From contig CAVPPB010000003.1 in NCBI GenBank assembly GCA_963707215.1, positions 704,001 through 768,000 on the forward strand: DNA of 64,000 nt, read 5' to 3'. This DNA comes from an uncultured Chloroflexia bacterium. GTDB taxonomy: Bacteria; Chloroflexota; Limnocylindria; Limnocylindrales; CSP1-4. The position numbers and the translations under genes are program-made. Below are positions 1-64,000 of the stretch, piece after piece. The notes under the pieces were generated by a model. The model had not been told where the DNA came from and searched no databases. It was given only the letters and a program-made list of their open reading frames with translations. Positions within the stretch are counted from its first letter, which is position 1, and each line of letters starts with the position of its first letter.

Positions 1-1416
1 CAGGACGGCACTCCGGATCGTGATCGCCGTGTCGAGATTGCCGTCGTAGCCGAGGTACCCGACCGCCCCGCCGTAGAGCCCGCGCCGCTCGCGCTCGGCG
101 GCGGCGATCAGCTGCATCGCCCGGATCTTCGGCGCCCCGGACAGCGTCCCGGCCGGGAAGACCGCCCGGAGGGCGTCCAGCGCGTCGGCCTCGGCGCGGA
201 GCCGGCCCTCGACGTGGCTCACGAGATGGAGGACGTGGCTGTACCGCTCGACCTCCATGTACTTCGTCACGGCGACCGTGCCTGGGCGGGCGACCCGACC
301 CAGGTCGTTGCGACCCAGGTCGACGAGCATGACGTGCTCGGCCCGCTCCTTGGGGTCGCGCTTGAGCTGCTCGGCGAGGAGATCGTCTTCGACCGGCGTC
401 GCGCCGCGCGGCCGTGTGCCGGCGATGGGATGGGTCGTCATCCTGTCGCCGACGACCTGGAGGAGCAGCTCGGGCGACGCGCCGACGACCTCCAGCTCCG
501 GCAGGCGGACGAAGAATAGGTACGGGCTGGGATTGACCCGCCGCAGGGCACGGTAGATCGCCACCCCGTCGAGCCGCCGTCCGGCGGCATCGACCGGCAC
601 GTCGAAGGACTGGCGGCGGGCCAGCACGACCTGGATCGCCTCCCCAGCCGCGATGGCGTCCTTGGCGCTCTCGACGGCGCGGATGTACTCGTCGCGGCCC
701 AGGCTGGCGTCTCCCTCGCGGAGGGTCGCCCGGGGCCCGGTCGCGACGCCGGCCCCACCGAGCTCGGCGGCGGACGGTCGCGAGGTCCGCTCGAGCGCGT
801 CGAAGACGGCCCGCTCGGCGATCCGGTAGCGTCCCTCGAGGTCGGACGCCTCCGTGTGGAGCGAGGCGATCGCCGACAGCTCGTGGGTCAGGTGGTCGAA
901 GACCAGGACGAGGTCGGTCTCAAGGAACGCGACGAGCGGGACCCCGACCGGGTCGGCCGACGGCGCCACCACGGTCGGCTCGAACGAGCTGACGGCGTCG
1001 TAGGCGAGCGCCCCGACGGCGCCACCCGTGAAGCGGGGCATCCCCTCGACCGGCACGACCCGCCGGCGCGGGTTGAAGGCCCGCAGCGTGGCAAGGGGAT
1101 CCGGAGCCTCGCTCTCGTCGATCGGCAGGCCGGGGTCGTAGCGGTCGACGGTCACGGGCCGGGTCTGGGTCCGCACCGCGGTCCCACGGACCTCGAGCAG
1201 CCGCCGCGGCCCGACGCCGAGGAACGAGTAACGGCCGAGACGCTCCCCTCCCTCGACGGACTCGAGGAGGAACGCCGGGCCGCCGTCGTCCAGGCGAAGG
1301 AACGCCCCGATCGGCGTCTCGAGATCGGCCGGCCGCGAGGCGCGCAGCAGGATGGTGTCGGCGCTGCCGGCGAGACGCTTGGCCTCGGCCAGGCTGAGCG
1401 GATCGGCCATGGTCAT
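1..1416 (-). CDS. trpE: Anthranilate synthase component I (3' end runs off window)
   Basis: Manual translation of the minus strand: MTMADPLSL...DLETPIGAFLRL...FLLESVEGGERLGRYSF...NPSPY...HVMLVDLGRND...FPAGTLSGAPKIRAM...GYLGYDGNLDTAITIRS. Preceded by a Trp T-box. Start is ATG 1416 or 1410. Confidence 0.95.
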   Translation of the reverse strand, partial: MTMADPLSLAEAKRLAGSADTILLRASRPADLETPIGAFLRLDDGGPAFLLESVEGGERLGRYSFLGVGPRRLLEVRGTAVRTQTRPVTVDRYDPGLPIDESEAPDPLATLRAFNPRRRVVPVEGMPRFTGGAVGALAYDAVSSFEPTVVAPSADPVGVPLVAFLETDLVLVFDHLTHELSAIASLHTEASDLEGRYRIAERAVFDALERTSRPSAAELGGAGVATGPRATLREGDASLGRDEYIRAVESAKDAIAAGEAIQVVLARRQSFDVPVDAAGRRLDGVAIYRALRRVNPSPYLFFVRLPELEVVGASPELLLQVVGDRMTTHPIAGTRPRGATPVEDDLLAEQLKRDPKERAEHVMLVDLGRNDLGRVARPGTVAVTKYMEVERYSHVLHLVSHVEGRLRAEADALDALRAVFPAGTLSGAPKIRAMQLIAAAERERRGLYGGAVGYLGYDGNLDTAITIRSAVL

Positions 1417-1461
1417 CTGGTGCGTGGTCTCCGAGCTGCGGCCAGGGGTCGGCCCCGGTGA

Positions 1462-1760
1462 ATCAAGAACGACCGTCGTCCTCCCGGGACGAACGGTCGT
1501 GACCGTCCGCGGTGCCACCCTCGTTCGGCGGATGCCGCACTCTTCGACCGACGGGCCGCTGGGCGGCCGATCGGCGCTGCCGCTATCGCTGGCGCCTGCG
1601 CCGGAGCCTACTTTTCGTCCGTCGGTCGCCGCTGGCGGCCGACCCCGCGTTCGGTCCGGAGGCTCCCGGGTCCATTCGCCGCCGCCGCCGTCCCGGCTCG
1701 CACCAGCCGCCGGGTCTCTGGATCGGCCTGCGTCGGGTACTCGTCCCGTTCACAGCCACG
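1462..1760 (-). promoter_or_regulatory. T-box riboswitch (Trp specifier) with antiterminator/terminator
   Basis: Minus strand has the T-box AACGAGGGTGGCACCGCG (1525-1508) with downstream CGTCCC partner. Stem I has AGAGA and GCTGGTGCGA motifs and specifier GAA-TGG (TGG at 1674-1672). Terminator hairpin ACGACCGT...ACGGTCGT is followed by TCTT. Confidence 0.93.
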
Positions 1761-1819
1761 TCTTCGTGATGTGGGCGGGAGTCTAGGCGCGGCCCGCCCG
1801 GAGCGTCAAGCGCAGCGGC

Positions 1820-2086
1820 TCAGGAGAAGACCCGCGAGCAGGCGAAGCAGTACGTCCAGGCGTCGTTGGGTGCCGCGCTCCGGATGAGGGCGTGGTCGGT
1901 CGCCTGCCAGTGCCCGCGCGCGTGACGGTTCGGGGAGTCGTCGCAGCAGGCTGTCTCCCCGCAGACGAGACACTGCCGGAGATTGACCCAGCTGCTGCCG
2001 GTCTCGACACAGGACGAGCAGACATCGCTCGGCGCGGGCACTTCCCGGGCGCTCGGGGCGTGGGGACAGTCGACGGCCATGTTCAT
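1820..2086 (-). CDS. UBP-type zinc finger protein
   Basis: CPH...CSSC...WVNLRQCLVCGETACCDDSPNRHARGH...WTYCFAC matches the zf-UBP pattern. Confidence 0.88.
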   Translation of the reverse strand: MNMAVDCPHAPSAREVPAPSDVCSSCVETGSSWVNLRQCLVCGETACCDDSPNRHARGHWQATDHALIRSAAPNDAWTYCFACSRVFS

Positions 2087-2208
2087 GACTCCCTGTGATC
2101 CGCGTGGACCGCGCCGCGGTCGGTCCTCGGTGACCGATCCCAGGCACGACGCCGGCAGCCACCATACCGCGCCGCCCCGGCATGAGCACGGTGGCCCATC
2201 GTCGACGG

Positions 2209-2538
2209 TCAGGCGCTCCGCTTCCGAGGGCGGCCACGCCGATCCCGACGCTCCTCGGTCATCAGCCCGATCGCGAAGCCGTCGCCATGCTTGCGGATGG
2301 CGATCTCCTTGCCCTGCTCGCGGGCCACGCGCTGGAGGCGGCTCCGGACGGTCAAGGGCCGCTCGCCGGGTTCGAGGTCGACCTGGAAGACCTGACTGGT
2401 GTCGGTCAGCTCGGCGACGACGCCACGAAGCTTCTCGACCTCTTCGCGCCGTTTGATGGTCTCCGGGCTGAGTGGCCGCGTGCGCGCCGTTTTGACGCTC
2501 AGGATGGATGGATCGCTCAACGGCTTGATCTTCGTCAT
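2209..2538 (-). CDS. Small basic hypothetical protein with C-terminal AT-hook-like RRGRPRK motif
   Basis: ATG at 2538 preceded by GGAGG. Coding-like composition (MTKIKPLSDPS...). Ends RRDRRGRPRKRSA. Confidence 0.75.
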   Translation of the reverse strand: MTKIKPLSDPSILSVKTARTRPLSPETIKRREEVEKLRGVVAELTDTSQVFQVDLEPGERPLTVRSRLQRVAREQGKEIAIRKHGDGFAIGLMTEERRDRRGRPRKRSA

Positions 2539-2650
2539 CTGGGCCTCCGGATATCGATCGAGGTCAGCATTTCGGGTCGCTGCGTGGATGCGCCGCAATC
2601 GAAGGATAGCCGTCGAGCGGAGGATGGCACATGCCGGCAGGGATCAGCGA

Positions 2651-2738
2651 TGGCGGAGAGGGTGGGATTCGAACCCACGGAGGCTCTCGCCTCAGCGGTT
2701 TTCAAGACCGCCGCAATCGACCGCTCTGCCACCTCTCC
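2651..2738 (-). tRNA. tRNA-Ser (anticodon TGA)
   Basis: GGAGAGGTGGCAGAGCGGTCGATTGCGGCGGTCTTGAAAACCGC...GTGGGTTCGAATCCCACCCTCTCCGCCA. Long variable arm, TTCGAA T-loop, encoded CCA. Confidence 0.97.
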
Positions 2739-2769
2739 GCGACGGCCAGCATACGGTACCGTGCGGGGC

Positions 2770-3537
2770 ATGCAGGCCGACCGCCCCGCCTCGCTCGCCA
2801 TCCCCGGAGGCGCGCTCGTGACGGGTGCGGCCAGCGGGATCGGGCGGGCCATCGCCCGCCGCCTGGCTGCCGACGGGATCGTCGTCGGCGCCCTCGACAT
2901 CGTGCCGGCCGGGCTCGAGGCGACGGTCCGCGCGATCGAGGCGGAAGACGGGCGCGCCGTCGCCCTGCCGGCCGACGTCAGCGACCCGATCCGGGTCCGG
3001 GCCGCCGTCGCCGAGCTGGCCCGGGTCGCCGGCTCGAGCCCGCTCATCGCGATCCACGCGGCCGGGATCCCCGGCCGGGGCACGTTCCTCGAGACCGACG
3101 AGGGCCAGTGGGACCGGGTCCTGGCCGTCCACGTCCGCGGCGCCGAGGCGGTCGCCCGGGCGACGTTGCCGGCCATGCTCGAAGCCGGCTGGGGACGGCT
3201 GATCCTCATCGGCTCGGATGCCGCCATGACCGGCGCCGCGACGGTCCCCTACGCGACCGCGAAGGCAGCCATGGTCGGCATGACCCGGTCGCTCGCCCGA
3301 GAGGTCGCGGCGGCCGGGGTCCGGGTCAACCTCGTGGCACCGGGCCCGGTCGAGACGCCGATGCTCCTCCACGGCACCCCCGGGCAACTCGAGGCCGAGC
3401 TGGCCTTGGTCGCTCGTGGCTCGTTCCTGGCCCCCGAGGAGATCGCCGAGACGGTCGCCTTCCTCTGCGGCCCCGGCGGCGAGCCCTTCGTCGGCCAGGT
3501 GATCTCGCCGAACGGCGGCACGGCCTTCGCCGGCTAG
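2770..3537 (+). CDS. SDR family NAD(P)-dependent oxidoreductase
   Basis: ALVTGAASGIG Rossmann motif, YATAK catalytic YxxxK, VRVNLVAPGPVET. Start ATG 2770; the longer ORF overlaps the tRNA. Confidence 0.93.
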   Translation: MQADRPASLAIPGGALVTGAASGIGRAIARRLAADGIVVGALDIVPAGLEATVRAIEAEDGRAVALPADVSDPIRVRAAVAELARVAGSSPLIAIHAAGIPGRGTFLETDEGQWDRVLAVHVRGAEAVARATLPAMLEAGWGRLILIGSDAAMTGAATVPYATAKAAMVGMTRSLAREVAAAGVRVNLVAPGPVETPMLLHGTPGQLEAELALVARGSFLAPEEIAETVAFLCGPGGEPFVGQVISPNGGTAFAG

Positions 3538-3596
3538 CCCTCGCCGCGTCGTCGCCTGCGCCGAGACTCCGACCCGGGCGTCCGACGCGCCTCCCC

Positions 3597-4574
3597 TCAG
3601 AAGGCGAGGTTGCGTGGCTCGGCCAGGAGGATCGCCTCGGCCTCGTGGAAGACCCGGTTCATCGCGGCTGTCTCGACGTAGGTCATGAAGAGCCGATCGA
3701 CCGGGACGTCCTGGCGATAGAGGGCAGCCACCCGTGACGCCGGCCCACCGTCGAAGAGACTCTCGGCCACGGCCCGGTCGAAGGTCGTCGAGACGAACGT
3801 CCGGGCCGGGTGCCGTCGGAGCTCGGACTCCGAAGCGATCGCTCGCCACACTCGGACCGTCTCGTGACCGGCAGCCCGGTACAGGGCCCGGACGAAGCCC
3901 AGCCGGGCCAGGATGTGCTCGGCCCGCCGATCCTCCGACCAGGCTCCCTCGAACGTGGTCGGGTCCCGGACGATCTTGCCGTCGTAGGGGACGAGCCCGA
4001 GTCGGGCGATGACGATCCGGTGGCCCTTCACGAGCTCCCCGCTCGATGGGTTCGAGACGTAGCGATCGGCGAACGCCGCCTCGAGGTCGCCGACGCCTCG
4101 GCCGGAGAGATACCGCTCCAGCCGCTCCCAGATGCCCGGGTCACCGGTCCGTGCGTCCAGATCGAGCCCGACCGGTCGGTCGCGAAGCGCGACGGCGGCC
4201 GACCGCTCCTCGTCGGCGAGCCGACGACGGGTGCGGGCCCTGGGCCCCGGGTCGACCGCGACCCGGAATGGTCGGTCGAAGCGCTCGACGGCCGCTCGCA
4301 GCCGGTCCACCGCGGCATCGTCGAGTCGGGCGGACCCCTGCTCGAACTGGAAGTGACCGACCCGCTCCAGCTCCAGCATCCAGCGGGCGCCGACGTCTTC
4401 GAACGCCAGCACCTCTAGGACCCAGCTGCCGATCGCCTCCTCGATCGCGACCACGCGGATCGGCGTCCGACGGCCATCGAGCATCCGGCCGCGGTTGCCG
4501 ACCACCAGGAGGGCGAGCTCGCCGGGCTCGTAGGCGCTGTCGGGGGCCTGGTCCGGGTCCCGTCTGTGGATCAT
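3597..4574 (-). CDS. Hypothetical protein with putative C-terminal ADP-ribosyltransferase-like (R-S-E) domain
   Basis: Coding-like ORF from MIHRRDPDQ. C-terminal motifs VRVWRA, TFVSTTFDRAVAESLF and FHEAEAILL. Confidence 0.65.
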   Translation of the reverse strand: MIHRRDPDQAPDSAYEPGELALLVVGNRGRMLDGRRTPIRVVAIEEAIGSWVLEVLAFEDVGARWMLELERVGHFQFEQGSARLDDAAVDRLRAAVERFDRPFRVAVDPGPRARTRRRLADEERSAAVALRDRPVGLDLDARTGDPGIWERLERYLSGRGVGDLEAAFADRYVSNPSSGELVKGHRIVIARLGLVPYDGKIVRDPTTFEGAWSEDRRAEHILARLGFVRALYRAAGHETVRVWRAIASESELRRHPARTFVSTTFDRAVAESLFDGGPASRVAALYRQDVPVDRLFMTYVETAAMNRVFHEAEAILLAEPRNLAF

Positions 4575-4682
4575 CGGCCCGGCCGCGACCCGATGGGCTC
4601 GGGACCAGGGCCAGGATCGCCGCGCCACGATCGGATCGGGCGATCTCGGGCCACCGACCCGGTCATCCGGTCGGACCGGGTC

Positions 4683-5267
4683 CTAGCGGTCCTCCTGCAC
4701 GACGATGGTGCCAGCGATGAGGTCGTGCCAGCCGCGTCGTCGCGAGTCGACGAAGATCCAGATGAAGCCGATGTAGAAGACGAAGCTGTTGATCCAGTAG
4801 CCGATCAACCGGAGGACGGCCTGGCCACCGCTGATCGGGCCCCCGTCGCGGTCCCGGACGACACGAAGGCCGAAGAGACGCATCCCGGGCGTCTGGCCGC
4901 TCCGCCACCAGAACCATGGGAAGTAGCCCAGGCTGATGACGAAGATAAGGGCGAAGATCGCCACGAACGAGATGCCGGCGAAGAAGTCCATCCCCATCGA
5001 GGCCAGGAGGACCCCGATGACTCCGAGGACGAGCGACGCGGCCATGGCGATCACGAAGGCCAGGATCCCGTCGATGATGTAGGCGACGAGGCGACCGCCA
5101 TAGCCACCGTACTGGAGGCCCGGCGCAGGTCCGGTCGGTTCCGTGGGAGTGGCCCAGGCGCTCGCCTGCGGCGGCTGGGCCGGCGGTGGCTCGGTCGAGG
5201 CCGCTGCGGACGGCTGGACGGGCTCCGGCGCGGCGGCCGGAGGCTGCTGGGCGGGCTGCTGATCCAT
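4683..5267 (-). CDS. RDD family membrane protein
   Basis: GGRLVAYIIDG, GQTPGMRLFGLRVV, RRRGWHDLIAGTIVV. Pro/Gln-rich N-terminus. GGAGG RBS before ATG 5267. Confidence 0.92.
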   Translation of the reverse strand: MDQQPAQQPPAAAPEPVQPSAAASTEPPPAQPPQASAWATPTEPTGPAPGLQYGGYGGRLVAYIIDGILAFVIAMAASLVLGVIGVLLASMGMDFFAGISFVAIFALIFVISLGYFPWFWWRSGQTPGMRLFGLRVVRDRDGGPISGGQAVLRLIGYWINSFVFYIGFIWIFVDSRRRGWHDLIAGTIVVQEDR

Positions 5268-5364
5268 CGTTCCCTCCAAGGACGTCGACTCGGTGCCTCC
5301 CCGATGGTAGCGGGCCGGATGGCCGCCGGAAGGGCCCCCGTGCGGGGATCCCCCCTGGCCGGCG

Positions 5365-6681
5365 TCAGCGCTGCTCGATGACCTCCCGGCCGCCCATGTA
5401 TCGGCGCAGGACCTCGGGGATGACGACCGAACCGTCGGGCTGCTGGTACGTCTCCAGGATCGCAGCGACGGTCCGCGGGAGCGCCAGCCCGGAGCCATTG
5501 AGGGTGTGGACGAGCTCCGGCTTGGCGCCCGGCTCCGGGCGGTGACGGATCGCCATGCGGCGAGCCTGGTAGTCCCGGAAGTTCGAGCACGAACTGACCT
5601 CGAGCCAGCGCTCGACGCCGGGCGCCCAGACCTCCAGGTCGTACTTCTTGGCCTGGACGAAGCCCATCTCGCCGGTGCTCATGAGCAGCACCCGGTAGGC
5701 CAGCCCGAGCCGCTGGAGGAGGACCTCGGCGCGCGCCGTCATCCACTCGAGCGCGGCATCGGAGTCGGCCGGCCGCTCGAAGAGGACCATCTCGACCTTG
5801 TCGAACTGGTGGACCCGGAGGATGCCCCGGGTGTCCTTGCCCGCCGCCCCGGCCTCCCGCCGGAAGCACGGGCTGTAGGCCGCGTAGCGGATCGGCAGGG
5901 CGTCCGGTTCGAGGATCTCGTCGCGATGGAGGTTGGTGACCGGGACCTCGGCCGTCGGGACCAGGTAGAGGTCGTCGCGGGTGACGACGTACATCTGGTC
6001 TTCCTTGTCGGGGATCTGGCCGGTCCCCCGGGCGCTCGCCTCGTTGACGACGACCGGCGGCCAGACCTCGACGAACCCGTGCTCACGAGTGTGGACGTCG
6101 AGGAACCAGGCGATCAGCGCCCGCTGGAGCGCCGAGCCGGCGCCGAGGTAGACCGGGAAGCCAGAGCCGGCGATCTTGGCGCCACGCGGGTTGTCGATGA
6201 TCCCGAGGGCCTCCGCCAGCTCCCAGTGCGGGCGACGCCCCCAGCTGCCGGCCGGGTCGCCTCCATGGGGCAAGGGATCGCCCCAGGTCCGTACGACGAG
6301 ATTCGCCTCCTCGCCACCGACCGGGACCCCGGGGTCGGCCGGGTTCGGGATGCGCAGGAGGAGGTCCTCGAGCTCGGCTTCCAGCTCGGCGACCGCGGCG
6401 TCGGCCGCCTCGATCCGACCGCCGAGCCCGCTCGACTCTGCCCGCAGCCGGTCGACCTCCGGATCCGACTTCGGGTCGGCCCCGCCGCGGATCCGCGCCC
6501 CGATCGCTTCCGAGAGCTCGTTCCGACGCGCCTTGAGGGTGTCCCGGTCGGCCTGCTGCCGGCGGCGCTCCGCGTCGAGGGTCACGGCCCGGTCGACCAG
6601 CGAGGGATCCTCGCCCTTGTCGATGGCGCCCTGGCGGACGCGCTCGGCGTCCTCTCGGATGCGCTGCAGGCCGACGCTCAT
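5365..6681 (-). CDS. serS: Serine--tRNA ligase
   Basis: N-terminal coiled coil, LVPTAEVP, CFRREAGAAGKDTRGILRVHQFDKVE, EVSSCSNF, HTLNGSGLA. Confidence 0.98.
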   Translation of the reverse strand: MSVGLQRIREDAERVRQGAIDKGEDPSLVDRAVTLDAERRRQQADRDTLKARRNELSEAIGARIRGGADPKSDPEVDRLRAESSGLGGRIEAADAAVAELEAELEDLLLRIPNPADPGVPVGGEEANLVVRTWGDPLPHGGDPAGSWGRRPHWELAEALGIIDNPRGAKIAGSGFPVYLGAGSALQRALIAWFLDVHTREHGFVEVWPPVVVNEASARGTGQIPDKEDQMYVVTRDDLYLVPTAEVPVTNLHRDEILEPDALPIRYAAYSPCFRREAGAAGKDTRGILRVHQFDKVEMVLFERPADSDAALEWMTARAEVLLQRLGLAYRVLLMSTGEMGFVQAKKYDLEVWAPGVERWLEVSSCSNFRDYQARRMAIRHRPEPGAKPELVHTLNGSGLALPRTVAAILETYQQPDGSVVIPEVLRRYMGGREVIEQR

Positions 6682-8306
6682 GCCTCACCTCTCGGTCCGG
6701 GGACGCCGTCGCCACCAGTGTCCCACCCGGCGGCCTCTCGCAGTCGGGCGACCACGAAGCCCGGATCGAGGCTGGCCAGCAGCCAGCCGGCCCGCGGCCC
6801 GTTCGTCCGGCCCAGGAAGGCCAGGTACAGTGCCCCGAAGGCCCGGCCGGCCGGCAGGGCCGCCTCCGTCGCGACCGAGAAGATGCGGGCCTGCCAGGCC
6901 TCGCCGCTGCCGGGTGGCTCCTTCTCGGCAGCGAGGGCAAGCGCCCCCAGGTAGAGCCGCTGGTCCTCACCGAGGGCCGCGGCAGCACGGGGCAGGCGTT
7001 CCTGGACCGCGACCCGGGTCCGCTCCGGGGCGTACGTCTCGAGCCAGCGCTCGGCGGCGACGACACGCTCCCGCAGGATGGCCGTCTCGCGGTCGGTGAG
7101 GGCCGAGCCCTTCTCCGCCTCGACCCGCTCGGTGACGTCGACGCCCGGGACCTGGGCGAGCAGCGCCAGGTGCCCGAAGGCCGGTCGATAGGCTGCCGCC
7201 TCGGCAGCCACGTCCGCCGAGGGGCGCAGCAACGAGTAGCGGAAGACATGCTCATAGCCGGCCGGCAGCTCGCCCTTGACCTCCCGGCCGTCCGTCGCGG
7301 CCGCAAGGCGGTCGAACTCGTCGAAGAGCCGGGGGATGGCATCGGTGCCCTCCGGATCGAACTCGATGGCCTGGTTCGGCCGCGGTCGGACGAACAGCAG
7401 GCGGAGCTGTTCGGGAGGGACCACCTCGGCGATCCGGTGGGCCGCGGCGCCCCGGCCCTTGGACGTCGACATCTTGCGGCCGCCGATGTTCAGGAACTCG
7501 TAGGGCACGTTCAGCGGTGGCTCGCGCTCGAAGACCTCTCGGGCGATGGCGTCGGAGCGGTCGCGGGAGCCACCGGCCGTCGAGAGGTCCTTGCCCGAGG
7601 GCTCGATGGTGACCCCGAAGAGGCTCCACTGGGCGGCCCACTCGAGATTCCAGGGGAGCTTCGCCCGACCGCCGAACGGGCTGACCCAACCCGAGTGCCC
7701 GCAGCCACGCGCCCAGGTGACGAGGTCGGGTCGGCACTCGTAGAACACCCGATCGCCGTCCCACCGGGTGACGATCGTCGTCCCGACCTTCCCGCAGGAT
7801 TCGCAGACGACGCCGACCGGGTGCCAGCTCGCCGGATGCTGGACGTTGGCGACCCGTCGGTAGACCTCGCGGACGACGTCCGCACGGTCGAGGGCGGTCC
7901 GGATGAAGGCGTCCATCTGCCCGGTCGGATAGATGTCGCTCATCCAGTAGTAGCGGTCGGGCTCGATCCCGAGGCCGGCGAACGTGTCGATGAACGTCTG
8001 GGCGTGGTGCCGCGCATACGACGCGTGGCAGTCGCCCGCCTGGTCCGGCACGTGAGCGAGCGGGCGACCCATCTCTTGGTCGACCGCGTCCGGCGTCAGG
8101 AGCGCCTGGGCATCCATGGGGTCCATGTCGTCGACCCCGTAGAGGAGCGTCGTCTCCATCCCACGCGCCCGCAGGGCGCGGGTGATGACGTCGAGGATGA
8201 CCGGCCCCCGGAGGCTGCCGACATGGACGGTGCCGGATGGCGTCTTGCTGTCGTTGACGACCTGTGGCCCGACCGCCCCCGCGGCGAGCTCATCCGCCCA
8301 TTCCAT
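6678..8306 (-). CDS. lysS: Lysine--tRNA ligase, class I
   Basis: TPSGTVHVGS (HIGH-like), KMSTSKG (KMSKS-like), CESCG and C..CGH Zn sites, KLPWNLEWAAQW, LGRTNGPRAG. Confidence 0.95.
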   Translation of the reverse strand: MEWADELAAGAVGPQVVNDSKTPSGTVHVGSLRGPVILDVITRALRARGMETTLLYGVDDMDPMDAQALLTPDAVDQEMGRPLAHVPDQAGDCHASYARHHAQTFIDTFAGLGIEPDRYYWMSDIYPTGQMDAFIRTALDRADVVREVYRRVANVQHPASWHPVGVVCESCGKVGTTIVTRWDGDRVFYECRPDLVTWARGCGHSGWVSPFGGRAKLPWNLEWAAQWSLFGVTIEPSGKDLSTAGGSRDRSDAIAREVFEREPPLNVPYEFLNIGGRKMSTSKGRGAAAHRIAEVVPPEQLRLLFVRPRPNQAIEFDPEGTDAIPRLFDEFDRLAAATDGREVKGELPAGYEHVFRYSLLRPSADVAAEAAAYRPAFGHLALLAQVPGVDVTERVEAEKGSALTDRETAILRERVVAAERWLETYAPERTRVAVQERLPRAAAALGEDQRLYLGALALAAEKEPPGSGEAWQARIFSVATEAALPAGRAFGALYLAFLGRTNGPRAGWLLASLDPGFVVARLREAAGWDTGGDGVPGPRGEA

Positions 8307-8341
8307 GGCGCCCTCCGGTCCGGCGGCCCGCCCGGCCGAAG

Positions 8342-8806
8342 TCAGGCGATGCGGACGATCTTGTAGCTGAAGTCACCGGCCGGGACGCGGACGACGACGG
8401 TGTCGCCCTTCTTGCGTCCCAGCAGGGCCCGACCGACCGGGGATTCGTTGGAGATACGGCCTTCGGCGGGCCGGGCCTCGGCGGAGCCGACGATGGTGAA
8501 GACCTCCTGGCCGTCGTCGCCCTTGACCGTGACGGTCGAGCCGACCGACACGTGGTCGGTCCCGTGGTTCTCGTCGATGATCGTCGCCGACTTCAGGAGC
8601 GTCTCCAGCGTGGCGATGCGGCCCTCGACGAAGGCCTGCTCGTTCTTGGCCTCCTCGTACTCCGCGTTCTCGGTCAGGTCCCCGTGCTCCTTGGCCTCGC
8701 TGATCCGCTGGGCGACCTGCGGGCGACGGACACTGAGCATCTCGTCGAGCTCACCTCGGAGCTTCTCGGCGCCTTCTCGGGAGAGGTACGTCGGCTTGGC
8801 GTTCAC
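8342..8806 (-). CDS. greA: Transcription elongation factor GreA
   Basis: HGDLTENAEYEEAKNEQ, IVGSAEA, ISNESPVGRALLG. Confidence 0.97.
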   Translation of the reverse strand: MNAKPTYLSREGAEKLRGELDEMLSVRRPQVAQRISEAKEHGDLTENAEYEEAKNEQAFVEGRIATLETLLKSATIIDENHGTDHVSVGSTVTVKGDDGQEVFTIVGSAEARPAEGRISNESPVGRALLGRKKGDTVVVRVPAGDFSYKIVRIA

Positions 8807-8867
8807 GTGATCAGGTCCCCTGCTTGGCGACGGGTCCCGGACCTCGGTCCCCGCACCGGTGGGTCGA

Positions 8868-8918
8868 TAAGCAAAGAACTCCAGGCGATCCGCGCTGCCG
8901 GATCCGCACCTGAAGTTC
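8868..8918 (-). terminator. Intrinsic terminator-like hairpin in the greA leader
   Basis: RNA GAACUUCAGG...CCUGGAGUUC forms a 10-bp stem, extended by GAUCCG/CGGAUC and followed by UUUGCUUAU. Confidence 0.6.
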
Positions 8919-8928
8919 GGCCCGCGGA

Positions 8929-8957
8929 ATGGTAGCCCGGGGCCCCTTGGGCGTCAA
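8929..8957 (-). promoter_or_regulatory. Sigma70-type promoter for greA-lysS-serS
   Basis: TTGACG (8957-8952), 17-bp spacer, TACCAT (8934-8929). Confidence 0.7.
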
Positions 8958-8976
8958 ACGAGCGAGTGGTCCGTCG

Positions 8977-9441
8977 CTACTCCCCTATCTCGGCCAGGCG
9001 CCGCCTGAGGCGGGCGAGCGAGCGCCGGTCAGGCGTGGCCACGAAGACCGTGTCGTCGCCGGCGATCGAGCCCACGACCTCGGGCCAGCGCGCCCGATCG
9101 AGCGCGGCCGCGATCGGGTGAGCCGACCCTGGCAGGGTCCGGATGACGATCGTCAGGCCCGACTCGCGGATGTCGGCCGGCAGGTCGCGCATGAGGGCCC
9201 GCAGGCGATCCTCCCCGGTCGTCTCGGCCTCGCGCAGCCGGGCCGGCAGGGCGTAGGCCTGGGTCCCCTCGCGGGCGACCTTGACCAGGCCGAGCTCGGA
9301 CACGTCCCGGCTGATGGTCGCCTGCGTCGTCCGGAAGCCTCGCTCGCGGAGGGCCGCCGCGAGCTCCTGCTGCGTCCGCAGGACGCGCTGGTCGACGAGG
9401 TCGCGGATCGCCCGCTGGCGGAGCTGCTTCATCACCTCCAT
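8977..9441 (-). CDS. argR: Arginine repressor
   Basis: TQQEL, TQATISRDVSELGLVK, IRTLPGSA, GSIAGDDTVFV. Confidence 0.96.
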   Translation of the reverse strand: MEVMKQLRQRAIRDLVDQRVLRTQQELAAALRERGFRTTQATISRDVSELGLVKVAREGTQAYALPARLREAETTGEDRLRALMRDLPADIRESGLTIVIRTLPGSAHPIAAALDRARWPEVVGSIAGDDTVFVATPDRRSLARLRRRLAEIGE

Positions 9442-9450
9442 CGGTCCAGC

Positions 9451-10278
9451 CTACGGTGCCAGGAACCAGGCGAGGATGACGGCCGCCAGCACGAGCCGGT
9501 AGACGACGAACGGCGTCAGGCTGTGGACGGCTACCCAGCGCAGGAGCAGATGGATGGCCCCCAGCCCGGACAGGAAGGCGGCCAGCATCCCGGCGGCCAG
9601 GGGGACGGGGTCGACGGATGCGGAACCGCCGTCACGGATCAGCCCGAAGGTCTCGTACGCGCCGGCGAGGGCGATGATCGGCGCCGCCATCAGGAAGCTG
9701 AAGCGAGCCGCCGACGGCCGGTCGAGCCCGACCGCGAGGCCGGCCGAGATCGAGATGCCCGAGCGACTCACCCCCGGCACCAGGGCGATAGCCTGGGCGA
9801 CCCCGATGACGAGGGCCCCCGGCAAGCGCAAGCCCGAGAGGCCCAGACGCTTCGACCCCCACCGATCGGCCAGCCAGAGGATGGCCGCGCCCAGGACCAG
9901 CATCGCCGCGACCACGCCCGGCTGCCGGGCGCTGGCCTCGATCGCGTCACCGAGAAGCAAGCCGGCGATGACGGCGGGGATGACCGTGGCGGCGATGAGC
10001 CAGGCCAGCCGACGGTCCGGGTCGCCGGCGAAGGAGCGGTCCCGGAGCACTGCCAGGCCGGCCGGGACGAGCCGCAGCCAGTCCGCCCGGAAGTAGACCA
10101 GCAGGGCGCCCAGGGTCCCGAGGTGGAGCATGACCGAGAAGGCCAGCGACTCGAGGAACGCGTCGTCCCAGCCGAGCATGGCCGGCAGGACCACGAGGTG
10201 GCCCGAGCTGGAGATCGGCAGGAACTCGGTCAGTCCCTGGACGACCCCGAGGACGATGGCCTGGACGATGGTATCCAT
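9451..10278 (-). CDS. uppP: Undecaprenyl-diphosphate phosphatase
   Basis: GVVQGLTEFLPISSSGHL, PGVSRSG, AARFSFLM. Confidence 0.96.
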   Translation of the reverse strand: MDTIVQAIVLGVVQGLTEFLPISSSGHLVVLPAMLGWDDAFLESLAFSVMLHLGTLGALLVYFRADWLRLVPAGLAVLRDRSFAGDPDRRLAWLIAATVIPAVIAGLLLGDAIEASARQPGVVAAMLVLGAAILWLADRWGSKRLGLSGLRLPGALVIGVAQAIALVPGVSRSGISISAGLAVGLDRPSAARFSFLMAAPIIALAGAYETFGLIRDGGSASVDPVPLAAGMLAAFLSGLGAIHLLLRWVAVHSLTPFVVYRLVLAAVILAWFLAP

Positions 10279-10323
10279 GGGTCGACGGCCGGCCGCGGTC
10301 GCCCGCGGTCGGCCGTCCCCTCG

Positions 10324-12528
<2,205 letters not shown>

Positions 12529-12843
12529 AGGCTGGTTCGACGATCCTCCCAGTGTTCGATCGACCCGGCTCGGCGCACGGGAAAGGGCGTCTGGCGCGAG
12601 GTGGCACCGACCACGCGAAATGGCCTGCCCGGCCGGGGACGAAGGTCGGTCGCAGACCGCGGCGGAGTGTACCACGGCACCATCGGGGTCAGTCGCGGCA
12701 CGCCGGTCGAGGACGGTCGTCAGCGGGCAGGCTCGACGCCACCCGGACCGGGCCGATCGCGCCGGCCTATACTGCCGCCCCGTGACCGAGTCCCCGAGCC
12801 GCCGGTCCGATCGCTCCCGCGGCACGGCCGTGCCGTCCCCGTC

Positions 12844-13506
12844 GTGAGCTGGCCGGTCCCGATCCTCTTCGTCCTCGCCATGCTGGTCGTCGCCGGCGCG
12901 CTCGTCGCCCTGGCGTCGAGGGATCGGCAACTCGCCGTCCTCGGCCTGGCGGGCGCCCTGGCGCTGTCGCCGCTGGTCGTCGATCCGCTGCCCGATCCGC
13001 TCATCGTCGCCATCCGGATCGTCGCCGCCGCCCTGGCCGCCTACCTGGTCCGCATCCCTCTCCGCGATGCACCCTCGGGGATCGGCTCGCGGCTCGGCTG
13101 GCCGGCCGAGGCTGGCGCGGCTGGCGCGGCCTTCGTCGCCGGCCTGGCCGCGAGCGCCGCCGGGATGACCGGTGATGGCCCGGCTGCGGCGACCGCGGCC
13201 GCCTTCGGGGTCGGCGCCCTGACCGTCGTCCCGCTCATCGATCGACGCGACGCCGCCCGGACCGGGATCGCTCTCCTGCTGGCGGTGACGAGCGCCGACC
13301 TGTTCCGGGTCGGCCTGGCCGATCCGGGGACCCCCGGTTCGCTGACGGTCGGCGCGGCCTCGGTCGCCCTGGCCACAGCCATCGCCGCCATGCTGATCGC
13401 CAGCCGGGCACGGGCCCCGCTGCCAGCCGCCGCGCCGGTCGACGCGGAGATGGACGGTGCCCCGCTCGGATCGCCGGCGGACCCGGGGCTCGAGCCCGAC
13501 CGATGA
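12844..13506 (+). CDS. Hypothetical integral membrane protein
   Basis: About 7 hydrophobic segments. The stop overlaps the next start (ATGA). TATACT -10-like element near 12768. Start uncertain. Confidence 0.7.
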   Translation: MSWPVPILFVLAMLVVAGALVALASRDRQLAVLGLAGALALSPLVVDPLPDPLIVAIRIVAAALAAYLVRIPLRDAPSGIGSRLGWPAEAGAAGAAFVAGLAASAAGMTGDGPAAATAAAFGVGALTVVPLIDRRDAARTGIALLLAVTSADLFRVGLADPGTPGSLTVGAASVALATAIAAMLIASRARAPLPAAAPVDAEMDGAPLGSPADPGLEPDR

Positions 13507-14981
13507 CCCTGTTCGTCGTCCTCCTGGTGGCCGCCGCCGGCGTCGTCGCCGCCTGGGTGACCAGGGACCGCCGCCGGGCGGGCCATGTCGTCGGACTCGT
13601 TGCGCTGGCCGCGACGGCGTTGGCCGTGGCCGCGATCTCGCCCGGCTCCAGCGTCGAGATCACCGGCATCACCTTCGTCTCGAGCCCGTACGCCCGACTG
13701 CTCCTGGCCCTCGTGGCCACCAGCGGTCTCCTCCTGGCCGGCATCGCCGCGGTCGCCGGCGACGATCGATCTCCGGCCGTCGCCTGGCTGGCGGTCGTGG
13801 CGGCCGGGTTGATCGGGCTGACGACCCCGAGTCCCGTTCCCGGGACCTGGGCGATCCTGGCGGCCGGGGCGATGGCCCTGGCCCTGCCGATCGCGGCCAT
13901 CGCCGGACGGAACGTCGCCGCCTCGCTTCTGACGGCCCTGACCGCGGCCGTGGTCGGCGCCGTCCTGGTCGTCGTCGCGATGGCGATCGGGACCGCCCAG
14001 CTCCACCTTCCCGATCCGGACGCCGGCGTCATGGCGCTCGCGGTAGTGGGGGTCGTCGTCGCCGTCGCCATCCGTGGCGCGGTGGTCCCGTTCCACCGCT
14101 GGGCTCCGCCCATCACCGACATCTCCTCGGGCCCCATCGTCGCTGCCCTCGTCGGGGCGCTGCCCGCGCTGGCCACTGTGCTGGCGCTGACCTGGCTCGA
14201 CCAGGAGGTGACGCCGCTCCTGCTGCCGCTGGAGGCCGCGCGCGCCCTCGTGCTCGTGGTCGCCCTCGGGGCCATGCTCCTGTCGGCGGTGGCAGCCTGG
14301 ATCCAGGACGACCTGGGGCACGTCGCGGTGTACCTCCTGGGGCACGGGACCGCCGTCGCCATCCTCGGCCTCGGCGCCCTTGACCCGGCGGCCTGGGAGG
14401 CTACGCGGACCTGGGCTCTGGCATCCATCGGGACGGCGGCCGGGCTCCTGGCCTGGCTGACGGTGATGGAAGGGCGCTACCGGAGTCGCCGACTGCCCGA
14501 CCTGAGGGGCTGGGTGCGTCGATCGCCGCTCCTCGCCTTCGTGCTCGGGCTCGTCGCGGTGGCGACCATCGGGGTCCCCGGCATGGCGGTCTTCGAGGCT
14601 CGCCTGTCCCTCGTCGAGCTCACGGACCAGCCCCTCGTGAGGCTTGCCGGCATGCTCGCGATCGCCGCTCCGCTGCTGGCGATCGGCCGGATCCTGGTCG
14701 TCGGAGCGGACATCCAGTCGGCCGCGGTACGGGGCGCCGCGGAGGAGCGTCCCCGGCGGCCCGAGGGACCCCTGGGGCTCGACGGACTGCGCGCCACGGT
14801 AGCGCTGAACCGGGCGCCGCTCGCCTCGATCCTGGCGCTCGTCCTCGCCCTCGGATCCGTGCTCGTGTCGACCGGGGTCTTCGACCTGGCTTCGGCTGCG
14901 GCCGGCGACCCACCGTCGTCGACGCCGGCGCTCGCCCCCGGGGATGGCGCCGGAGGCCCCGGCCCGGACGAGACGCCCTAG
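13503..14981 (+). CDS. Proton-conducting transporter membrane subunit (NuoN/MrpD-like, divergent)
   Basis: Highly hydrophobic, with AIRGAVVPFHRWAP motif, QDDLGHV, LPDLRGWVRRSP and TIGVPGMAVF resembling the Proton_antipo_M family. Confidence 0.75.
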   Translation: MTLFVVLLVAAAGVVAAWVTRDRRRAGHVVGLVALAATALAVAAISPGSSVEITGITFVSSPYARLLLALVATSGLLLAGIAAVAGDDRSPAVAWLAVVAAGLIGLTTPSPVPGTWAILAAGAMALALPIAAIAGRNVAASLLTALTAAVVGAVLVVVAMAIGTAQLHLPDPDAGVMALAVVGVVVAVAIRGAVVPFHRWAPPITDISSGPIVAALVGALPALATVLALTWLDQEVTPLLLPLEAARALVLVVALGAMLLSAVAAWIQDDLGHVAVYLLGHGTAVAILGLGALDPAAWEATRTWALASIGTAAGLLAWLTVMEGRYRSRRLPDLRGWVRRSPLLAFVLGLVAVATIGVPGMAVFEARLSLVELTDQPLVRLAGMLAIAAPLLAIGRILVVGADIQSAAVRGAAEERPRRPEGPLGLDGLRATVALNRAPLASILALVLALGSVLVSTGVFDLASAAAGDPPSSTPALAPGDGAGGPGPDETP

Positions 14982-15060
14982 CCGCTCTCGCGTGGCCGAC
15001 CGGCGGCACGCGAAGCGCCGGGTCGACCGGGACGCCGGGCGGCAGGCTGTCGGGCGGCGC

Positions 15061-15531
<471 letters not shown>

Positions 15532-15604
15532 TCGATCTCCGGTCCTGAAGGTAGGTCGGCGGAAGGGTACCGCAGGCAGCCGGCGCCGCGACCGGACGAG
15601 CGCC

Positions 15605-16555
15605 TCAGGAGCCGCGGGAAGCGGGGTCGTCGACCGCCGGATCGGCGACGGACCGGTCGCCGTGCTCCTCGGTCGGCCCACTCCTGCCTGCGCCGGCCTG
15701 GTCCGGGAGGGTCCCGAGGATGGTGGCGGCAAGGTCGGGCCGATCGCGGATCAGCTCCGCCAGCCGACGGGCGGCTTCGTGATGGTCGCCGACCGCCAGT
15801 GCCTCGCGAGCGGCCGCGAGGTCGTCGTCCGACGGCGCGGCGGTGGGGGCACCGCCGGCGGCGAGCTCCGGTCCCGCGGCGACGTCGGGGGCGCCGATGA
15901 CATCGAGCGACCCGGCGACCTCTCGGGCCTCGGGCTCCCACAGACCGGGCTGTCCGGCGACGTCCGGCGGGATGGCTCCGGGCAGGTCCTCGTCCACGGC
16001 ATGGGCCTCGTCCACGGCATGGGCCTCGAGGGCCGCCGGCCCAGACGCGACGGCTCCCAGGAAGGCATCCTCGCTGGCTCTCCGGGTCGACGGCTCGTCC
16101 CCGAAGAGCGCCCCGGCCGGCACTGGCACGCTGTACCGGTCGCCGGGCCAGATCGCGCTCCGGGGCATGCCGGCGAAGAGCGAGTCCAGGTCCTCGCCGA
16201 CCAGTTCGATCGTCCGTGCCGCGAGCCGTCGCGCCTCTCCGTACCGGGCGCCCACCGCGGCCGCCTCCGCTGCGATCGCCAGTGCGACCGGTTCCTCACG
16301 GCCGCTGTCGAGGTAGGTCTCGGCGGCGACCCCGGCCCCCCCGAGGTCACCGGTCCGCCAGCGCGCCTCTGCCAGGTCGAGCAGGGCGTCCGGGTCGAGC
16401 GAACCGACGCCGGCGAACGCCTCGAGCTCGGCCCGGGCAAGGTCGAGCGAGCCCATCCGAAGATGGATGCGAGCGAGCCGCAGGTCGGTCGGTCGGCCAT
16501 CCGTGTCGACCGAGCCGGACAGGCCCAGCTCCGCCCGGAGCTCGGGCCCGCTCAT
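15605..16555 (-). CDS. Hypothetical protein with TPR-like helical N-terminus
   Basis: [19 protein letters not shown] / [13 protein letters not shown] helical repeats, acidic linker. Start overlaps the upstream stop. Confidence 0.65.
15988..16028. repeat. 18-bp in-frame tandem duplication (2.3 copies)
   Basis: CCTCGTCCACGGCATGGG x2 plus CCTCG; encodes EAHAVD twice. Confidence 0.8.
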
Positions 16556-17819
16556 GCAGGCAGCCTGAGCCGGCGGTCCAGACCCCGCCCACGTCGCGGC
16601 GGCGCCACGACGGCCAGTCGAAGGCCCTCGTCCCGGAACAGCTCCCCGGCCAGGCGGCGGACGTCCTCGGCCGTGACCGCCTCGATCGCCACCAGGGCAT
16701 CCTCCAGGGTGAGCACCCGCTCATGAAGGGCTTCCTGGCCACCGAACCAGCTCGCCAGATGACGGGTGTCGTCCATCCGTAGCTCGAGGCCGCCGGACAG
16801 ATAGGCCTTGGCCTTGTGCAGCTCGTCCTCGGGGACCGCCTCCTCTCGGAGCCGGGCGAGCTCCGCGAGGATGGCGTCGAGGGCCGGACCAAGGTGATCC
16901 GGATCGACCCCGGCCGAGACCTCGAGCGCCCCGGCATCGGCATAGTCGAGGACGCCCGAGGACACGTCATAGGCGAGGGCCCGCTCCTCCCGGAGCGACA
17001 GGAACAGACGGCTGCTCATCCCGTCGCCCAGGATGACGTTGAGGAGCCCCAGGACCCAGGCCTCCGGGTGGTCCCGTCGCAAGGCAGGCACACCGACCAC
17101 CAGCTGGGCCTGGGCTGTGTCACGGTGGCCCAGGCGGTAGCGCTCGCCGGCAGGCAACTCCGGGGCCGCAACATACCCGGGGATCGGGCCGTTGCCCGAG
17201 CCGAAGGCTCGCCCGACGAGCTCGACGGCCTCCTCGTGGTCGAGGTCGCCGGCGACGGCGATGACCGTGTTGGCCGGCCGGTAGAGGACCGACCAGAAGT
17301 CGCGGATGGCCGCCTGGGCATCCCCCGGATCGAATCCTCGTCGCCGCAGATCTCGCGGCCCAGCGGGCCATCGCCGAACATCGCCCCCTGGAAGAGGATG
17401 TGGGCGTACTCGACGGGGTCATCGAGGTAGGAGCGGATCTCCTCGATGATGACCGTCCGCTCCTGGTCGATCTCGTGGTCGGCCAGCACCGGCCGGACGA
17501 CCAGCTCGCCGAGGACGTCCATGCCGCGGGCCATCTCCCGGCGCGGCACGCGGACCCAGTAGACGGTCGATTCGCGGTCGGTCGCCGCGTTGAAGGAGCC
17601 GCCCACGCCCTCGATCGCTTCGGCGATCGCCCGACTGCTGGGATAGCCGGCCGTCCCCTTGAAGGTGATGTGCTCCATGAAATGGGCGACGCCGGCCTGC
17701 TCGCGGGTCTCCAGCCGGGACCCTGCGAGCACGTAGGCGGCCATCGACACGGAGCGGGCTCCGGGGTGCCGGGCGCTGATGACGCGCGGCCCCTCCGGCA
17801 GCGCGGTCCGTACGTACAT
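16552..17819 (-). pseudogene. Pitrilysin/M16 family zinc peptidase, frameshifted near 17316 (probably sequencing error)
   Basis: N-half has HFMEH (inverted HxxEH) and NAATDRE; C-half has GDGMSSRLFLSLREERALAY. Adding one base at ATGCCC^AGGCGGCC restores MPEAAIRDFWSVLYRPANT. Confidence 0.88.
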
Positions 17820-17914
17820 CGGAGCGGATGGTACCGGAACGGTGGGGTGCCGCCCGGACGAAGAGCGGCCGGCGCCGTCGGGGGTCCGGCGCCGGCCGCA
17901 GGATGGATGCGAGC

Positions 17915-19318
17915 CTAGAGGTTGAAGGTCTGCTCCAGCCAGGGGACCGCGAAGTAGATGACGAAGGCGAACGAGACGATCCAGAGCAGCGGATGGACCT
18001 CGCTGGCCTTGCCGCGGACGGTCTTCAGGAACACGAAGGTGATGAAGCCGGCCGCGATGCCATCGGTGATCGAGTAGGTCAGCGGCATGACGATCAGGGT
18101 CGCCAGGGCCGGGAAGAGATCATCGATCTCGCCCCACTCGATGTCCTTGGCGATCGTGAACATCAGGTAGCCGACGATCACCAGGGCCGCGGCGGTCGCC
18201 TGGCCCGGGACGATCGCCACGACCGGGGCGAACAGGATCGCCGCCAGGAAGAGGACCCCGACCGTGATCGCCGTGAGGCCGGTCCGACCGCCGTCGGAGA
18301 CGCCGGCCGCCGACTCGATGTAGGTCGTGTTCGAGCTGGTGGAGAAGAGGCCGCCGAGGATGGCGCCCGCGGAGTCGACCGCCAGGACCCGCCGGATGCC
18401 CGGCAGCCGGCCCTGCTCGTCGACCGCGCCGGCCTGCTCGCCGACGCCGATGACGGTGCCCATCGTGTCGAAGAAGTCGGCCAGCATGAGGCTGAAGACG
18501 ACCAGTCCGACGGTGATCACCGAGGCCGGCGGATCCGTCCAGACCGAGAGCATGTACGACAGCGGAGCCAGGAGCGTCGAGAAGACCGCGCCGTCACCGA
18601 AGTCAGTGATGATGCGATCCGGGATCTGGGCGCTGCCGGGCACGAACCCGGTGGCCTCGGCCCCGAAGAAGGCCGTGAAGACGATCGACAGGATCGTCGC
18701 CGCGACGATGCTGATGAGCAGCGCACCCTTGACCTTGAGGGCCATCAGGGCCAGGGCCACGGCGAGGCCGAAGAGGAACGTAGCGAACGCCGGTGTCGTC
18801 AGGTCGCCGAGGCTGACCGGCGTCCCACCGCCCGCCTGGACGAAGCCGCCGTTGACGAGGCCGATGAAGAGGATGAAGAGGCCGATGCCGACGGCGATCG
18901 CCCGCTTCAGCTCCAGCGGGATCGCGTTCATGATCGTCTCGCGGAGCCCGGTCAGGACGAGGGCCAGGATGATGATGCCTTCCCAGGCGATCACCGCCAT
19001 GGCCTCTTCCCAGGCGAACCCGCGGTTGAGGATCAGGTCGAAGGCGACGACGGCGTTGAGGCCCAGGCCGGCGGCCATCGCGAACGGGTAGTTGGTGACG
19101 AGGCCCATGGCCAGGCAGAGGATCCCGGCGGCCAGGGCCGTCGCCACGATCGTCGGGATGAGCGGCGGCCCGGCGCCCTCGGTCTGGATCGAGAGGATCA
19201 GCGGGTTCACCGCGATGATGTAGGCCATGACCATGAACGTGGTCAGGCCGGCCCGGACCTCCGTGCTCAGGTTGGTGCCCCGCTCCTCGAAGCGGAAATA
19301 GGACGAGATCGCGCTCAC
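17915..19318 (-). CDS. NCS2/AzgA family purine permease
   Basis: EVRAGLTTFMVMAYIIAVNP, DFFDTMGT, TTYIESAAGV, GGRTGLT, MPLTYSI. GTG start after GGGAG. Confidence 0.94.
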   Translation of the reverse strand: MSAISSYFRFEERGTNLSTEVRAGLTTFMVMAYIIAVNPLILSIQTEGAGPPLIPTIVATALAAGILCLAMGLVTNYPFAMAAGLGLNAVVAFDLILNRGFAWEEAMAVIAWEGIIILALVLTGLRETIMNAIPLELKRAIAVGIGLFILFIGLVNGGFVQAGGGTPVSLGDLTTPAFATFLFGLAVALALMALKVKGALLISIVAATILSIVFTAFFGAEATGFVPGSAQIPDRIITDFGDGAVFSTLLAPLSYMLSVWTDPPASVITVGLVVFSLMLADFFDTMGTVIGVGEQAGAVDEQGRLPGIRRVLAVDSAGAILGGLFSTSSNTTYIESAAGVSDGGRTGLTAITVGVLFLAAILFAPVVAIVPGQATAAALVIVGYLMFTIAKDIEWGEIDDLFPALATLIVMPLTYSITDGIAAGFITFVFLKTVRGKASEVHPLLWIVSFAFVIYFAVPWLEQTFNL

Positions 19319-19426
19319 GCGCCACTCCCTCCTGCGAGCCGTCCCTCCACGGCCCACGCTCCGCCGGATCCGCCCGGTGGTCCGGCCGACCTCCCTCGTC
19401 TGCGCCGTCGAACGACGGCGCGGCCG

Positions 19427-19858
19427 CTACTCGTCCTCGCGGGCGTCGAGGCCGAGGAGCTCCATCTGGACGAACCCGCTGGTGTCGAACTCGAGCTGCC
19501 GGGGAGCTGACGGCGGGTCGGCGTCACCGGGTCCCACCGGGGCGAACTCGAGGATGACCCGCTCGTCGCCCTGGGCGAGGGTGTAGACGAGCAGCTGGTC
19601 GGGTCGGGTCTCGAACTCGAGATGCTCGAACGAGTCGATGTTGATGCAGATCGAGATCGGGGTGAAGTAGCTCGAGATGGCCGGGTCGTCGGCGACCAGC
19701 CGCTCGACCCAGCCGGTCCCGTGGGCAACGAGAGCTTGGCCCCGCAGGAAGCGATAGGTCACGGTCTGCTTCAGGAGGGGCCGGAGCAGGTGCTGCATGT
19801 CGGAACGGCTGCTCACGACGCCGCGATTGACGAAGAACTTCGCTGGCGGCACGGACAC
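19427..19858 (-). CDS. Hypothetical protein
   Basis: Coding-like ORF (VSVPPAKFFVNRG...) with GGAG RBS. No recognised motif. Confidence 0.7.
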   Translation of the reverse strand: MSVPPAKFFVNRGVVSSRSDMQHLLRPLLKQTVTYRFLRGQALVAHGTGWVERLVADDPAISSYFTPISICINIDSFEHLEFETRPDQLLVYTLAQGDERVILEFAPVGPGDADPPSAPRQLEFDTSGFVQMELLGLDAREDE

Positions 19859-19988
19859 GGCGGAGCTCCTGCGAACGGCCTGGTTCGATGGCGACGACCC
19901 GGCCGGGCGCCTCCCGGGGCGATCCGACCCGGCGATGGTACGACAGCCGGAGGGGCGCCGACAGGCCGCTCGGGCCTATCATCGCGGC

Positions 19989-20801
19989 ATGCTGCTCGTC
20001 CTCGACATCGGCAACACGAACCTGACCCTCGGCCTGGTCCGCGACGGTCACCTGACGACCCGCCGCCGGGGCGGGACCCATCCCCGGGCGACGGCCGACG
20101 AGCTCGAGCTTTCGCTCGAGGGCCTCCTCCGCCTCGACGGGGCCGGTCTCGTCGACGTCGACGCGATCGCCCTGGCCTCGGTGGTGCCCAGCCTCACGGC
20201 GGCGACCGAGGAGATCGCTCGCAGCCGGGATCGGCCCCTGGTCGTCGCTTCCGCCGGGATCGTCCCGCTGCCGATCCGGGTCGAGCGACCCTCCGAGGTC
20301 GGGGCCGACCGGCTCGTGAACTCGCTCGCCGCGAGCCGGATCTACGGGACCCCGGCCGTCGTCGTGGACTTCGGGACGGCGACGACCCTTGACTGCGTCG
20401 CCCGGGACGGGGCCTACGTCGGGGGCGCGATCGCCCCGGGCCTGGAGCTGGGCCTCGAGGCCCTCGCCGCCCGGACCGCCAAGCTGCCCCGGATCGAGCT
20501 CCATGCGCCGGATCGGGCGATCGGCCGTGACACCGTGTCCGCCATGCAGGCCGGGACCGTCTTCGGCTACCAGGCGCTCGCGTCCGGGTTGCTGGCCCGG
20601 GTCCGGGCCGAGCTGGCCGAGGCCAGCGACCTCGAGCCATCGGACGTCCGGGCGATCCTGACGGGCGGCCTGACGACCGAGCCATGGGTCGCCGGGATCG
20701 AGGGCGTCGACGCGATCGACCCGAACCTGACCCTGGAGGGCCTGGCGATCCTCTACGCCGAGGTCACCGGCGGCCAGCGTCTCGAGCTGGGCCTGCCATG
20801 A
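19989..20801 (+). CDS. coaX: Type III pantothenate kinase
   Basis: MLLVLDIGNTN, EVGADRLVN, VVDFGTATT, GGAIAPG, LTLEGL. Confidence 0.96.
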   Translation: MLLVLDIGNTNLTLGLVRDGHLTTRRRGGTHPRATADELELSLEGLLRLDGAGLVDVDAIALASVVPSLTAATEEIARSRDRPLVVASAGIVPLPIRVERPSEVGADRLVNSLAASRIYGTPAVVVDFGTATTLDCVARDGAYVGGAIAPGLELGLEALAARTAKLPRIELHAPDRAIGRDTVSAMQAGTVFGYQALASGLLARVRAELAEASDLEPSDVRAILTGGLTTEPWVAGIEGVDAIDPNLTLEGLAILYAEVTGGQRLELGLP

Positions 20802-22183
20802 CGGACGGACCGGCCGCCCACGGCGGACCTGCTGGCGCTGGCCCGGCTCCCGGCGGCCCGGACGGTCCCGCTCCCGGTCGGCTGGCTGGTCGGCTGGTTG
20901 CGCTCGGGGTCACCGGCTCGATCGCCGCGTTCAAGGCCGTCGAGCTGCTCCGTCTCCTGCGGGCGGAGGGCGCCGACGTCGTCGTGGTGGTGACCCCGAC
21001 GGCGACCCGGTTCGTCGCACCCCTGACCCTGGCCGCTCTCTCCGGTCATCACGTTGAGGGCGACGTCCTGGCTCTCCAGGCCGACGGCCGCATCGGCCAC
21101 ATCGTCGTCGCCGACAGCGCCGACGCCATCGTCGTCGCCCCGGCGACCGCTCACTGGCTGGGGGCGATCGCCAACGGGCTGGCCGCCGACTCGCTCACGG
21201 CGACCTGCCTCGCGACCACGGCGCCTGTCGTCGTCGCTCCCGCCATGGACGGCGAGATGTACTCGCACCCCGCGACCCAGGCCAACGTGCGGCGCCTCCG
21301 CGACGAGTTCGGGTACCGGATCGTGGAGCCCGCGGTCGGTCCGCTGGCCTCCGGTCAGGTCGGCGTCGGGCGGCTGGCAGAGCTGCCGACGATCGTGGAC
21401 GCGGTCGTGGCTGCGATCGGCGAGCGCCCAGTCCGGGCTCCCGACCCGGGTTTGCGCCCGCCGGTCATCGACGGCCTGCCCCGGGCCGGCGACCTCGAGG
21501 GGCGCCACGTCGTCGTCAGCGCCGGCGGCACGGCCGAGCCGATCGATCCGGTCCGCTACATCGGCAACCGCTCGACCGGCCGGATGGGCGTCGCCATCGC
21601 CGAGGCCGCTCTCGATCGCGGAGCGGCCGTGACCCTCGTCGTCGGGCGGGTCGAGATCGAGCTGCCGGCGGCGGCCCGGGTCGTTCGGGCCGAGACGACC
21701 GCCGCGATGCGGGACGAGGTCCTCACGGCGGTGACCGGTGGCGGTGTGGGACCGGGCGCGGACGTCCTGGTCATGGCCGCGGCGGTGGCCGACTTCCGGC
21801 CGGTCCGCGCCGCCGAGACCAAGCTGACGCGAGGCGGGCCGCTGACCCTCGAGCTGGAGCCGACCGAGGACATCCTCGCCGAGATCTCCCGGCGGGCGAC
21901 CGATCTCCTGCCACGGCCGGTCCTCGTCGGCTTCGCCGCCGAGACCGGCTCCTTCGACCGGGCCGTCGAGAAGCTCGCCCGCAAGGGCGTCGATCTCCTG
22001 GTCGCCAACGACGTCAGCGAGCCGGGCTCCGGCTTCGGGACCGAGACGAACCGGGTCGTCGTCCTGGACCGGGCGGGCGGTCGCGACGACTGGCCGCTGC
22101 TGACCAAGCGCGAAGTGGCCGACCGCCTCCTCGATCGGGTGGCCGCGCTTCTCATGGATCGCGACGCGGAGGCCACCGAATGA
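20798..22183 (+). CDS. coaBC: Bifunctional phosphopantothenoylcysteine decarboxylase/phosphopantothenate--cysteine ligase
   Basis: LGVTGSIAAFK, APATA, PAMDGEM, SAGGTAEPIDPVRYIGNRSTGRMG, AAAVADF, VGFAAET, VANDV. Confidence 0.96.
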   Translation: MTDGPAAHGGPAGAGPAPGGPDGPAPGRLAGRLVALGVTGSIAAFKAVELLRLLRAEGADVVVVVTPTATRFVAPLTLAALSGHHVEGDVLALQADGRIGHIVVADSADAIVVAPATAHWLGAIANGLAADSLTATCLATTAPVVVAPAMDGEMYSHPATQANVRRLRDEFGYRIVEPAVGPLASGQVGVGRLAELPTIVDAVVAAIGERPVRAPDPGLRPPVIDGLPRAGDLEGRHVVVSAGGTAEPIDPVRYIGNRSTGRMGVAIAEAALDRGAAVTLVVGRVEIELPAAARVVRAETTAAMRDEVLTAVTGGGVGPGADVLVMAAAVADFRPVRAAETKLTRGGPLTLELEPTEDILAEISRRATDLLPRPVLVGFAAETGSFDRAVEKLARKGVDLLVANDVSEPGSGFGTETNRVVVLDRAGGRDDWPLLTKREVADRLLDRVAALLMDRDAEATE

Positions 22184-23082
22184 GCGAAGCCACGAGCACA
22201 CCGCCCCGTCCCGGCCGCCGGACCACCGTCGCCGACATCGCGCGGCTCCACGCCGACGGCGTGCCGATCGCGATGGCGACGGCCTACGACCACCCGACCG
22301 CCCAGCTCCTCGACGAGGCCGGGCTGCCGATGCTCCTCGTCGGCGACTCCCTGGGCCAGGTCGTCCTCGGCTACGAGACGACCGTCCGGGTCACGATGGC
22401 CGAGATGCTCCATCACACCCGGGCCGTCGTCCGGGGCACCCAGCGGGCCCTCGTCATCGCCGACATGCCCTTCCTCTCGTACGCCAGCGTGGCCGACGCG
22501 CTGACGAACGCCGGGGCCTTCCTCCGCGACGCGGGGGCCGGCGCGGTCAAGGTGGAGGGCGGGATCCGGACGGCCCCGGTGGTCCGCGAGCTCGTCGCCG
22601 CCGGCATCCCGGTCATGGGTCATGTCGGCCTCACCCCGCAATCGATCCACGCCCTTGGCGGGGTCCGGATCCAGGGCAGGACGGCCGCCGCCGCCCGGGC
22701 CGTCATCGAGGACGCCGACGCGATCGCCGCGGCCGGAGCCTTCGCCATCGTCCTGGAGCTCCTGCCCGACCAGCTGGCCGCCGCCATCACCGAGCGCCTC
22801 GCCGTCCCGACGATCGGCATCGGGTCCGGCCCCCGCTGCTCCGGCCAGGTCCAGGTCGTGACCGACCTCCTGGGGAGCGGCGACTTCGTGCCCCGCCATG
22901 CGCGACCATACCTGCGCCTCCGGGAGGCGATGCGCGAGGCCTTCGCCGCCTACGCGGCGGACGTCGCGGCCGGGTCGTTCCCCGGGCCGGACCAGACGGT
23001 CCGGATGGAAGACGAGGCCCTGGCCGAGGCGCTGGACGGGCTGGCGTCATCCGACCAGCCGGACGCTTCGGACAGGGCCTGA
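22180..23082 (+). CDS. panB: 3-methyl-2-oxobutanoate hydroxymethyltransferase
   Basis: TAYD, LLVGDSLG, ADMPFLSY, VKVEGG, GHVGLTPQS, TIGIGSG. Confidence 0.97.
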   Translation: MSEATSTPPRPGRRTTVADIARLHADGVPIAMATAYDHPTAQLLDEAGLPMLLVGDSLGQVVLGYETTVRVTMAEMLHHTRAVVRGTQRALVIADMPFLSYASVADALTNAGAFLRDAGAGAVKVEGGIRTAPVVRELVAAGIPVMGHVGLTPQSIHALGGVRIQGRTAAAARAVIEDADAIAAAGAFAIVLELLPDQLAAAITERLAVPTIGIGSGPRCSGQVQVVTDLLGSGDFVPRHARPYLRLREAMREAFAAYAADVAAGSFPGPDQTVRMEDEALAEALDGLASSDQPDASDRA

Positions 23083-23085
23083 CCG

Positions 23086-23919
23086 ATGGAGGTCGTCCGG
23101 ACGCGGGCGGCCCTGCGCGCTGCCCTGGCGGACGCCGCCCGACCCATCGGGCTGGTCCCGACGATGGGCTGGCTCCACGAGGGGCACCGTGCGCTGATGC
23201 GCCGGGCCCGGGACGAGAGCGCGACGACCGTCGTGTCGATCTTCGTCAACCCCCGCCAGTTCGAGGACCCGTCGGACCTGGAGCGGTACCCCAGGAACGA
23301 GGGCCGCGACCTGGGCATGTGCGCGGCGGAGGCGGTCGACCTGGTCTTCGTCCCGCCGGTCGAGGAGGTCTACCCGCCCGGCTTCGACACCCGGGTCCGG
23401 GTCGGAGCGATCGCGCGTCCGCTGGAGGGAGCCGCCAGGCCGGGCCACTTCGAGGGGGTCACGACGGTGGTCGCGGTGCTCTTCGGCCTGGTCCGTGCCG
23501 AGCGCGCCTACTTCGGCCAGAAGGACGCCCAGCAGCTGCTCGTCATCCGGCGGATGGCGGCCGACCTGGCGATCGGGACCGAGGTGGTGGCCTGCCCGAC
23601 CGTTCGTGAGCCGGACGGCCTCGCCCTCTCGTCGCGGAACGATCGACTGGGGGACGCGGAGCGGGCCGCCGCGCCGATCCTCCACCGAGCCCTCGTGGCC
23701 GGGCGCGAGGCCTGGCTCGCCGGCGAGCGGTCGGCCGACGCGATCCGTGCCCGGATGACCCAGGTCCTCGCCGCCGAGCCGCTGGCCCGGACCGACTACG
23801 TCAGCGTGGCGGACCCGGAGACGCTCCTCGAGCTCGAGACGATCGAGCTGGGGGCACTCCTCTCGCTGGCCGTCGAGCTCGGCGGGGTCCGCCTCATCGA
23901 CAACGAGCTGGTCGGCTAG
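23086..23919 (+). CDS. panC: Pantoate--beta-alanine ligase
   Basis: VPTMGWLHEGH, SIFVNPRQF, RPGHFEGV, FGQKDAQQ, DGLALSSRN, RLIDN. Confidence 0.97.
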   Translation: MEVVRTRAALRAALADAARPIGLVPTMGWLHEGHRALMRRARDESATTVVSIFVNPRQFEDPSDLERYPRNEGRDLGMCAAEAVDLVFVPPVEEVYPPGFDTRVRVGAIARPLEGAARPGHFEGVTTVVAVLFGLVRAERAYFGQKDAQQLLVIRRMAADLAIGTEVVACPTVREPDGLALSSRNDRLGDAERAAAPILHRALVAGREAWLAGERSADAIRARMTQVLAAEPLARTDYVSVADPETLLELETIELGALLSLAVELGGVRLIDNELVG

Positions 23920-23934
23920 GGGCGGCTCGCGGCC

Positions 23935-25117
23935 TCAGCCCTCGTCCGTCGCGGCGACCTCGAGGACCCGGTCGATGACGAGATGCTCCCAGAGGAGCGC
24001 CTTGATCTCCTCGATCTTGTCGCGGTCGGAGGGGTTGGTCTTCACCAGCAGGTCGTGGATGCCCGACGCCACGACGTAGGTGTCGTCGGGCACCAGGACG
24101 GCGAACAGGTCGGCGCTGCGGATCGCGTCGATCGTGCCCGGGCGGGGACGGTAGCCGCCGGTCAGGACCAGCCCGAGGCCGCCCCGGCGTGGCGGGCCGC
24201 GAGGGCCGGCCCCGGCATCGGTGCCGCGCGACGCCAGGAGCATCGCCTCGGCGGTCCCGCCGCGTGGTGGGCCCATGAGGTGGGCCGTGGCGATGGCCCG
24301 GATGACGTCCTCCCGGTCGCCCGGGACGATGACCAGGGTGCCCGGCTCGACCCGCTGGAGCATGTGCTCGGGCTCCATCGCGCCGACCGCGATCGAGCCG
24401 ATCGCCTGGTCGAGGTCGCGTCCCGGGTGGAGCAGTTCACCACCGATCCCGTCAAGGAGCATCGCCAGGCTGGGGTTGGAGAGGATGGGCCGGTACGGCA
24501 GGACTCCGAGGAGCGGGATCCCGTGCTGGGCGAGGCCCCGCTCGAGCGTCCGTCCGATCCCCGGCCTGGCATCGAGGTCGACCTTGTTGACGATGGCCCC
24601 CGCGACCTTGACGCCGTGGCGCTCGAACAGCGCCGCATTGAGGACGATCTCGTCGATCGGCCGGCCCGACCCCGCCCTCGCTCACGATGACCGTCGGAGC
24701 CCCGAGGAGCCCCGCGACCACGGCGTTCGACAGACCGATCACGGCGCCCACCCCGGCATGGCCGGTCCCCTCGATGAGCAGGATGTCGCGCTCCGTCGCG
24801 AATGCGGCATGGGCATCGCGGATCAGCGCAGGAAGGTCCTCGACGACACGCCCCTCGATGTAGGCCCGGGTGAAGCCGCGCGGGATGTGGACCGGGCTCA
24901 TCCGCTCGAGCGGGTCCTGCAGGTCGAAGACGCTCCGCATCAGGATGGCGTCCTCGTCGGCCGGGACGCCATCGACCTCGATGGTCCGCTGGCCGACCGG
25001 CTTCATGAAGGCGGCATCCAGCCCGCGCCGCCGGAAGCCGTCGAGCACCCCCAGGCTGACCGTCGTCTTGCCCCGGTTCTGGCCTGTCGCGGCGAGGTAC
25101 AGGTGACGCACGCCCAC
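23935..25117 (-). pseudogene. Phosphotransacetylase N-terminal-like (BioD-like P-loop + DRTGG) protein, frameshifted near 24665 (probably sequencing error)
   Basis: ATGQNRGKTT, FMKPVGQ, IEGTGH in the first frame; VIVPGDREDV and LVLTGG in the second. Removing one base in GGGCCGGCCG restores GGVGRPIDEI. Confidence 0.85.
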
Positions 25118-25118
25118 C

Positions 25119-25724
25119 TCAGTCGCGGGGCGTGGTCCGGCGCTCGATCAGCTGGACCCCGTCGCGAAGTCGGGTCAGCGTCTCGTCGTCCACCGTGTCC
25201 GGTTCGAGGTAGGGCCCGAGACGCTCCATGATGTCGGCGACGAGGGCGAGGTAGACACCGGCGTCGGCCACGAAGAACTGGGGCTCGTTGTTGTAGCGAA
25301 CGAGCGTCAGCCTGCCCTGGAGCACCCGGCGGTCCTCGACGTGCGAGACCTGGGTCGCGAAGCTGTGGCCCTGGATGCCGTCAGGGTTGTTCAGGAAGTT
25401 CAGGGCGTTGTCGATCGCCAGCCCGAAGCGGGCCCGCCAGGCCACCAGGCGCTCGTGGATCTCGGGGGCGATGCGGACCTCCTCGACCTCGTCGAAGACC
25501 TCCGGGGCCACCGTCAGGAGGCCGACGAGGGTCGTCCCGGCCCGGGGCCCGAGCATGACCTGCAGCGAGCGCTCCAGGGTGAAGACCTCGGAGTCGAAAC
25601 GCGGGCTGGTGATGACGTCGGTCAGGAGATCCTCGACGTTGTCGAGGCTGCCCGGTTCGGCGAGTGAGTTGGCCAGGTGGAGGATCTCCTCCTTGAACAG
25701 GAACTTCTCTTCGTGGTCGAGCAT
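25119..25724 (-). CDS. Hypothetical protein
   Basis: Coding-like ORF MLDHEEKFLFKEEIL... abutting the next gene. No recognised motif. Confidence 0.75.
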   Translation of the reverse strand: MLDHEEKFLFKEEILHLANSLAEPGSLDNVEDLLTDVITSPRFDSEVFTLERSLQVMLGPRAGTTLVGLLTVAPEVFDEVEEVRIAPEIHERLVAWRARFGLAIDNALNFLNNPDGIQGHSFATQVSHVEDRRVLQGRLTLVRYNNEPQFFVADAGVYLALVADIMERLGPYLEPDTVDDETLTRLRDGVQLIERRTTPRD

Positions 25725-25794
25725 GGCGCGAACTGTAGCACGCCGGGCCCCGGCCGAACGGCCGGGGCCCGGTGCGCGGCTCGGGTCGCTGGGT

Positions 25795-27060
25795 CTACGG
25801 GTAGAGGCCGCGGATGGCGGTCGCGTCGGCGACGCGCTGGACGGCCAGCAGGTAGGCCGCCGTCCGCATGTCGACGCTCTCCCGGTCGGCGGCATCGACG
25901 ACCTCGCGGAAGGCCCGGATCATGATCGTGTGGAGCTTGTCGTTGACCTCGCCCTCGGTCCACTGGTCGCGGTTGAGATCCTGGACCCACTCGAAGTAGC
26001 TGACCGTGACGCCTCCGGCGTTGCAGAGGATGTCCGGGATCATGAAGACGCCCTTCTCGTAGAGGATCCGGTCGGCTTCGGGGTGGTCGGACCGTTGGCG
26101 GCCTCGGCGACGATCCTCGCCTTGATCCGCTCGGCGTTGGCGCCGGTGATCTGGTTCTCGAGGGCGGCCGGGATGAGGATGTCGCACTCGGTCTCGAGGA
26201 CCTCGGCGTTGCTGACGTCGGTCGAGCCGGGGAAGCCCTGGACGGTCCCGTGCTCGCGCTTCCAGGCGATGACCCGGTCGATGTCGAGCCCATTCGGATC
26301 GTTGATCCCGCCGGTCGAGTCGGATACGGCGACGATGCGGGAGCCCTCGGCCTGCATGAGCCGAGCGGCGATCGAGCCGGCGTTGCCGAAGCCCTGGACC
26401 GCGACGGTCGCGGTCGTCAGGTCGAGCCCCAGTTTGGCCGCGGCCTCGACGATGGTGAAGACGCAGCCCCGGGCGGTGGCTTCGTTGCGCCCCTCGGACC
26501 CACCGAGGCTGATCGGCTTGCCGGTGACCACGCCGGGGACCGTGTAGCCGACGTGCATCGAGTAGGTGTCCATGATCCAGGCCATGACCTGGGAGTTGGT
26601 GTTGACGTCGGGGGCCGGGATGTCGCGCTCGGGGCCGATCAGGACCTCGATCTCGGTCGCGAAGCGGCGGGTGAGATCCTCGAGCTCCTTCGTCGAGAGC
26701 TTCTTCGGGTCGACGATGACACCGCCCTTGCCGCCACCGAAGGGGATGCCGACGACGGCGCACTTCCAGGTCATCCACATGGCGAGGGCCTTGACCTCGT
26801 CGAGGGTGACGTCCTGGTGGTAGCGCAGTCCCGCCCTTGGCGGGCCCGCGGCCGAGGTTGTGCTGGACCCGGTAGCCCGTGAAGACCTGCACGCTCCCGT
26901 CGTCCATGTGGACCGGGAAGTGGACGGTCAGCTCGCGGCGGGGCTCCCGCAGGACACGACGGAGACCGGGATCCAGCCCGAGGTGATCGGCGGCCAGGTC
27001 GAACTGCTGCTGCGCGACCGCCCATGCGTTGATCGCGGGCGCGGCATGCTCAGTGGTCAT
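25795..27060 (-). pseudogene. gdhA: Glu/Leu/Phe/Val (glutamate) dehydrogenase with two compensating frameshifts (~26830 and ~26082; probably sequencing errors)
   Basis: [72 protein letters not shown]. The central part lies in a different frame (26040-26780 ORF). Confidence 0.9.
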
Positions 27061-27293
27061 CGAGGACGGTTCCTCCTGGTCCGGGCACGCCCGACGCGGG
27101 TACGACCCGGGTGCTGGGTCGTCTCCCGGACGACCCCACGGCGATGCGGGTCGCCGCCGGGGTCCGGTCGCGCGTGGCCGCATCTCACGAAGCGCCCGGA
27201 GTATCGCACAAGGTTGCGGTTCGGTTGCGGGCCGACCCGCCCCCCTCGGAGGGGCCGGTCGCCATGGAGTCGGCCCCCGAGGCTGGGCCCCGC

Positions 27294-28145
27294 CTAGGTC
27301 CGCGTCAGGATCACCGCGCCGAGACAGCCGGGCCCGAGGTGCGGACCCACCGACGGACCGATGAGCTCGATCGACGTGTCGCCCGACGCGACGCCGCCCG
27401 GGATCCGTGCCACCAGGTCGCTGCGGAACGCCGCTGGGTCCGCGCCAGGCGAATACAGGATCGCCAGGCCCTCGACCGGTACCTGGGACAGCAGCTCGAG
27501 GACCCGCTCGCGGGCCTTGCCCCGGGTCCGAACCCGATCGGCCGTCTCGACCTTGCCCTCGCGGACCGTGATGATCGGCTTCATCGAGAGGATCCCGCCG
27601 ATCGCAGCCTGGGCGGAGCTGATGCGCCCGCCCTTCTTGAGGTACTCGAGCGTGTCGAGGGCGACGTAGAGGTCGATGTCGGGGACCCGGGCCTGGACGA
27701 CCTTGGCCACCTCGCCCGCCGGGTGTCCCTCGGCGGCAAGCCGGGCGGCCAGGAGGACGAGAAGGCCGACCCCCATCGAGGCCGTTCGCGAGTCGACGAT
27801 GTGGATCTCCCGCTCGGGGAACATCTCGGCGGCGATGGAGACACTCTTGATCGTGCCCGACAGCTCGCTCCCGACGTGGACCGAGACGATCGCGTCGGCG
27901 CCGTCGTCGAAGCAGCGCTGGTAGGCCTGCTGGAAGTCGCCCGGGCTGGCGGCGGCGGTGGTCGGGAACGGGGCATCCGGGGCGACCATCCGCTCCCAGA
28001 AGGCATCGGTGGTCAGCTCCGTGCCGGCCTTGAAGCTCTCGGACCCGAAGCTGACGATCAGGGGGACGACGACGACGCCGGCGGCGACCGCCACCTCGGG
28101 CGGCAGATCGGCGGCGGAATCGGTGACGACGGCGACACGACCCAC
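27294..28145 (-). CDS. DegV family fatty-acid-binding protein
   Basis: [47 protein letters not shown] start after GAGGAGG. Confidence 0.95.
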
Positions 28146-28228
28146 GGTGTTCCCTCCTCGCTGGCGCGGATGATAGCCGCCGGCGGCGGCGGCGGGGCGG
28201 CATTCCGGGCGGTTCGTGGGCGGTGGGC

Positions 28229-29527
28229 TCAGTCCTCCGAGGCCACGACCGGTCGCCCGGTGTCGACCAGGTGCTCGAAGGTCCGCAGGCGCGCCAGCGG
28301 CAGAAGGGCGAGGGCCATGAGGAGGAGGGTCGCCACGAGCATCCCGTCGATGCCCCGCAGGTCGGCCGCCGCGCCGCCGACGAGGCTCCCGGCGATCTGA
28401 CCGAGGGCCAGGAAGACCGAGTAGAGGCCCATGATGGCGCCCCGATCGGTCGGGAATGCCTCGCTGATGTCGGCCAGCAGCCCGAGCGCCGCCGGTGTGG
28501 CGCCCGCCAGGACGAACAGGCCGGCTCCGGCGAGGACGGCGAAGCCGAGCTGGACGACCGTGGGCAGGTCCTCGCTGTGGTTGAGCAGGAGGCCTGCACC
28601 GACCAGCACGGCACCGCCGATGACACCGAGGAAGATGATGGTCGTCCGGCGGAAACGCCTGAACCGCTCGCCCCACCAGGCCAGGCCGGCGAAGAAGACG
28701 ACCAGGGCCACGGCGAAGCCGATGCTGACCTGGGCCGGACTGAAGCCGCCCATCAGGAGCTGATCGCGGAAGCCCGGTCGAGGCTCGCTCACCAGCTGGA
28801 AGATGGACTGGCTCGTCCAGACGCCGATGGCCGCGTTGAGGGCGATCCAGGTCGGTGCCAGCAGCCAGACGTGCGAGCTCCGGAGGATCTCCAGGTAGCG
28901 CCGAGGCCCTGGATGGACCACCTCGGTGGCCTCGACCTCCTCGGGCGGCTCGGTCACGCCGAAGCGGTAGATGAGGAACGACACGCCGTAGAGGACGGCG
29001 TTGAGCAGGAAGGCGTCGCGGCCCAGGCCGGGCAGCGGCCCGATGCCCTCGTAGAGGATCCCGGCGGCCACGAGCCCGCCGCCGAGACCGGCCAGCGTGG
29101 CGCCCTCGAAGCGGGCGGCCATCCGGCCCCGGAGCAGTTCGTTGCCGGCGGTGACGACCGCGATGAAGCCCAGGATCGAAGGGATCGAGGCGGCCGTCGA
29201 CGCGCCCTCCAGGAAGCGGGTGAAGCCGAGGAGGAAGAGGTCAGTGGTGGCCCAGGTCAGGATGACGGCGAAGGCCCCGAAGATGGGGCCGATCTGCATG
29301 ACCCGGTGATGGCCCCAACGGTCCGACAGGAGCCCGAAGGGCGGCGAGAGGAGCAGCTCGGCCGCGTAGAAGGTGGCCGCGAAGGCGCCGACGACGAACG
29401 GGTCGACCCGGGTGCCGCCGAAGGACGGAAGGTCGGCCAGGTAGAAGGCCAGGAGCGCGCCGGTCAGCCCGGTGCTGAAGCGCAGGCTGAACGTTCCCAG
29501 CAGGACGGCGTAGAGCGAACGGCTCAC
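28229..29527 (-). CDS. MFS transporter
   Basis: About 12 TM segments. MFS motif A variant [12 protein letters not shown]; [10 protein letters not shown]. Confidence 0.9.
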
Positions 29528-29629
29528 CCGCGTGAGGGTAGCGGGTCGGTCGCGCCCGAGCGGGTCGTTCCGGTGCGCCGGTGGGCCGGCGACCCTGCCG
29601 GCGCCGCCACCGGCCGCTAGCATCGACCC

Positions 29630-31303
29630 ATGAGCGAGGACGAACCGACGGCGCGACCCCTGGTCCCGCAGCCGCTCGCGCGAGGGTCGCGGCGAGCGGT
29701 CGTAGCACCTCATCACCTGGCCACCGGCGCGGGCCTGGGTGTCCTTGCCGCCGGGGGATCCGCGGTCGACGCGGCGATCGCCACCAACGCCGTCCTGGCC
29801 GTCGTGGCACCGAGCGGCTGCGGCCTCGGCGGTGACGCCTTCTGGCTCGTCTGGGACCCGCGCGAGGGCCGCCAGGTCGGCCTCAACGGATCCGGGCGGG
29901 CGGCCCGGGCGCTCTCGGCGGACGCCCTGCTCGCAACGGGCCTGGCACGGATACCCCACCGGGGCCCGCTGACGATCACCGTCCCCGGGGCGGTCCGCTC
30001 GTGGGGCGACGCCCACCGGCGCTGGGGTCGCCTCGACCGCGCCGCGATCCTGGGGCCGGCGATCGCGCTGGCCGAGGGCGGCTTCCCGGCCAGCGACGGC
30101 TTCAGCGGGGCCGTAGAGCGAGCGGCGCCATGGGTGGCGGCGGGGCTCGGGGCGGACAGCGGCTGGGCCGCCCTCTTCCGCCCGAACGGACGACCCTGGC
30201 GACCCGGCGAGATCGTCCGGATGCCGGCCCTCGCGGCGACGCTCCGTCGGATCGCGGATGCCGGTTTCGACGACCTCTACGACGGGGATCTTGCGGAGCG
30301 CCAGGCCAGCGGACTGGCGGCGGCCGGCTCGCCGCTGACCGTGGACGATCTGCGCTCCCACGCCTCGACCTGGGTCGACCCGATCGCCACGAGCTACCGG
30401 GGCACGACGGTCACGACCGTCCCTCCGAACAGCCAGGGGATCACGGCCCTCCAGGCCCTGGCCATCCTGGAGCGTTTCGAGCCGCCGCCGACCGACGCGT
30501 TCGGGCCGGCGGGCGTGGAGGGGGCCGAGTGGATCCACCTCGGCGTCGAGGCGGCCAAGCTGGCCATGGAAGATCGGGACGCCTTCGTAACGGATCCGGA
30601 GCGCATGACGCTCCCGGTCGACCGCCTCCTCGACCCCGACCGGATCGCCGCCATGGCCGCCCGGATCGATCGTCGCCGGGCCGGCCTCGCGCCGGCCGCG
30701 ACGAACCCCCGCGGCGGCGGCACGATCTGGCTCGGCGTGGTCGATGACCAGGGGATGTGCGTGAGCCTCATCGAGTCGAACTACAGCGGCTTCGGTTCTG
30801 GGGTCGCCGACCCGGCCACCGGCATCCACTACCAGAACCGGGGCAGCTACTTCAGCCTGGAGTCCGGCCACCCGAACCGGCTCGAGCCGGCCAAGCGGAC
30901 GCTCCACACCCTGATGCCGGGGATGCTCCTGCGCGAGGGTCGGCCGTGGGTCGTCGTCGGCTCGATGGGCGGCGACGCCCAGCCGCAGATCCACGCCCAG
31001 GTCGTCTCGAACCTCGTCGACGGGGCGGTCGACGTCGCGACGGCCGTCGGGGCACCCCGCTGGTTCGTCGAGCCGGCCGAGCACTTCGCCCCGCCGATCG
31101 AGGTGCGAGCGGAGCCGCGGTTCCCGGCAGGGGTCCTCGATCGCCTGGAGGACATGGGCCACCCGGTGACCCGGACCGACCCCTTCGATCCGTTGCTCGG
31201 GCACTGCCACGCGATCGAGCTGGTCGATGGCGGGCCGCTTGCGGGCGGCAGCCTGGCGGCCGCCACGGACCCCCGCAGCGAGGGCCTCCCGGCGGTCGGC
31301 TGA
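29630..31303 (+). CDS. ggt: Gamma-glutamyltransferase family protein
   Basis: GGSAVDAAIA, GLGGDAF, TVPGAV, PPNSQG, G-T(nucleophile)-IWLGVVD, QNRG, GSMGGDAQPQ, DPRSEG. Confidence 0.94.
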   Translation: MSEDEPTARPLVPQPLARGSRRAVVAPHHLATGAGLGVLAAGGSAVDAAIATNAVLAVVAPSGCGLGGDAFWLVWDPREGRQVGLNGSGRAARALSADALLATGLARIPHRGPLTITVPGAVRSWGDAHRRWGRLDRAAILGPAIALAEGGFPASDGFSGAVERAAPWVAAGLGADSGWAALFRPNGRPWRPGEIVRMPALAATLRRIADAGFDDLYDGDLAERQASGLAAAGSPLTVDDLRSHASTWVDPIATSYRGTTVTTVPPNSQGITALQALAILERFEPPPTDAFGPAGVEGAEWIHLGVEAAKLAMEDRDAFVTDPERMTLPVDRLLDPDRIAAMAARIDRRRAGLAPAATNPRGGGTIWLGVVDDQGMCVSLIESNYSGFGSGVADPATGIHYQNRGSYFSLESGHPNRLEPAKRTLHTLMPGMLLREGRPWVVVGSMGGDAQPQIHAQVVSNLVDGAVDVATAVGAPRWFVEPAEHFAPPIEVRAEPRFPAGVLDRLEDMGHPVTRTDPFDPLLGHCHAIELVDGGPLAGGSLAAATDPRSEGLPAVG

Positions 31304-31390
31304 GGACCACGGTCGCTATACTCGGGTCCCGCCGGTGACCGCCGCGCTCGCATGGGGTCACCGGCGTCGATCTCGCCCCCGGAGGGTCCC

Positions 31391-31663
31391 GTGACCTCGA
31401 ACGTCAGCCAGAGCTACCCGTACACCAGCGAGACCGAGGCCGAGCGGGCCGCACGGATCGCCGTCCTCGTCGCGGATCGCGAGGGCCTGGGAGACCGGAT
31501 CGCCGTCGAGACGACCCCGCTGGACAGGGCCGAGCGACGCTGGGTCTACAAGTGCCCGACGGCCGGCTGTGCGGGCCTCCTGCACGCCGCCGGGTACGCC
31601 CTCGATCACCACGCCGTCTTCGTGGTCTGCGACGGGACCTGCGCCAAGACGTTCCTCCGCTGA
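31391..31663 (+). CDS. Small Cys-rich (zinc-ribbon-like) hypothetical protein
   Basis: GGAGG RBS before GTG 31391; CPTAGC...H...CDGTC. Confidence 0.72.
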   Translation: MTSNVSQSYPYTSETEAERAARIAVLVADREGLGDRIAVETTPLDRAERRWVYKCPTAGCAGLLHAAGYALDHHAVFVVCDGTCAKTFLR

Positions 31664-31673
31664 GCGCACGGCC

Positions 31674-32621
31674 GTGACCGGCCCGGGCACCGATCGCGCC
31701 GTTCCGCCCTCCACCGCATCGGCTGCGCCCGCACCGGAAGACGGAACGGCCCTCGGCTCGCCCGGGGCTGCCGACCTGGCGAGCTCGCGGCGGACGCTGG
31801 TCCTCGACGGGATGGGCATCATCGTCACGGCCATCGGCTTCGGGGTGGTCTACGGCCTCTCCGCCCGGGAGGCCGGCCTGTCCATGGTCGAGACGATGGC
31901 CATGAGCGTCTTCGTCTTTGCCGGCGCCGCCCAGTTCGCCGCCGTCGGCTACCTGGTCCAGGGGCTGGGCTGGCCGGCCATCCTCCTGCTGACCGCCTTC
32001 CTCAACGCCCGACATCTCCTCTACTCCGCCGCCATGGTCCCCTGGCTCGGCGGCGTGTCCCGATCCCGCCGGGCGGTGATGGCCCACGTGCTCACCGACG
32101 AGGCCTTCGCGCTCTCGATCGCCCACTTCCGGCGGATCGGGCGAGTGGACCTGGGCGGCTACTGGTGGGCCGCCATCGTCGTCACCTTCATCCCCTGGAA
32201 CCTGGCAACGCTCGCCGGGGTCCTGCTGGGCGGTGCCATCGCGGACCCGAGCCAGCTCGGGATCGACGTCATCTTCCCGGCCGCCATGGCCGGGCTGGCC
32301 CTGGGTCTCGCGGTCGGGCGGCGCGAGATCGTCGCGGCCGGTGCCGGGGCCGTCATCGCGGTCGTCGCCTCGCTGGCCTGGGATCCGGCCGGCGGGATCA
32401 TCGTCGGCGGGATCGCCGGGCCGGCGGCCGCCATGGCCCTGCCGAGGAGCCGGACCGCCCCGATGAACCCGGTCCCGCTGGGTACCCGTGCCGTGACCGA
32501 TGCCATCGACGTCGAGTCCGCCGAGGAGGCCGGGCTGGCCGGTTCCGGGGAGGGCGTCGAGGCGTCGGCCGACGGCGGTGCGGACCTCCCTCCGGACCCG
32601 GAGATCGGGGTCACGCCGTGA
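31674..32621 (+). CDS. azlC: AzlC family branched-chain amino acid exporter permease
   Basis: MSVFVFAGAAQF, LNARHLLYS, LTDEAFA. Confidence 0.92.
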   Translation: MTGPGTDRAVPPSTASAAPAPEDGTALGSPGAADLASSRRTLVLDGMGIIVTAIGFGVVYGLSAREAGLSMVETMAMSVFVFAGAAQFAAVGYLVQGLGWPAILLLTAFLNARHLLYSAAMVPWLGGVSRSRRAVMAHVLTDEAFALSIAHFRRIGRVDLGGYWWAAIVVTFIPWNLATLAGVLLGGAIADPSQLGIDVIFPAAMAGLALGLAVGRREIVAAGAGAVIAVVASLAWDPAGGIIVGGIAGPAAAMALPRSRTAPMNPVPLGTRAVTDAIDVESAEEAGLAGSGEGVEASADGGADLPPDPEIGVTP

Positions 32622-32950
32622 GCCCCGACCTTGTCCTGCTGGCCCTGCTCATGGGTGCGGTGACCTACCCGTCGCGGGCCCTGCCGATGCTGGCGCCCGG
32701 TGTCGAGCGACTCCCGCCGCGGGTCCTCGAATACCTCCGCCTCGTGGGCCCCGCGGTCCTGGCGGCCCTCGCCGCGACCAGCACGATGATCGCCGTCGAC
32801 GCCGATCGGCAGGCGTCGCTCCACGTCGGCATCGAGTGGCTTGCGGTGCTGGCCTGCCTGGCCGTCGTCCGCTGGCGGGGCAACCTCTTCCTGGGTCTCG
32901 CGGTCGCGGTCGCCATCGCGGTGGCGGCGAGAGCGACGGGCCTGGCCTAG
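32618..32950 (+). CDS. azlD: AzlD domain-containing protein
   Basis: MGAVTYPSRALP...LRLVGPAVLAAL; overlaps the azlC stop (GTGA). Confidence 0.88.
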   Translation: MSPDLVLLALLMGAVTYPSRALPMLAPGVERLPPRVLEYLRLVGPAVLAALAATSTMIAVDADRQASLHVGIEWLAVLACLAVVRWRGNLFLGLAVAVAIAVAARATGLA

Positions 32951-33831
32951 GGTCTCGCTCCCGGCGGAACGGCCGGGTCCAGGATCCACGCGGCCGCCGG
33001 CCCGGGGTCGAGGTAGGCGGCATGGCCGAGCCCATCGAGCGCGACGACGGTCCGTCCACCGGCTGCGGCGAGGTGCTCCGCGATGGTCCTGAAGACCGCC
33101 ACCGACCTCGTGCCGAACGCGAACCGGATGTCGACGGACGAGGAACGCAGCGCTGGCAGGTCGGGGTGCTCGGCCGTCAGGGCGAGGTCCTCCCGCACCA
33201 GGGCCTCGGCGTTCTCGTCGCCACGGGCGGCGTACCACTCGCGGCCCGGGAGCGGCTCGAAGAGGCCCCGCGACGAGGCCCCGGGACCGGCCGCCGCCCG
33301 GCCGAGCGCGGCGACAGCACCGACCCAGTCACCGGGACGATCCGCGAGGTGGGCCGCGACGGCCTCGTCGCCGCGCCGTCGGAGGGTGGCGCCCTCGGGG
33401 ACGAGCGCGAGGTAGCCAGGCTCGAAGACCAGGGCGCGCGCCACGATCGAGGGGTGCCGGAGCGCCAGCTCGAGCGCCACGATGCCGCCGGCACTGCCCC
33501 CGAAGACGGTGGCGCTCCCGAGACCCAGGGCGGCCAGGAGCGCGGCCGCGTCGTCGGCATGGATCGCGGAAGCGCCGGTCGGCCAGCCGTCCCGTCCGCT
33601 CCGGCGGGTCCCTCGGCGGTCGTAGGTCACGACCGTCCGGCCGGGCAGCCGCTCAGCCAGCGGGCGGAGGACCTCGGCGTCCTCGTCGGCCGCCCCGACC
33701 AGGAGCACGGCTGGGCCCGTCCCCCGGATCTCGGCATAGAGGCGGGTCCCGTTGACCGCGACCTCCGCCGGACGTGGCTGCTCGGCGCCGGGCAGGGCGT
33801 CCGGGTTCGGCCCGGTCATCGGGTGGCTCAC
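32947..33831 (-). CDS. Alpha/beta fold hydrolase
   Basis: TYDRRG, FGGSAGG nucleophile elbow, LGH C-terminal His. Confidence 0.9.
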   Translation of the reverse strand: MSHPMTGPNPDALPGAEQPRPAEVAVNGTRLYAEIRGTGPAVLLVGAADEDAEVLRPLAERLPGRTVVTYDRRGTRRSGRDGWPTGASAIHADDAAALLAALGLGSATVFGGSAGGIVALELALRHPSIVARALVFEPGYLALVPEGATLRRRGDEAVAAHLADRPGDWVGAVAALGRAAAGPGASSRGLFEPLPGREWYAARGDENAEALVREDLALTAEHPDLPALRSSSVDIRFAFGTRSVAVFRTIAEHLAAAGGRTVVALDGLGHAAYLDPGPAAAWILDPAVPPGARP

Positions 33832-35021
33832 CCTGGGTTCCCGTCGGTCGAGGCCAGCAGGCTCGTCGGGTCGCTGGTCGCCAGCACCTCGGCGAGGATG
33901 GCGCCCCAGAGCATGGGCTCGTCGGCGACGAAGAGCCCGGCCGTGCCCCGGTACGGGCGCAGGTCGTCGAGCGAAGCGGCGCCACCGTCGTAGACCTCGA
34001 TGACCGTCCGGTCGCGCTCGACGACGGCCCGGTAGGCCGCCTCCACGGCCGGTGCGTCGGGGGCCGCGACCCGCCGGCCCAGCCGCAGGTACATCGCCCC
34101 GAGCGAGGTCCAGATGGCGGTGCCCTGGTAGTCCGGCACCAGGCGCCGCTGGAGCGGATCCTCCGCCTCGGGGTCGCGGCGGCTCGCGTAGCGCAGCGGC
34201 AGGGGCGCCGCCAGGCCGGCCCGACGCGCGCCGGCCAGGGCCTCGCGGAGACCGTCGTCGTCGTCGAGCGCCCCCACCTGCCAGGGCAGGACCGCGGCAT
34301 CGCCGGTCGGCTCGTCGGTGTCGGCCCGATCGACCATCGTCCCGTCGGGCCGCCGGAAGCGGGCCAGGAAGCGGTCTCGGACGTCGGCGGTGGCCGGGCT
34401 GGCGAACCAGTCCGTCTCCCGGAGGACCCGGTCCAGCAGGACGAGCATCGTGTTGTTGGCGCCGTTCGAACGGGTCCGCAGGGTGTCCCGGTGGGACGAG
34501 TAGGCCCGCTCGTCGCGGACCAGGCCGGTGCCCGGGTCGACGACCTCGAGGGCGTAGCGCCGGATCTCGGCTCGAAGCCAGTCGCCATGCCGGGCGACCA
34601 GCCGGTCCCCTTCTGGGCCGACGACCTGGAGCGAGCGGAGGACCAGGGGCAGCGAGTCGGCGCCGAGGGTCCAGACGTCCCGGGGACGGCGACCGGGGAA
34701 GATCGTCGTCGTGACCCGGCCCTCGCGTGACCAGGCGTCGAGGGCCCAGGCCAGGCTGGCGACGGCACGCTCTCCCAGGTCCAGCGTCATGAGCGAGGGC
34801 ACGGCGTAGGCGAGGTCACGGGTCCAGAGCTGGACGAAATGACCGCCGGAGGCCGCCAGGTACTCGCCCGTCCAGCAGGCTTCCACGGCGGCCCGGGCGA
34901 TGGCCCCGGCGTCCGCGCCGGGGAGCCGCCGGGGCCCGCGCAGCCGACGCCGGACGATCCGGCCGGCGGAGGTCAGGTAGCTCGGCCAGAGGGCCGGGTC
35001 GAGCTGGGCACCGAGGCTCAT
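33828..35021 (-). CDS. Putative (alpha/alpha)6-barrel glycoside hydrolase-like protein
   Basis: ASGGHFVQLWTRD and DYQGTAIWTSLG resemble motifs of six-hairpin glycosidase/glycogen-debranching domains. Confidence 0.6.
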   Translation of the reverse strand: MSLGAQLDPALWPSYLTSAGRIVRRRLRGPRRLPGADAGAIARAAVEACWTGEYLAASGGHFVQLWTRDLAYAVPSLMTLDLGERAVASLAWALDAWSREGRVTTTIFPGRRPRDVWTLGADSLPLVLRSLQVVGPEGDRLVARHGDWLRAEIRRYALEVVDPGTGLVRDERAYSSHRDTLRTRSNGANNTMLVLLDRVLRETDWFASPATADVRDRFLARFRRPDGTMVDRADTDEPTGDAAVLPWQVGALDDDDGLREALAGARRAGLAAPLPLRYASRRDPEAEDPLQRRLVPDYQGTAIWTSLGAMYLRLGRRVAAPDAPAVEAAYRAVVERDRTVIEVYDGGAASLDDLRPYRGTAGLFVADEPMLWGAILAEVLATSDPTSLLASTDGNPG

Positions 35022-35031
35022 CGCGTCCGAC

Positions 35032-35406
35032 TCAGCGGGCGACCCGGCGGGCGTCGACCTCGATCTCGACACGCAGTGCCGGATCGATGAGGCCGGCCAC
35101 CACGACCAGCGTGGCAGCCGGCCGGATGGCGCCGAAGGCCTCGCCGTGGACCCGGAGCACGGTCGGGATGTCGGCCGGATCGACGACGAAGACGCGTGTC
35201 CGCACGACGTCGGCTAGGGTGAAGCCGCCCTCGGCGAGTGCCCGCTCGATGATCCCGAGCGCCGCCCGGGCCTGGGTCTCCGCGTCGCCCTCGGCCCCCC
35301 CGGTCGTCCCGGCCACCCAGCAGTCGTCGCCGTCCACGACGGCCCGGCTGTAGCCGGCCGGGCCCTCCCACGGCGCGCCGCTGGAGATCCGGCCGCGCTC
35401 GGTCAT
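35032..35406 (-). CDS. RidA/YjgF family protein
   Basis: SSGAPWE..GYSRAV, VAGTT, DVVRTRVF, RPAAT, VEIEVDA. Confidence 0.93.
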   Translation of the reverse strand: MTERGRISSGAPWEGPAGYSRAVVDGDDCWVAGTTGGAEGDAETQARAALGIIERALAEGGFTLADVVRTRVFVVDPADIPTVLRVHGEAFGAIRPAATLVVVAGLIDPALRVEIEVDARRVAR

Positions 35407-36668
35407 GTCCGGCGCCAGGCGGCGATGACGGGATCCCGTGCGATGGCCAGGAGGAGGGCCGTGAGGAGCGTGGTCCGCGGCACGATCGAGGCGACCTCGA
35501 GGTATTCCTCGGGCGAGTGGTCCATCCCGCCGATGGGACCCAGGCCGTCGAGGCTGGGGATCCCCATGTCGGCGGTCGTGTTGGCGTCGGAGGCCCCACC
35601 GGTCGCCGTGTCGCGGAGCTCGAAGCCCAGACGGCCGGCGAGGTCGACGGCCAGCTCGACGAGCCGTCCCGACCGCTCGAGCTTCTCCATGGGCCAGTGG
35701 CGGGCCACCTCCTCGAGCTCGATCGCCACGTCGGGCACGGCGGGCGCGGCGGCAAGGTCCCCGATCGCCGACTCGACGGCCTCGAGGGACTCACGGGTGA
35801 CCGCCCGGACGTCCACCTCGAGAACGGCCCGCTCGGCCACGACGTTGGGGCGGGTCCCGCCCTCCAGGACCCCGACGTTGACGGTCACGCCCGGCCAGCG
35901 GTCGTTGAGGGCATGAAGGGCGACGGTCAGGTGGGCCCCGGCGAGGGTCGCGCTCCGGCCCTTCTCCGGCTCGACCCCGGCATGGGCGGCGCGGCCGCGG
36001 ACCGTGACCCGGAGGTGAAGGTTGCCCTTGCGCGACGAGACGATGTCGCCGTTCGCCCGGGCGCATTCGAGGACGAGGCAGGCATCGGCGCCACTGGCCA
36101 CCTCGCGGATGATCGGCGTCGAGGACGGTGACCCGATCTCCTCGTCGGGATTGGCCACGAAGACGAGCTCCCGGAACGGCAGGAGCGGGACGCCGCTCTC
36201 TTCGCCCCCGCGCGAGACGCGCAGCGTACGGACGGCGTAGAGGCCGGCCAGCAGGCCCGACTTCATGTCGGTGACGCCGGGCCCTCGGGCGATGCCGTCC
36301 TCCATGCGGAACGGACGCTCGGCCACGGTCCCCTCGGGGAAGACGGTGTCCATGTGGCCGATGAGGACCAGGCGCGGACCGGATGGGTCGCCGACGATCC
36401 GGCCGACGACCGTGCCTCCCAGTCGGCTCGCGCCATCCGGATGGCGTACGACATCGGCTCCGAGACCGGCCAGGAACGCCTCGACGAAGTCACCGACCCG
36501 GTCGACACCCTCCGGCGTGAAGCTGCCACAGTCGATGTCTACGAGCCGGGCGAGGTCATCGAGGAAGGCTGGTTCGTCGGCCCGGACCGCCGCCTCGAGC
36601 ATGGCCAGCTCGGTCGGCTCGATGCCATGGACCGGCGGCAACCCGAGGTCGATCGCGGACGCTCCCAT
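35403..36668 (-). CDS. M20 family metallopeptidase (glutamate carboxypeptidase-like)
   Basis: IGHMDTVF, GPGVTDMKSG, DEEIGS, AHAG, GGASDAN, DGLGPIG..HSPEE. Confidence 0.93.
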   Translation of the reverse strand: MGASAIDLGLPPVHGIEPTELAMLEAAVRADEPAFLDDLARLVDIDCGSFTPEGVDRVGDFVEAFLAGLGADVVRHPDGASRLGGTVVGRIVGDPSGPRLVLIGHMDTVFPEGTVAERPFRMEDGIARGPGVTDMKSGLLAGLYAVRTLRVSRGGEESGVPLLPFRELVFVANPDEEIGSPSSTPIIREVASGADACLVLECARANGDIVSSRKGNLHLRVTVRGRAAHAGVEPEKGRSATLAGAHLTVALHALNDRWPGVTVNVGVLEGGTRPNVVAERAVLEVDVRAVTRESLEAVESAIGDLAAAPAVPDVAIELEEVARHWPMEKLERSGRLVELAVDLAGRLGFELRDTATGGASDANTTADMGIPSLDGLGPIGGMDHSPEEYLEVASIVPRTTLLTALLLAIARDPVIAAWRRT

Positions 36669-36722
36669 CGGGGCCGAGTCTACGGTCTGGAGCGCCCTGC
36701 GGCTTGCTATGCTGCGCCGACC

Positions 36723-38480
36723 GTGCGACTCGTCGAGATCCGCCTCCTCGAGGGGCCGAACGTCTACCGTCTGGACCCGACGGTCAAGATCGAGGTCGGC
36801 GTGGGGCGTCGGCGGACCTGGCGCGGGGACCGGACCGGCTCCCCGGGCGCCGGGCCGCGCCTGGGAGAGGTCGCCCCGACCCGTGACCTGCCCGACGAGG
36901 TGGTCGAGCTGGTGGCCTGGTGTCGGCGGCTCCGGACCGACGCGGGCGATGGCGTGGGCGGCGTGGCAGCGCACCGGGCTGCCGACCCGGGGCACTGGGT
37001 CGTGAGCTTCCCCTGGGCCGGGGCCGAGCGTGCCCGGGCGATCGCCGAAGCGGCCGTGGACCTGGTCGCCGCCGGCGTCGCCACCGGCCGCCGGGCCGTC
37101 CCGACCGGCGCCCAGGCCCGTCGGCTGGCGCGCTGGCAGGCGCGCATCGCGGATGCCCGGACGAGCCCGCCCGGCTGGTTCCGCGATGAGGACCGGCGGA
37201 TGCCGATCGTCTCGATCAGCGGCACGAACGGCAAGTCGACCGTCAGCCGGCTGATCGCCCACATCCTCCGCGGCTCCGGCCGGCGGGTCGGGATGACGAC
37301 CTCGGACGGCGTCTACGTGGGCGAGCGGCTCGTTGAGCCGGGTGACTGGACCGGGCCCGGCGGCGCCGCGATGCTCCTCTCGCGCTCCGACCTCGACCTG
37401 GCCGTGCTGGAGACCGCCCGCGGCGGCATCCTGCTTCGGGGTGTCGGCTACGAGTCGAACGACGCCAGCGTCCTCACGAACGTCGCCTCGGACCACCTCG
37501 ACCTCCAGGGCATCCATACGCTCGCCGAGCTCGCCGACGTCAAGGCCACCATCTGCCGGATCACCCGGCCCGACGGTTGGGTCGTCCTCAACGCCGACGA
37601 CCCGCTGGTCGCCGCGGTGGCCCGCCGGGTCACCGCCAGGGTCGCCCTCTTCTCGCTCCAGGGCGAGCGCTCCGGGCGGATCCGCCGCCACGTCGCCCGG
37701 GGCGGCCGCGCCTACCTGGTGATCGACGGGGCGATCGTCGAGGTGGAGAGCGGTGCGACACGGGCGATCGCCGGCGTCCGGGAACTGCCCATCGCCCTGG
37801 GCGGGCTGGCCCGCTACAACGTCGCCAATGCGCTCGCGGCCGCAGGCGGGGCTCGGGCGCTCGGAGCCACGCTCGATGAGGTCACCGAGGGCCTCCGGTC
37901 CTTCGAACCGTCGACCGATCGCTCCCCTGGCCGCCTCAACCTGTTCCGGCTCGGGTCGCGGGTCGTCCTCGTCGACTTCGCCCACAACGAGGCGGGCGTC
38001 GAGGCGATCCTCGAGGTGGCCGCCGAGATCGCCGGCGGGGCTGCCGGCCGAGCGTCGCCGATCACCGCCATCGTCGGGACCGCCGGCGACCGACCCGAGG
38101 ACAGCCTGATCGCCATCGGACGGGTCGCCGCCGAGCGGGCCGACCGGGTCGTGATCAAGGAGACCCTCGGCTACCTCCGCGGCAGGGAGCGCGGGGAGAT
38201 CGTCGCCCGTCTGCTGGACGGGGTGGCTGCCGGCGGTGGGGATCCGGACGCGGTGCCCGTCTACGTATCGGAGACGGCCGCCCTGCGATCGGAGCTGGCC
38301 CGCGCCGACGAGACCAGCGACGGCCGGCGCCAGCTCTCGGGCATCCTGGTCCTTCTCTGTCACGAGGAGCGTCCGGAGGTCCTGGGGCTCCTGGGCGAGC
38401 TCGGAGCCCGCGAGCTCGACGTGATGGCCGAGCTGCAGGACCTGGCGCCCAGGCTCGGAGATCGGTCCCGACACGACTGA
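36723..38480 (+). CDS. Cyanophycin synthetase-like Mur ligase protein (degenerate N domain + M domain, no ATP-grasp domain)
   Basis: Starts VRLVEIRLLEGPNVY (CphA N-terminal signature), then SGTNGKST, GDWTGP, LETARGGIL, TNVASDHL, LNADDP, PGRLN, DFAHN, GDR. About 585 aa. Confidence 0.85.
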   Translation: MRLVEIRLLEGPNVYRLDPTVKIEVGVGRRRTWRGDRTGSPGAGPRLGEVAPTRDLPDEVVELVAWCRRLRTDAGDGVGGVAAHRAADPGHWVVSFPWAGAERARAIAEAAVDLVAAGVATGRRAVPTGAQARRLARWQARIADARTSPPGWFRDEDRRMPIVSISGTNGKSTVSRLIAHILRGSGRRVGMTTSDGVYVGERLVEPGDWTGPGGAAMLLSRSDLDLAVLETARGGILLRGVGYESNDASVLTNVASDHLDLQGIHTLAELADVKATICRITRPDGWVVLNADDPLVAAVARRVTARVALFSLQGERSGRIRRHVARGGRAYLVIDGAIVEVESGATRAIAGVRELPIALGGLARYNVANALAAAGGARALGATLDEVTEGLRSFEPSTDRSPGRLNLFRLGSRVVLVDFAHNEAGVEAILEVAAEIAGGAAGRASPITAIVGTAGDRPEDSLIAIGRVAAERADRVVIKETLGYLRGRERGEIVARLLDGVAAGGGDPDAVPVYVSETAALRSELARADETSDGRRQLSGILVLLCHEERPEVLGLLGELGARELDVMAELQDLAPRLGDRSRHD

Positions 38481-38571
38481 CACCCGTCCGGGCAGCAGCC
38501 ACGCGCGCCGATCAGGCGCGCGCGGGCGGCCCCCGGGCCGACCGCGGCCCGGGTCGTTCAGGTACGCGTGA

Positions 38572-38973
38572 TCAGCCGGGCACCCGGCGGCGACCGCGGA
38601 GCATCCGAAGATGGCCCAGGAGCCCGATCAGAAGGATCGCCGTCGACCAGACGGGCAGCGTCCGGGCGACCGGGTCGGGCAGGAAGATGTCGGACACCCG
38701 CCCGTCGTCGGCGCCGAGATCCTCGGCGACCCCGGTCAGGGGACAGCGACCGCGGTTCGCCAGGAACACCCCGATCTCGACGGCGACGAGGCCGGCCGCG
38801 ACGGCTGTCGCCCGATCGAAGCGGCCACGAAGGCCGTCCCAGGTGAACCGAAGGATCGACCCGAGCAGCACGACGAAGATCGCGGAGTGGACGGTCTTGA
38901 TGGCGAAGAGCGCGATGCCCCGCGCCATTCCAGCGGCCCGCTGTCCCGTCTCCATCGCCGACTCGCTGGCCAT
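38572..38973 (-). CDS. Small membrane protein
   Basis: IKTVHSAIF, NRGRCPLTGVAE, VSDIFLPD; 3 TM segments. Start overlaps the cphA stop. Confidence 0.75.
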   Translation of the reverse strand: MASESAMETGQRAAGMARGIALFAIKTVHSAIFVVLLGSILRFTWDGLRGRFDRATAVAAGLVAVEIGVFLANRGRCPLTGVAEDLGADDGRVSDIFLPDPVARTLPVWSTAILLIGLLGHLRMLRGRRRVPG

Positions 38974-41921
38974 CAGCCCTCGGGCACCTCGAGCTCGCCC
39001 GGATCGGCGAACGCAGTCGTCCCGCGCTGGGCCCCGGCCAGCGACTGGGCCTCCTTGTAGACGCCGATCGCGTCGTCGACGCACATGACGACGAGGTCGC
39101 CGGGCACGGCCCGCCGCAGGGCTGCCCGGGCGGCCGTCAGCTCGTCGAGGATCGTCTCGGCTCGACTCGCCCGGGAAGTCCCGGCGTCGCGGGCCCGACG
39201 GGTCCCGGTCACCACGTTCCCGGCGCTCTCGCCCGGCTTGCGGCCCCGGAGGTTGCGGTCCTCGCGGACGACGATCTCGTCGAAGGCGCCCGCGGCGAGC
39301 TCGCCATAGGTGACCTGGTCGTCGTCGAGTCGGTCGCCGGGGATCCCGATGACGCCGATGGCCCGGCCCGTCCGACCCGGCTTCGCCTCGGCGACGCCCC
39401 GGGCGGTCGGCGGTCCGTCGGGCTCCTCCATCATCCGGGTCACGAAATCCGAGAGCTGGCGCATGCCGTCGACGTTGTGGCAGTAGTCGATGATCACGCG
39501 GACGCCGCCGACCTCGAGGAGGTTGAGCCGGCCCGGCGCCTGGAAGAACGACGTGGTGAAGGTTCGCAGCCCCTGGCGGATGTCGTGGAGGTGAGCGCCC
39601 GACGCCCAGGCGGCAGCCGCGGCCGCGAGGGCGTTGGCGACGTTCATCCGGGCCCGGCCGCCGAACGTCGCCGGGATCAGGTGGGTGTAGAGGACCGGCA
39701 TCGTGCGGGGGCCTAGGCGCAGGACGACGAGCTCGCCCTCGGGAGTCCGCTGGAGGCAGAACGCAGCGCCGCCCCGGCCGAGGTGCCCGTCCACGCGGTC
39801 ATAGCCGTCCTCGCCCTTCCCGGTCTGCATCGAGAAGAGGACGACCCGACCCGACGAGTGGCGGGCCATCCGGGCGACCAGCGGGTCGTCGGCGTTGAGG
39901 ACGGCCGTGCCCGAGCGCGGGACCGCTTCGACGATGACGGCCTTGACGTTGGCCAGCTGGCCGAGCGAGGTGATCCCGCCCAGGCCGAGGTGGTCGCCGG
40001 TGACATTCGTGACGACGGCCACGTCGTTGCGGTCGTAGCCCAGGCCCTCGCGGAGGATGCCGCCCCGGGCGACCTCGAAGACGGCCGTGTCCACGGTCGG
40101 GTTCTGGAGGACCATCTGGGCCGACTTCGGGCCCGACATGTCGCCGCGCTTGATCATCCGGCCGTCGACGACGATGCCATCGGTCGAGGTCATGCCGACC
40201 CGCCGGCCCATCAGCTTGAGGATGTGCGCGAGCATCCGGACGGTCGTGGTCTTGCCGTTCGTCCCGGTCACCGCAAGGATCGGGATGCGGGCCGGCTTCC
40301 CGGGCGGGAAGAGCAGATCCATGACCGGGCGGGCCACGTACTGCGGCTCGCCCTCGGTCGGGTGGGTGTGCATCCGGAAGCCGGGCGCGGCGTTGACCTC
40401 GACGATCGCGCCTCCGGTCTCGCGGACCGGCGTGGCGATGTCGGGGCAGATGAAGTCGATGCCGGCGACGTCGAGGCCCACGACCCTGGCCGCGGTCTCG
40501 GCGATCTCGACATTGTCGGGATGGGACTCCATCGTCCGGTCGATCGAGGTGCCGCCGGTCGACATGTTCCCGGTCAGGGCAAGCTTGATCCAGGCCTCCT
40601 TGGGCGGGATCCCGTCGATGGCGAAGCCCTGGGCGGCGACCAGCTCCTCGGCCCGCTCGTCGACGGCGATCTTCGTCAGGACCTTCTCGTGGCCGATGCC
40701 GCGACGGGGATCGGCATTGGCGATGTCGACGAGCTCCCGGACGGTGTGGATGCCGTCGCCGGTCACCGAAGCCGGGACACGCTCGGCCACGGCCGCCACC
40801 CTGCCCCCGATGACCAGGACCCGGTAGTCGGCACCGGCGACGTAGCTCTCGACGACGACGTCCCCGGAACGGCTCTGGCGGAGCGACTCCGGGAAGGCGG
40901 CCCGGACGTCGGCCTCGGAGCGCAGGTCGAGGGCCACCCCACGACCGTGGTTGCCGTCGAGCGGCTTGGTCACGCAGGGGTAGCCGATCCGCTCCGCCGC
41001 CGCGACGGCCTCGTCCGCCGTCTCCACGACGACGGCCCGCGGGACCGGCAGGCCGGCCGAGTCGAGAAGCTTGTTGGTCAGGCTCTTGTCGGAGGCGATG
41101 TCGACAGCGATCGCCGGCGTCCGCGAGGTCATCGTCGCCCGGATCCGCTGCTGGTGGACCCCCTGGCCGAGCTGCACCAGGCTGTAGCGATCGAGGCGGA
41201 TGTAGGGGATGTCGCGGCTGACGGCCTCGTCGATCAGGGCCTGGGTCGACGGGCCGAAGGCCTGCCGCTCGGCCAGCCGGATGAGGCGCTCGAGCTCGCT
41301 CCCGAAGTCGAAGTCGGAGGCCGACGGGTCCACCAGGTGGTTGACCAGGCCGACCGCCACCCTGCCAGCCTGCAGGCCGACGTTCTCCTCGCGGTACTCG
41401 TAGATGACGTTGTACTGGCCGGTCGGTCCGGCGCCGCGGGTCTTGCCGTGGCGGACGTCGGTCCCGGCGAGGTTCTGGAGCTCCAGAGCGACGTGCTCGG
41501 CGACGTGGCCGGCCCAGGTGCCGTCGCGGAGCCGGGTCAGGAAGCCGCCCCGCCGACCCAGCGAGCAGGCGTGGTCCTCGAGGCTCGGTAGGAGCTCGAC
41601 GAGGGTATCCACGAAGCCGGGGATCCGATCCGACGGGTACTCCTCCAGCGATCCGAGGTCGACGAGCATCCGGACCACCGGCTGGCGCGACCAGTAGTTG
41701 GCCCCGCGGAGGACCCGCGTCTCGAGGATCCGCAGGTCGGGCCGCGGACCGGCCGGGGCCTTGGGCCGCTTCGAGGCCCGGGAACGCGTCGCCGCCGGGG
41801 CCTTCGCCGCCCGTGCCTTGGGCGTCGCGCCCTTGCCGGCTGGCTCCCGCTCGGTGCCGCCGGTTCCCGCCTTGGCATCGGTCGACGCGGACCTGGATGA
41901 CCGGGCGGCGCGTTGGGCCAC
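38973..41921 (-). CDS. cphA: Cyanophycin synthetase
   Basis: RGANYWS, HACSLGRRGGF, GTWAGHVAEH, FGPST, LVQLGQG, KPLDGNHGRGV, EVNAAPGFRMH, GTNGKTT, EVARGG, PGRLN, DYCHN. Confidence 0.97.
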   Translation of the reverse strand: MAQRAARSSRSASTDAKAGTGGTEREPAGKGATPKARAAKAPAATRSRASKRPKAPAGPRPDLRILETRVLRGANYWSRQPVVRMLVDLGSLEEYPSDRIPGFVDTLVELLPSLEDHACSLGRRGGFLTRLRDGTWAGHVAEHVALELQNLAGTDVRHGKTRGAGPTGQYNVIYEYREENVGLQAGRVAVGLVNHLVDPSASDFDFGSELERLIRLAERQAFGPSTQALIDEAVSRDIPYIRLDRYSLVQLGQGVHQQRIRATMTSRTPAIAVDIASDKSLTNKLLDSAGLPVPRAVVVETADEAVAAAERIGYPCVTKPLDGNHGRGVALDLRSEADVRAAFPESLRQSRSGDVVVESYVAGADYRVLVIGGRVAAVAERVPASVTGDGIHTVRELVDIANADPRRGIGHEKVLTKIAVDERAEELVAAQGFAIDGIPPKEAWIKLALTGNMSTGGTSIDRTMESHPDNVEIAETAARVVGLDVAGIDFICPDIATPVRETGGAIVEVNAAPGFRMHTHPTEGEPQYVARPVMDLLFPPGKPARIPILAVTGTNGKTTTVRMLAHILKLMGRRVGMTSTDGIVVDGRMIKRGDMSGPKSAQMVLQNPTVDTAVFEVARGGILREGLGYDRNDVAVVTNVTGDHLGLGGITSLGQLANVKAVIVEAVPRSGTAVLNADDPLVARMARHSSGRVVLFSMQTGKGEDGYDRVDGHLGRGGAAFCLQRTPEGELVVLRLGPRTMPVLYTHLIPATFGGRARMNVANALAAAAAAWASGAHLHDIRQGLRTFTTSFFQAPGRLNLLEVGGVRVIIDYCHNVDGMRQLSDFVTRMMEEPDGPPTARGVAEAKPGRTGRAIGVIGIPGDRLDDDQVTYGELAAGAFDEIVVREDRNLRGRKPGESAGNVVTGTRRARDAGTSRASRAETILDELTAARAALRRAVPGDLVVMCVDDAIGVYKEAQSLAGAQRGTTAFADPGELEVPEG

Positions 41922-41962
41922 GGGCCTGCTCCCTCCTCGTCCGGCCGTCGGGGGCGGCCGGA

Positions 41963-42799
41963 TCAGCTCTCGGCGGCCTCCACCCCGGCCGCCGTCCGAA
42001 GAGTGGGGGTCGCGATCCGCTGGCGTCGGACCAGGTCGAAACGATAACCGGCCGGCAGCGAGTGGAGGACGACGTTGCTCACCATGACCGGCCGGTGCCC
42101 GCGGACGTCCCAGGCGTCGGTCTCGGAGGCCGACCCATCCACGACCGTGACGCTGCCCCGGCCGATGACCTCCAGGACATGGTCCGGGCCGACGACGCCG
42201 GCCGTGTCCTCGTCGACTCCCAGCCCCAGCAGGCTGGGGTTCTGGGCGATCAGGCTCAGCAACCGGCCCAGCCGGTTCCGCTGCTGGAAGTGCTGGTCGA
42301 CGATCACCCCGGGCAGCACCCCGAGCCCGACCGCGATCTGGGCCATCCGCTGCTTCGGCGTCCCGCCGGAGGTGCCGAAGGCGATCATGTGGCTGCTCAT
42401 CGCCGAGGCTCCCGCGGAGGTCCCCGCGACGACGTTGCCTGCTCGATGGGACTCCAGGATCGCCGCCGCGAGGCGGGTGGCGCCCAGCGTCGCCGAGAGC
42501 TTCAGCTGGTTGCCGCCGGTCAGGAAGACGCCGGTCGAGGCCCCGACCAGGGCGACGGCGGCCTCGTCGTCGGCCTCGGCTCGGGTCGTCGCGTGGATCG
42601 GATGGACACGACGGACACCGAGATCACCGAAGACCTCCCGGTAGCGCTCGGCCGCCTCGACCCCCAGCGACGAGGCCGTGCTGATGACCGCGATCTCGGC
42701 CCGCGGGCCACCGGCCAGCGCCACGAAGCGCTGGAGGATGACACGGTCGCGGAACCTGTCCTCCGCGCCCCCGATGACGATGACGGTGCCGTCGGCCAC
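41963..42799 (-). CDS. cphB: Cyanophycinase
   Basis: IVIGGAED, FLTGGNQL, AGTSAGA (catalytic Ser), VDQHFQQRNRLGRL, GVDEDTA. Confidence 0.96.
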   Translation of the reverse strand: MADGTVIVIGGAEDRFRDRVILQRFVALAGGPRAEIAVISTASSLGVEAAERYREVFGDLGVRRVHPIHATTRAEADDEAAVALVGASTGVFLTGGNQLKLSATLGATRLAAAILESHRAGNVVAGTSAGASAMSSHMIAFGTSGGTPKQRMAQIAVGLGVLPGVIVDQHFQQRNRLGRLLSLIAQNPSLLGLGVDEDTAGVVGPDHVLEVIGRGSVTVVDGSASETDAWDVRGHRPVMVSNVVLHSLPAGYRFDLVRRQRIATPTLRTAAGVEAAES

Positions 42800-42926
42800 G
42801 ACCCGGCGAGCCCTCCCGAACGTTCGCGTGAGGATAGCAAACGGGCCGGAGCCCGCCGGCGAGGCCCCGCGGGGATGACCCGGCGGAGGCGGTCGCGCCC
42901 GGCAGGGTGGACCGCCGACGGCCGGT

Positions 42927-45017
42927 TCAGTGGATCGGGCCGACCGCCTGGTCCAGCGAGGCGCCCCGGAACTCCGACGTGTCCACGAGGCGATGGATCC
43001 TGCTGAGCAGCTCGCGGGCGCTGGCGGGCTTGACCAGGTAGTCGCTGCAGCCGATCGCCTCGGCCTCGGCGATGTCGGCCGCGCTCGAGTTGGCACTGAC
43101 GATCACGATAGGGACGTCGAGGCCGGCCGAGCGGACCTGGCGCGCCAGCTCCAGGCCGCTCCCATCGCCGAGGCCGACGTCGAGCACGATGATGCCGGGC
43201 GTGGACAGCTGGAGCGCCTCTTGGGCAGCCGCCAGGCTCGCCGCCTGCTGGACCTCGTAGCCGGCGCTCGAGAGGACATCGGTGACGAGCTCACGGGCCG
43301 TCGCGTCGTCTTCGACCACCAGGACCGGCACGGACCCCGGCGGCGGAGCGGGCGGCAGTGGCATGATCCGGATCGAGCGGTCGCGCGGCGACGCGATCCG
43401 GACCCCCGGCAGCGAGACGACGAAGGTGCTGCCGATCCCGTACGTGCTGGAAACGTCGATCGAGCCGCCGTGGAGCTCGCAGAGCCGCCGGGCGATCGCC
43501 AGACCCAGCCCCGTGCCGGAAGAGGTCGAGCCCAAACGCTCGAAGGGCTCGAAGACGCGGTCGAGGCTCTCAGCCGGGATGCCGACCCCGGTGTCGTGGA
43601 CGGCGATCCGGACGTCCGCTTCGTCGATGGACGAGTCGATCCAGACGCGCCCACCGGGGGCCGTGAACTTGATCGCGTTGGTCACTAGATTGAGCAGCAC
43701 CTGCCGGAGGCGGAGTGGATCCACCAGGACCCTGGCCTCGGTACGGTCCACCGCCGCCAGCTCGACGCCACGATCGCGAGCGACCGGGGCGGCGGCATCC
43801 ACGGCCTCGAGGATCAGGGCCTGGAGCTCGATCGGCTCGGGGTGCAGCTCAAGGTGGCCCGAGTTGATCCGGGCGAGGTCCACGACGTCGTCGATGAGGC
43901 CCAGGAGGTGCTTGCCGCTGGCGTGGATCTTGGTGCCCAGCTCGCGCATCCGATCCTCGGTCAGGGCGCCGAGCGCGGGATCGCTGACGAGCTCGGCCGC
44001 GATCAGGATCGAGTGCACCGGCGTGCGCAGCTCGTGGCTGACCGTGGCCAGGAATCGGAGGCGCTGCTGCGCCCCCTGCTCGAGCTCGGCGTTGAGGCGG
44101 TCGAGCTCCTCGACGAGGCGGGTCATCCGGCCGTGGATCCGGGCGTTGACCAGGGCGCCTGCGGCGTGCGCCGCGAGGGCGATGGCGAGCTCGCGATCCG
44201 CGTCATCGAACTCCGCCCGGCCGACCTTGTTGGCGAAGTAGAGCCTGGCCAGCATCTCGCCGTCCTTGACGACCGGGACCCCGAGGAACGACGTCATGAC
44301 CGGGTGGCCTCTCGGCACGCCGACGGATGCCTGGTGAGCCCGGAGGTCGGCCAGCATCACCGGACCGCTGTCGGCGGTGATCAGCCCGAGCACGCCCCTG
44401 CCGACCGGGAGCGGCCCCATCCGCTCGACGGTCTCGGGCTCGATGCCCTGGTGCAGGAACCGGTCGGTCGCCCCCTCGTCGCCGACGACGAGCATCGCGG
44501 CGTACTGGGCGCCCATGATCGACCGCGCCATCGTCAGGATGAGGTCGTGCACCTGCGCGGGCTCCCGGACGTCGGCCAGGGCGAGCATCGCCGAGCGGAT
44601 CCTGGATTCAGAGTCGCGGGCCCCGTCGATGACGGACTGCAGCGGGCCTCGATCGATGACGGTGACGAGCAGGGCGTCCGGTCCTGCGAGGGGCCGCTCC
44701 GGTCCGCCGGGCCGATCGTGCCACGGCCGCACGAGCAGACAGACGGGCATCGCGCGACCATCCGGGGCGACCATCCGGCACTCCACGTCGACGGCATCGG
44801 ACCGGCCGGCGAGGACCGCGCGCGCCCGTTCGACGATGCCAGGCGCGTCGCCGGGATCGAGCGCCCCGGCCAGGGACCGAACCTTGAGAACGCCAAGGTC
44901 CATGCCGACCAGCTCTCCGAACGGAGGGTTCGCGTGGACCCACCGGAGATCTCGGTCCAGCACCGCCATCGCCAGTGGGACGGCGTCGACCAGGTCGCGG
45001 ATGTGCTCGGATCCCAT
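42927..45017 (-). CDS. Hybrid sensor histidine kinase (PAS-GAF-HisKA-HATPase-REC)
   Basis: PAS (VHANPPF), DosS-like GAF (SVGVPRGHPVMTSFLGVPV), SHELRTP, NLVTNAIKFT, DTGVGI, GTGLGL, C-terminal receiver (VEDD...LDV...KP). Confidence 0.93.
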   Translation of the reverse strand: MGSEHIRDLVDAVPLAMAVLDRDLRWVHANPPFGELVGMDLGVLKVRSLAGALDPGDAPGIVERARAVLAGRSDAVDVECRMVAPDGRAMPVCLLVRPWHDRPGGPERPLAGPDALLVTVIDRGPLQSVIDGARDSESRIRSAMLALADVREPAQVHDLILTMARSIMGAQYAAMLVVGDEGATDRFLHQGIEPETVERMGPLPVGRGVLGLITADSGPVMLADLRAHQASVGVPRGHPVMTSFLGVPVVKDGEMLARLYFANKVGRAEFDDADRELAIALAAHAAGALVNARIHGRMTRLVEELDRLNAELEQGAQQRLRFLATVSHELRTPVHSILIAAELVSDPALGALTEDRMRELGTKIHASGKHLLGLIDDVVDLARINSGHLELHPEPIELQALILEAVDAAAPVARDRGVELAAVDRTEARVLVDPLRLRQVLLNLVTNAIKFTAPGGRVWIDSSIDEADVRIAVHDTGVGIPAESLDRVFEPFERLGSTSSGTGLGLAIARRLCELHGGSIDVSSTYGIGSTFVVSLPGVRIASPRDRSIRIMPLPPAPPPGSVPVLVVEDDATARELVTDVLSSAGYEVQQAASLAAAQEALQLSTPGIIVLDVGLGDGSGLELARQVRSAGLDVPIVIVSANSSAADIAEAEAIGCSDYLVKPASARELLSRIHRLVDTSEFRGASLDQAVGPIH

Positions 45018-45365
45018 GTGCCGCCCAGGCCCTCTCCGCTCCAAGCCCGGCGGGATCGCCGGGGGACGCGCGCCGGTCGGGCGATTGTGCTCGTTGGAAC
45101 CGAGGGCGTCTACCCGCATCCGGGGGGTCTCCGGGCCGGGGTGCCGCTCCGGGTGCAGGGGACGGCCTGCTGCATTCGCGGGGCCGCTCCATCGGCTGCT
45201 GCGTGCGGCGCCCGTTGACGGCGCCGGTATGGTTGAGGCTCGGCTCACCGCTGCCGTGCCGGATGTGGTTCCCAGGGTACGTGCCCGCCCGGGGAGGACC
45301 GACCGGCGCTCGGGGAGGGGCGGGGTCGATCATGGGCCTGCGTCTTCCGGGGGAGGAGGACGAGG

Positions 45366-46163
45366 ATGGCAGGGGGTGTCTTCGGCCGACCCGAGATCGG
45401 CTCGACCGGTCCGCACGTAGAGGAGCGGGCCGCGCCGGTCCCGGGCGGGGCGCGCTCGAGCAGCGCCACCGGTCCGGTCCGCCCACCCGAGACGGCTCCG
45501 GCGAGCCCGATCCGGGTGATGGTGGTGGATGATCACCTGGCGTTCGCGGAGGCGCTGGCCATGGTCATCACCGCGCGCCCGGATCTCGACTGCCCGGTCA
45601 TCGCGACGTCGATCACCGACGGCCTGCGGGCCGCGGAGCGCGAGGCCCCGGACGTGATCCTGCTCGACGTGCTGCTCCCGGACGGCGACGGCGTCGACGC
45701 GATCGACCGGTTCCGCGACGCCGCGCCCGGTACCCGGATCCTGGTGCTGACCGGCCACATGGACCTCGACGTGCTGACGCGAGCCGCGGCCTCGGGGGCA
45801 AGCGGCTTCCTCCAGAAGGAGAGCAACGTCGAGGCGATCGTCCGGGCCATCCGGGCGGCACGGGACGGCACGATCCTCGTCGAGCAGGCGACGCTGACCT
45901 CGATCCTCGGCCGGGTCCGCCAGGGCGCCGCCTCGGCCGGGGCGGCGGACGACCGTCCCCACCTGACCGCCCGCGAGATGGACGTCCTCGCCCTGATGGG
46001 CGAGGGGCTCGACCCGCACGCCATCGCCCAGCTGCTCGAGATCAGCCTCAATACCTGTCGTGGCTACCAGAAGAGCCTCATGGCCAAGCTGGACGCCCAC
46101 AGCCAGCTCGAGGCCGTCGTGATCGCCACGCGCCGAGGGATCATCCAGCCGCCCAAGAGCTGA
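45366..46163 (+). CDS. NarL/FixJ family response regulator
   Basis: VMVVDDH, LLDVLLPDGDG, GASGFLQK, LuxR HTH LTAREMDVL...KLDAHSQLEAV. Confidence 0.94.
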   Translation: MAGGVFGRPEIGSTGPHVEERAAPVPGGARSSSATGPVRPPETAPASPIRVMVVDDHLAFAEALAMVITARPDLDCPVIATSITDGLRAAEREAPDVILLDVLLPDGDGVDAIDRFRDAAPGTRILVLTGHMDLDVLTRAAASGASGFLQKESNVEAIVRAIRAARDGTILVEQATLTSILGRVRQGAASAGAADDRPHLTAREMDVLALMGEGLDPHAIAQLLEISLNTCRGYQKSLMAKLDAHSQLEAVVIATRRGIIQPPKS

Positions 46164-46216
46164 CCCGGCACCGGCCGGTGACCCGGCCGTCGCGCCGGCG
46201 CCGGGCCGCCCGCGTC

Positions 46217-46236
46217 GACCCCCAAGACTGGGGGTC
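46217..46236. promoter_or_regulatory. Perfect inverted repeat, candidate operator upstream of the giant oxidase gene
   Basis: GACCCCCA-AGAC-TGGGGGTC, with no U-tract after it. Confidence 0.45.
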
Positions 46237-46352
46237 TCGCCCCTCCAGTTGCGGGCTCGTCGCCCGGTCCATCGACCCCGACCATAGTCGCGTCCGCCCG
46301 TGGAGGGAACGTGGCGGTGGAGGATGACCGGTCCGGTCGAGGAGGGAAATCG

Positions 46353-49300
46353 ATGGACCGCTTGCGCGCTGTGCCTGTGCGCGCCGTGCGTGCACGAGCA
46401 CGGGCGGCCGCGCCGCCCGACCCCCGTCGTCGCCGGTCCGCCGCAACGGCTCCGATGTCACGGTCGATCCGGCCGCTGGCGTTCCTGGTGGCCGCCGTGG
46501 CGATCGCGCTCGGAGGGATCGGCACCGCCCACGAGTACCACCACGAGCTCCACGAGCACCACGAGCTGCCCCCCATCCTCCACTTCGGTCGTGACGCCGC
46601 GCTCGCCCTCCCGTTCGCGGTCGTCGCGGTCCTGGCCGCGACCGTCCTCTGCCTTGCCGTCCTCCGTCACGGCCGCAGCGCCGCCACCTCGATCGGTCTG
46701 CGCCTCCTCTGGGCGCTGAGCGCCGCCGGCGTCTTCGCCGCCCTCAGCATCCCGGGCAACGAGCTCCACGGGCGCCTGTTCGCCGCCGAGCACACCCTCG
46801 AGCTCGGCTGGCTGGAGCACGCCCTGCGTGATGCCGGCTTCGTCTTCGCCGGCTCCGCGATCGCCGCCGCCCTCGTCGCCGTGACGATCGGCCCACCGTG
46901 GCCGACCCGTCGCCTGGCGGCCTGGCCGCGCGCCTCGAGGCCCAGCGCCGGCCTCCTCGTCCCCGTCGCCCGGAGAGTGGGCGCGGCGTTCCTGGGCCTC
47001 GCGGTCCTGGCCTCGCCGATGCTGCCCTTCCCCACTCCCGCGTTCGTGCCGCCGGTCGAGGCGGTCGAGCCCGGGGTGGCGGCCGAGTGCGTCCGCACCG
47101 TCACGGCCGACGTCGTGGCGCTGGACCAGCCCTTCTACTACAACCGGCTGGGCGCCATCAACGCCAACGGCATGATCTACGCGCTCGCCCGGGACGTGGT
47201 CGTGAACGCCGGCGTCGCCGGCCTCGCCGGTCGCCCGCTGAGCGAGCTGACCGATGCCGAGCGGGAGACCGTAGACGGCCAGGTCTCGCTCCGAGCGGAC
47301 AAGCGACCTCGGCCGCTGACCCTCCGGGTGAATGAGGGGGACTGCCTGGCGATCCACTTCACGAACCTGCTGGACCCCGTCGGGTTCATCTTCGACCTGC
47401 CGGCCGACTTCCCGACGGACCCGATCCTGGGCCTCGGCGTACCGATCAACCAGCAGGTCGACAACCAGCCGCTCACCCGCGTGGCGTCGATCCATGTCGA
47501 CGGCCTGGAGCTGGTGAACGGCATCGCCGACGACGGTTCGCGCGTGGGCCGGAACCCCGCTGGCAGCAGTGTCGTCGCGCCCGGCTTCAGCACCGACTAC
47601 ACCTACTACGCCCCGGACAAGGGCACCCACCTGCTCTACAGCATGGGCACGACCCTCGGCGCGGAAGGCGACGGCGGGACTCGCTCCTACGGGCTGTTCG
47701 GAGCGGTCAACGTCGAGCCAGGCCCGACGGGCACCTTCCCCGGCTCGCTCTGGTACCGCAGCCAGTTGACCCGCCAGGAGATGGACTGGGCCACGCCTCC
47801 CGAGACGTTCACCGACTGGAACGCCAACGGGACCTGGGACGCCGGCATCGCCGAGCCCCTGACCGACTGGAACGAGAACGGGGTCCAGGACAACGGCATC
47901 GCCGAGCCCCTGACCGACTGGAACGAGAACGGGGTCCAGGACAACGGCATCGCCGAGCCCCTGACCGACTGGAACGAGAACGGGGTCCAGGACAACGGCA
48001 TCGCCGAGCCCTTCACCGACGTCGATGGCGGCACCCCTGGCGTGTACGACCTGGGCGAGCCGTTCACCGACTGGAACGAGAGCGGGGCCTGGGACGCCAG
48101 CGTCGACGAGCCGTTCACCGACTGGAACGAGAGCGGGGCCTGGGACGCCAGCGTCGACGAGCCGTTCACCGACTGGAACGAGAGCGGGGCCTGGGACGCC
48201 AGCGTCGACGAGCCGTTCACCGACTGGAACGAGAGCGGGGCCTGGGACGCCAGCGTCGACGAGCCGCTCGTCGACACGAACGGCGACGGGATCTGGAACG
48301 CCCACCAGGCGACCCCGGGCGGCCAGCCGATCCTCGACTACTTCGCGACGTACCCGCTGGAGGCCGGGCCGGCGAAGGCGGGCCTGCCGATCCTCAGCAT
48401 CCTCACGCCCGACCTGGAGATCATCCACTCGGACCTCAACGCGATCGTCGACGACCGCGGCTTCCCGTACCCGGACAACCAGGCCTACCCCAACCGCGGC
48501 GAGGAGCCGTTCCGCGAGTTCACGGTGATCTTCCACGACGAAGGCGTGGGGGTTCAGGCGTTCCCCGGCTTCTACAACGACCCGGTCCTGCGCCACACCC
48601 TCCACGGCGTCGTGGACGCCTTCCCGATCAACTACGGGTCGGGCGGCATCGGTTCGGAGATCATCGCCAACCGGCTCGGCGTGGGTCCGATGTGGGACTG
48701 CGCCGAGTGCAAGTACGAGGAGTTCTTCCTCACCTCGTTCACGGTCGGCGACCCGGCCATGATCGTCGACGTCCCGGCGAACACGACCGACGCCGCGGGC
48801 GCCATCATCCCCGGCCCCAAGGCCACCAAGGCCCTCTTCCCCGACGATCCGTCGAACGTCCACCACGCTTACCTGGGCGACCGGGTGGTGTTCCGCAACC
48901 TGCACGCCGGGCCCAAGGAGCACCACATCTTCCACCTGCACGCCCACCAGTGGCAGTTCAACCCGGACGACCCACAGTCGAACTACCTCGACGGCCAGGC
49001 GGTCGGGCCGGGCTCCGGCTACACCTACGAGATCGCCTATGGCGGGTCGGGCAACCGGAACCTCACCCCGGGCGACTCGATCTTCCACTGCCACTTCTAC
49101 CCGCACTTCGCCCAGGGCATGTGGGAGCTCTGGCGGGTCCACGACACCTTCGAGCCCGGGACGCTCATGGAGACCGACCCGACCGACGGCCTGCCGTGGC
49201 CGGCTGATGGCGCGCGCGCCCTGCCGGACGGGGAGATCGTCCGCGGTACGCCCATCCCGGGCGTGGTCCCGATGCCCGGGACGCCGATGGCGCCGATCCC

Positions 49301-52300
49301 CGACCCGGCTGCGACGATCGTGGCCCACGACCTCGACGGGGACGGCGCCCCCGACTCCAGCCAGTTCGACGCGAACGGCGACGGCATCGCCGACATCCTC
49401 CAGCCCGACGACCCGACCGCCGAGCCGGCGACGAACCCCGGCTACCCATGGTTCACCCCGGGCCTGGTCGGCCACCGGCCGCCCACGCCGGCGCTGGACC
49501 TCATCGACGACGGCGGCCTGCCACGCCACGTGGTCGCGAGTGGCCCGCTCGAGGACAACCCCGGCCACGCGGGGCCGCCCGTCGATACGTACGTCTCGCG
49601 GCTCGACTTCAACAAGGTCCTCCACGAGGCCTCGGCGATCCAGCTCCCGGAGGACGGCACCCCGGCGGAGCAGGTCGCCATGGCCTTCCACGCCGGCCCC
49701 GGCGGAGGCGACCCGACCTACGACAGCTTCTTCCCCGACGGTGCACCGGCCACGGGCCCGGACGGGTTCGAGGTGAACGGCTTGCCACCGGTCCGTGGCG
49801 CGCCCTTCGCCGATCCGTGCCGTGCCTTCAACGGCTCAGGGCCCTGGACCCTCGACTACCCCAACGGGACGGTGCGGACGATCAAGGGCGCCAACATCGA
49901 GATGCCGATCGTCCTCAACAAGGTGGGCTGGCACTTCCAGCAGCAGCGCTTCGAGGCGCTCTGGGAGGACGTCGTCCCGACGTTGACGAACGCCCGTGCC
50001 CCGCAGCCGATGATCATGCGGCTCAACAGCACCGACTGTGCCGAGTTCCACCATGCCAACCTGGTGCCGAACGTCTACCAGCTCGACGACTACCAGGTCC
50101 GCACGCCGACCGACATCATCGGCCAGCACATCCACTTGGTGAAGTTCGACGTCATGAGCGCCGACGGGTCGGCCAACGGCTGGAACTACGAGGACGGGAC
50201 CCTCAGCCCGGACGAGGTCCGCGAGCGCATCGACGCTTTCAACAACGGCGGCGGCCTGGTCCAGCTCGACGGCACCACGACGACGGCGCTCGCGCCGGAG
50301 GCCCATCCGTACTTCGGAGCGACCGGCCCGGACGACCAGGACTGGCGCGGCGCCCGGACCACCGTCCAGCGCTGGTACGCCGACCCGCTCCTCGAGCGAG
50401 CCTGGGACGGTGGCGTGGGCACCGTCTTCACCCACGACCACTACGGCCCGTCCACGCACCAGCAGGTGGGCCTCTACTCGACCCTGCTCGTCGAGCCGAA
50501 GGGCTCGACCTGGCGCCACAACGAGACGGGCCAGGCCCTCGGGACCAGGGCGGACGGAGGTCCCACGACCTGGCAGGCGATCATCCAGCCGGGGACCGGA
50601 GCGAGTGACGCCAGGTTCAAGCCCCACCGCGAGTTCTACTTCGAGTTCGCCGACTTCCAGCACGCCTACGAGCGGAACGGCGGCGCCCTGGGAGCCCAGC
50701 CGAACGAGGCCGTCCTCGGCCCGGCCGAGACGATCCCGTCGTACGCGGACTTCGACGACGCCATCAACCCATCGTTCCGGCTGCCGCCGCCGGACCCGGC
50801 CGACATCTACATCCACCCGAACTACTGCCCAGGCACGACCTTCGACGCGGCCGGCAACCCCCTCAACGTCGTGGCCCGACCATGCCCCGAGGCGATCTCG
50901 GCCGACGACCCGGGCACGTATGCCCTGAACTTCCGCAACGAGCCGATCGGCCTGCGGGTCTTCAACGGCCAGGTCGGCCCGGGCGCCGGCCAGTCGCCCG
51001 GCCTCGCCGGCGACATCGCCCACGCCTACCAGTCACGGACGGACCGGGCGATCCCCGAGCTGAACGTCCAGCCCGAGACGAACGGCATCTCCCCATACCC
51101 GCCGCTGACCGCCGACGTCCAGCCCGGCGATCCGTGGACCCCGATGCTCCGGGTCTACATGGGCGACGACGTCCGGATCCGGGTCCAGGTGGGCGCCCAC
51201 GAGGAGGAGCACAACTTCACCATCCCCGGGCTCAAGTGGAAGCAGGAGCCCAACAGCGAGAACTCGGGCTGGAAGAACAGCGAGTTCTTCGGCATCGACG
51301 AGTACTTCAACCTCGACGTGCCGATCGTCCCCGACACCGGCTCCGGCACCCCGGCCCGGGTCGACTACATCTACACGGTCGGCGCCGAGCTCGAGGGCAT
51401 GTGGAACGGCGTCTGGGGCGTCCTCCGCAGCTACAGCAGCCAGCGAAACGACCTGGTGGAGCTGCCGAGCAACGACGTGGGCCGCAACGGCTACGTCATC
51501 ACCAACGACGCAGACTTCGACGGGATCTGTCCGACGACGGCACCGGTGGCCTCGTTCGACGTGACGGCCGTCCGGGCCGTCGACGTCCTGGACCCGGTCC
51601 AGGGCCTCGTCTACAACGAGCGGCTGACGACGCTCCGCGCACCGCTCGGCGGCGTCAACGGACAGGGCCCGCTCATCGACCCGACAGCGCTGATGTACGT
51701 GCTCGACCAGGACCTGGTCCGCGACGCGACCGGGGCCCCGACGGGCTTGAAGCCGGGCACTCCGATCGAGCCGCTCATCCTGCGGGTGAACGCGGGCGAC
51801 TGCGTCCTCGTGGACCTCACGAACGCGCTCCCGCCTGACCTGTCCGGGACCGAGATGCCCGGCCTCAACGCCCTGCCGCCCATCGTCCAGAAGGACGTCG
51901 ACGTGGCGGTCCCCGGCGTCGGCGGGATCCTGACCTTCAACAGCAATGACCTCACCCCCTCGAGCAAGGTCGGCCTGACACCGCAGCTGCTCGCCTTCGA
52001 CCCGCGGACCGACGGCGGGTTCAGCACGGGACTCACCACCGGCCGGCTCGTCGAGCCGGGTGCCACCGGCCGCTACCGCTGGTACGCCGGTGACGTGACG
52101 GTGGCCAACGCCGGTGTCCAGGGCAACCGAACCAGGTTCACCCTGTCGGCCAGCCCGGTCGAGTTCGGGGCCACCGGCCTCATGCCCGCCGACCGGATCA
52201 AGGGCGACGAGAACGGCTTCGTCGGCGCGCTCATCGTCGAGCCGCAGGATTCGTGCTGGATCGCCGACCCGGGCACCCGGGCCCAGGCCACGGTCTGGAA

Positions 52301-55181
52301 GGGGGCCAGGGACGGAGGTGGCGGGACCCTGACCGACGCGTGCCCCGCCCCACCGGCCAGCTCCACGGACAGCTTCCGTGACTTCGTCACGATCATGCAG
52401 AACGGCATCAACCTGCGCTACGGCGGGACGGTGGAGGTCCTCGACGCGCTCGGCAACGTCGTCCAGACGATCGACTGCGCCGCGGACCCGTCCCCGATGC
52501 AGTGCGCCGTCCCGATGATCGCCGCCGAGGGCCCGCTCGGGCCGACCGAGGACCCGCAGGACTCCGGCCAGAAGGCGATCAACTACGGCGCCGACCCGCC
52601 CTGGTTCCGCCTGGGCATCACCCCGGACACCCCGTTCGGGGCGATCCATCGCGACCCGGCGCTCAAGGACACCATCCCGGAGGTCTTCTCCAGCTTCCTC
52701 GACATCGGGGACGGCCTGGGCCAGGCCGGCGATCCACAGACCGAGGTCTTCCGGGCCAGCCCGAACGGGCCGGAGTACGGCCGGTTCCGGGTCGTCATGC
52801 CCGGCGGCCACGCTCGCGGCGTCACCTATACGCTGCACGGCCACCAGTGGCAGCGCCAGCCGTACCTCAACGGCTCCAGCGAGATCGGCCACAGCCCTGT
52901 CTCCGAGTACTACGGGACCCAGGAGGGCATCAACCCGACCGGCCACTGGGACTTCGTGGCCGACCTCGGCGGCGGGTTCGACGTCGCCGGCGACTACCTC
53001 TGGCGGGACCAGGCATCGTTCGGCAGCTTCCAGGGCCTCTGGGGCCTGCTCCGCTTCGACCAGACCGAACCCGTCGCGCCCGACACGGGTGTCACGCTGC
53101 CCAAGTACACGTTCGTCGACCTCGACCTCCTCGCGGGGGCGTTCGACCTCGACGGGCTCATCGGGGCCAGCGTCCAGATCGTCGGCGGGCCGTCGTTCGG
53201 CGCCCTCGTCGACCCGGAGGGCGATGGCACCTACCGCTACACGTCCACGGACTGGCCGGCCTGCGCCGACGCGTTCGCCTGCCAGGACAGCTTCACCTAC
53301 ACCATCACGGACGGGACCGGGTCGGTCTCGGCTGCCGGCACCGTGGTGCTCACCATCACGAACACCGCCCCCGTGGCGAACAACGACACCATCATCATCA
53401 AGGCACCGTTCACCGGCGGCTCCGTGGACGTGCTCCTCAACGACCTCGACGCCGAGGGCGATCTCGACCCGGCTCGCGACCCGGTCGTGGAGCCGTTCGG
53501 CCAGCCGGTCGATCGGCGCGGCAACCCCGTCGGCTCGATCGCCGACGCGGTCGTCGACGCGGACGGCCGAACGGTCACCTACACGCCGCCGGCTGGATGG
53601 TCGGGCGTCGCCCTGATCCAGTACAAGGTCACCGACGAGTCCGGAGCGGTCTCGAACACGGCCCTCATCCGGGCGGCCGTGAACGTCGACGACATCACCA
53701 TCACGAGCGCCCGCTACCAGCCCGCCAACCAGCGCTGGTCGATCTCGGGCACCTGCAACACGCCGTTCGAGCCGGGCACCAGCACGCCCACGACGATCGA
53801 GATCTTCTCCGGTCCCACGATCGAAGGGACGCCCCCGGTGATCGGGACGGCCACCTGCATCCCGGGCGACCCGGTCGGGACCTGGAGCTTCAGCGGCACG
53901 TCGACCGTGCCGGCGCCGGACCCGAACGCCTTCAACTACGTGAGCGCCGAATCCGCCCTCCAGGGTTTCTACGAGGGCTTCCCGCTCACCTTCGCCGGCC
54001 AGAACAACGCGCCGGTCGCCACGAACGACGTCTACACCACGGACGAGGACACGACGCTCACCGGGAACGTCCTCGCCAACGACAGCGACGCGGACTTCGA
54101 CCCGCTGACCGCGGCCCTGGTCACCGGGCCCGCGCACGGGACGCTGGCGCTCGCCCCGACCGGAGGCTTCACGTACGAACCCGACCCGGACTACGCGGGC
54201 ACCGACAGCTTCACCTACCAGGCCAGCGACGGGCAGGACCAGTCGGCCGTCGCCTCGGTCGACATCACGATCACCGCCGTCAACGACGCGCCACGGGCCG
54301 TCGACGACACGTACGTCACCGATGCCGGGGTGCCGCTGAGCGTCCCCGCCCCCGGCATCCTATCCAACGACAGCGACGTCGAGGGCGACCCGTTCACGCT
54401 CGACACGACGCCGCTGAGCGATCCGGCCAACGGGATCGTCGCCCTGAACGGCGACGGCTCGTTCACCTACACCCCGGCGGTGGGCTTCAGCGGCACCGAC
54501 TCCTTCGTGTACCGCATCTGCGAAGACCTCGGCGGTCCGAGCGAGCTCTGCGGCACGGCGACGGTCACGATCGCCGTCGGGGTGAACAGCGCCCCCACGG
54601 CGAACGACGACGCCGGCTACACGACCGCGCAGAACACGACCCTGAACGTCGGCGGTCCGGGCGTGCTCGGCAACGACACCGATCCCGACAACGACCCCCT
54701 CGTCGTCGCATCGGTCAATGGCGTCGCGACCAACGTCGGCGCCGCCGTGGCCCTGCCCTCGGGCAGCACCGTCACCGTCCAGGCGAACGGGTCGTTCACC
54801 TACGTCCCGCGCTTCAACTTCGTCGGCAACGACTCCTTCACGTACGTCGCCGGCGATGTCCCGGCCGGCGCCCTCTCGCACACGGCCACCGTGACCGTCG
54901 CCGTGAAGGACACGGTGACGATCACCAGCGCCAGCTACCGGCAACGCCAGGGCCGCTGGCAGGTCCAGGGCACGGTCTCGAACACGACCAGTCGCGTGGA
55001 CGTGTACCTGAACCGCGTCGCGCCGGCGGACCTGCTCGGGGCGGCGAATGTCGACGCGATCGACGGGAGCTGGTCGCTCAGCGGCGTGCTCGGGAAGACC
55101 CCAGGGGTGGGCGACACGGTCATCGCCGTCTCCTCCGGCCGGGGCGAATCGGCTCCATTCCCGGTGTCGATCAGACGGTAG
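46353..55181 (+). CDS. Giant MnxG-like multicopper oxidase with N-terminal His-rich membrane domain, Ca-binding-like repeats and C-terminal Ig/cadherin-like domains
   Basis: Cu motifs HHIFHLHAHQW, IFHCHFYPHFAQGM, GQHIHLVKFD, FTHDHYGPSTHQQVGL, TLHGHQW. N.AP.A.DD..GSFTY.P..F.G.DSF.Y Big_9-like repeats. GGAGGG RBS before ATG 46353 (alternative start 46455). Confidence 0.9.
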   Translation: MDRLRAVPVRAVRARARAAAPPDPRRRRSAATAPMSRSIRPLAFLVAAVAIALGGIGTAHEYHHELHEHHELPPILHFGRDAALALPFAVVAVLAATVLCLAVLRHGRSAATSIGLRLLWALSAAGVFAALSIPGNELHGRLFAAEHTLELGWLEHALRDAGFVFAGSAIAAALVAVTIGPPWPTRRLAAWPRASRPSAGLLVPVARRVGAAFLGLAVLASPMLPFPTPAFVPPVEAVEPGVAAECVRTVTADVVALDQPFYYNRLGAINANGMIYALARDVVVNAGVAGLAGRPLSELTDAERETVDGQVSLRADKRPRPLTLRVNEGDCLAIHFTNLLDPVGFIFDLPADFPTDPILGLGVPINQQVDNQPLTRVASIHVDGLELVNGIADDGSRVGRNPAGSSVVAPGFSTDYTYYAPDKGTHLLYSMGTTLGAEGDGGTRSYGLFGAVNVEPGPTGTFPGSLWYRSQLTRQEMDWATPPETFTDWNANGTWDAGIAEPLTDWNENGVQDNGIAEPLTDWNENGVQDNGIAEPLTDWNENGVQDNGIAEPFTDVDGGTPGVYDLGEPFTDWNESGAWDASVDEPFTDWNESGAWDASVDEPFTDWNESGAWDASVDEPFTDWNESGAWDASVDEPLVDTNGDGIWNAHQATPGGQPILDYFATYPLEAGPAKAGLPILSILTPDLEIIHSDLNAIVDDRGFPYPDNQAYPNRGEEPFREFTVIFHDEGVGVQAFPGFYNDPVLRHTLHGVVDAFPINYGSGGIGSEIIANRLGVGPMWDCAECKYEEFFLTSFTVGDPAMIVDVPANTTDAAGAIIPGPKATKALFPDDPSNVHHAYLGDRVVFRNLHAGPKEHHIFHLHAHQWQFNPDDPQSNYLDGQAVGPGSGYTYEIAYGGSGNRNLTPGDSIFHCHFYPHFAQGMWELWRVHDTFEPGTLMETDPTDGLPWPADGARALPDGEIVRGTPIPGVVPMPGTPMAPIPDPAATIVAHDLDGDGAPDSSQFDANGDGIADILQPDDPTAEPATNPGYPWFTPGLVGHRPPTPALDLIDDGGLPRHVVASGPLEDNPGHAGPPVDTYVSRLDFNKVLHEASAIQLPEDGTPAEQVAMAFHAGPGGGDPTYDSFFPDGAPATGPDGFEVNGLPPVRGAPFADPCRAFNGSGPWTLDYPNGTVRTIKGANIEMPIVLNKVGWHFQQQRFEALWEDVVPTLTNARAPQPMIMRLNSTDCAEFHHANLVPNVYQLDDYQVRTPTDIIGQHIHLVKFDVMSADGSANGWNYEDGTLSPDEVRERIDAFNNGGGLVQLDGTTTTALAPEAHPYFGATGPDDQDWRGARTTVQRWYADPLLERAWDGGVGTVFTHDHYGPSTHQQVGLYSTLLVEPKGSTWRHNETGQALGTRADGGPTTWQAIIQPGTGASDARFKPHREFYFEFADFQHAYERNGGALGAQPNEAVLGPAETIPSYADFDDAINPSFRLPPPDPADIYIHPNYCPGTTFDAAGNPLNVVARPCPEAISADDPGTYALNFRNEPIGLRVFNGQVGPGAGQSPGLAGDIAHAYQSRTDRAIPELNVQPETNGISPYPPLTADVQPGDPWTPMLRVYMGDDVRIRVQVGAHEEEHNFTIPGLKWKQEPNSENSGWKNSEFFGIDEYFNLDVPIVPDTGSGTPARVDYIYTVGAELEGMWNGVWGVLRSYSSQRNDLVELPSNDVGRNGYVITNDADFDGICPTTAPVASFDVTAVRAVDVLDPVQGLVYNERLTTLRAPLGGVNGQGPLIDPTALMYVLDQDLVRDATGAPTGLKPGTPIEPLILRVNAGDCVLVDLTNALPPDLSGTEMPGLNALPPIVQKDVDVAVPGVGGILTFNSNDLTPSSKVGLTPQLLAFDPRTDGGFSTGLTTGRLVEPGATGRYRWYAGDVTVANAGVQGNRTRFTLSASPVEFGATGLMPADRIKGDENGFVGALIVEPQDSCWIADPGTRAQATVWKGARDGGGGTLTDACPAPPASSTDSFRDFVTIMQNGINLRYGGTVEVLDALGNVVQTIDCAADPSPMQCAVPMIAAEGPLGPTEDPQDSGQKAINYGADPPWFRLGITPDTPFGAIHRDPALKDTIPEVFSSFLDIGDGLGQAGDPQTEVFRASPNGPEYGRFRVVMPGGHARGVTYTLHGHQWQRQPYLNGSSEIGHSPVSEYYGTQEGINPTGHWDFVADLGGGFDVAGDYLWRDQASFGSFQGLWGLLRFDQTEPVAPDTGVTLPKYTFVDLDLLAGAFDLDGLIGASVQIVGGPSFGALVDPEGDGTYRYTSTDWPACADAFACQDSFTYTITDGTGSVSAAGTVVLTITNTAPVANNDTIIIKAPFTGGSVDVLLNDLDAEGDLDPARDPVVEPFGQPVDRRGNPVGSIADAVVDADGRTVTYTPPAGWSGVALIQYKVTDESGAVSNTALIRAAVNVDDITITSARYQPANQRWSISGTCNTPFEPGTSTPTTIEIFSGPTIEGTPPVIGTATCIPGDPVGTWSFSGTSTVPAPDPNAFNYVSAESALQGFYEGFPLTFAGQNNAPVATNDVYTTDEDTTLTGNVLANDSDADFDPLTAALVTGPAHGTLALAPTGGFTYEPDPDYAGTDSFTYQASDGQDQSAVASVDITITAVNDAPRAVDDTYVTDAGVPLSVPAPGILSNDSDVEGDPFTLDTTPLSDPANGIVALNGDGSFTYTPAVGFSGTDSFVYRICEDLGGPSELCGTATVTIAVGVNSAPTANDDAGYTTAQNTTLNVGGPGVLGNDTDPDNDPLVVASVNGVATNVGAAVALPSGSTVTVQANGSFTYVPRFNFVGNDSFTYVAGDVPAGALSHTATVTVAVKDTVTITSASYRQRQGRWQVQGTVSNTTSRVDVYLNRVAPADLLGAANVDAIDGSWSLSGVLGKTPGVGDTVIAVSSGRGESAPFPVSIRR
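47802..48305 (+). repeat. In-frame 51-bp (17-aa) tandem array, 10 units
   Basis: Units start at 47802, 47853, 47904, 47955, 48006, 48057, 48108, 48159, 48210 and 48261. Three identical EPLTDWNENGVQDNGIA and four identical EPFTDWNESGAWDASVD. Confidence 0.95.
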
Positions 55182-55206
55182 CGACTGTGCGAACCTAGGC
55201 GGGACG

Positions 55207-55239
55207 GACGTGGGCCGCGTCGAGAGACCGGCCCACGTC
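55207..55239 (+). other. Intergenic stem-loop between the oxidase and beta-propeller genes
   Basis: GACGTGGGCCG...CGGCCCACGTC, an 11-bp perfect stem with no U-tract. Confidence 0.55.
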
Positions 55240-55275
55240 ACTGCCCTTGGGGCACGCGAGCGAGTGGGAGGACGC

Positions 55276-57303
55276 ATGCAGGCGACGGGCGAACGGCATC
55301 CGGGCTGGCTTCTGCCGGTCCTGGCCGCCCTCGCCCTGGTCCTCTCCGGCTGCTCGATCCTGTCGGGCACCGTGCCGGCGGAGCATGCCCACGAGCCCGG
55401 CACCGAGGACGTGGAGCACACCCACGGCCCCGGGACCGACGAGGGTGAGCACGCCGGTGAGGGCGCCGTGGACCTGGACCATCACGGCAACCCGGTCTAC
55501 GGGGAGGACGAGCGCGTCTACGAGACGGTGACCACCGGCGGCGTGACCGTCGAATTCACCGTCGAGAACTTCATCGGCGTCGGCGGCCGGGGTGGCGAGG
55601 TGGCACCGAGGCTCGTCGAGGGCGAGCACGCCAACCTCCAGTTCCACGTGACCGATGCCTCGACCGGCGCCCCCGTTCCGGATCTGGCGCCCGCCGTCTG
55701 GGTCGACGTCGCCGGTGGCGACGCGGACTGCTCGGCGCGGGTGGCCGGCTATCGGTCCGGGGCGCTGGACCGGCGACCGTTGGTCGACCTCAACAGCTAC
55801 TTCATCCTGGCCATGAACCGGGACAACACCATCTCGGTCCTCGATCCGACGGTCGACGTCGCCGGGATGACCAACCTCTTCTCGGTGATCCTGCTGCAGG
55901 CGGACCCGGGGGACTGGGCGCTGGACCCCGAAGGTGACCGGCTGTTCGTGACGCTGCCGTCGCTCGACAAGATCGCCGTCATCGACACGGAAGGGTTCAT
56001 GGTCGAGGACCACGTCGACCTGCCGGGCACCCCGACCCACATCGCCATGGAACCCGGCGGGGCACGGGCCTGGGTCAGCCTCGCCGGCGATGACGGGCTG
56101 GCCATCATCGATGTCGGGACGCTGGCGAGCGAGCGGCTCGAGGGAGCGGTCGCCACGGCTGCGGCCTTCGGGAGCGATGGGCGAGCCCTGGTCGGCACAC
56201 CTCGTGGCGTGTCCATCCGGGACATCGGGACCCTGGCCGAGCTCGGCCGGGTCGACCTGCCCGGGACTCCGGCGACCATCGCGGTCGGTCCGACCGGCGA
56301 CGCGTACGTCGCCCAGCCCGATGCCGGGCTCGTCTCGGTCCTCGGGCCGGACGGGACGGAGCGGGCGCGTATCGCGACCGGCCGGGGGGTGACCGCGGTG
56401 GCCATCTCGCCCGACGGACGCTGGGCCGTCGCCGCCGATCCCAGCGCCGATGCGGTGTACCTCATCGAGACCGCGACGGACCGGATGACCCACGTGATCC
56501 CGGTCAGGGGCTCGCCCGACCTGGTGACCTTCACCTCGACGTCCGCTTACGTGCACACCCCCGACTCACCGTCGATCACCGTCATCCCGCTGGCCGAGAT
56601 CGACCCGACCGGCGACGTGGGGGTCCTCACCGTCCCGATCGGGGACCGGCCCGCCGGCTCCACGGGCGCTCCGACCATCGGCGGGGCGCTCGCGCCGACG
56701 CCGAACGGGGCAGCCATGCTCATCCCAAACCCGGCCGACGACACCGTCTACTTCTACACCGAGGGGTCGAAGTCGGCCCTCGGGGGCTTCCAGGGTCACA
56801 CGCTGGAGCCGCGTGCGGTCCAGGTCGTCGACCGGAGCCTCCGCCAGCCCTCACCGGGCGTCTACACCGGCAGCATCCGGATCCCCCAGGGCAAGGACTT
56901 CGTCGTGGCCTTCCAGCTCGCGGACCGGAAGCTGACCCATTGCTTCGAGTTCTCGGCCCGGGCGACCGAACGACCGCTCGACGACCCGGCAGCCCGGCCG
57001 GAGATCGAGGTCCTCACGGCCGACGGATCGTTCGTCGCCGGCTCCCCGGTCGCCTATCGGTTCCGGCTGGCGACGGCCGACGGACGACCGATCGCGGAGC
57101 TGAGCGACCTCAGCACCCTGGCCGTCGGCACGGCCACCGGGTGGAGGGATCGCTTCGCGGCCGTCCACGTCGGCGACGGCGTCTACGAGGCCACCCTCCA
57201 GCTGCCGGCACCCGGCTACTACCAGCTCTTCTTCGCGGTGCCGTCCATCGGGGTCGGCTACGCCGACCTGCCGTCGCGATCGGTCAAGGTGGCTCCGGGC
57301 TGA
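55276..57303 (+). CDS. YncE/cytochrome d1-like beta-propeller lipoprotein with His-rich N-terminus and YtkA/FixH-like C-terminus
   Basis: GGGAGG RBS; signal peptide with lipobox LSGC; EHAHEP..EHTH..EH..DHH; propeller blades (DPEGDRLFV, ISPDGRWAV); GDGVYEA..PAPGYY. Confidence 0.82.
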   Translation: MQATGERHPGWLLPVLAALALVLSGCSILSGTVPAEHAHEPGTEDVEHTHGPGTDEGEHAGEGAVDLDHHGNPVYGEDERVYETVTTGGVTVEFTVENFIGVGGRGGEVAPRLVEGEHANLQFHVTDASTGAPVPDLAPAVWVDVAGGDADCSARVAGYRSGALDRRPLVDLNSYFILAMNRDNTISVLDPTVDVAGMTNLFSVILLQADPGDWALDPEGDRLFVTLPSLDKIAVIDTEGFMVEDHVDLPGTPTHIAMEPGGARAWVSLAGDDGLAIIDVGTLASERLEGAVATAAAFGSDGRALVGTPRGVSIRDIGTLAELGRVDLPGTPATIAVGPTGDAYVAQPDAGLVSVLGPDGTERARIATGRGVTAVAISPDGRWAVAADPSADAVYLIETATDRMTHVIPVRGSPDLVTFTSTSAYVHTPDSPSITVIPLAEIDPTGDVGVLTVPIGDRPAGSTGAPTIGGALAPTPNGAAMLIPNPADDTVYFYTEGSKSALGGFQGHTLEPRAVQVVDRSLRQPSPGVYTGSIRIPQGKDFVVAFQLADRKLTHCFEFSARATERPLDDPAARPEIEVLTADGSFVAGSPVAYRFRLATADGRPIAELSDLSTLAVGTATGWRDRFAAVHVGDGVYEATLQLPAPGYYQLFFAVPSIGVGYADLPSRSVKVAPG

Positions 57304-57437
57304 CCCGCCCAGGGCAGGACAGCCGGATCCGCGGGTCCAGCCGCGACCGAGCGCACCGGGGCCCGTCATCGCTGCTCCGGAGGCGATCCCCGGTCGAGGC
57401 TGGCGCAGCCAGGCCGGCCCGTGCGACGATGCGGGAT

Positions 57438-58388
57438 ATGGCGATGACCGCCCGGATCTCGCGACGGTCCCACCGACACGGGGAGGTCTTCCGGCGAGCG
57501 CTGCAGCGGGAGGTCGCCCGGCTGCGTGAGCCCAGGCGGATCGTCGCGATGGTCCTGCTCGTGCTGGCCTTCGCGGTGGCGATGGCCGGGCTGTACGCCC
57601 GCGGCGAGCAGGCAGGGGCGGACGCACGGGCATACTGGGCCGGGGTCCGACTCTGGCTCGGGGGTGGCGATCCGTACGATCCCACGGGGCCGTTCCTGCC
57701 CTACGTCTACGCGCCCTGGATGCTGCCGCTCTTCCTCCCCTGGGCCCTGCTGCCGTGGGAGGTCGCCTGGTTCGCGTGGCGAGTCGGCACGATCCTGGCC
57801 CTGCTCTGGACCGTCGAGTGGGCGTACCGCCGGCGGCCTCTGGCGACCGCCGTCGTCATCGCGCTGCTGCTGATCCCGTTCATGGCCAACCTCGACACCG
57901 GCAACATCAACCTCCAGCTGACCCTGGCCCTCTGGGCCGCCCAGTTCGCCGGGCCGGTCACAGCCGGCGCGCTGTGGGCCCTGGCGACCTGGATGAAGTG
58001 GGTGCCGGCGCCCTTCTGGCTGATCCTCGCGCCGCGGGCCCGCGGATGGGGCCTGATCTGGCTCGCCCTGGCCGCGGTCCTGAGCCTGATCATGCTGCCG
58101 CTCACGATCCTCCAGCTCCAGGCCATCTTCGGCTTCGGTCCGCGGCCGCTCCGTCTCGACTACCTGGTCTTCCTATGGGCGCTGGTGCCCTGGGTCTGGC
58201 GCCATCCCGATCCGCTCTGGTGGCTGCGGCCGTCGAGCTGGCCCGGCCTGCGCGACCGGGTGGCGACGAACCTGCGGACCTGGCGCTGGCGCCTTGCCGA
58301 CGATCGCCGGGGCGCGCTCAGGATCGCCGCCGGCGATCTGCGAACGGGCTTCCGTCGGCTCGTCGGCCTGGATGTAGAGGACCGCTAG
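57438..58388 (+). CDS. GT-C (family 87-like) membrane glycosyltransferase
   Basis: GADARAYW...GGDPY..FLPYVYAPW, DTGNIN, WMKWVP; multiple TM segments. Start uncertain (57429/57438/57444). Confidence 0.8.
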   Translation: MAMTARISRRSHRHGEVFRRALQREVARLREPRRIVAMVLLVLAFAVAMAGLYARGEQAGADARAYWAGVRLWLGGGDPYDPTGPFLPYVYAPWMLPLFLPWALLPWEVAWFAWRVGTILALLWTVEWAYRRRPLATAVVIALLLIPFMANLDTGNINLQLTLALWAAQFAGPVTAGALWALATWMKWVPAPFWLILAPRARGWGLIWLALAAVLSLIMLPLTILQLQAIFGFGPRPLRLDYLVFLWALVPWVWRHPDPLWWLRPSSWPGLRDRVATNLRTWRWRLADDRRGALRIAAGDLRTGFRRLVGLDVEDR

Positions 58389-59752
58389 GAGGGGGCCGGG
58401 ATCCGCTCAGGCGGCGGCACCGGGCGGTCATCCGGAGCCGGCAATTCCTCCCGCCGGGTCGGATCCACCGGGACCAGCATGACGGCCCCGATGACGTAGC
58501 AGATGGCGCCCACGACGAGCGCCGCACGCGGGCCGACCCCTTCGCCGTAGGCGACATTGACAGGATCCATGACCAACGAGCCGGCGACGGCGATCGCGAC
58601 GAGCCCCGAGGACGCGGTCGCGACGTTGCTGAGGCCCATGTACCGGCCGGATGCTGCCTTGGGGATGATATCGGTCATCAGGGCCCAGTCGACGGCCACG
58701 AAGGCGCCGCTCCCGACCCCCATGAGCACGGCGCCGATGAGGGCCACCGGGACGACCTCGGCGGCCGCGAGAACGGCCAGGCCAGCGGCTCCCAGCGCGC
58801 AGGCGCCGTAGATGACCCGCTTCCGGCCGATCCGGTCAGAGAGACGCGCGGCGGGGACGACAGCGAGACCCGTGGCGACCAGCGCAGCAGCGAGGATGCC
58901 GATCGTGACGGCGCCGGTGGCCGTGCTATCGAGCCCGAGGCTCTGGGGGATGTAGAAGTCCTTCAGGCCGAGAAGCACGCCGCCACCCATGAGGACGAAG
59001 AACCGCGAGAGGACGAGGAAGAGGAAGCTCCGCTCGCGAAGGATGTCCGCGCCCCAGGCTTCGCGGGCGATGGCCACCCACGAGCGACCGCCGCGATCAC
59101 GGGCGGGTCTACCGTCGTCGACACGGATCACGACGCTGAGCATCGTCAGCAGCTCGAGGGCACCGAGCGAGATCGTCGCCCAGAAGAAGGCGTCGGGCGT
59201 CGTCGCCCACAGGGCGATCGCCAGCGCGGCGATGCCGTAGCCAGCGACATTGCCGATGATCTGGAACAGGCCCACGAGGGAGGATGCGAGGCCGACCTGG
59301 GGCGCCGGAACGAGGTCCGGCACGTAGCCCTGGAACGGACCCTGGGCGAAGTTCGAGCTCACCTGGAGCAGGGCGACGAACGCGGCGATGGAGACGACGG
59401 TGTTCGAGCTGGCGATGCCGACGAGGAAGACGACGTCGAGCACGGTGCCGATGACGATGTACGGCTTGCGCCGGCCCCAGCGCGTGATCGTGTAGTCGCT
59501 GAGCGTGCCGACCGTCGGCTGGATGACCATGGCGATGACGACCCCGAGCGCGGTCATCCGGAACAACGCGCCAGCCTGGTCTCCGACCGGGGCAAGCTCC
59601 TCCCACTGGATCCGACCGGCAAGGATCCCGGAGATGCCGGACATGACCGCGACCAGGCCCAACCAGTAGAGCGACAGGCGGATCAGCTGGAGCACGGGCA
59701 GCGGCTTCGTCGGGCGGCCGTCTCCCGCCATCGTCGCTCCGGCCTCGCTCAA
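58385..59752 (-). CDS. MFS transporter
   Basis: GTLSDYTITRWGRRKPY, QGYVPDLVP, LSDRIGRKR, DWALMTDIIP. TTG 59752 after GAGGGG, or ATG 59731. Confidence 0.92.
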   Translation of the reverse strand: MSEAGATMAGDGRPTKPLPVLQLIRLSLYWLGLVAVMSGISGILAGRIQWEELAPVGDQAGALFRMTALGVVIAMVIQPTVGTLSDYTITRWGRRKPYIVIGTVLDVVFLVGIASSNTVVSIAAFVALLQVSSNFAQGPFQGYVPDLVPAPQVGLASSLVGLFQIIGNVAGYGIAALAIALWATTPDAFFWATISLGALELLTMLSVVIRVDDGRPARDRGGRSWVAIAREAWGADILRERSFLFLVLSRFFVLMGGGVLLGLKDFYIPQSLGLDSTATGAVTIGILAAALVATGLAVVPAARLSDRIGRKRVIYGACALGAAGLAVLAAAEVVPVALIGAVLMGVGSGAFVAVDWALMTDIIPKAASGRYMGLSNVATASSGLVAIAVAGSLVMDPVNVAYGEGVGPRAALVVGAICYVIGAVMLVPVDPTRREELPAPDDRPVPPPERIPAPS

Positions 59753-59822
59753 CTCGGCATCCCCTCTGGCCCTCTGACGCAGCGGCTCGGGTGGCGTTGC
59801 AGCACGACGCGGTACGGGCTCG

Positions 59823-60518
59823 TCAGGCGGCCACGGTTCGACGGAGCGGCACGAGCCGGCGGTCCCGGGCCCCGGGCGCCGCGAAACGGAACAGCGACCG
59901 ATCCAGCGAATAGAGCCCGGTCGAGACGACCCGGATGCCGCCGAGGCGGAAGCTGAAGACGGGGTTCTCGCCGTTGCCGGCGTACGTCCAGGGGATCCCG
60001 TCGGCCGCCAGCAGGGCGAAGTTGGCCTGCCCGCCGAACGTGTCGTGGAGGGCGCCAAGGAGGTGCGGCACGGGCTCGTCGAACGACCAGGCGTCCTCGA
60101 GCCAGCGGGCGCCGACCTCCGAATCGGCCCGACCGACGATCCGGCCCTGGGCCTGGTAGCGGCGCCGCCAGGCGCGCCAGTCGCCCAGGTCGCCGTTGTG
60201 GCCGAAGACGAACCGCCTGGCCGGATCCACGAACGGTTGCGTGTCCGCCTCGCCGAGCGTGGACAGCCGGGACGGCCGCCGGAGATGGACGAGGAGGGCG
60301 GTCGTCTCGGTCGCCCCGACGGCGTCGCGACCGGCGGCGTCGTCGCGGAACGCCCCGACATCGCGGTGGACGGCCAGCGGGGCGGACGGGTCGCCGGTCA
60401 GCCAGGCCGCGCCCCAGCCGAACCCGGCCAGGCCCCAGCGCTCGACCCGCTCGGCGAACGGCCAGAGCTCGTCGACCCGGAAGGGCTCGTCGGCGCGGGC
60501 GACGAAGTGCTCGCACAT
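59823..60518 (-). CDS. Class II glutamine amidotransferase (EgtC/YafJ-like)
   Basis: N-terminal M-C nucleophile, GWGAAW, VHLR, DTQPF, FGHNG, ADSE. Confidence 0.88.
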   Translation of the reverse strand: MCEHFVARADEPFRVDELWPFAERVERWGLAGFGWGAAWLTGDPSAPLAVHRDVGAFRDDAAGRDAVGATETTALLVHLRRPSRLSTLGEADTQPFVDPARRFVFGHNGDLGDWRAWRRRYQAQGRIVGRADSEVGARWLEDAWSFDEPVPHLLGALHDTFGGQANFALLAADGIPWTYAGNGENPVFSFRLGGIRVVSTGLYSLDRSLFRFAAPGARDRRLVPLRRTVAA

Positions 60519-60537
60519 CGCCGGCGATGATACGGCC

Positions 60538-60812
60538 TCAGCTGCGCCGGACGACGCGCTCCCACTCCGGGAAGTAGCGCCCGATGTCCGGCAGGTCGAA
60601 GGCCCGCAGGATCGACTCCTTCGGCTCGCGCTGGAGCAGGAACTCGAACGAACGACGGACCAGGGCGGTCGGGTCGGCCGAGCCCGGCTCCAGCCGGGCC
60701 ACCTCGCCGGGGTCGACGCCGACGACGTGCTCGGTGGTGGTCGCTCCCTCGGTCACGGTCACCCGGCAGACCCAGCGGGTCCCCTCCGGTTCGCAGCGGA
60801 CGTCGATCCCGG

Positions 60813-60816
<4 letters not shown>
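60538..60816 (-). CDS. Small conserved-looking hypothetical protein
   Basis: MTGIDVRC...[35 protein letters not shown]; start overlaps the metH stop. Confidence 0.8.

Positions 60817-64000
<3,184 letters not shown>

Follow-up and report, generated by a model that had tools for sequence, protein, structure and literature searches.

A CphA-like ligase without an ATP-grasp domain, encoded next to cphA and cphB in a Chloroflexota genome

Genes at the locus

The window analysed here is a stretch of 64 000 nucleotides on a contig of an uncultured Chloroflexia bacterium (CAVPPB010000003.1). The gene studied lies on its forward strand, between an M20-family metallopeptidase gene and a cphA1–cphB pair that are all on the opposite strand. 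The features are as follows.

35403..36668, − strand: M20-family metallopeptidase (carboxypeptidase-G2-like) gene, divergent from the ligase gene with a gap of ∼54 bp (Pfam M20, M20_dimer)
36723..38480, + strand: gene for a CphA-like ligase without the G domain (G-less; N+M, 585 a.a.), from the open reading frame, the GC3 frame and the N-termini of homologues
36723..37166, + strand: diverged CphA-type N domain, residues 1 to ∼148, without the Cx19HxxEH hydrolytic site (hhalign, HMM, fold search)
37215..37847, + strand: Mur_ligase_M (M-domain core), residues 165–375 (Pfam, 68.2 bits; cut-off 24)
37221..37241, + strand: ATP-binding P-loop GTNGKST, residues 167–173 (from the sequence and its counterpart in the TeCphA1 P-loop)
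37929..38309, + strand: Mur_ligase_C (M-domain lid), residues 403–529 (Pfam, 33.0 bits; cut-off 28.4)
38973..41921, − strand: full-length cphA1, convergent with the ligase gene with a gap of 492 bp (TIGR02068, 1122 bits; cut-off 850)
41963..43096, − strand: cphB, encoding cyanophycinase, upstream of cphA1 on the same strand (TIGR02069, 249 bits; cut-off 126.6; Peptidase_S51)

The ligase gene is intact and encodes a product of 585 a.a. Its frame is open already from 36354 and closes with the stop at 38480; codon-position GC in this frame turns to a coding pattern at ∼36700, and the close homologues begin at their N-termini with MRLVEIRLLEGPN. The GC switch and the homologue N-termini point to GTG 36723 as the probable start, with the in-frame ATG 36627 as a less favoured alternative. 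A scan of 36500–39100 found no promoter or terminator, and a scan of 33000–46500 found no Rfam match.

The neighbouring protein is CphA, as the reading made from the sequence alone (the sequence-only reading) had it: it scores above the TIGR02068 cut-off, and its translation has the N, ATP-grasp (six ATP-grasp-type families by Pfam) and Mur domains, 18 intact M-domain positions out of 18 checked, and Cx19HxxEH, a motif found in ∼80% of CphA1s and hence not strictly defining. The M20 gene, whose start is inferred, encodes a protein that scores 266 bits with NF004788 (under the cut-off of 349), and its divergent pairing with the ligase gene recurs in another locus (L001, 63% identity).

Domain architecture and catalytic residues

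The protein is a CphA-type N domain fused straight to a CphA-type M domain, with no G domain. Pfam at E≤10 finds no ATP-grasp family in it (only Mur_ligase_M and Mur_ligase_C are matched), and BLASTP against residues 220–540 of the neighbouring CphA gives no alignment of note. The full-length model (pLDDT 90, pTM 0.90) aligns with SuCphA1 over both N and M and leaves the G domain as a gap, with a TM-score (query length) of 0.74 vs 0.63 for M alone.

The N domain is diverged. BLASTP aligns residues 1–89 with residues 63–145 of the neighbouring CphA (33% identity, E 5e-4), the protein scores 33.8 bits with the CphA1 N-domain HMM, and hhalign of the family N-terminus profile against the CphA1 N-domain profile gives a probability of 98.4% (E 6e-15, 143 columns); the Pfam model of the CphA N domain (PF18921) has no match in the protein at E≤10. 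The N-terminal likeness to CphA1 exceeds chance. An AlphaFold model of residues 1–155 alone (pLDDT 82), searched against the PDB, has CphA1 chains as its nine best matches (TM-score 0.52–0.61, probability 0.99–1.00), followed by noise, so that the CphA-type N-terminus first recognized from IRLLEGPNVY (residues 6–15) is borne out by both profile and fold. Aligned to the CphA1 N-domain profile, neither the protein nor the family consensus shows the Cx19HxxEH site, a metallopeptidase motif of the CphA1 N domain defined in PMC9262961; Pfam, BLASTP and profile alignment therefore agree with the earlier statement that the ATP-grasp domain and the hydrolytic motif are both missing. The most conserved stretch of the family's N domain (L9, G11, P12 and N13) aligns with the loop bearing Y14 and I17 of SuCphA1, residues that contact the M domain in CphA1 (PMC9262961).

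The M domain belongs to the Mur ligase superfamily (PF08245 and PF02875, above both gathering scores, with the P-loop GxxGK[ST]). TIGR02068 gives 379.7 bits, below its cut-off of 850 and with model positions 474–840 alone matched, vs ∼108–112 bits for MurE (TIGR01085; cut-off 257.3) and 26.9 bits, in the P-loop region only, for PgsB/CapB (TIGR04012; cut-off 222.7), which speaks against a grouping with MurE/CapB. BLASTP aligns residues 149–500 with residues 539–906 of the neighbouring CphA (41% identity, E 4e-70), and the best solved relatives of the protein are CphA1 chains (E 2e-79).

All motifs quoted in the sequence-only reading are present, including GTNGKST and, downstream of it, ETARGG (230–235), DHL (257–259) and DFAHN (418–422). 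The P-loop is the counterpart of TeCphA1 residues 495–501, including K499 (PMC9427784), and K171, T173, E230, N169, R404 and H421 correspond to the ATP/Mg-binding TeCphA1 residues K499, T500/T522, E558, N497, R731 and H748 (PMC9427784). G167, T168, N169, K171 and T173 do not vary across 30 family members. The lid residues R404, D418, H421, N422, G455-D456-R457 and R486 are invariant too; all 18 ATP, Mg and catalytic positions checked are conserved, and among 50 T-type and 20 D-type members the key M positions vary little or not at all. These residues support a catalytically competent stand-alone ligase; the proposal of a stand-alone side-chain ligase is thus upheld as far as a competent ligase is predicted. 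Most of the M-domain positions conserved in CphA1 are kept in the family, which argues for CphA1-like chemistry. Several lid-subdomain positions, clustered in Mur_ligase_C, carry class-specific substitutions relative to CphA1, and because CphA1-conserved residues are replaced here an amino acid other than Arg is possible.

The protein thus shares with CphA1 (TIGR02068; PDB 7LG5/7LGJ/7LGQ and 7WAC–7WAF) homologous N and M domains, the P-loop and the Mg/ATP residues, but differs from it in having neither the ATP-grasp G domain nor the primer-generating Cx19HxxEH site, in its lid and in its separate M-domain lineage; without a G domain, it cannot extend the Asp backbone. In CphA2, by contrast, G is kept and M is truncated and inactive (PMC10273328). 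Both are CphA derivatives that lack one ligase activity as well as the hydrolytic site of the N domain (PMC10273328, PMC9262961), and the description of the protein as the reciprocal form of CphA2 is apt in that it has a full and apparently active M and no G. MurE and MurF resemble it in having middle and C-terminal Mur domains and in working through an ATP-dependent acyl phosphate, but carry the UDP-binding N-terminal domain of Mur ligases where it has a CphA N domain.

Family breadth and linkage to cphA and cphB

The N+M architecture is common to hundreds of relatives of ∼530–600 a.a., and the relatives are consistently of this kind, not full-length second CphAs. Among the matches listed, more than 100 clusters of same-length relatives are 63–76% identical to the protein (∼585 a.a., spanning 100% of it); relatives in other phyla have 34–43% identity. 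In M-domain trees the family and a DUF4938-like sister subfamily form one group, set apart from all CphA1 M domains with a support of 99. The family is therefore an old lineage apart from CphA1, and the earlier term 'paralogue' of the neighbouring CphA does not hold. Certain G-less proteins have the canonical PF18921 N domain and fall here and there among the CphA1 clades; these could be remnants or assembly artefacts.

The sister subfamily (DUF4938–Mur ligase proteins, ∼560–580 a.a.) is also G-less (N'+M). PF16292, the DUF4938 model and in Pfam a domain of unknown function, matches the DUF4938-type N-terminus (P0177, 102 bits) but not that of the protein described here, and the two types of N region recognize each other weakly. 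When the M-domain tree is rooted with a single MurT-like outgroup (from locus L002), the root falls inside the D-type G-less group; with Escherichia coli MurE and MurF it falls on long-branched Bacillota CphA1s and the G-less group is nested (the outgroup branches exceed 4 changes per site). The root thus shifts with the outgroup. A bold reading compatible with the trees would be that N+M is the ancestral form, and that CphA1 arose by insertion of the ATP-grasp domain; the alternative is an ancient loss of G.

Full-text literature searches returned no description of a G-less CphA-like ligase family, and a single, unrelated paper for DUF4938. In databases, family members go by 'Mur ligase family protein' or by 'cyanophycin synthetase', which is incorrect and is the label given to G-less proteins in IMG.

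We collected 12 loci via a G-less homologue, each fetched with 10 kb on either side, and 65 loci via CphA1. A cphA gene is within 10 kb in nine of the 12 loci, and cphB is there too in eight of these nine (the exception is L004); two of the three loci without cphA are cut by contig ends. Relatives are thus linked to cphA/cphB, and neither of the outcomes that would have refuted the sequence-only reading was seen. Conversely, the G-less gene is present in eight of the 65 CphA1-retrieved loci and, being absent from the other 57, is dispensable for cyanophycin synthesis generally. Gene order differs among phyla: the gene is convergent with cphA in Chloroflexota, Thermomicrobiota and Actinomycetota, and co-directional and abutting cphA in Pseudomonadota (Proteobacteria), Myxococcota and Acidobacteriota; genes of the sister subfamily follow directly downstream of cphB–cphA in the latter three phyla. 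They hold this position in L059, L069, L074, L075 and L047, and in L059, L069 and L074 the G-less gene begins 3–10 bp past the end of cphA and in the same orientation.

On the tree, the CphA1s linked to the family fall into a single clade (12 rows, SH-aLRT 98), with a G-less gene in the locus or window for 11 of the 12; among the locus-derived CphA1 rows outside this clade none out of 19 has one. All 16 partner CphA1s have an M domain that is intact at 18 positions, which leaves no obvious need for another ligase and rules out that the protein makes up in trans for a defective M domain in CphA1. Published metatranscriptomes of Tetrasphaera MAGs include an expressed, neighbouring 'shorter cphA copy' (PMC10687191); judging from two Terrabacter loci (L019 and L024), this copy probably belongs to the present family.

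Possible roles of the ligase

On balance we lean towards an ATP-dependent amide ligase of the CphA M type that would act in trans on cyanophycin beside a complete CphA1. The M domain of CphA1 uses ATP to attach Arg to the β-carboxylate of the Asp at the C-terminus of cyanophycin. In CphA1, the N domain and the M core flank the polymer at the M site (PMC9427784). By analogy, cyanophycin chains or short (β-Asp-Arg)n-Asp intermediates would be bound by the protein in the same place, with N on one side and the M core on the other; a free carboxylate, most plausibly the β-carboxylate of an undecorated Asp, would be activated as an acyl phosphate, and an amino acid, Arg or Lys by default and possibly another, would then be attached. 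We infer cyanophycin as the substrate, and likewise the carboxylate used and the amino acid added.

A more specific proposal, which we regard as possible but rather doubtful, is that the protein works as a dedicated second enzyme beside CphA1, in a two-enzyme system for cyanophycin that is linked to one CphA1 subclade, adding something other than Arg or using carboxylates that CphA1 leaves unused (for example, undecorated internal Asp or the free α-carboxylate of Arg side chains). The hosts would then make a cyanophycin-like polymer of different chemistry.

It is also conceivable, if unlikely, that the protein is an active ligase whose substrate, a cell-envelope or small-molecule carboxylate, is unrelated to cyanophycin, and that the gene lies near cphBA incidentally or through inherited synteny. 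In Actinomycetota the gene comes directly after an SDR pair (fabG-like and enoyl-reductase-like) in a moaA/DUF3099 neighbourhood, an arrangement that resembles an operon with no connection to cyanophycin; the actinobacterial cphA linkage may be partly inherited synteny and not independent evidence. In L002 no cphA was found in the flanks of the G-less homologue (3.4 kb upstream and 10 kb downstream), a MurT-like gene is 6 kb away from it, and the lid changes described above would fit such a ligase. But the gene is linked to cphA repeatedly, in several phyla and with differing gene orders, nearly all CphA1-conserved M residues are retained, and the N domain is the polymer-binding domain of CphA, which in CphA1 holds the polymer.

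A non-catalytic or regulatory role, in which the protein would join CphA1 in hetero-oligomers and affect, for example, chain length, granule formation or activity, seems improbable. Co-inheritance with one CphA1 subclade would be consistent with it, and CphA oligomers form via the G and M domains (PMC10273328); the residues for ATP, Mg and substrate activation are, however, invariant in ∼70 diverged sequences, which is unexpected for a purely structural role and makes a purely regulatory one unlikely. We reject as very improbable that the gene is a second cphA in decay after recent loss of its G domain, even with a full cphA adjoining and with the scattered PF18921 G-less proteins, because it is intact, has many same-length relatives, belongs to a separate G-less clade and shares just 41% identity in the M domain with the neighbouring CphA.

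Cyanophycin synthesis is described with CphA1 alone, or with CphA2 for recycling. If the preferred reading of a cyanophycin-directed ligase is true, the pathway would have an unrecognized enzyme that is co-inherited with cphB–cphA in six or more phyla (NCBI ranks) and that could account for differences among non-cyanobacterial producers in how they handle primers or in what their polymer contains. It would also provide a separable side-chain ligase, ready for tailored cyanophycins. The 'cyanophycin synthetase' label on G-less proteins in IMG is a systematic annotation error, and it inflates cphA copy counts in surveys (e.g. of wastewater microbiomes).

The gene, its domains and its catalytic residues

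Because the G+C content of the window is ~72%, long spurious ORFs are common in it, and the plus-strand frame that holds the gene is open from 36354. Near 36700 the codon-position G+C, antisense-like up to there (GC1 > GC3), takes on a coding pattern (GC3 of 0.85–0.98), and close homologues start at MRLVEIRLLEGPN; on both grounds we place the gene at 36723..38480 (585 a.a.), in agreement with the sequence-only reading, whose quoted motifs all occur in the translation. An in-frame ATG at 36627 is a possible alternative start. The DNA upstream is part of a minus-strand M20 peptidase gene (35403 to about 36668).

Genes around the ligase gene (window positions, strand)
29630–31303, +, gamma-glutamyltranspeptidase
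31569–32621, +, AzlC-like
33828–35072, −, ORF of 414 a.a. with strong coding GC3
35403–36668, −, M20 peptidase (carboxypeptidase-G2-like; NF004788, 266 bits, below cut-off)
36723..38480, +, CphA-like ligase lacking the ATP-grasp domain, 585 a.a.
38973–41921, −, cphA1
41963–43096, −, cphB
beyond cphB, −, hybrid histidine kinase
beyond cphB, +, LuxR-type regulator

The ligase gene is convergent with cphA1 (gap of 492 bp) and divergent from the M20 gene (gap of about 54 bp). An M20 gene (8652–9872, −; 63% identity) is likewise divergent from the ligase gene in the Chloroflexia locus L001, AzlC/AzlD-like genes lie slightly further upstream in both, and the pairing was not seen in loci of other phyla; the peptidase could cleave products of cyanophycin breakdown, as a dipeptidase. 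The 33828–35072 ORF matches nothing in Pfam or NCBIfam, and tblastn gives no counterpart in any of 77 loci. The longest ORF of the neighbouring cphA1 carries a ~60-residue Ala/Lys/Pro/Arg-rich extension before the N domain, and TIGR02068 matches from residue 64 on. Either translation begins further along, or this CphA1 has a basic low-complexity tail. Past the two-component genes, a plus-strand ORF of ~3000 a.a. (46182–55181) encodes repeated bacterial Ig (Big_9) and cadherin-like domains.

Pfam places only Mur_ligase_M (residues 165–375) and Mur_ligase_C (403–529) in the ligase, with no ATP-grasp family even at E ≤ 10, as had been claimed from the sequence; in the neighbouring CphA1 it picks up the CphA N domain and, besides the two Mur domains, six families of ATP-grasp type. 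We call proteins with the N and Mur-ligase (M) domains but no ATP-grasp (G) domain G-less. Judged from its sequence, the M domain is specifically CphA-like, as proposed, and not of MurE or CapB type: it scores 380 bits with TIGR02068 (model positions 474–840) versus 112 with MurE and 27 with PgsB, and is 41% identical to that of the neighbouring CphA1. Among solved structures, CphA1 chains come closest to the protein (E 2e-79), and MurE-like ones follow from 3e-18. The first ~150 residues, which have no Pfam match, are a CphA N domain: residues 1–89 align with CphA 63–145 (BLASTP, E 5e-4), the family's N-terminal profile matches the CphA1 N-domain profile over 143 columns (probability 98.4%, E 6e-15), a CphA1 N-domain HMM gives 33.8 bits, and the nine best PDB matches of an AlphaFold model of residues 1–155 alone (pLDDT 82) are CphA1 chains (TM 0.52–0.61), with CphA2 at rank 11 and the rest noise. 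The full-length model (pLDDT 90.1, pTM 0.90) aligns with SuCphA1 over 889 columns as N, a gap at G, and M (TM 0.74 by query length; 0.63 for M-only alignments), which suggests a CphA1-like arrangement of N and M. The N-domain active site of CphA1, Cx19HxxEH (excerpt of PMC9262961), is present in the neighbouring CphA1 and absent from the ligase and its family in our alignments, so the reported absence of this hydrolytic motif also stands.

The ATP/Mg-binding residues of TeCphA1 (N497, K499, T500, T522, E558, R731 and H748; excerpt of PMC9427784) correspond, as read from the alignment, to N169, K171, S172/T173, the T191/T192 region, E230, R404 and H421. Invariant in 30 aligned family members are G167, T168, N169, K171, T173, E230, R233, G234, G235, N253, D257, H258, K274, N290, D293, N369, R404, D418, H421, N422, G455, D456, R457 and R486. 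Nearly all columns conserved at ≥85% across 94 CphA1 M domains are retained in both G-less subfamilies described below (four differ in both). Conservation of this kind marks the protein as an enzyme kept by selection rather than a relic.

A family of G-less ligases

Close relatives form at least 120 clusters in a word-indexed search (579–624 a.a., 63–76% identity, 99–100% query coverage); few among the matches listed are named, as Chloroflexota or Candidatus Limnocylindrales. An exhaustive search of representatives gave full-length matches of 517–600 a.a. at 35–45% identity, while CphA1-length proteins match over M alone. Among representatives and loci there are three kinds of G-less protein: 50 with an N domain like that of our ligase (T-type), 20 with a DUF4938 (PF16292)-like N region (D-type) and 17 with the canonical PF18921 N domain. 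DUF4938, the mark of the D-type sister subfamily, is of unknown function according to its Pfam entry; in these proteins it looks like a CphA N domain that has diverged, followed by a linker.

In a FastTree phylogeny of 180 M domains T- and D-types form one group (support 99), and the PF18921-type proteins are dispersed among CphA1s (12 changes), so these look like independent losses or fragments. Examples are P0215, P0223, P0237, P0261, P0247, P0187 and others (about 600–640 a.a.); besides independent losses of G, mis-assembly or fragmentary gene calling may account for them. IQ-TREE with 80–81 rows, PF18921-type rows excluded, also sets T- and D-types apart from CphA1 (support 99); with its full-length relatives, the ligase is not a deletion remnant, and the family is old and of single origin. 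The root of the M-domain tree is unstable (inside the D-type with a MurT-like outgroup, on Bacillota CphA1s with Escherichia coli MurE/MurF) and is compatible both with an ancestral N+M form and with an ancient loss of G.

Mur ligases bind the incoming amino acid with their lid. Class-specific differences from CphA1 are few and concentrated in and near this lid, and they invite comparison with the DNPR motif of MurE. CphA1 [RK][EQ]D-x-[DN]-L-RGR (Asp 84%) becomes [KR]-E-[TKL]-x-x-Y-L-RGR, with a one-residue insertion, the Asp gone and Tyr484 near-invariant; GDR-R-D-E-D becomes GDR-[PTS]-D-x-x, the Arg (85%) being lost, and the final Asp (84%) lost in T-type. At position 473 the Phe of CphA1 (87%) is replaced by Ala/Ser or Pro, at 214 the Ser (91%) by Gly, and there is a new aromatic at 209 and a new Arg at 239. 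A substrate other than Arg would fit the loss of conserved acidic residues, which is only a lead.

NCBI labels the family 'Mur ligase family protein', IMG 'cyanophycin synthetase', and Atlas clusters 'hypothetical protein' or 'putative cyanophycin synthetase'. A Mur family phylogeny regards CphA as a fusion of ATP-grasp and Mur (excerpt of PMC11915815). Long C-terminal extensions occur in some actinobacterial T-type ligases (L019, 766-a.a. ORF; L024, 761; L025, 944; P0163, 745, with TPR repeats (PF12688) after Mur_ligase_C), and P0133 (972 a.a.) carries the Mur_ligase_M + Mur_ligase_C unit of CphA-M type twice in tandem, without N or G.

Linkage to cphA and cphB

A family-alignment search of genome contigs gave at least 77 loci, most of them CphA1 loci reached via shared M motifs, in a sample biased by the search patterns; loci were classified by tblastn with the window's proteins. 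Among the loci listed, 12 were retrieved via a G-less homologue and 65 via CphA1. In the synteny check that the sequence-only reading had called for, G-less genes prove linked to cphA and cphB: cphA lies in the fetched DNA of nine of the 12 (L001, L004, L007, L013, L014, L018, L020, L033 and L045), at 0.1–7.6 kb, with cphB in eight of these (all but L004). It was not found in the fetched DNA of L017 (a 2.5-kb contig), L021 (which ends 7 bases past the match) and L002, the one true exception, with flanks of 3.4 kb and 10 kb. In L002 (Sphaerobacteraceae) a MurT-like gene (11423–12889, +; NF045635, 277 bits, below cut-off) lies about 6 kb downstream of the G-less gene. In L018 (Actinomycetota MAG) the G-less gene (10001–11700) is split across frames, its N-terminal region out of the M-domain frame, and the adjacent cphA and cphB align in pieces; these breaks are likely assembly errors.

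Eight of the 65 CphA1-retrieved loci listed also have a G-less gene and 57 have none. A T-type gene is convergent with cphA in L019, L024 and L025 (Actinomycetota), and a D-type gene adjoins cphA in cphB–cphA clusters of Acidobacteriota, Pseudomonadota and Myxococcota: downstream on the same strand in L059, L069, L074 and L075 (starting 3–10 bp past cphA in the first three), convergent in L047.

D-type genes
L059: 11354–13078
L069: 11413–13191
L074: 11342–13312
L075: about 11400–13041
L047: about 11975–13500 (−)

As cphA1 is found in about 6% of complete genomes (excerpt of PMC9974463), chance proximity is negligible. Arrangements vary between lineages, which speaks for selection acting repeatedly and against inheritance as a single block.

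CphA1s with a G-less neighbour fall in one 12-row clade on the IQ-TREE tree (SH-aLRT 98) spanning Chloroflexota, Thermomicrobiota, Actinomycetota, Acidobacteriota, Pseudomonadota and Myxococcota; 11 of the 12 rows have the gene nearby (the exception is L066), versus none of 19 locus-derived CphA1 rows elsewhere on the tree, including the same-phylum L055, L067, L036, L056 and L063. On the FastTree tree the partner rows share a 24-row group (support 94) with alphaproteobacterial CphA1s. We rejected the idea that the G-less ligase substitutes for a broken CphA1 M domain, because all 16 partners keep 18/18 key M-domain positions.

Tandem cphA pairs occur in L046, L048, L049, L063, L068, L072, L076 and L077 (mainly Betaproteobacteria, one Myxococcota locus) and in L053, which a contig end cuts; of the two copies, the upstream one combines N and G with only a short, weakly matching M region (141–177 bits with the M-domain HMM). 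The arrangement is known, as 'two neighbouring cphA copies' (excerpt of PMC10687191).

In Actinomycetota two short-chain dehydrogenase (SDR) genes, fabG-like then enoyl-ACP-reductase-like, directly precede the G-less gene, with moaA-like and DUF3099 genes further upstream; given this conserved neighbourhood, these loci are not mutually independent.

SDR pairs
L004: 8403–9984
L013: 8481–9983
L020: 8258–9779
L021: 8445–9978
L033: 6261–7786
L019: 14042–15619 (−)
L025: 13450–15186 (−)

The set looks like an operon without an obvious cyanophycin link. That the protein of our window is a ligase for an unrelated substrate is nonetheless unlikely in our estimation.

Possible function

The available portions of two gene-cluster surveys (PMC10206079, PMC9974463) make no mention of a ligase neighbour of cph genes; CphA2 is treated in PMC10273328 (excerpt). 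In Tetrasphaera MAGs with two neighbouring cphA copies, 'the longer copy' is expressed above 'the shorter copy' (excerpt of PMC10687191), and, judging by Terrabacter (same family; loci L019 and L024), this shorter copy probably corresponds to the G-less gene. Full-text searches brought up no account of a CphA-like ligase without G; they covered neither subscription papers nor recent reviews, where prior notice is possible.

A mainly structural or regulatory partner is a still less probable role for the protein than an unrelated ligase. A remnant is scarcely credible, as the catalytic columns are invariant in 30 family members, which points to an enzyme under selection.

The enzyme is intact, its N and M domains are both of CphA type, and it is genetically tied to the cphB–cphA of one subclade; we lean towards a ligase acting on cyanophycin or its intermediates. 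In CphA1 the polymer at the M site sits between N and the M core (excerpt of PMC9427784). The G-less ligase would bind cyanophycin or (beta-Asp-Arg)n-Asp in the same place, phosphorylate a free carboxylate with ATP and then couple an amino acid to the activated carboxylate, in trans. Its role may be capping or repair of undecorated Asp, aid in initiation, or addition of a different residue.

Follow-up and report, generated by a model that had tools for sequence, protein, structure and literature searches.

A block of four adjacent genes in an uncultured Chloroflexia bacterium raises the question of whether it encodes a manganese-oxidizing system of the MnxG type in a new arrangement. The block lies at positions 42927-57303 of the window, the 64,000-nucleotide stretch of DNA that was analysed. 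The original prediction described it as a self-contained set of a DosS-type kinase, a NarL regulator, a membrane-anchored, adhesin-extended Mn(II) oxidase and a beta-propeller lipoprotein.

The gene island

All four are real genes, with frames showing the coding-type GC1>GC2<GC3 pattern in DNA of 72% GC, and they are the only coding-type open reading frames of the island. The genes and their flanks are as follows.

41963..42901, minus strand: left flank, cphB, cyanophycinase (Pfam S51); ancestral, outside the island
42927..45119, minus strand: hybrid sensor histidine kinase PAS-GAF-HisKA-HATPase-REC, cytoplasmic (Pfam; open reading frame to 45248)
45366..46163, plus strand: NarL/FixJ-type response regulator, REC 51-163 and GerE HTH 200-254 (Pfam, NCBIfam)
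46353..55181, plus strand: giant MnxG-family multicopper oxidase, 2942 aa (NCBIfam profile, database form, translation)
55276..57303, plus strand: YVTN beta-propeller lipoprotein, 675 aa (LSGC lipobox, domain matches, AF2 model)
57429..58388, plus strand: right flank, GT87 membrane glycosyltransferase (frame analysis and Pfam GT87, 1e-9); ancestral, outside the island

The flanks are those predicted, a Peptidase_S51 gene and a GT87 gene; the start of cphB falls between 42823 and 42901, judged from alignment starts in relatives. In three genomes from sister genera within the family (G021, G006 and G016), cphA-cphB, GT87 and an MFS gene are contiguous, with nothing of the four-gene block between cphB and GT87. 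Since cphA-cphB directly adjoins GT87 in these sister genera, the four genes constitute one 14.5-kb insertion, to which kinase and regulator belong together with the oxidase. The predicted self-contained block is a gene island; either the lineage of this genus acquired it or the sister genera lost it. A genome of the same genus, G001, carries on short contigs the kinase (74% DNA identity) and the 3′ end of the oxidase, the propeller, GT87 and MFS (80% DNA identity). The oxidase core was found in none of the 60 relatives searched. No promoter-like or terminator-like sites delimiting operons were found.

The oxidase

The oxidase open reading frame spans 46311-55181. The database form starts at 46353 and an alternative GTG start lies at 46311, with a GGAGGG box upstream of both. 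Its features, in order, are given below.

46455..47033, plus strand: N-terminal polytopic anchor, five TM-like segments (hydropathy)
47088..53057, plus strand: MnxG-homologous catalytic core, aa 260-2249 (NF041487 positions 1-1893, five collinear pieces)
47800..48266, plus strand: 51-bp tandem repeat, 9.2 copies, 17-aa DWNxNGxxD units (TRF)
48921..49121, plus strand: copper motifs HxxHxH (H872, H875, H877) and HCHxxxHxxxxM (H926, C927, H928, H932, M937), T1 site and half of the trinuclear cluster
50121..50465, plus strand: HIH (H1273, H1275) and HDH (H1375, H1377), other half of the trinuclear cluster
53058..55178, plus strand: C-terminal Big_9/cadherin-like Ig array, five Big_9 stretches (Pfam and NCBIfam tandem-95 repeat)

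The core, which makes up two thirds of the protein, covers the whole of NF041487, the profile of Pseudomonas-type MnxG (E=0, 1480 bits). This is the only NCBIfam multicopper oxidase model matched; none for CueO, CopA or laccase gave a match. As the score is under half of the NCBI equivalog cut-off of 3100 bits, orthology with the assayed Pseudomonas enzyme is not established. A PDB sequence search found Bacillus MnxG (9bxa) as the sole oxidase, at 2.4e-72, and the same structure was the top match in a fold search (4.5e-28; next 1.6e-9) made with a poor query model (pLDDT 58.7). Sequence and fold thus place the enzyme in the MnxG family rather than with laccases, CueO or CopA, as had been proposed.

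Every motif quoted in the prediction is in the translation: HHIFHLHAHQW at residue 871, HCHFYPHFAQGM at 926, GQHIH at 1271, DGSANGWNYEDG at 1285 and THDHYGPSTHQQ at 1374. The HxxHxH and HCHxxxHxxxxM motifs align to their equivalents in Bacillus MnxG. All twelve T1 and trinuclear ligands are invariant in the 42 aligned homologues (42/42), where mean column identity is 26%, and the histidines of HIH and HDH are also invariant in a second set (32/32). The protein is homologous to Pseudomonas-type MnxG over its full length and has a single complete T1 and trinuclear copper site, which is invariant.

The anchor segments lie at residues 52-74, 94-118, 127-148, 174-196 and 215-241. Loops on the predicted outer side are His-rich (HEYHHELHEHHE) and those on the predicted inside Arg-rich. 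The anchor matched no Pfam or Atlas family, is specific to one clade (11 of 58 clusters) and gave 80 representative matches in a search of 1.84 billion proteins. In most of the 42 homologues compared, the loop that the DxNxNG repeat enlarges is 4 residues long. Hydropathy and Pfam, respectively, bear out the description of the enzyme as membrane-anchored and adhesin-extended; no sortase or other C-terminal anchor signal was found in it.

The propeller partner

The lipoprotein consists of the lipobox, a His-rich linker (with a 33-bp repeat at 55380-55452 by TRF), an Ig-like domain, a seven-bladed YVTN/YncE-type propeller and a C-terminal YtkA-like Ig domain. Its AF2 model has a pLDDT of 83, with 1l0q, a YVTN propeller with PKD, as best fold match.

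Among dereplicated clusters, the gene directly 3′ of the oxidase codes for a propeller homologue in 35 of the 47 where 2500 bp or more of downstream sequence is available and in 6 of the 8 where 600-2499 bp is; the homologue is missing downstream in 11 of the 47. Clusters with the pair are scattered over the whole tree, across phyla, and the gammaproteobacterial locus also has the homologue (32% identity, 1e-90). Oxidase plus propeller is thus what stays conserved in this system from phylum to phylum, in the gene order of the P. putida mnxG operon, and a propeller partner as in Pseudomonas is what had been predicted. An orthologue of the kinase was seen in the same genus only.

Kinase and regulator

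The kinase probably starts at M44 (45119), since residue 38 is where conservation with the G001 orthologue sets in. Pfam domains are PAS_4 (87-183), GAF_2 (230-366), HisKA (396-464), HATPase_c (510-614) and REC (642-751), and both the H-box His405 and the receiver Asp690 are present. Pfam finds no Hpt domain in the protein; the one Hpt found is on another contig, beside a different kinase. The sensor part of interest is the following:

44151..44561, minus strand: DosS/DosT haem-binding-type GAF domain (PDB sequence search)

The best PDB matches are DevS GAF-A (1.8e-27) and DosT (2e-24), with the next GAF at 5.5e-9. The haem histidine and distal tyrosine of DevS, His149 and Tyr171 (PMC4082495), have His315 and Tyr337 as their counterparts in the alignment. 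The positions of DevS Glu87 and His89 are occupied by Leu and Val; the same paper gives Gly at the Glu87 position of DosT, so Glu is missing there too. The DosS-type assignment therefore stands for the GAF domain, with its haem histidine and distal tyrosine, and fails for the transmitter, a HisKA with a receiver and not a HisKA_3, and for the layout of a single GAF, a single PAS and no Hpt.

The regulator, confirmed as NarL-type by its REC and GerE domains (Pfam), is transcribed away from the kinase and shares its strand with the oxidase, which follows 190 bp further on. In 15 of 49 clusters a GerE-HTH regulator occurs less than 5 kb upstream of the oxidase, and 11 of the 15 loci of the clade to which the window belongs have one upstream; the rough chance rate of a nearby GerE gene is ∼3%, from 18 such genes in 3.26 Mb. 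In L007, L009 and L015, the nearest relatives with a resolved genome, a large AAA-GerE regulator takes the place of a two-component pair, and three other loci (L008, L013, L018) pair a NarL-type regulator with a HisKA_3 kinase. HisKA_3 kinases are the usual partners of NarL-type regulators. With this custom, and no Hpt, direct transfer from kinase to regulator is uncertain. The kinase is also on the cphB strand, at most ∼105 bp upstream of cphB, so read-through into cphBA is possible. NarL-type control does not mark this genome, as first thought, since the gammaproteobacterial copy has it nearby.

A His-rich polytopic N-terminal anchor, a DxNxNG loop, a Big_9 tail, GerE-type regulators and the lack of SCO1 are features of the clade.

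Comparison with known systems

The Pseudomonas putida GB-1 operon has the order mnxG, YVTN propeller, SCO1, SCO1, SBP/cytochrome c, SurA in PMC11409713 (Table 4) and PMC8218464 (figure legend). Its control is sigma54-dependent, by MnxS1/S2/R, and it has a dedicated T2SS. Shared with the window are a giant multicopper oxidase, collinear with the whole of NF041487 and with the same copper motifs, a YVTN propeller gene immediately 3′, an extracytoplasmic location (predicted here) and a two-component system. Unlike GB-1, the window block has no SCO1 genes, as predicted, nor cytochrome c and SurA genes. Its regulator is NarL/GerE-type rather than the sigma54 activator described in a review, a fused polytopic anchor is found in place of a T2SS, the oxidase adds a Big_9 tail and a repeat loop, and its score is far below the cut-off for the Pseudomonas enzymes.

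Bacillus Mnx, a complex of MnxG with an MnxE3F3 ring (PDB 9bxa), is the sole solved relative of the oxidase. HxxHxH/HCHxxxHxxxxM, HxH and HEExH motifs align, but Bacillus MnxG has 1217-1227 aa, lacks anchor, tail and insert, and aligns in four stretches only. The island has no room for MnxE/F-like small genes. A review places Bacillus Mnx in the spore exosporium, whereas the window enzyme is predicted to be on the vegetative cell surface.

The kinase resembles mycobacterial DosS(DevS)/DosT in a GAF that aligns over 137 residues to DevS GAF-A, and, as in DosS/DosT-DosR, its partner is a NarL-family regulator. It differs in having one GAF instead of GAF-A and GAF-B, an extra PAS, HisKA in place of HisKA_3 and a C-terminal receiver. 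A hybrid HisKA-HATPase-REC kinase adjoining a REC-GerE regulator also resembles the unorthodox kinase and NarL regulator pairs of the BarA/UvrY and GacS/GacA type. Two gammaproteobacterial oxidase cassettes (L098 and L153) have exactly HisKA-HATPase-REC-Hpt and NarL. The window kinase, unlike that type, has no Hpt, and a cytoplasmic PAS-GAF replaces periplasmic or membrane input.

Proposed function

The best explanation of the whole locus, which we consider somewhat probable, is that the island specifies an MnxG-family module for oxidising metal at the cell surface, with a propeller partner under regulation. The fused five-helix, His-rich anchor would hold the enzyme on the external side of the membrane, with catalytic core and Ig-like tail outside, and the enzyme would use O2 to oxidise a metal cation. 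The lipoprotein propeller, beside it on the membrane, might be a scaffold, a substrate-delivery or a copper-loading partner. The regulator directly upstream may switch the oxidase-propeller operon in response to a haem-based O2/NO/CO or redox signal from the divergent PAS-GAF kinase, passed on by a phosphorelay via an Hpt protein encoded elsewhere, or with the receiver domain acting as a sink. To our knowledge, substrates of multicopper oxidases are not readable from sequence; there is a good probability that the substrate is some metal cation, and Mn(II) is the leading candidate, tentatively and at slightly below an even chance.

The same anatomy could serve other chemistry: the enzyme would act on Fe(II), Cu(I) or organic/humic phenolics, its role being detoxification, iron acquisition or polymer oxidation rather than the formation of Mn oxide. 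The sub-cut-off score is consistent with this, as are the absence here of SCO1 and cytochrome c genes, which the Pseudomonas operon has, and the breadth of the family, which reaches taxa not known as Mn oxidisers; experimental support in the literature searched is confined to the P. putida and Bacillus enzymes. Matching proteins in the database number at least 3487, and some family members come from records named for the anaerobes Methanoperedens and Desulfuromonas, which is hard to square with one Mn(II)/O2 role throughout. The only relatives characterised, by sequence and by fold, are nevertheless Mn oxidases, the CueO, CopA and laccase models do not match and the YVTN propeller that accompanies the Mn oxidase in its operon is retained, so that other chemistry is judged unlikely. 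Far less credible is lithotrophic Mn oxidation, in which Mn(II) electrons would feed respiration instead of oxide being deposited as a side reaction. The fused polytopic membrane domain, with its conserved histidines, and regulation by a redox or gas sensor could be read in its favour, but the four-gene island has no cytochrome, quinone-binding or other electron-transfer genes, and multicopper oxidases pass electrons directly to O2 at the trinuclear site.

Kinase and regulator might have come on the same DNA and yet act on cphBA (cyanophycin turnover) or distant targets, the oxidase-propeller operon being constitutive or controlled elsewhere. The co-directional kinase so close to cphB-cphA, its lack of an Hpt and the other regulator type in the nearest relatives point that way. 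However, relatives with cphBA and no island have neither gene, GerE-type regulators stand directly upstream of the oxidase in most loci of the clade and the gammaproteobacterial copy is also flanked by a hybrid kinase and NarL regulator; control elsewhere is judged improbable. The large Big_9/cadherin tail, the expanded surface loop and the archaeal surface-layer YVTN-PKD protein that best matches the propeller fold might suggest that the oxidase is mainly an adhesin or surface-layer component whose core is a non-catalytic structural relic. This is hard to reconcile with twelve invariant ligands at such low overall identity and with the size of the core, and is very improbable.

Non-proteobacterial versions are not rare, given the number of matching proteins, and MAG surveys already annotate such oxidases. 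The island in this bacterium represents a familiar type of system built in a new way: a surface-anchored oxidase with its usual propeller partner and a probable gas-sensing switch.

Gene content of the island

The window has a GC content of 72% and long spurious open reading frames are therefore plentiful. Genes were kept by their coding-frame pattern (GC1 high, GC2 low, GC3 ~0.9). By this filter the segment from 42.9 to 57.3 kb has exactly four genes, adjacent to one another between cphB and a glycosyltransferase gene, as was originally predicted. Start codons in the island are provisional.

Genes of the island and its right flank
42927-45248, minus strand: hybrid histidine kinase, open reading frame of 773 codons (Pfam)
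45366-46163, plus strand: response regulator, REC + GerE
46311/46353-55181, plus strand: giant oxidase, 2942 amino acids in the database copy
55276-57303, plus strand: propeller lipoprotein, 675 amino acids, LSGC lipobox
57429-58388, plus strand: GT87 glycosyltransferase, right flank, revealed only by frame analysis

On the left the island is bordered by cphB (Peptidase_S51) and then cphA, the cyanophycin genes. Past GT87 are MFS, GATase and metH genes on the minus strand. A promoter/terminator scan of 42700-58500 gave no promoter-like sites and one terminator-like site, which is within the oxidase gene on the opposite strand; this is fewer than in shuffled sequences. Repeats in 45050-46480 consist only of short two-copy families, two of which contain GGAGGG boxes before candidate oxidase starts. 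An 18-nt direct repeat (46292-46309 and 46331-46348) places a GGAGGG box ahead of each of the candidate starts, GTG at 46311 and ATG at 46353.

An insertion in the genus

The oxidase core (amino acids 701-2249) was found in none of 60 relatives, 36 of the same family and 24 of the same order. In the cphA-bearing genomes of three other genera of the family (G021, G006 and G016), cphA-cphB is directly beside GT87, and nothing like the kinase, regulator, oxidase or propeller is present between cphB and GT87; cphA is absent from two further genomes searched. The gene order in G021 continues beyond GT87 with MFS and GATase, and the cphB-GT87 gap is ~730 bp there compared with ~14.5 kb in the window. 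The four genes are one insertion, and the block is self-contained, as had been proposed. Judged from sequence, the kinase and regulator are part of the island and not of the cph genes.

A genome of the same genus, G001 (330 contigs), has three pieces of the island region, each on a separate short contig. At the DNA level the piece with cphAB is 85% identical, the one with the kinase 74%, and the one with the 3′ end of the oxidase gene, the propeller, GT87 and MFS 80%. The repeat-rich oxidase core is unassembled in G001, but because the genome has pieces of the island, the island is considered a genus trait. A full-length kinase orthologue is found only in G001; other matches in 40 relatives are at most 42% identical and mostly cover part of the query. 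Base composition gives no sign of foreign origin, with a GC fraction of 0.69-0.73 inside the island, the same as in the flanks.

In sediment metagenomes, contigs at least 90% alike from three sequencing runs of two studies (X1, X3 and X5; run matches with shares of at least 0.2 were used) cover all 30 bins of window 42001-58500. Most of these pieces are 90-99% alike, so their source is close relatives rather than the same strain. None of the matching runs listed is an RNA run. Contigs from these runs and from run X7 are short and none spans the block or its junctions, so they are no independent check of the island borders.

Two observations concern the cph side. A second Mur-ligase-type gene beside cphA (36354-38480, plus strand) has only Mur_ligase_M and Mur_ligase_C domains, is ~40% identical to the C-terminal half of cphA and is kept there in G001, G021, G006 and G016; it may be a cphA-related ligase partner. 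The island kinase gene is co-directional with cphB and ends no more than ~105 bp ahead of it (42823-42927), and the insertion may have placed cphBA under read-through from the kinase gene.

The oxidase: family and copper sites

All five oxidase motifs originally cited are found in the translation. Among NCBIfam models the only oxidase model matched is NF041487, the Pseudomonas-type MnxG equivalog profile (E=0, 1480.3 bits). The oxidase is collinear with profile positions 1-1893 over window 47088-53057 (amino acids 260-2249), with pieces 1-220, 221-665, 692-783, 810-1386 and 1464-1893 matched in order. However, the score is under half the equivalog cut-off of 3100 bits. The copy in the gammaproteobacterial genome G108, with 2414 bits, is likewise under the cut-off. 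The proposed match to Pseudomonas-type MnxG is thus borne out by the collinear profile and the copper ligands but not by the score, and orthology with Pseudomonas MnxG is not established.

No laccase, CueO or CopA model of NCBIfam was matched; there is only a Pfam Cu-oxidase_2 match of 19.4 bits, against a cut-off of 20.4. Bacillus MnxG (9bxa) is the only oxidase in a PDB sequence search (2.4e-72, four stretches). An AF2 model of amino acids 689-1838, from a 32-row alignment, is poor (pLDDT 58.7, lowest around the copper motifs), and only the identity of the top match of its fold search was used, the model geometry being left unread. That match is again 9bxa (4.5e-28, TM 0.43), followed by ascorbate oxidase (1.6e-9), with laccases, NirK and ceruloplasmin weaker. 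These comparisons argue for the MnxG type, as predicted, over a laccase or copper-resistance oxidase.

The complete T1 and trinuclear copper ligand set is present in the translation. An alignment of 42 sequences (41 of 120 listed matches and the G108 oxidase) has a mean column identity of 26%, and all 42 have the HxxHxH ligands H872, H875 and H877, the HCHxxxHxxxxM ligands H926, C927, H928, H932 and M937, and the HIH (H1273, H1275) and HDH (H1375, H1377) ligands. C797, C800 and H1634 are likewise invariant. The C-terminal cupredoxin-like part keeps only LHGHQW, without HCH, and one T1 and one trinuclear site are therefore read.

Anchor, repeat loop and tail

The original prediction described the enzyme as membrane-anchored and adhesin-extended, and both descriptions agree with the analysis. 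Hydropathy places five TM-like segments in amino acids 52-241. In the predicted topology, by the positive-inside rule, Arg-rich loops of the anchor are on the cytoplasmic side, and His-rich loops (HEYHHELHEHHE and others) and the catalytic part are outside. Among the 58 clusters whose N-termini are complete, 11 have a polytopic His-rich N-terminal extension with 3-7 TM-like segments, every one of them in the SCO1-less clade of the window; the others have one hydrophobic segment or none. The anchor matches no Pfam family below E 0.048, and comparison with the Atlas gave scores of 0.81, within noise. Most of the 80 representative matches in an anchor search are 84-300 amino acids long and may be either independent proteins or N-termini cut off at contig ends; 6 are longer than 900 amino acids.

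A 51-bp tandem repeat of 9.2 copies (47800-48266, plus strand) encodes DWNxNGxxD units in a loop of the oxidase that matches no Pfam family. We take the DxNxNGxxD repeat to be calcium-binding-loop-like. The loop has four residues (TTGT-like) in 14 of the 42 homologues and consists of 104-320 residues of such repeats in 8. One contig each from X1 and X3 joins 47844 to 48261, with 416 bases of the array skipped and two other letters between; the short form is either natural variation in array length or the product of a collapse in short-read assembly. The tail is formed by Big_9/cadherin-like domains and has no C-terminal anchor.

Loci and tree of the oxidase family

At least 3487 database proteins match the oxidase core, with records named for Acidimicrobiia, Anaerolineae, Nocardioides, Nitrospirota, Methanoperedens, Desulfuromonas and others; the nearest named homologues are from Acidimicrobiia. 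Of 80 named-genome candidates, 15 have the oxidase core and 65 match in the Ig-like tail only. These 15 loci, the G108 locus and 80 metagenome loci make up 96 loci, which were dereplicated at 90% identity to 64 clusters. No MnxG above the cut-off was found in 401 genomes of one gammaproteobacterial class, two of which have matches, or in 14 control genomes.

An unrooted FastTree tree of 103 rows (3 of 106 were dropped for incomplete coverage), with a midpoint root for drawing only, gives placement within the family only, P. putida MnxG, McoA and Bacillus MnxG being absent from it. The window is in a 10-row clade (support 99) with metagenome proteins 69-81% identical, the Acidimicrobiia MAG locus L007 and the metagenome contig L102. 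This clade is nested in a 43-row clade of Acidimicrobiia, Nocardioides, Chloroflexota and Gemmatimonadales, where most scorable loci have Big_9 tails. The sister is a 17-row clade that includes the G108 copy.

The propeller partner

The propeller gene starts 95 bp past the oxidase stop codon and scores 37.8 bits to the YVTN repeat model TIGR02276 (cut-off 27.85). Neighborhoods were counted by tblastn with the proteins of the window at fixed thresholds. Of the 47 clusters for which 2500 bp or more of downstream DNA is available, 35 have a propeller homologue immediately after the oxidase on the same strand, one has it at another place in the locus and 11 lack it. Where 600-2499 bp is available, 6 of 8 clusters have it downstream; nine clusters without downstream DNA were excluded. 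Propeller-positive loci are found in every major branch of the tree, including G108 (32% identity, 591 amino acids, 1e-90). A propeller gene directly after mnxG is also found in the P. putida GB-1 operon, as ordered in Table 4 of PMC11409713, and a figure legend of PMC8218464 terms the P. putida partner a beta-propeller lactonase-family protein. A beta-propeller accessory gene as in Pseudomonas had been expected, and such a partner recurs across the family. The expected co-occurrence of all four genes in relatives stands for the oxidase-propeller pair but not for the kinase.

Several features are common to the window propeller and 41 of its 89 other listed homologues: a lipobox, a linker rich in His (consensus DH...HxH...DHHGNP, in the window partly a 33-bp repeat), an Ig-like domain, the propeller itself and a YtkA-like Ig domain. 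Two cysteines and two tryptophans are invariant among them. The AF2 model is good (pLDDT 83), and the fold is ordinary: 1l0q, a YVTN-PKD fragment of a surface-layer protein, is the best match, NosZ, NirF and YncE come next, and these generic matches give no functional lead.

Chloroflexota loci have a large PKD/Big_9 Ig-domain protein (778-1281 amino acids) after the propeller, with no counterpart in the window.

Post-propeller PKD/Big_9 genes
L010, 20096-22429, plus strand
L012, 12629-15772, plus strand
L013, 19477-23319, plus strand

Kinase and regulator

The kinase gene encodes PAS_4 (87-183), GAF_2 (230-366), HisKA (396-464), HATPase_c (510-614) and REC (642-751) domains (Pfam; minus strand). 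Conservation with the G001 orthologue begins at residue 38, and M44 at 45119 is therefore the likely start. The best solved relatives of the GAF domain are GAF-A of the mycobacterial haem sensor kinases DevS/DosS (1.8e-27) and DosT (2e-24); the next GAF is at 5.5e-9. The proximal His149 and distal Tyr171 of DevS have His315 and Tyr337 as their aligned counterparts in the island kinase, and the positions of DevS Glu87 and His89 are Leu and Val. Roles of His149 and Tyr171, and a Gly at the Glu87 position in DosT, are described in PMC4082495. Because the GAF is DevS/DosT-like and the His and Tyr align, a putative haem-based gas or redox sensor is a fair reading of it.

The regulator has REC (PF00072, 4.6e-20) and C-terminal GerE/LuxR HTH (PF00196, 7.1e-12) domains, which is the NarL/FixJ type, and no sigma54-activator domain in Pfam or NCBIfam; the NarL-type assignment, as distinct from a sigma54 type, was correct. 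The wider proposal of DosS/NarL-type control applies to the GAF and the regulator but not to the rest of the kinase. Outside the GAF, the kinase is unlike DosS, with PAS, one GAF, HisKA (PF00512), HATPase and REC domains, and by Pfam it does not have the DosS/DosT layout of GAF-A, GAF-B and HisKA_3 without a receiver.

An Hpt domain is absent from the kinase. The single Hpt found in the genome (G000) is on another contig, ~3 kb from a kinase paralogue; it is a candidate to serve in phosphorelays with hybrid kinases that lack an Hpt, the island kinase among them.

The Hpt gene and its neighbour
G000 C1:156280-156522, minus strand: Hpt, small open reading frame of 143 codons
G000 C1:159390-160511, minus strand: very large kinase paralogue, 1612-codon open frame

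Around other oxidase copies the regulator module recurs and the input varies. Of the 49 clusters with 1500 bp or more of upstream DNA, 9 have a full-length NarL-type regulator in the 5 kb before the oxidase, and 15 have a GerE HTH of any kind there; in the clade of the window, 11 of 15 loci have one. The genome itself has 18 GerE genes in 3.26 Mb, or a ~3% chance per 5 kb, a rough yardstick as related loci are non-independent. The regulator is accompanied by a HisKA_3 kinase at L008, L013 and L018, where one of the three kinases also has a GAF, and by a HisKA-HATPase-REC-Hpt kinase at L098 (the G108 copy) and L153. L007, L009 and L015, which are from Acidimicrobiia and are the nearest relatives with a resolved genome, have no two-component pair, and a GerE/LuxR regulator of 890-910 amino acids is divergent from the oxidase; an AAA_16 domain is detected in those of L009 and L015.

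Large GerE/LuxR regulators divergent from the oxidase
L007, 7165-9894, minus strand
L009, 589-3273, minus strand
L015, 6535-9201, minus strand

Comparison with known systems

[quoted passage not shown] Of the 64 clusters, 20 have SCO1-like genes after the propeller, as Pseudomonas does, but none of these is in the clade of the window. The Bacillus Mnx complex has MnxE/MnxF subunit genes; in the island all four coding-type open reading frames are assigned, so that, judged by ORF content, no MnxEF-like genes are visible, as had been stated. Control in P. putida is by sigma54-dependent MnxS1/S2/R according to a review, in contrast to the REC + GerE regulator here.

The same review describes a dedicated type II secretion system (T2SS) in P. 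putida, with which the genes beside the G108 cassette agree. At L098 (G108:C111, 15-4619) the cassette is directly after type II secretion genes (GspK-, PilN/GspL- and GspM-like genes and a secretin), and these are followed by the HisKA-HATPase-REC-Hpt kinase and a divergent NarL regulator. The absence of SCO1, the fused anchor and the T2SS by the G108 cassette together suggest that the clade of the window exchanged secretion and SCO chaperones for the anchor.

MnxG-type systems are a kind already known. Operons of mnxG with propeller and SCO genes are published for pseudomonads (PMC11409713 and PMC8218464), and MAG surveys (PMC10367259, PMC13439051, PMC10732223) describe mnxG homologues in Planctomycetota, Nitrospirota, Acidobacteriota and Actinomycetota; PMC10734462 reports no mnxG matches. 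In the literature searched, supplementary tables of the MAG surveys apart, an SCO-less anchor-fused clade, a universal oxidase-propeller pair and haem-GAF control were not found. The propeller is met there only as a table or legend entry, and the titles and abstract openings of the papers listed indicate no control of MnxG by a kinase.

Proposed function

The oxidase is most likely a surface-tethered, O2-dependent metal oxidase. The membrane-tethered propeller would work alongside it, the GerE regulator would govern its transcription and the haem-GAF kinase would supply the input to the regulator. Mn(II) is the best single guess for a putative substrate, given that the relatives characterised so far all oxidise Mn and that the operon partner is the same. 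It is held slightly short of an even chance, since orthology is not established, enzymes of the clade are unassayed and some members are in anaerobes. Other substrates were also weighed. A purely adhesive role was considered for a protein with both a Big_9/cadherin-like tail and a full set of copper ligands, as were other targets for the kinase-regulator pair. Lithotrophy was also weighed.

A more elaborate scheme builds on the metal oxidase reading. In the SCO1-less clade (Acidimicrobiia, other Actinomycetota, Chloroflexota and Gemmatimonadales), the anchor and the His-rich linker of the propeller would form a device for anchoring and for copper loading outside the cytoplasm that replaces SCO1 and T2SS. 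In this genus, a DosT-like haem-GAF kinase would in addition make oxidase expression depend on O2/NO in sediments, at the redox boundary at which Mn(II) meets O2. This scheme is speculative and, taken whole, unlikely.

By sequence comparison, the mnxG operon appears to reduce to a two-gene core of oxidase and YVTN propeller kept across phyla, and SCO1, cytochrome c, SurA, T2SS and the type of regulator would be lineage options. This core directs experiments at the propeller. The island, small and equipped with a sensor and regulator of its own, is also a compact unit for heterologous study of oxidase switching. If Mn(II) is oxidised, the single-membraned Actinomycetota that live in sediments would have to be counted among the possible producers of Mn oxides, minerals that control trace metals and carbon turnover.

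Follow-up and report, generated by a model that had tools for sequence, protein, structure and literature searches.

Bacterial manganese oxidation shapes metal and carbon cycling in sediments, and its enzymology rests on two models, Bacillus spores and Pseudomonas putida. PMC13689576 describes oxidation of Mn by both Pseudomonas MnxG, on the basis of genetics, and the more distant Bacillus MnxG, on the basis of biochemistry and cryo-EM. In P. putida GB-1, the second gene of the mnxG operon encodes a YVTN beta-propeller repeat protein (PMC11409713, Table 4). Here we describe a related locus in a 64,000-nt stretch of DNA (the window) from a Limnocylindria-like Chloroflexota genome. We judge it probable that the gene at this locus encodes a membrane-tethered, extracytoplasmic, six-cupredoxin multicopper oxidase of the Pseudomonas-type MnxG family that most likely uses O2 as electron acceptor to convert Mn(II) to Mn(III/IV) oxide.

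The oxidase lies in a single, uninterrupted open frame on the + strand (46311..55181; 2956 aa counted from the first GTG), in which the ATG at 46353, with a GGAGG approximately 8 nt 5' of it, starts a protein of 2942 aa (P0002; gene 46353..55181, +); this confirms the original prediction of a protein of ~2,940 aa. A protein of this kind could also result if assembly or gene calling had joined separate genes for a membrane protein, an oxidase and an adhesin, and the occurrence of the N-terminal module elsewhere as a stand-alone gene, together with the apparent collapse of a tandem array in short-read contigs, would be consistent with such a chimera. We nevertheless consider a chimera exceedingly improbable, as the 8.8 kb frame contains no stop, all module junctions are bridged by contigs from independent metagenome runs (45302-46551, 46957-47851, 51222-53446, and 54660-57171), and the same fused architecture is found in independent assemblies of other samples (P0004, P0006, P0012, L007, and L018); furthermore, the fused protein carries an extra fifth transmembrane (TM) helix, just the element required for a fusion with correct topology. 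A scan of 45200-57600 returned no promoter-like sites, in DNA of 70% GC where such a scan is uninformative, and one terminator-like site, inside the gene on the opposite strand, where shuffled sequences gave more.

With regard to family and fold, the protein is a six-cupredoxin MnxG-type multicopper oxidase. The NCBIfam model NF041487 (MnxG) matches it with 1480.3 bits (E = 0) over profile positions 1-1893 of 1894, in order and in five pieces; this score is less than half of the equivalog cut-off of 3100 bits, which makes the oxidase a member of a wider MnxG-like family rather than an MnxG equivalog. The solved Bacillus MnxG (PDB 9bxa) matches by sequence with E 2.4e-72 and is also the top Foldseek match (E 3.2e-18), and the six cupredoxin domains are collinear with it. 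Specifically, 9bxa_A chain 1-436 superposes on an AF2 model of aa 40-1180 (pLDDT 76.7) with Z 22.7 (422 aligned, rmsd 3.5), and chain 441-1213 on a model of aa 1181-2380 (pLDDT 85.1) with Z 22.4 (723 aligned, rmsd 3.5). The models have the cupredoxin fold, with Z 19-22 against many solved multicopper oxidases; support from Pfam is marginal (Cu-oxidase_3, 21.2 bits at a cut-off of 21; Cu-oxidase_2, 18.7-19.4 bits at a cut-off of 20.4). Over approximately 1800 residues, the core is 45% identical to a gammaproteobacterial MnxG (G605), which itself scores 2414 bits on NF041487.

Cupredoxin domain 1 (47094..47774, +), placed by the Cu-oxidase_3 match and by the correspondence of model residues 223-1132 with 9bxa chain 1-436, has no copper ligands. 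Alignment and motifs define domain 2 (48318..49160, +), with the type-1 (T1) site, four trinuclear His and a conserved CxxC at aa 797-800, as well as domain 3 (49866..50570, +), with the other four trinuclear His. Domains 4-6 (50571..53081, +), whose limits are approximate, were assigned from the AF2 model of aa 1181-2380 and the alignment of domain 6; motif counts found no Cys-containing T1 site in these three domains, which hold the His remnants GAHEEEH (H1630, H1634) and HGHQW (H2176, H2178). Pairs of Cys are invariant in the ectodomain, consistent with disulfides.

The catalytic copper set is complete, with one T1 copper in domain 2 (H872, C927, H932, and M937) and a trinuclear cluster between domains 2 and 3 for which all eight His are present (H875, H877, H926, and H928 with H1273, H1275, H1375, and H1377), so that the multicopper oxidase motif set (HxH, HxH, HxxHxH, and HCHxxxHxxxxM) provides one T1 site and an eight-His cluster from 12 ligands. 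These residues fall in H872-x-x-H875-x-H877 (nt 48924-48941), H926-C927-H928-x3-H932-x4-M937 (nt 49086-49121), which contains the sole HCH of the protein, H1273-I-H1275 (nt 50127-50135), and H1375-D-H1377 (nt 50433-50441). Alignment to 9bxa, in which chain 251-359 corresponds to residues 842-951 and chain 448-609 to residues 1192-1409, gives the motif order L3, L4, L1, L2, which is that of Bacillus MnxG. Both the circularly shifted order and the single complete T1 site had been predicted, and the motifs lie within the ranges then proposed. Among the best 119 relatives, L3 is kept in 113, L4 and L1 in 117 each, and L2 in all 119.

The C-terminal tail (53082..55178, +; Pfam and hydropathy) consists of five Big_9/cadherin-like Ig domains and two unassigned beta domains of approximately 90 aa. 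Where about five Big_9/cadherin-like domains had been foreseen, Pfam identified exactly five Big_9/Cadherin_4/Cadherin_5 stretches (aa 2258-2346, 2351-2450, 2565-2653, 2658-2755, and 2761-2864); Big_9 (PF17963) reaches 246.8 bits over the five, which is above its cut-off, and NF012211 reaches 205 bits against a cut-off of 90. The two remaining domains (aa 2460-2562 and 2865-2956) match no Pfam family and are paralogous to each other (28% identity, E 7e-8). No C-terminal anchor was seen on the oxidase, and the Big_9 tail could serve as a Ca-stiffened stalk or an adhesion arm. An alternative reading is that the protein, like coagulation factors V and VIII, has retained only the multicopper oxidase fold without catalysis and acts at the surface as an adhesin or scaffold, with the Big_9 tail as its functional part. 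Such a role would fit the long, adhesin-like tail, the presence of factor V/VIII chains among the best structural matches (Z 20-21.7 on the model of aa 40-1180), and the variation of the tail between relatives, which carry RCC1, PKD, LamG, or TolB-like domains. However, many relatives are tailless, and the 12 ligands are intact here with their motifs kept in 113-119 of the 119 relatives, a conservation that would be unexpected without catalysis; we thus regard an adhesin as very improbable.

The inserted repeat array of the original prediction is also borne out. A hypervariable insertion with nine 17-residue DxNxNGxxD-type repeats (47775..48317, +; Tandem Repeats Finder and alignment) adds 181 residues at a fixed loop of cupredoxin domain 1, a loop whose length ranges from 11-12 aa among basal relatives to as much as 361 aa in P0063. 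Tandem Repeats Finder places the array at 47800-48266, with a period of 51, 9.2 copies as assembled, and 86% matches. In related strains, short-read contigs contain an array 414 nt shorter, a difference that may represent assembler collapse or real variation. The region is modelled as disordered (AF2 pLDDT below 50) and matches no Pfam family; its best PDB sequence match has E 0.83, and a match to McyA_C was rejected as spurious. The linker between domains 2 and 3 (49161..49865, +; alignment consensus) contains a family-conserved, calcium-loop-like motif, DLDGDGxxDSSQxDxNGDGxAD, and shows a weak FG-GAP_3 match (E 0.0019). Judging from their sequences, the repeat loop of domain 1 and this conserved acidic loop between domains 2 and 3 may bind Ca2+ or Mn2+.

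At the other end of the protein, hydropathy identifies five hydrophobic segments between aa 52 and 241 with His-rich loops, in agreement with the predicted His-rich multi-TM N-terminus. The membrane module proper (46473..47033, +; hydropathy, AF2 model, and conservation) has four long helices (aa 55-77, 88-120, 127-157, and 167-192; AF2 pLDDT 85-96), and its conserved residues H74, H77, H81, H91, D95, H153, H161, H170, and D174 lie at the predicted outer ends. A fifth TM segment (aa ~216-241) is predicted to bring the chain outside, and Arg-rich loops fall on alternate sides of the five segments. Hydropathy and the positive-inside rule thus predict that the oxidase lies outside the cytoplasmic membrane: the Arg-rich N-terminus would be cytoplasmic, and the five TM helices would place the remainder of approximately 2700 residues outside. 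As this topology puts the whole oxidase outside the cytoplasmic membrane, the part of the original prediction that concerned cell-surface display is reasonable; the part that concerned an S-layer was not sustained, as Pfam and NCBIfam scans of the whole protein found no SLH or other S-layer anchoring domain at E <= 0.1.

The N-terminal module itself matched no Pfam or NCBIfam family. Its relatives number 81 among 1.84 billion representatives, and many of these are stand-alone proteins of approximately 200 aa that comprise four TM helices and stop there, while the fused forms continue into a fifth. In the ESM Atlas, the best scores were 0.81 for the module and 0.88 for a stand-alone relative, both below the 0.9 lead threshold and in unnamed clusters; DUF6121, which accounts for 44% of one of these clusters, gave no match in Pfam scans at the thresholds used. 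The best helical fold matches, found within the 1141-residue model, reach Z <= 7.2 (WbaP, SecY), which is below the meaningful level for helix bundles. A profile built from 59 MnxG-like proteins found no MnxG-like match in the large proteins encoded beside stand-alone modules, and the N-terminal ~430 aa of these large proteins matched no family; an apparent fusion of the module in L085 proved to be an overlapping-frame artefact. We tentatively propose, as a somewhat doubtful conjecture, that the module, with its conserved ring of His and Asp at the outer face of the membrane, represents an undescribed family of extracytoplasmic metal-handling membrane proteins. Its members would normally be separate proteins of ~200 aa, encoded in cassettes alongside a kinase, a LuxR regulator, and a large secreted protein; in Acidimicrobiia/Chloroflexota lineages, an extra TM helix would have welded the module onto a manganese oxidase. 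The product would be a mineralising enzyme that anchors and metallates itself, and its expandable DxNxNG loop array would serve as an antenna that captures cations. If the module does handle metals, candidate roles include copper loading, Mn/Cu sensing, and even haem binding.

While the original prediction described the architecture as unusual, it is not so within the family: among the best 119 relatives, HMM counts place the N-terminal His-rich membrane module in 49 and the repeat motif (four or more copies) in 22, and Big_9 tails occur in 30. Tails of at least 200 aa after the last WGxxR occur in 46 of the 119, a count that is approximate because truncated proteins inflate it. Several relatives have all three add-ons (e.g., P0004, with 2827 aa and 73% identity). 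The architecture is common, but none of these 119 relatives is an experimentally characterised protein. A search of the accessible literature came upon no paper in which MnxG is described as carrying a membrane module at its N-terminus, an inserted repeat, or a Big_9 tail. The enzyme family is already known; the membrane module, the repeats, and the tail are its unstudied add-ons.

The oxidase is part of a conserved gene cassette. Divergent from its operon lies a gene for a soluble hybrid histidine kinase (42927..45248, -; PAS-GAF-HisKA-HATPase-REC by Pfam) with no TM segment (maximum 19-residue hydropathy 1.4), and directly 5' of the oxidase lies one for a NarL/LuxR-type response regulator (45366..46163, +; REC and GerE by Pfam). 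The regulator ends 147 nt before the start of the oxidase open frame and 189 nt before ATG 46353; by this spacing alone, no small ORF fits the gap, and MnxE/MnxF-like small genes are not evident beside the oxidase. Directly 3' is the gene for a partner lipoprotein (P0122; 55276..57303, +; lipobox and domain matches) whose sequence shows an LSGC lipobox, an N-terminal stretch that is acidic and rich in His, the motif DHHGNP, and a beta-propeller of YVTN type together with a C-terminal YtkA-like domain; propeller matches (TIGR02276, E 8e-10; 1l0q, E 2e-14) do not reach the family cut-offs, and a match to the zinc metallochaperone AztD is weak (E 0.0048). A His-rich N-terminus, as in this partner, is common to many extracytoplasmic metal-handling lipoproteins. 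Oxidase and propeller follow each other as genes 1 and 2 of the P. putida mnxG operon do. Of 13 related loci, 9 have the partner gene immediately 3' of the oxidase, as does the gammaproteobacterial locus L113 (partner 32% identical, E 1.6e-90), and L017 lacks it despite 6.7 kb of downstream DNA; similar regulators occur within the upstream flank in 7 of the 13 loci and in L113, where the hybrid kinase adjoins mnxG and the order kinase, LuxR regulator, MnxG, propeller is also found. This cassette recurs in Acidimicrobiia, Chloroflexota, Gemmatimonadota, and one gammaproteobacterium. Oxidase and propeller are claimed here as operon-linked, not as binding partners. The adjacent kinase and regulator would control expression of the oxidase.

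As Mn oxidation by the Pseudomonas and the Bacillus MnxG brackets the window oxidase, we infer Mn(II) oxidation for this enzyme as well. Electrons from the metal substrate would enter one at a time at the T1 copper and pass via a Cys-His pathway to the trinuclear cluster, where O2 would be reduced to water. Copper would be loaded outside the cell, because a protein so large with a TM anchor must thread unfolded; candidates for this step, which would replace Pseudomonas SCO1/SenC, are the His and Asp residues clustered in the N-terminal module and the propeller lipoprotein with its His-rich stretch. That the oxidase also binds its mineral product is speculation. It is possible, though on balance unlikely, that the same enzyme with the same anchoring acts on a substrate other than Mn, such as Fe(II) (as ceruloplasmin and Fet3p do), Cu(I), or humic and phenolic compounds in sediment. 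A score under the equivalog cut-off would allow for this, as would the fact that domains 3-6 match ceruloplasmin as strongly as MnxG (Z 22.5 vs 22.4); in addition, relatives occur in Nitrospirota and, at 47-48% identity, in Ca. Methanoperedens nitroreducens (P0077) as well as Desulfuromonas versatilis (P0112), neither of which is known to oxidise Mn aerobically, so that the substrate of the family may not be uniform. By contrast, both MnxG-lineage members studied experimentally oxidise Mn according to PMC13689576, the YVTN propeller partner is that of the Mn-oxidising P. putida operon, and the protein has one T1 site, as MnxG does, where ceruloplasmin has three. Mn is the likelier substrate.

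The cassette probably reached its Chloroflexota host by horizontal transfer. NF041487 was found in the host genome alone (G000) among 201 genomes of the class and 401 of the phylum, in a survey that recovered it from five of five genomes known to hold it, and the nearest tree neighbours of the oxidase are labelled Acidimicrobiia; absence from 400 sampled host-phylum genomes together with these nearest relatives suggests transfer. The MetH encoded in the window shares 90% identity with a protein of a Ca. Limnocylindrales MAG. For the partner, the 401 sampled genomes of the host phylum gave no other match of orthologue grade: hits at E <= 1e-10 came from 14 of them, one being the window's own, and were confined to the generic propeller (26-33% identity; best other match 27%, E 2e-33). 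Pseudomonas-type MnxG and its beta-propeller partner appear as a core pair travelling between phyla, and in lineages without the type II secretion route seen beside gammaproteobacterial mnxG the oxidase would bring its own membrane anchor and has no adjacent SCO1 chaperone genes. The locus makes testable the role of the propeller, the supply of copper to a Sec-threaded giant oxidase, and the tuning of metal capture by acidic repeats, and it draws attention to a family of membrane proteins that lacks annotation and is associated with two-component systems.

Compared with P. putida GB-1 MnxG (PputGB1_2447; NF041487), the window protein is collinear over the whole 1894-position profile and shares the copper motif order, the single T1 site, the extracellular location (here a predicted one), and a YVTN beta-propeller gene directly 3'; the gammaproteobacterial orthologue G605, with its 45% identical core, has the same neighbourhood of kinase, LuxR regulator, MnxG, and propeller. 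It differs in its profile score (1480 bits vs the 3100-bit cut-off), in having a five-TM N-terminal anchor where the P. putida enzyme has a signal peptide and type II secretion, and in its 181-residue domain 1 insertion and ~700-residue Big_9 tail. Genes for SCO1/SenC, SurA-domain, and cytochrome c-domain proteins, which lie downstream in P. putida, are absent from the 20 ORFs scanned here (35.4-64 kb of the window), and the regulator is of NarL/LuxR type, whereas the P. putida regulator described in PMC13689576 is the sigma-54-dependent MnxR. The MnxG of Bacillus sp. PL-12 (Mnx complex, 9bxa) has the same six cupredoxin domains in the same order, with the T1 site and L3/L4 in domain 2 and L1/L2 in domain 3, but its chain has 1227 aa vs a core of approximately 2000 aa here, the surplus falling in loops and linkers; PMC13689576 describes it as acting together with an MnxE3F3 ring, on the exosporium of the spore.

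Beyond the MnxG lineage, ceruloplasmin (1kcw) shares the six-domain fold (560 residues aligned on the model of aa 1181-2380) and places its cluster between domains 1 and 6; like factors V and VIII, it is a soluble eukaryotic protein with 12-19% identity to the window oxidase. The partner resembles AztD- and YncE-type periplasmic propeller proteins in its YVTN-type beta-propeller and differs from them in its extra YtkA-like domain. Finally, two-domain laccases of actinomycetes (SLAC/Ssl1) superpose over their whole chain on domain pairs 1-2 and 5-6 (Z ~21, 253 aligned, rmsd 3.1 each), but these laccases trimerise to form their clusters, whereas all domains of the window oxidase are held in one chain.

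The multicopper oxidase gene lies in an unbroken + strand frame at 46311-55181 of the window, which encodes 2956 aa if counted from the first GTG; the ATG at 46353, with GGAGG approximately 8 nt 5' of it, is the start of the protein on record (P0002, 2942 aa) and confirms the start proposed in the original prediction. G+C content is 0.69-0.72 over the gene versus 0.72-0.74 in its flanks. Assembly fusion, which the same prediction had raised as a concern, is contradicted by contigs from four sediment-metagenome runs, which are 90-99% identical to the window (i.e., represent related strains) and cover the whole stretch; single contigs span the junctions between the LuxR-type regulator gene and the oxidase (45302-46551), the N-terminal membrane module and cupredoxin domain 1 (46957-47851), the core and the C-terminal tail (51222-53446), and the oxidase and its partner lipoprotein gene (54660-57171). 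The oxidase gene is real and its ORF is intact. Contigs of two runs (X4 and X5) lack 15 nt at 46363, in the predicted cytoplasmic, Arg-rich leader, and leader length hence differs between strains.

The NCBIfam MnxG model (Pseudomonas type, 1894 positions) matches the oxidase at 1480 bits (E = 0), less than half of the 3100-bit equivalog cut-off, with profile positions 1-1893 matched in order; the only solved relative by sequence is MnxG of Bacillus sp. PL-12 (9bxa; E 2.4e-72). The protein was folded with AF2 in two pieces, using alignments of 60 and 61 relatives. The model of aa 40-1180 (pLDDT 76.7, pTM 0.73) aligns to 9bxa chain residues 1-436 (Z 22.7, rmsd 3.5, 422 residues) and that of aa 1181-2380 (pLDDT 85.1, pTM 0.86) to residues 441-1213 (Z 22.4, rmsd 3.5, 723 residues), followed by ceruloplasmin (Z 22.5) and two-domain laccases (Z about 21) as the next structural matches. 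Since the two pieces align to successive 9bxa segments, the models show a core of six predicted cupredoxin domains, collinear with Bacillus MnxG; relative to the latter, the window core is approximately 750 residues longer, with the excess in loops and linkers.

Relatives were searched with core aa 250-2250, which yielded 3487 proteins at E ≤ 0.001 among 7996 candidates scored; counts for relatives refer to the best 119 of these matches, leaving out the window's own protein. All copper motifs that had been read from the DNA are where they were placed: H872-x-x-H875-x-H877, H926-C927-H928-x3-H932-x4-M937 (the sole HCH of the protein), H1273-x-H1275, and H1375-x-H1377. Domain 2 holds the type-1 (T1) ligands and the L3/L4 histidines and domain 3 holds L1/L2, which is the shifted order previously claimed and one that is shared with Bacillus MnxG. 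Domains 4 and 6 retain only His remnants, without Cys. The catalytic motifs are kept, motif by motif, in 113-119 of the best 119 relatives, and the His remnants in 64 and 78. We conclude that the protein is MnxG-like in family and fold and has a complete copper ligand set. At least 90% of 60 family members share a CxxC motif (WDCAECKYEEF; window 48699-48710, aa 797-800), and seven Cys in addition to the T1 ligand C927 do not vary (aa 345, 1170, 1243, 1506, 1525, 1740, and 1831); these conserved cysteines may pair as disulfides or make up an additional metal site.

The proposed multi-TM N-terminus corresponds to five hydrophobic segments between aa 52 and 241, modelled as four long helices (pLDDT 85-96) followed by a fifth TM segment at lower confidence. 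Conserved residues cluster at the same ends of all four helices, namely H74, H77, and H81 after helix 1, H91 and D95 before helix 2 (LHWLRD motif), H153 and H161 after helix 3 (PGNxLHGxLFGAEH motif), and H170 and D174 before helix 4. As the N-terminus and alternate loops are Arg-rich, and hence probably inside, the His/Asp ends would face outward, on the oxidase side. The module is single-copy in the genome, and neither Pfam nor NCBIfam has a model that matches it; among 1.84 billion representatives searched, 81 relatives were identified at E ≤ 0.001, including 23 at E ≤ 1e-10. Many of these are 190-240 aa proteins that stop after helix four; a few look frameshifted. Among six metagenome loci that carry such a stand-alone module with usable flanks (L081, L082, L084, L085, L087, and L094), all except L082 have a LuxR-type regulator just 5' of it, often accompanied by a PAS/GAF kinase; four have a large secreted SdrD_B/CarboxypepD_reg protein 3' of it, the other two stopping at a contig edge, and no MnxG core lies near any of the six. 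The module is thus a family in its own right, associated with two-component systems and large exported proteins; in the MnxG branch it has been fused to the oxidase via one extra TM helix, which is predicted to keep the topology correct. It may serve only as an anchor, or may act in metal loading, in sensing, or in haem binding. The stand-alone cassette runs in the order PAS/GAF histidine kinase, LuxR-type regulator, module of approximately 200 aa, and large secreted protein; the large neighbours, which gave no hit with a profile built from 59 MnxG-like proteins, are not MnxG-like, and their N-terminal ~430 aa match no family.

The inserted repeat array of the original prediction is a tandem array at 47800-48266, with a 51-nt period and 9.2 copies as assembled. 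In a 60-member family alignment, it occupies one fixed domain 1 loop, C-terminal to the conserved WYRSQLTRxEMDxAT, that measures 11-12 residues in basal members, 181 (with nine repeats) in the window, and 361 in the relative P0063. The repeat unit, (F/L)TDxNxNGxWDxxxxxEP, includes a DxNxNGxxD pattern, which we take to resemble dockerin-, thrombospondin type 3-, and FG-GAP-type calcium-binding loops; the region is disordered in the AF2 model (pLDDT below 50) and has neither a Pfam nor a PDB sequence match. In short-read contigs of three sediment runs, 47844 is connected to 48261 through only 2 letters, which deletes 414 nt from the array in frame and is the sole discrepancy in the contig comparison. 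De Bruijn assemblers collapse tandem arrays, and the shorter form is therefore either such a collapse or a true difference in copy number among related strains. A second acidic motif, DLDGDGxxDSSQxDxNGDGxAD, is found family-wide in the domain 2-3 linker and weakly matches FG-GAP_3 (E 0.0019). The acidic repeats could bind divalent cations, either Ca2+ for structure or Mn2+ for capture. As predicted, five Big_9/cadherin-like domains follow in the tail (aa 2258-2864; Pfam); aa 2460-2562 and 2865-2956 form a paralogous pair of approximately 90 aa (28% identity, E 7e-8) to which the Pfam scan assigns no family.

Among the best 119 relatives, 30 carry Big_9 domains (precomputed Pfam), with RCC1, PKD, LamG, or TolB-like domains among the remaining tails, 49 carry the N-terminal module (profile search), and 22 have at least four DxNxNG motifs; several combine all modules, e.g., P0004 (2827 aa, 73% identity). 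Their records are named 'hypothetical protein', 'Ig-like domain-containing protein', 'multicopper oxidase', or 'manganese oxidase'. The architecture that had been called unusual is thus real but not a one-off; it represents a recurring but experimentally uncharacterised type in uncultured bacteria. This long modular form is widespread in metagenomes, and the enzyme is of a known kind (MnxG-like multicopper oxidases). A literature search found no description of the modular MnxG build among the papers it covered.

The window MetH shares 90% identity with a protein from a 'Candidatus Limnocylindrales bacterium' MAG (other named matches, with the same label, 69-72%); judged by this one protein, the host probably falls in that order, which belongs to Chloroflexota, class Ca. 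Limnocylindria. Only the window's own genome was positive with the MnxG profile among 201 class genomes and 401 phylum genomes, in a search that recovered 5/5 genomes known to hold MnxG; 3/351 sampled Gammaproteobacteria genomes were positive. In a small, midpoint-rooted FastTree of 13 core sequences (1654 columns; taxa by MAG labels), the oxidase groups with two Acidimicrobiia-labelled MAGs (79% identity to L006; support 99), and Chloroflexota, Actinomycetota, and Gemmatimonadota are mixed, which suggests transfer between phyla.

The next gene, single-copy in the genome, encodes the partner lipoprotein (55276-57303). Its features are a lipobox (LSGC), a His-rich stretch that is also acidic, the motif DHHGNP, a beta-propeller of YVTN type (TIGR02276, E 8e-10; 1l0q, E 2e-14), and a YtkA-like end. 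Orthologues (36-48% identity) lie directly 3' of the oxidase at 9 of the 13 related loci; of the remaining four, three stop at or near the oxidase gene, and L017 lacks the partner gene within its 6.7 kb of downstream DNA. The His-rich stretch occurs in the window and in all five related loci with a lipobox-bearing partner, and DHHGNP at 8 of 9 related loci, missing only in the gammaproteobacterial one. The His-rich stretch, EHxHxPGTD(D/E)G, is encoded by a 33-nt tandem repeat (2.2 copies, 55380-55452), so this metal-binding-looking linker appears to be length-variable too. Downstream (56940-60361) are a GT87-family glycosyltransferase-like membrane protein and an opposite-strand MFS transporter, neither of which is found again next to the oxidase at the related loci that were compared. 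A cyanophycin synthetase (982-aa ORF, - strand) and an adjoining S51 cyanophycinase-type peptidase lie just upstream of the kinase gene (38973-43096), and an M20 peptidase ORF overlaps a Mur-ligase-like ORF on the opposite strand (35403-38483).

We propose that the oxidase would sit outside the cytoplasmic membrane, where a metal substrate would give single electrons at T1 and O2 would be reduced at the trinuclear cluster; copper would be loaded extracytoplasmically, with the His-rich module and/or the partner lipoprotein assisting, the repeats would bind cations, and the tail would serve a stalk or adhesion role. The substrate would be Mn(II), because both studied MnxG lineages bracket the window protein, and we consider this scheme with Mn fairly probable; that the same machine acts on another substrate strikes us as rather unlikely. 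Three features stand out: a His/Asp membrane module that lacks annotation, together with the two-component-system cassettes in which it occurs; the pairing of MnxG with the propeller protein across phyla, the latter being of no known function; and an acidic repeat loop that can expand.

The cassette around the oxidase is conserved. In a gammaproteobacterium (G605), the order is type II secretion genes, hybrid kinase, LuxR-type regulator, MnxG (1938-aa ORF, 2414 bits, 45% identity to the window core), and a YNCE/YtkA propeller protein (32% identity to the partner, E 1.6e-90). PilN-like, T2SS-M, and GspD secretin genes lie directly 5' of this cassette (L113; G605:C111:23000-38294), consistent with the dedicated secretion system that has been reported close to P. 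putida mnxG. In the P. putida mnxG operon described in PMC11409713, the propeller gene, named a beta-propeller lactonase-family protein in PMC8218464, precedes two genes of the SCO1/SenC type, one with a substrate-binding/cytochrome c domain, and one with a SurA domain. Compared to that operon, the window, with no SCO1 gene among the 20 ORFs scanned, has in its oxidase and propeller partner the conserved first pair of the mnxG operon.
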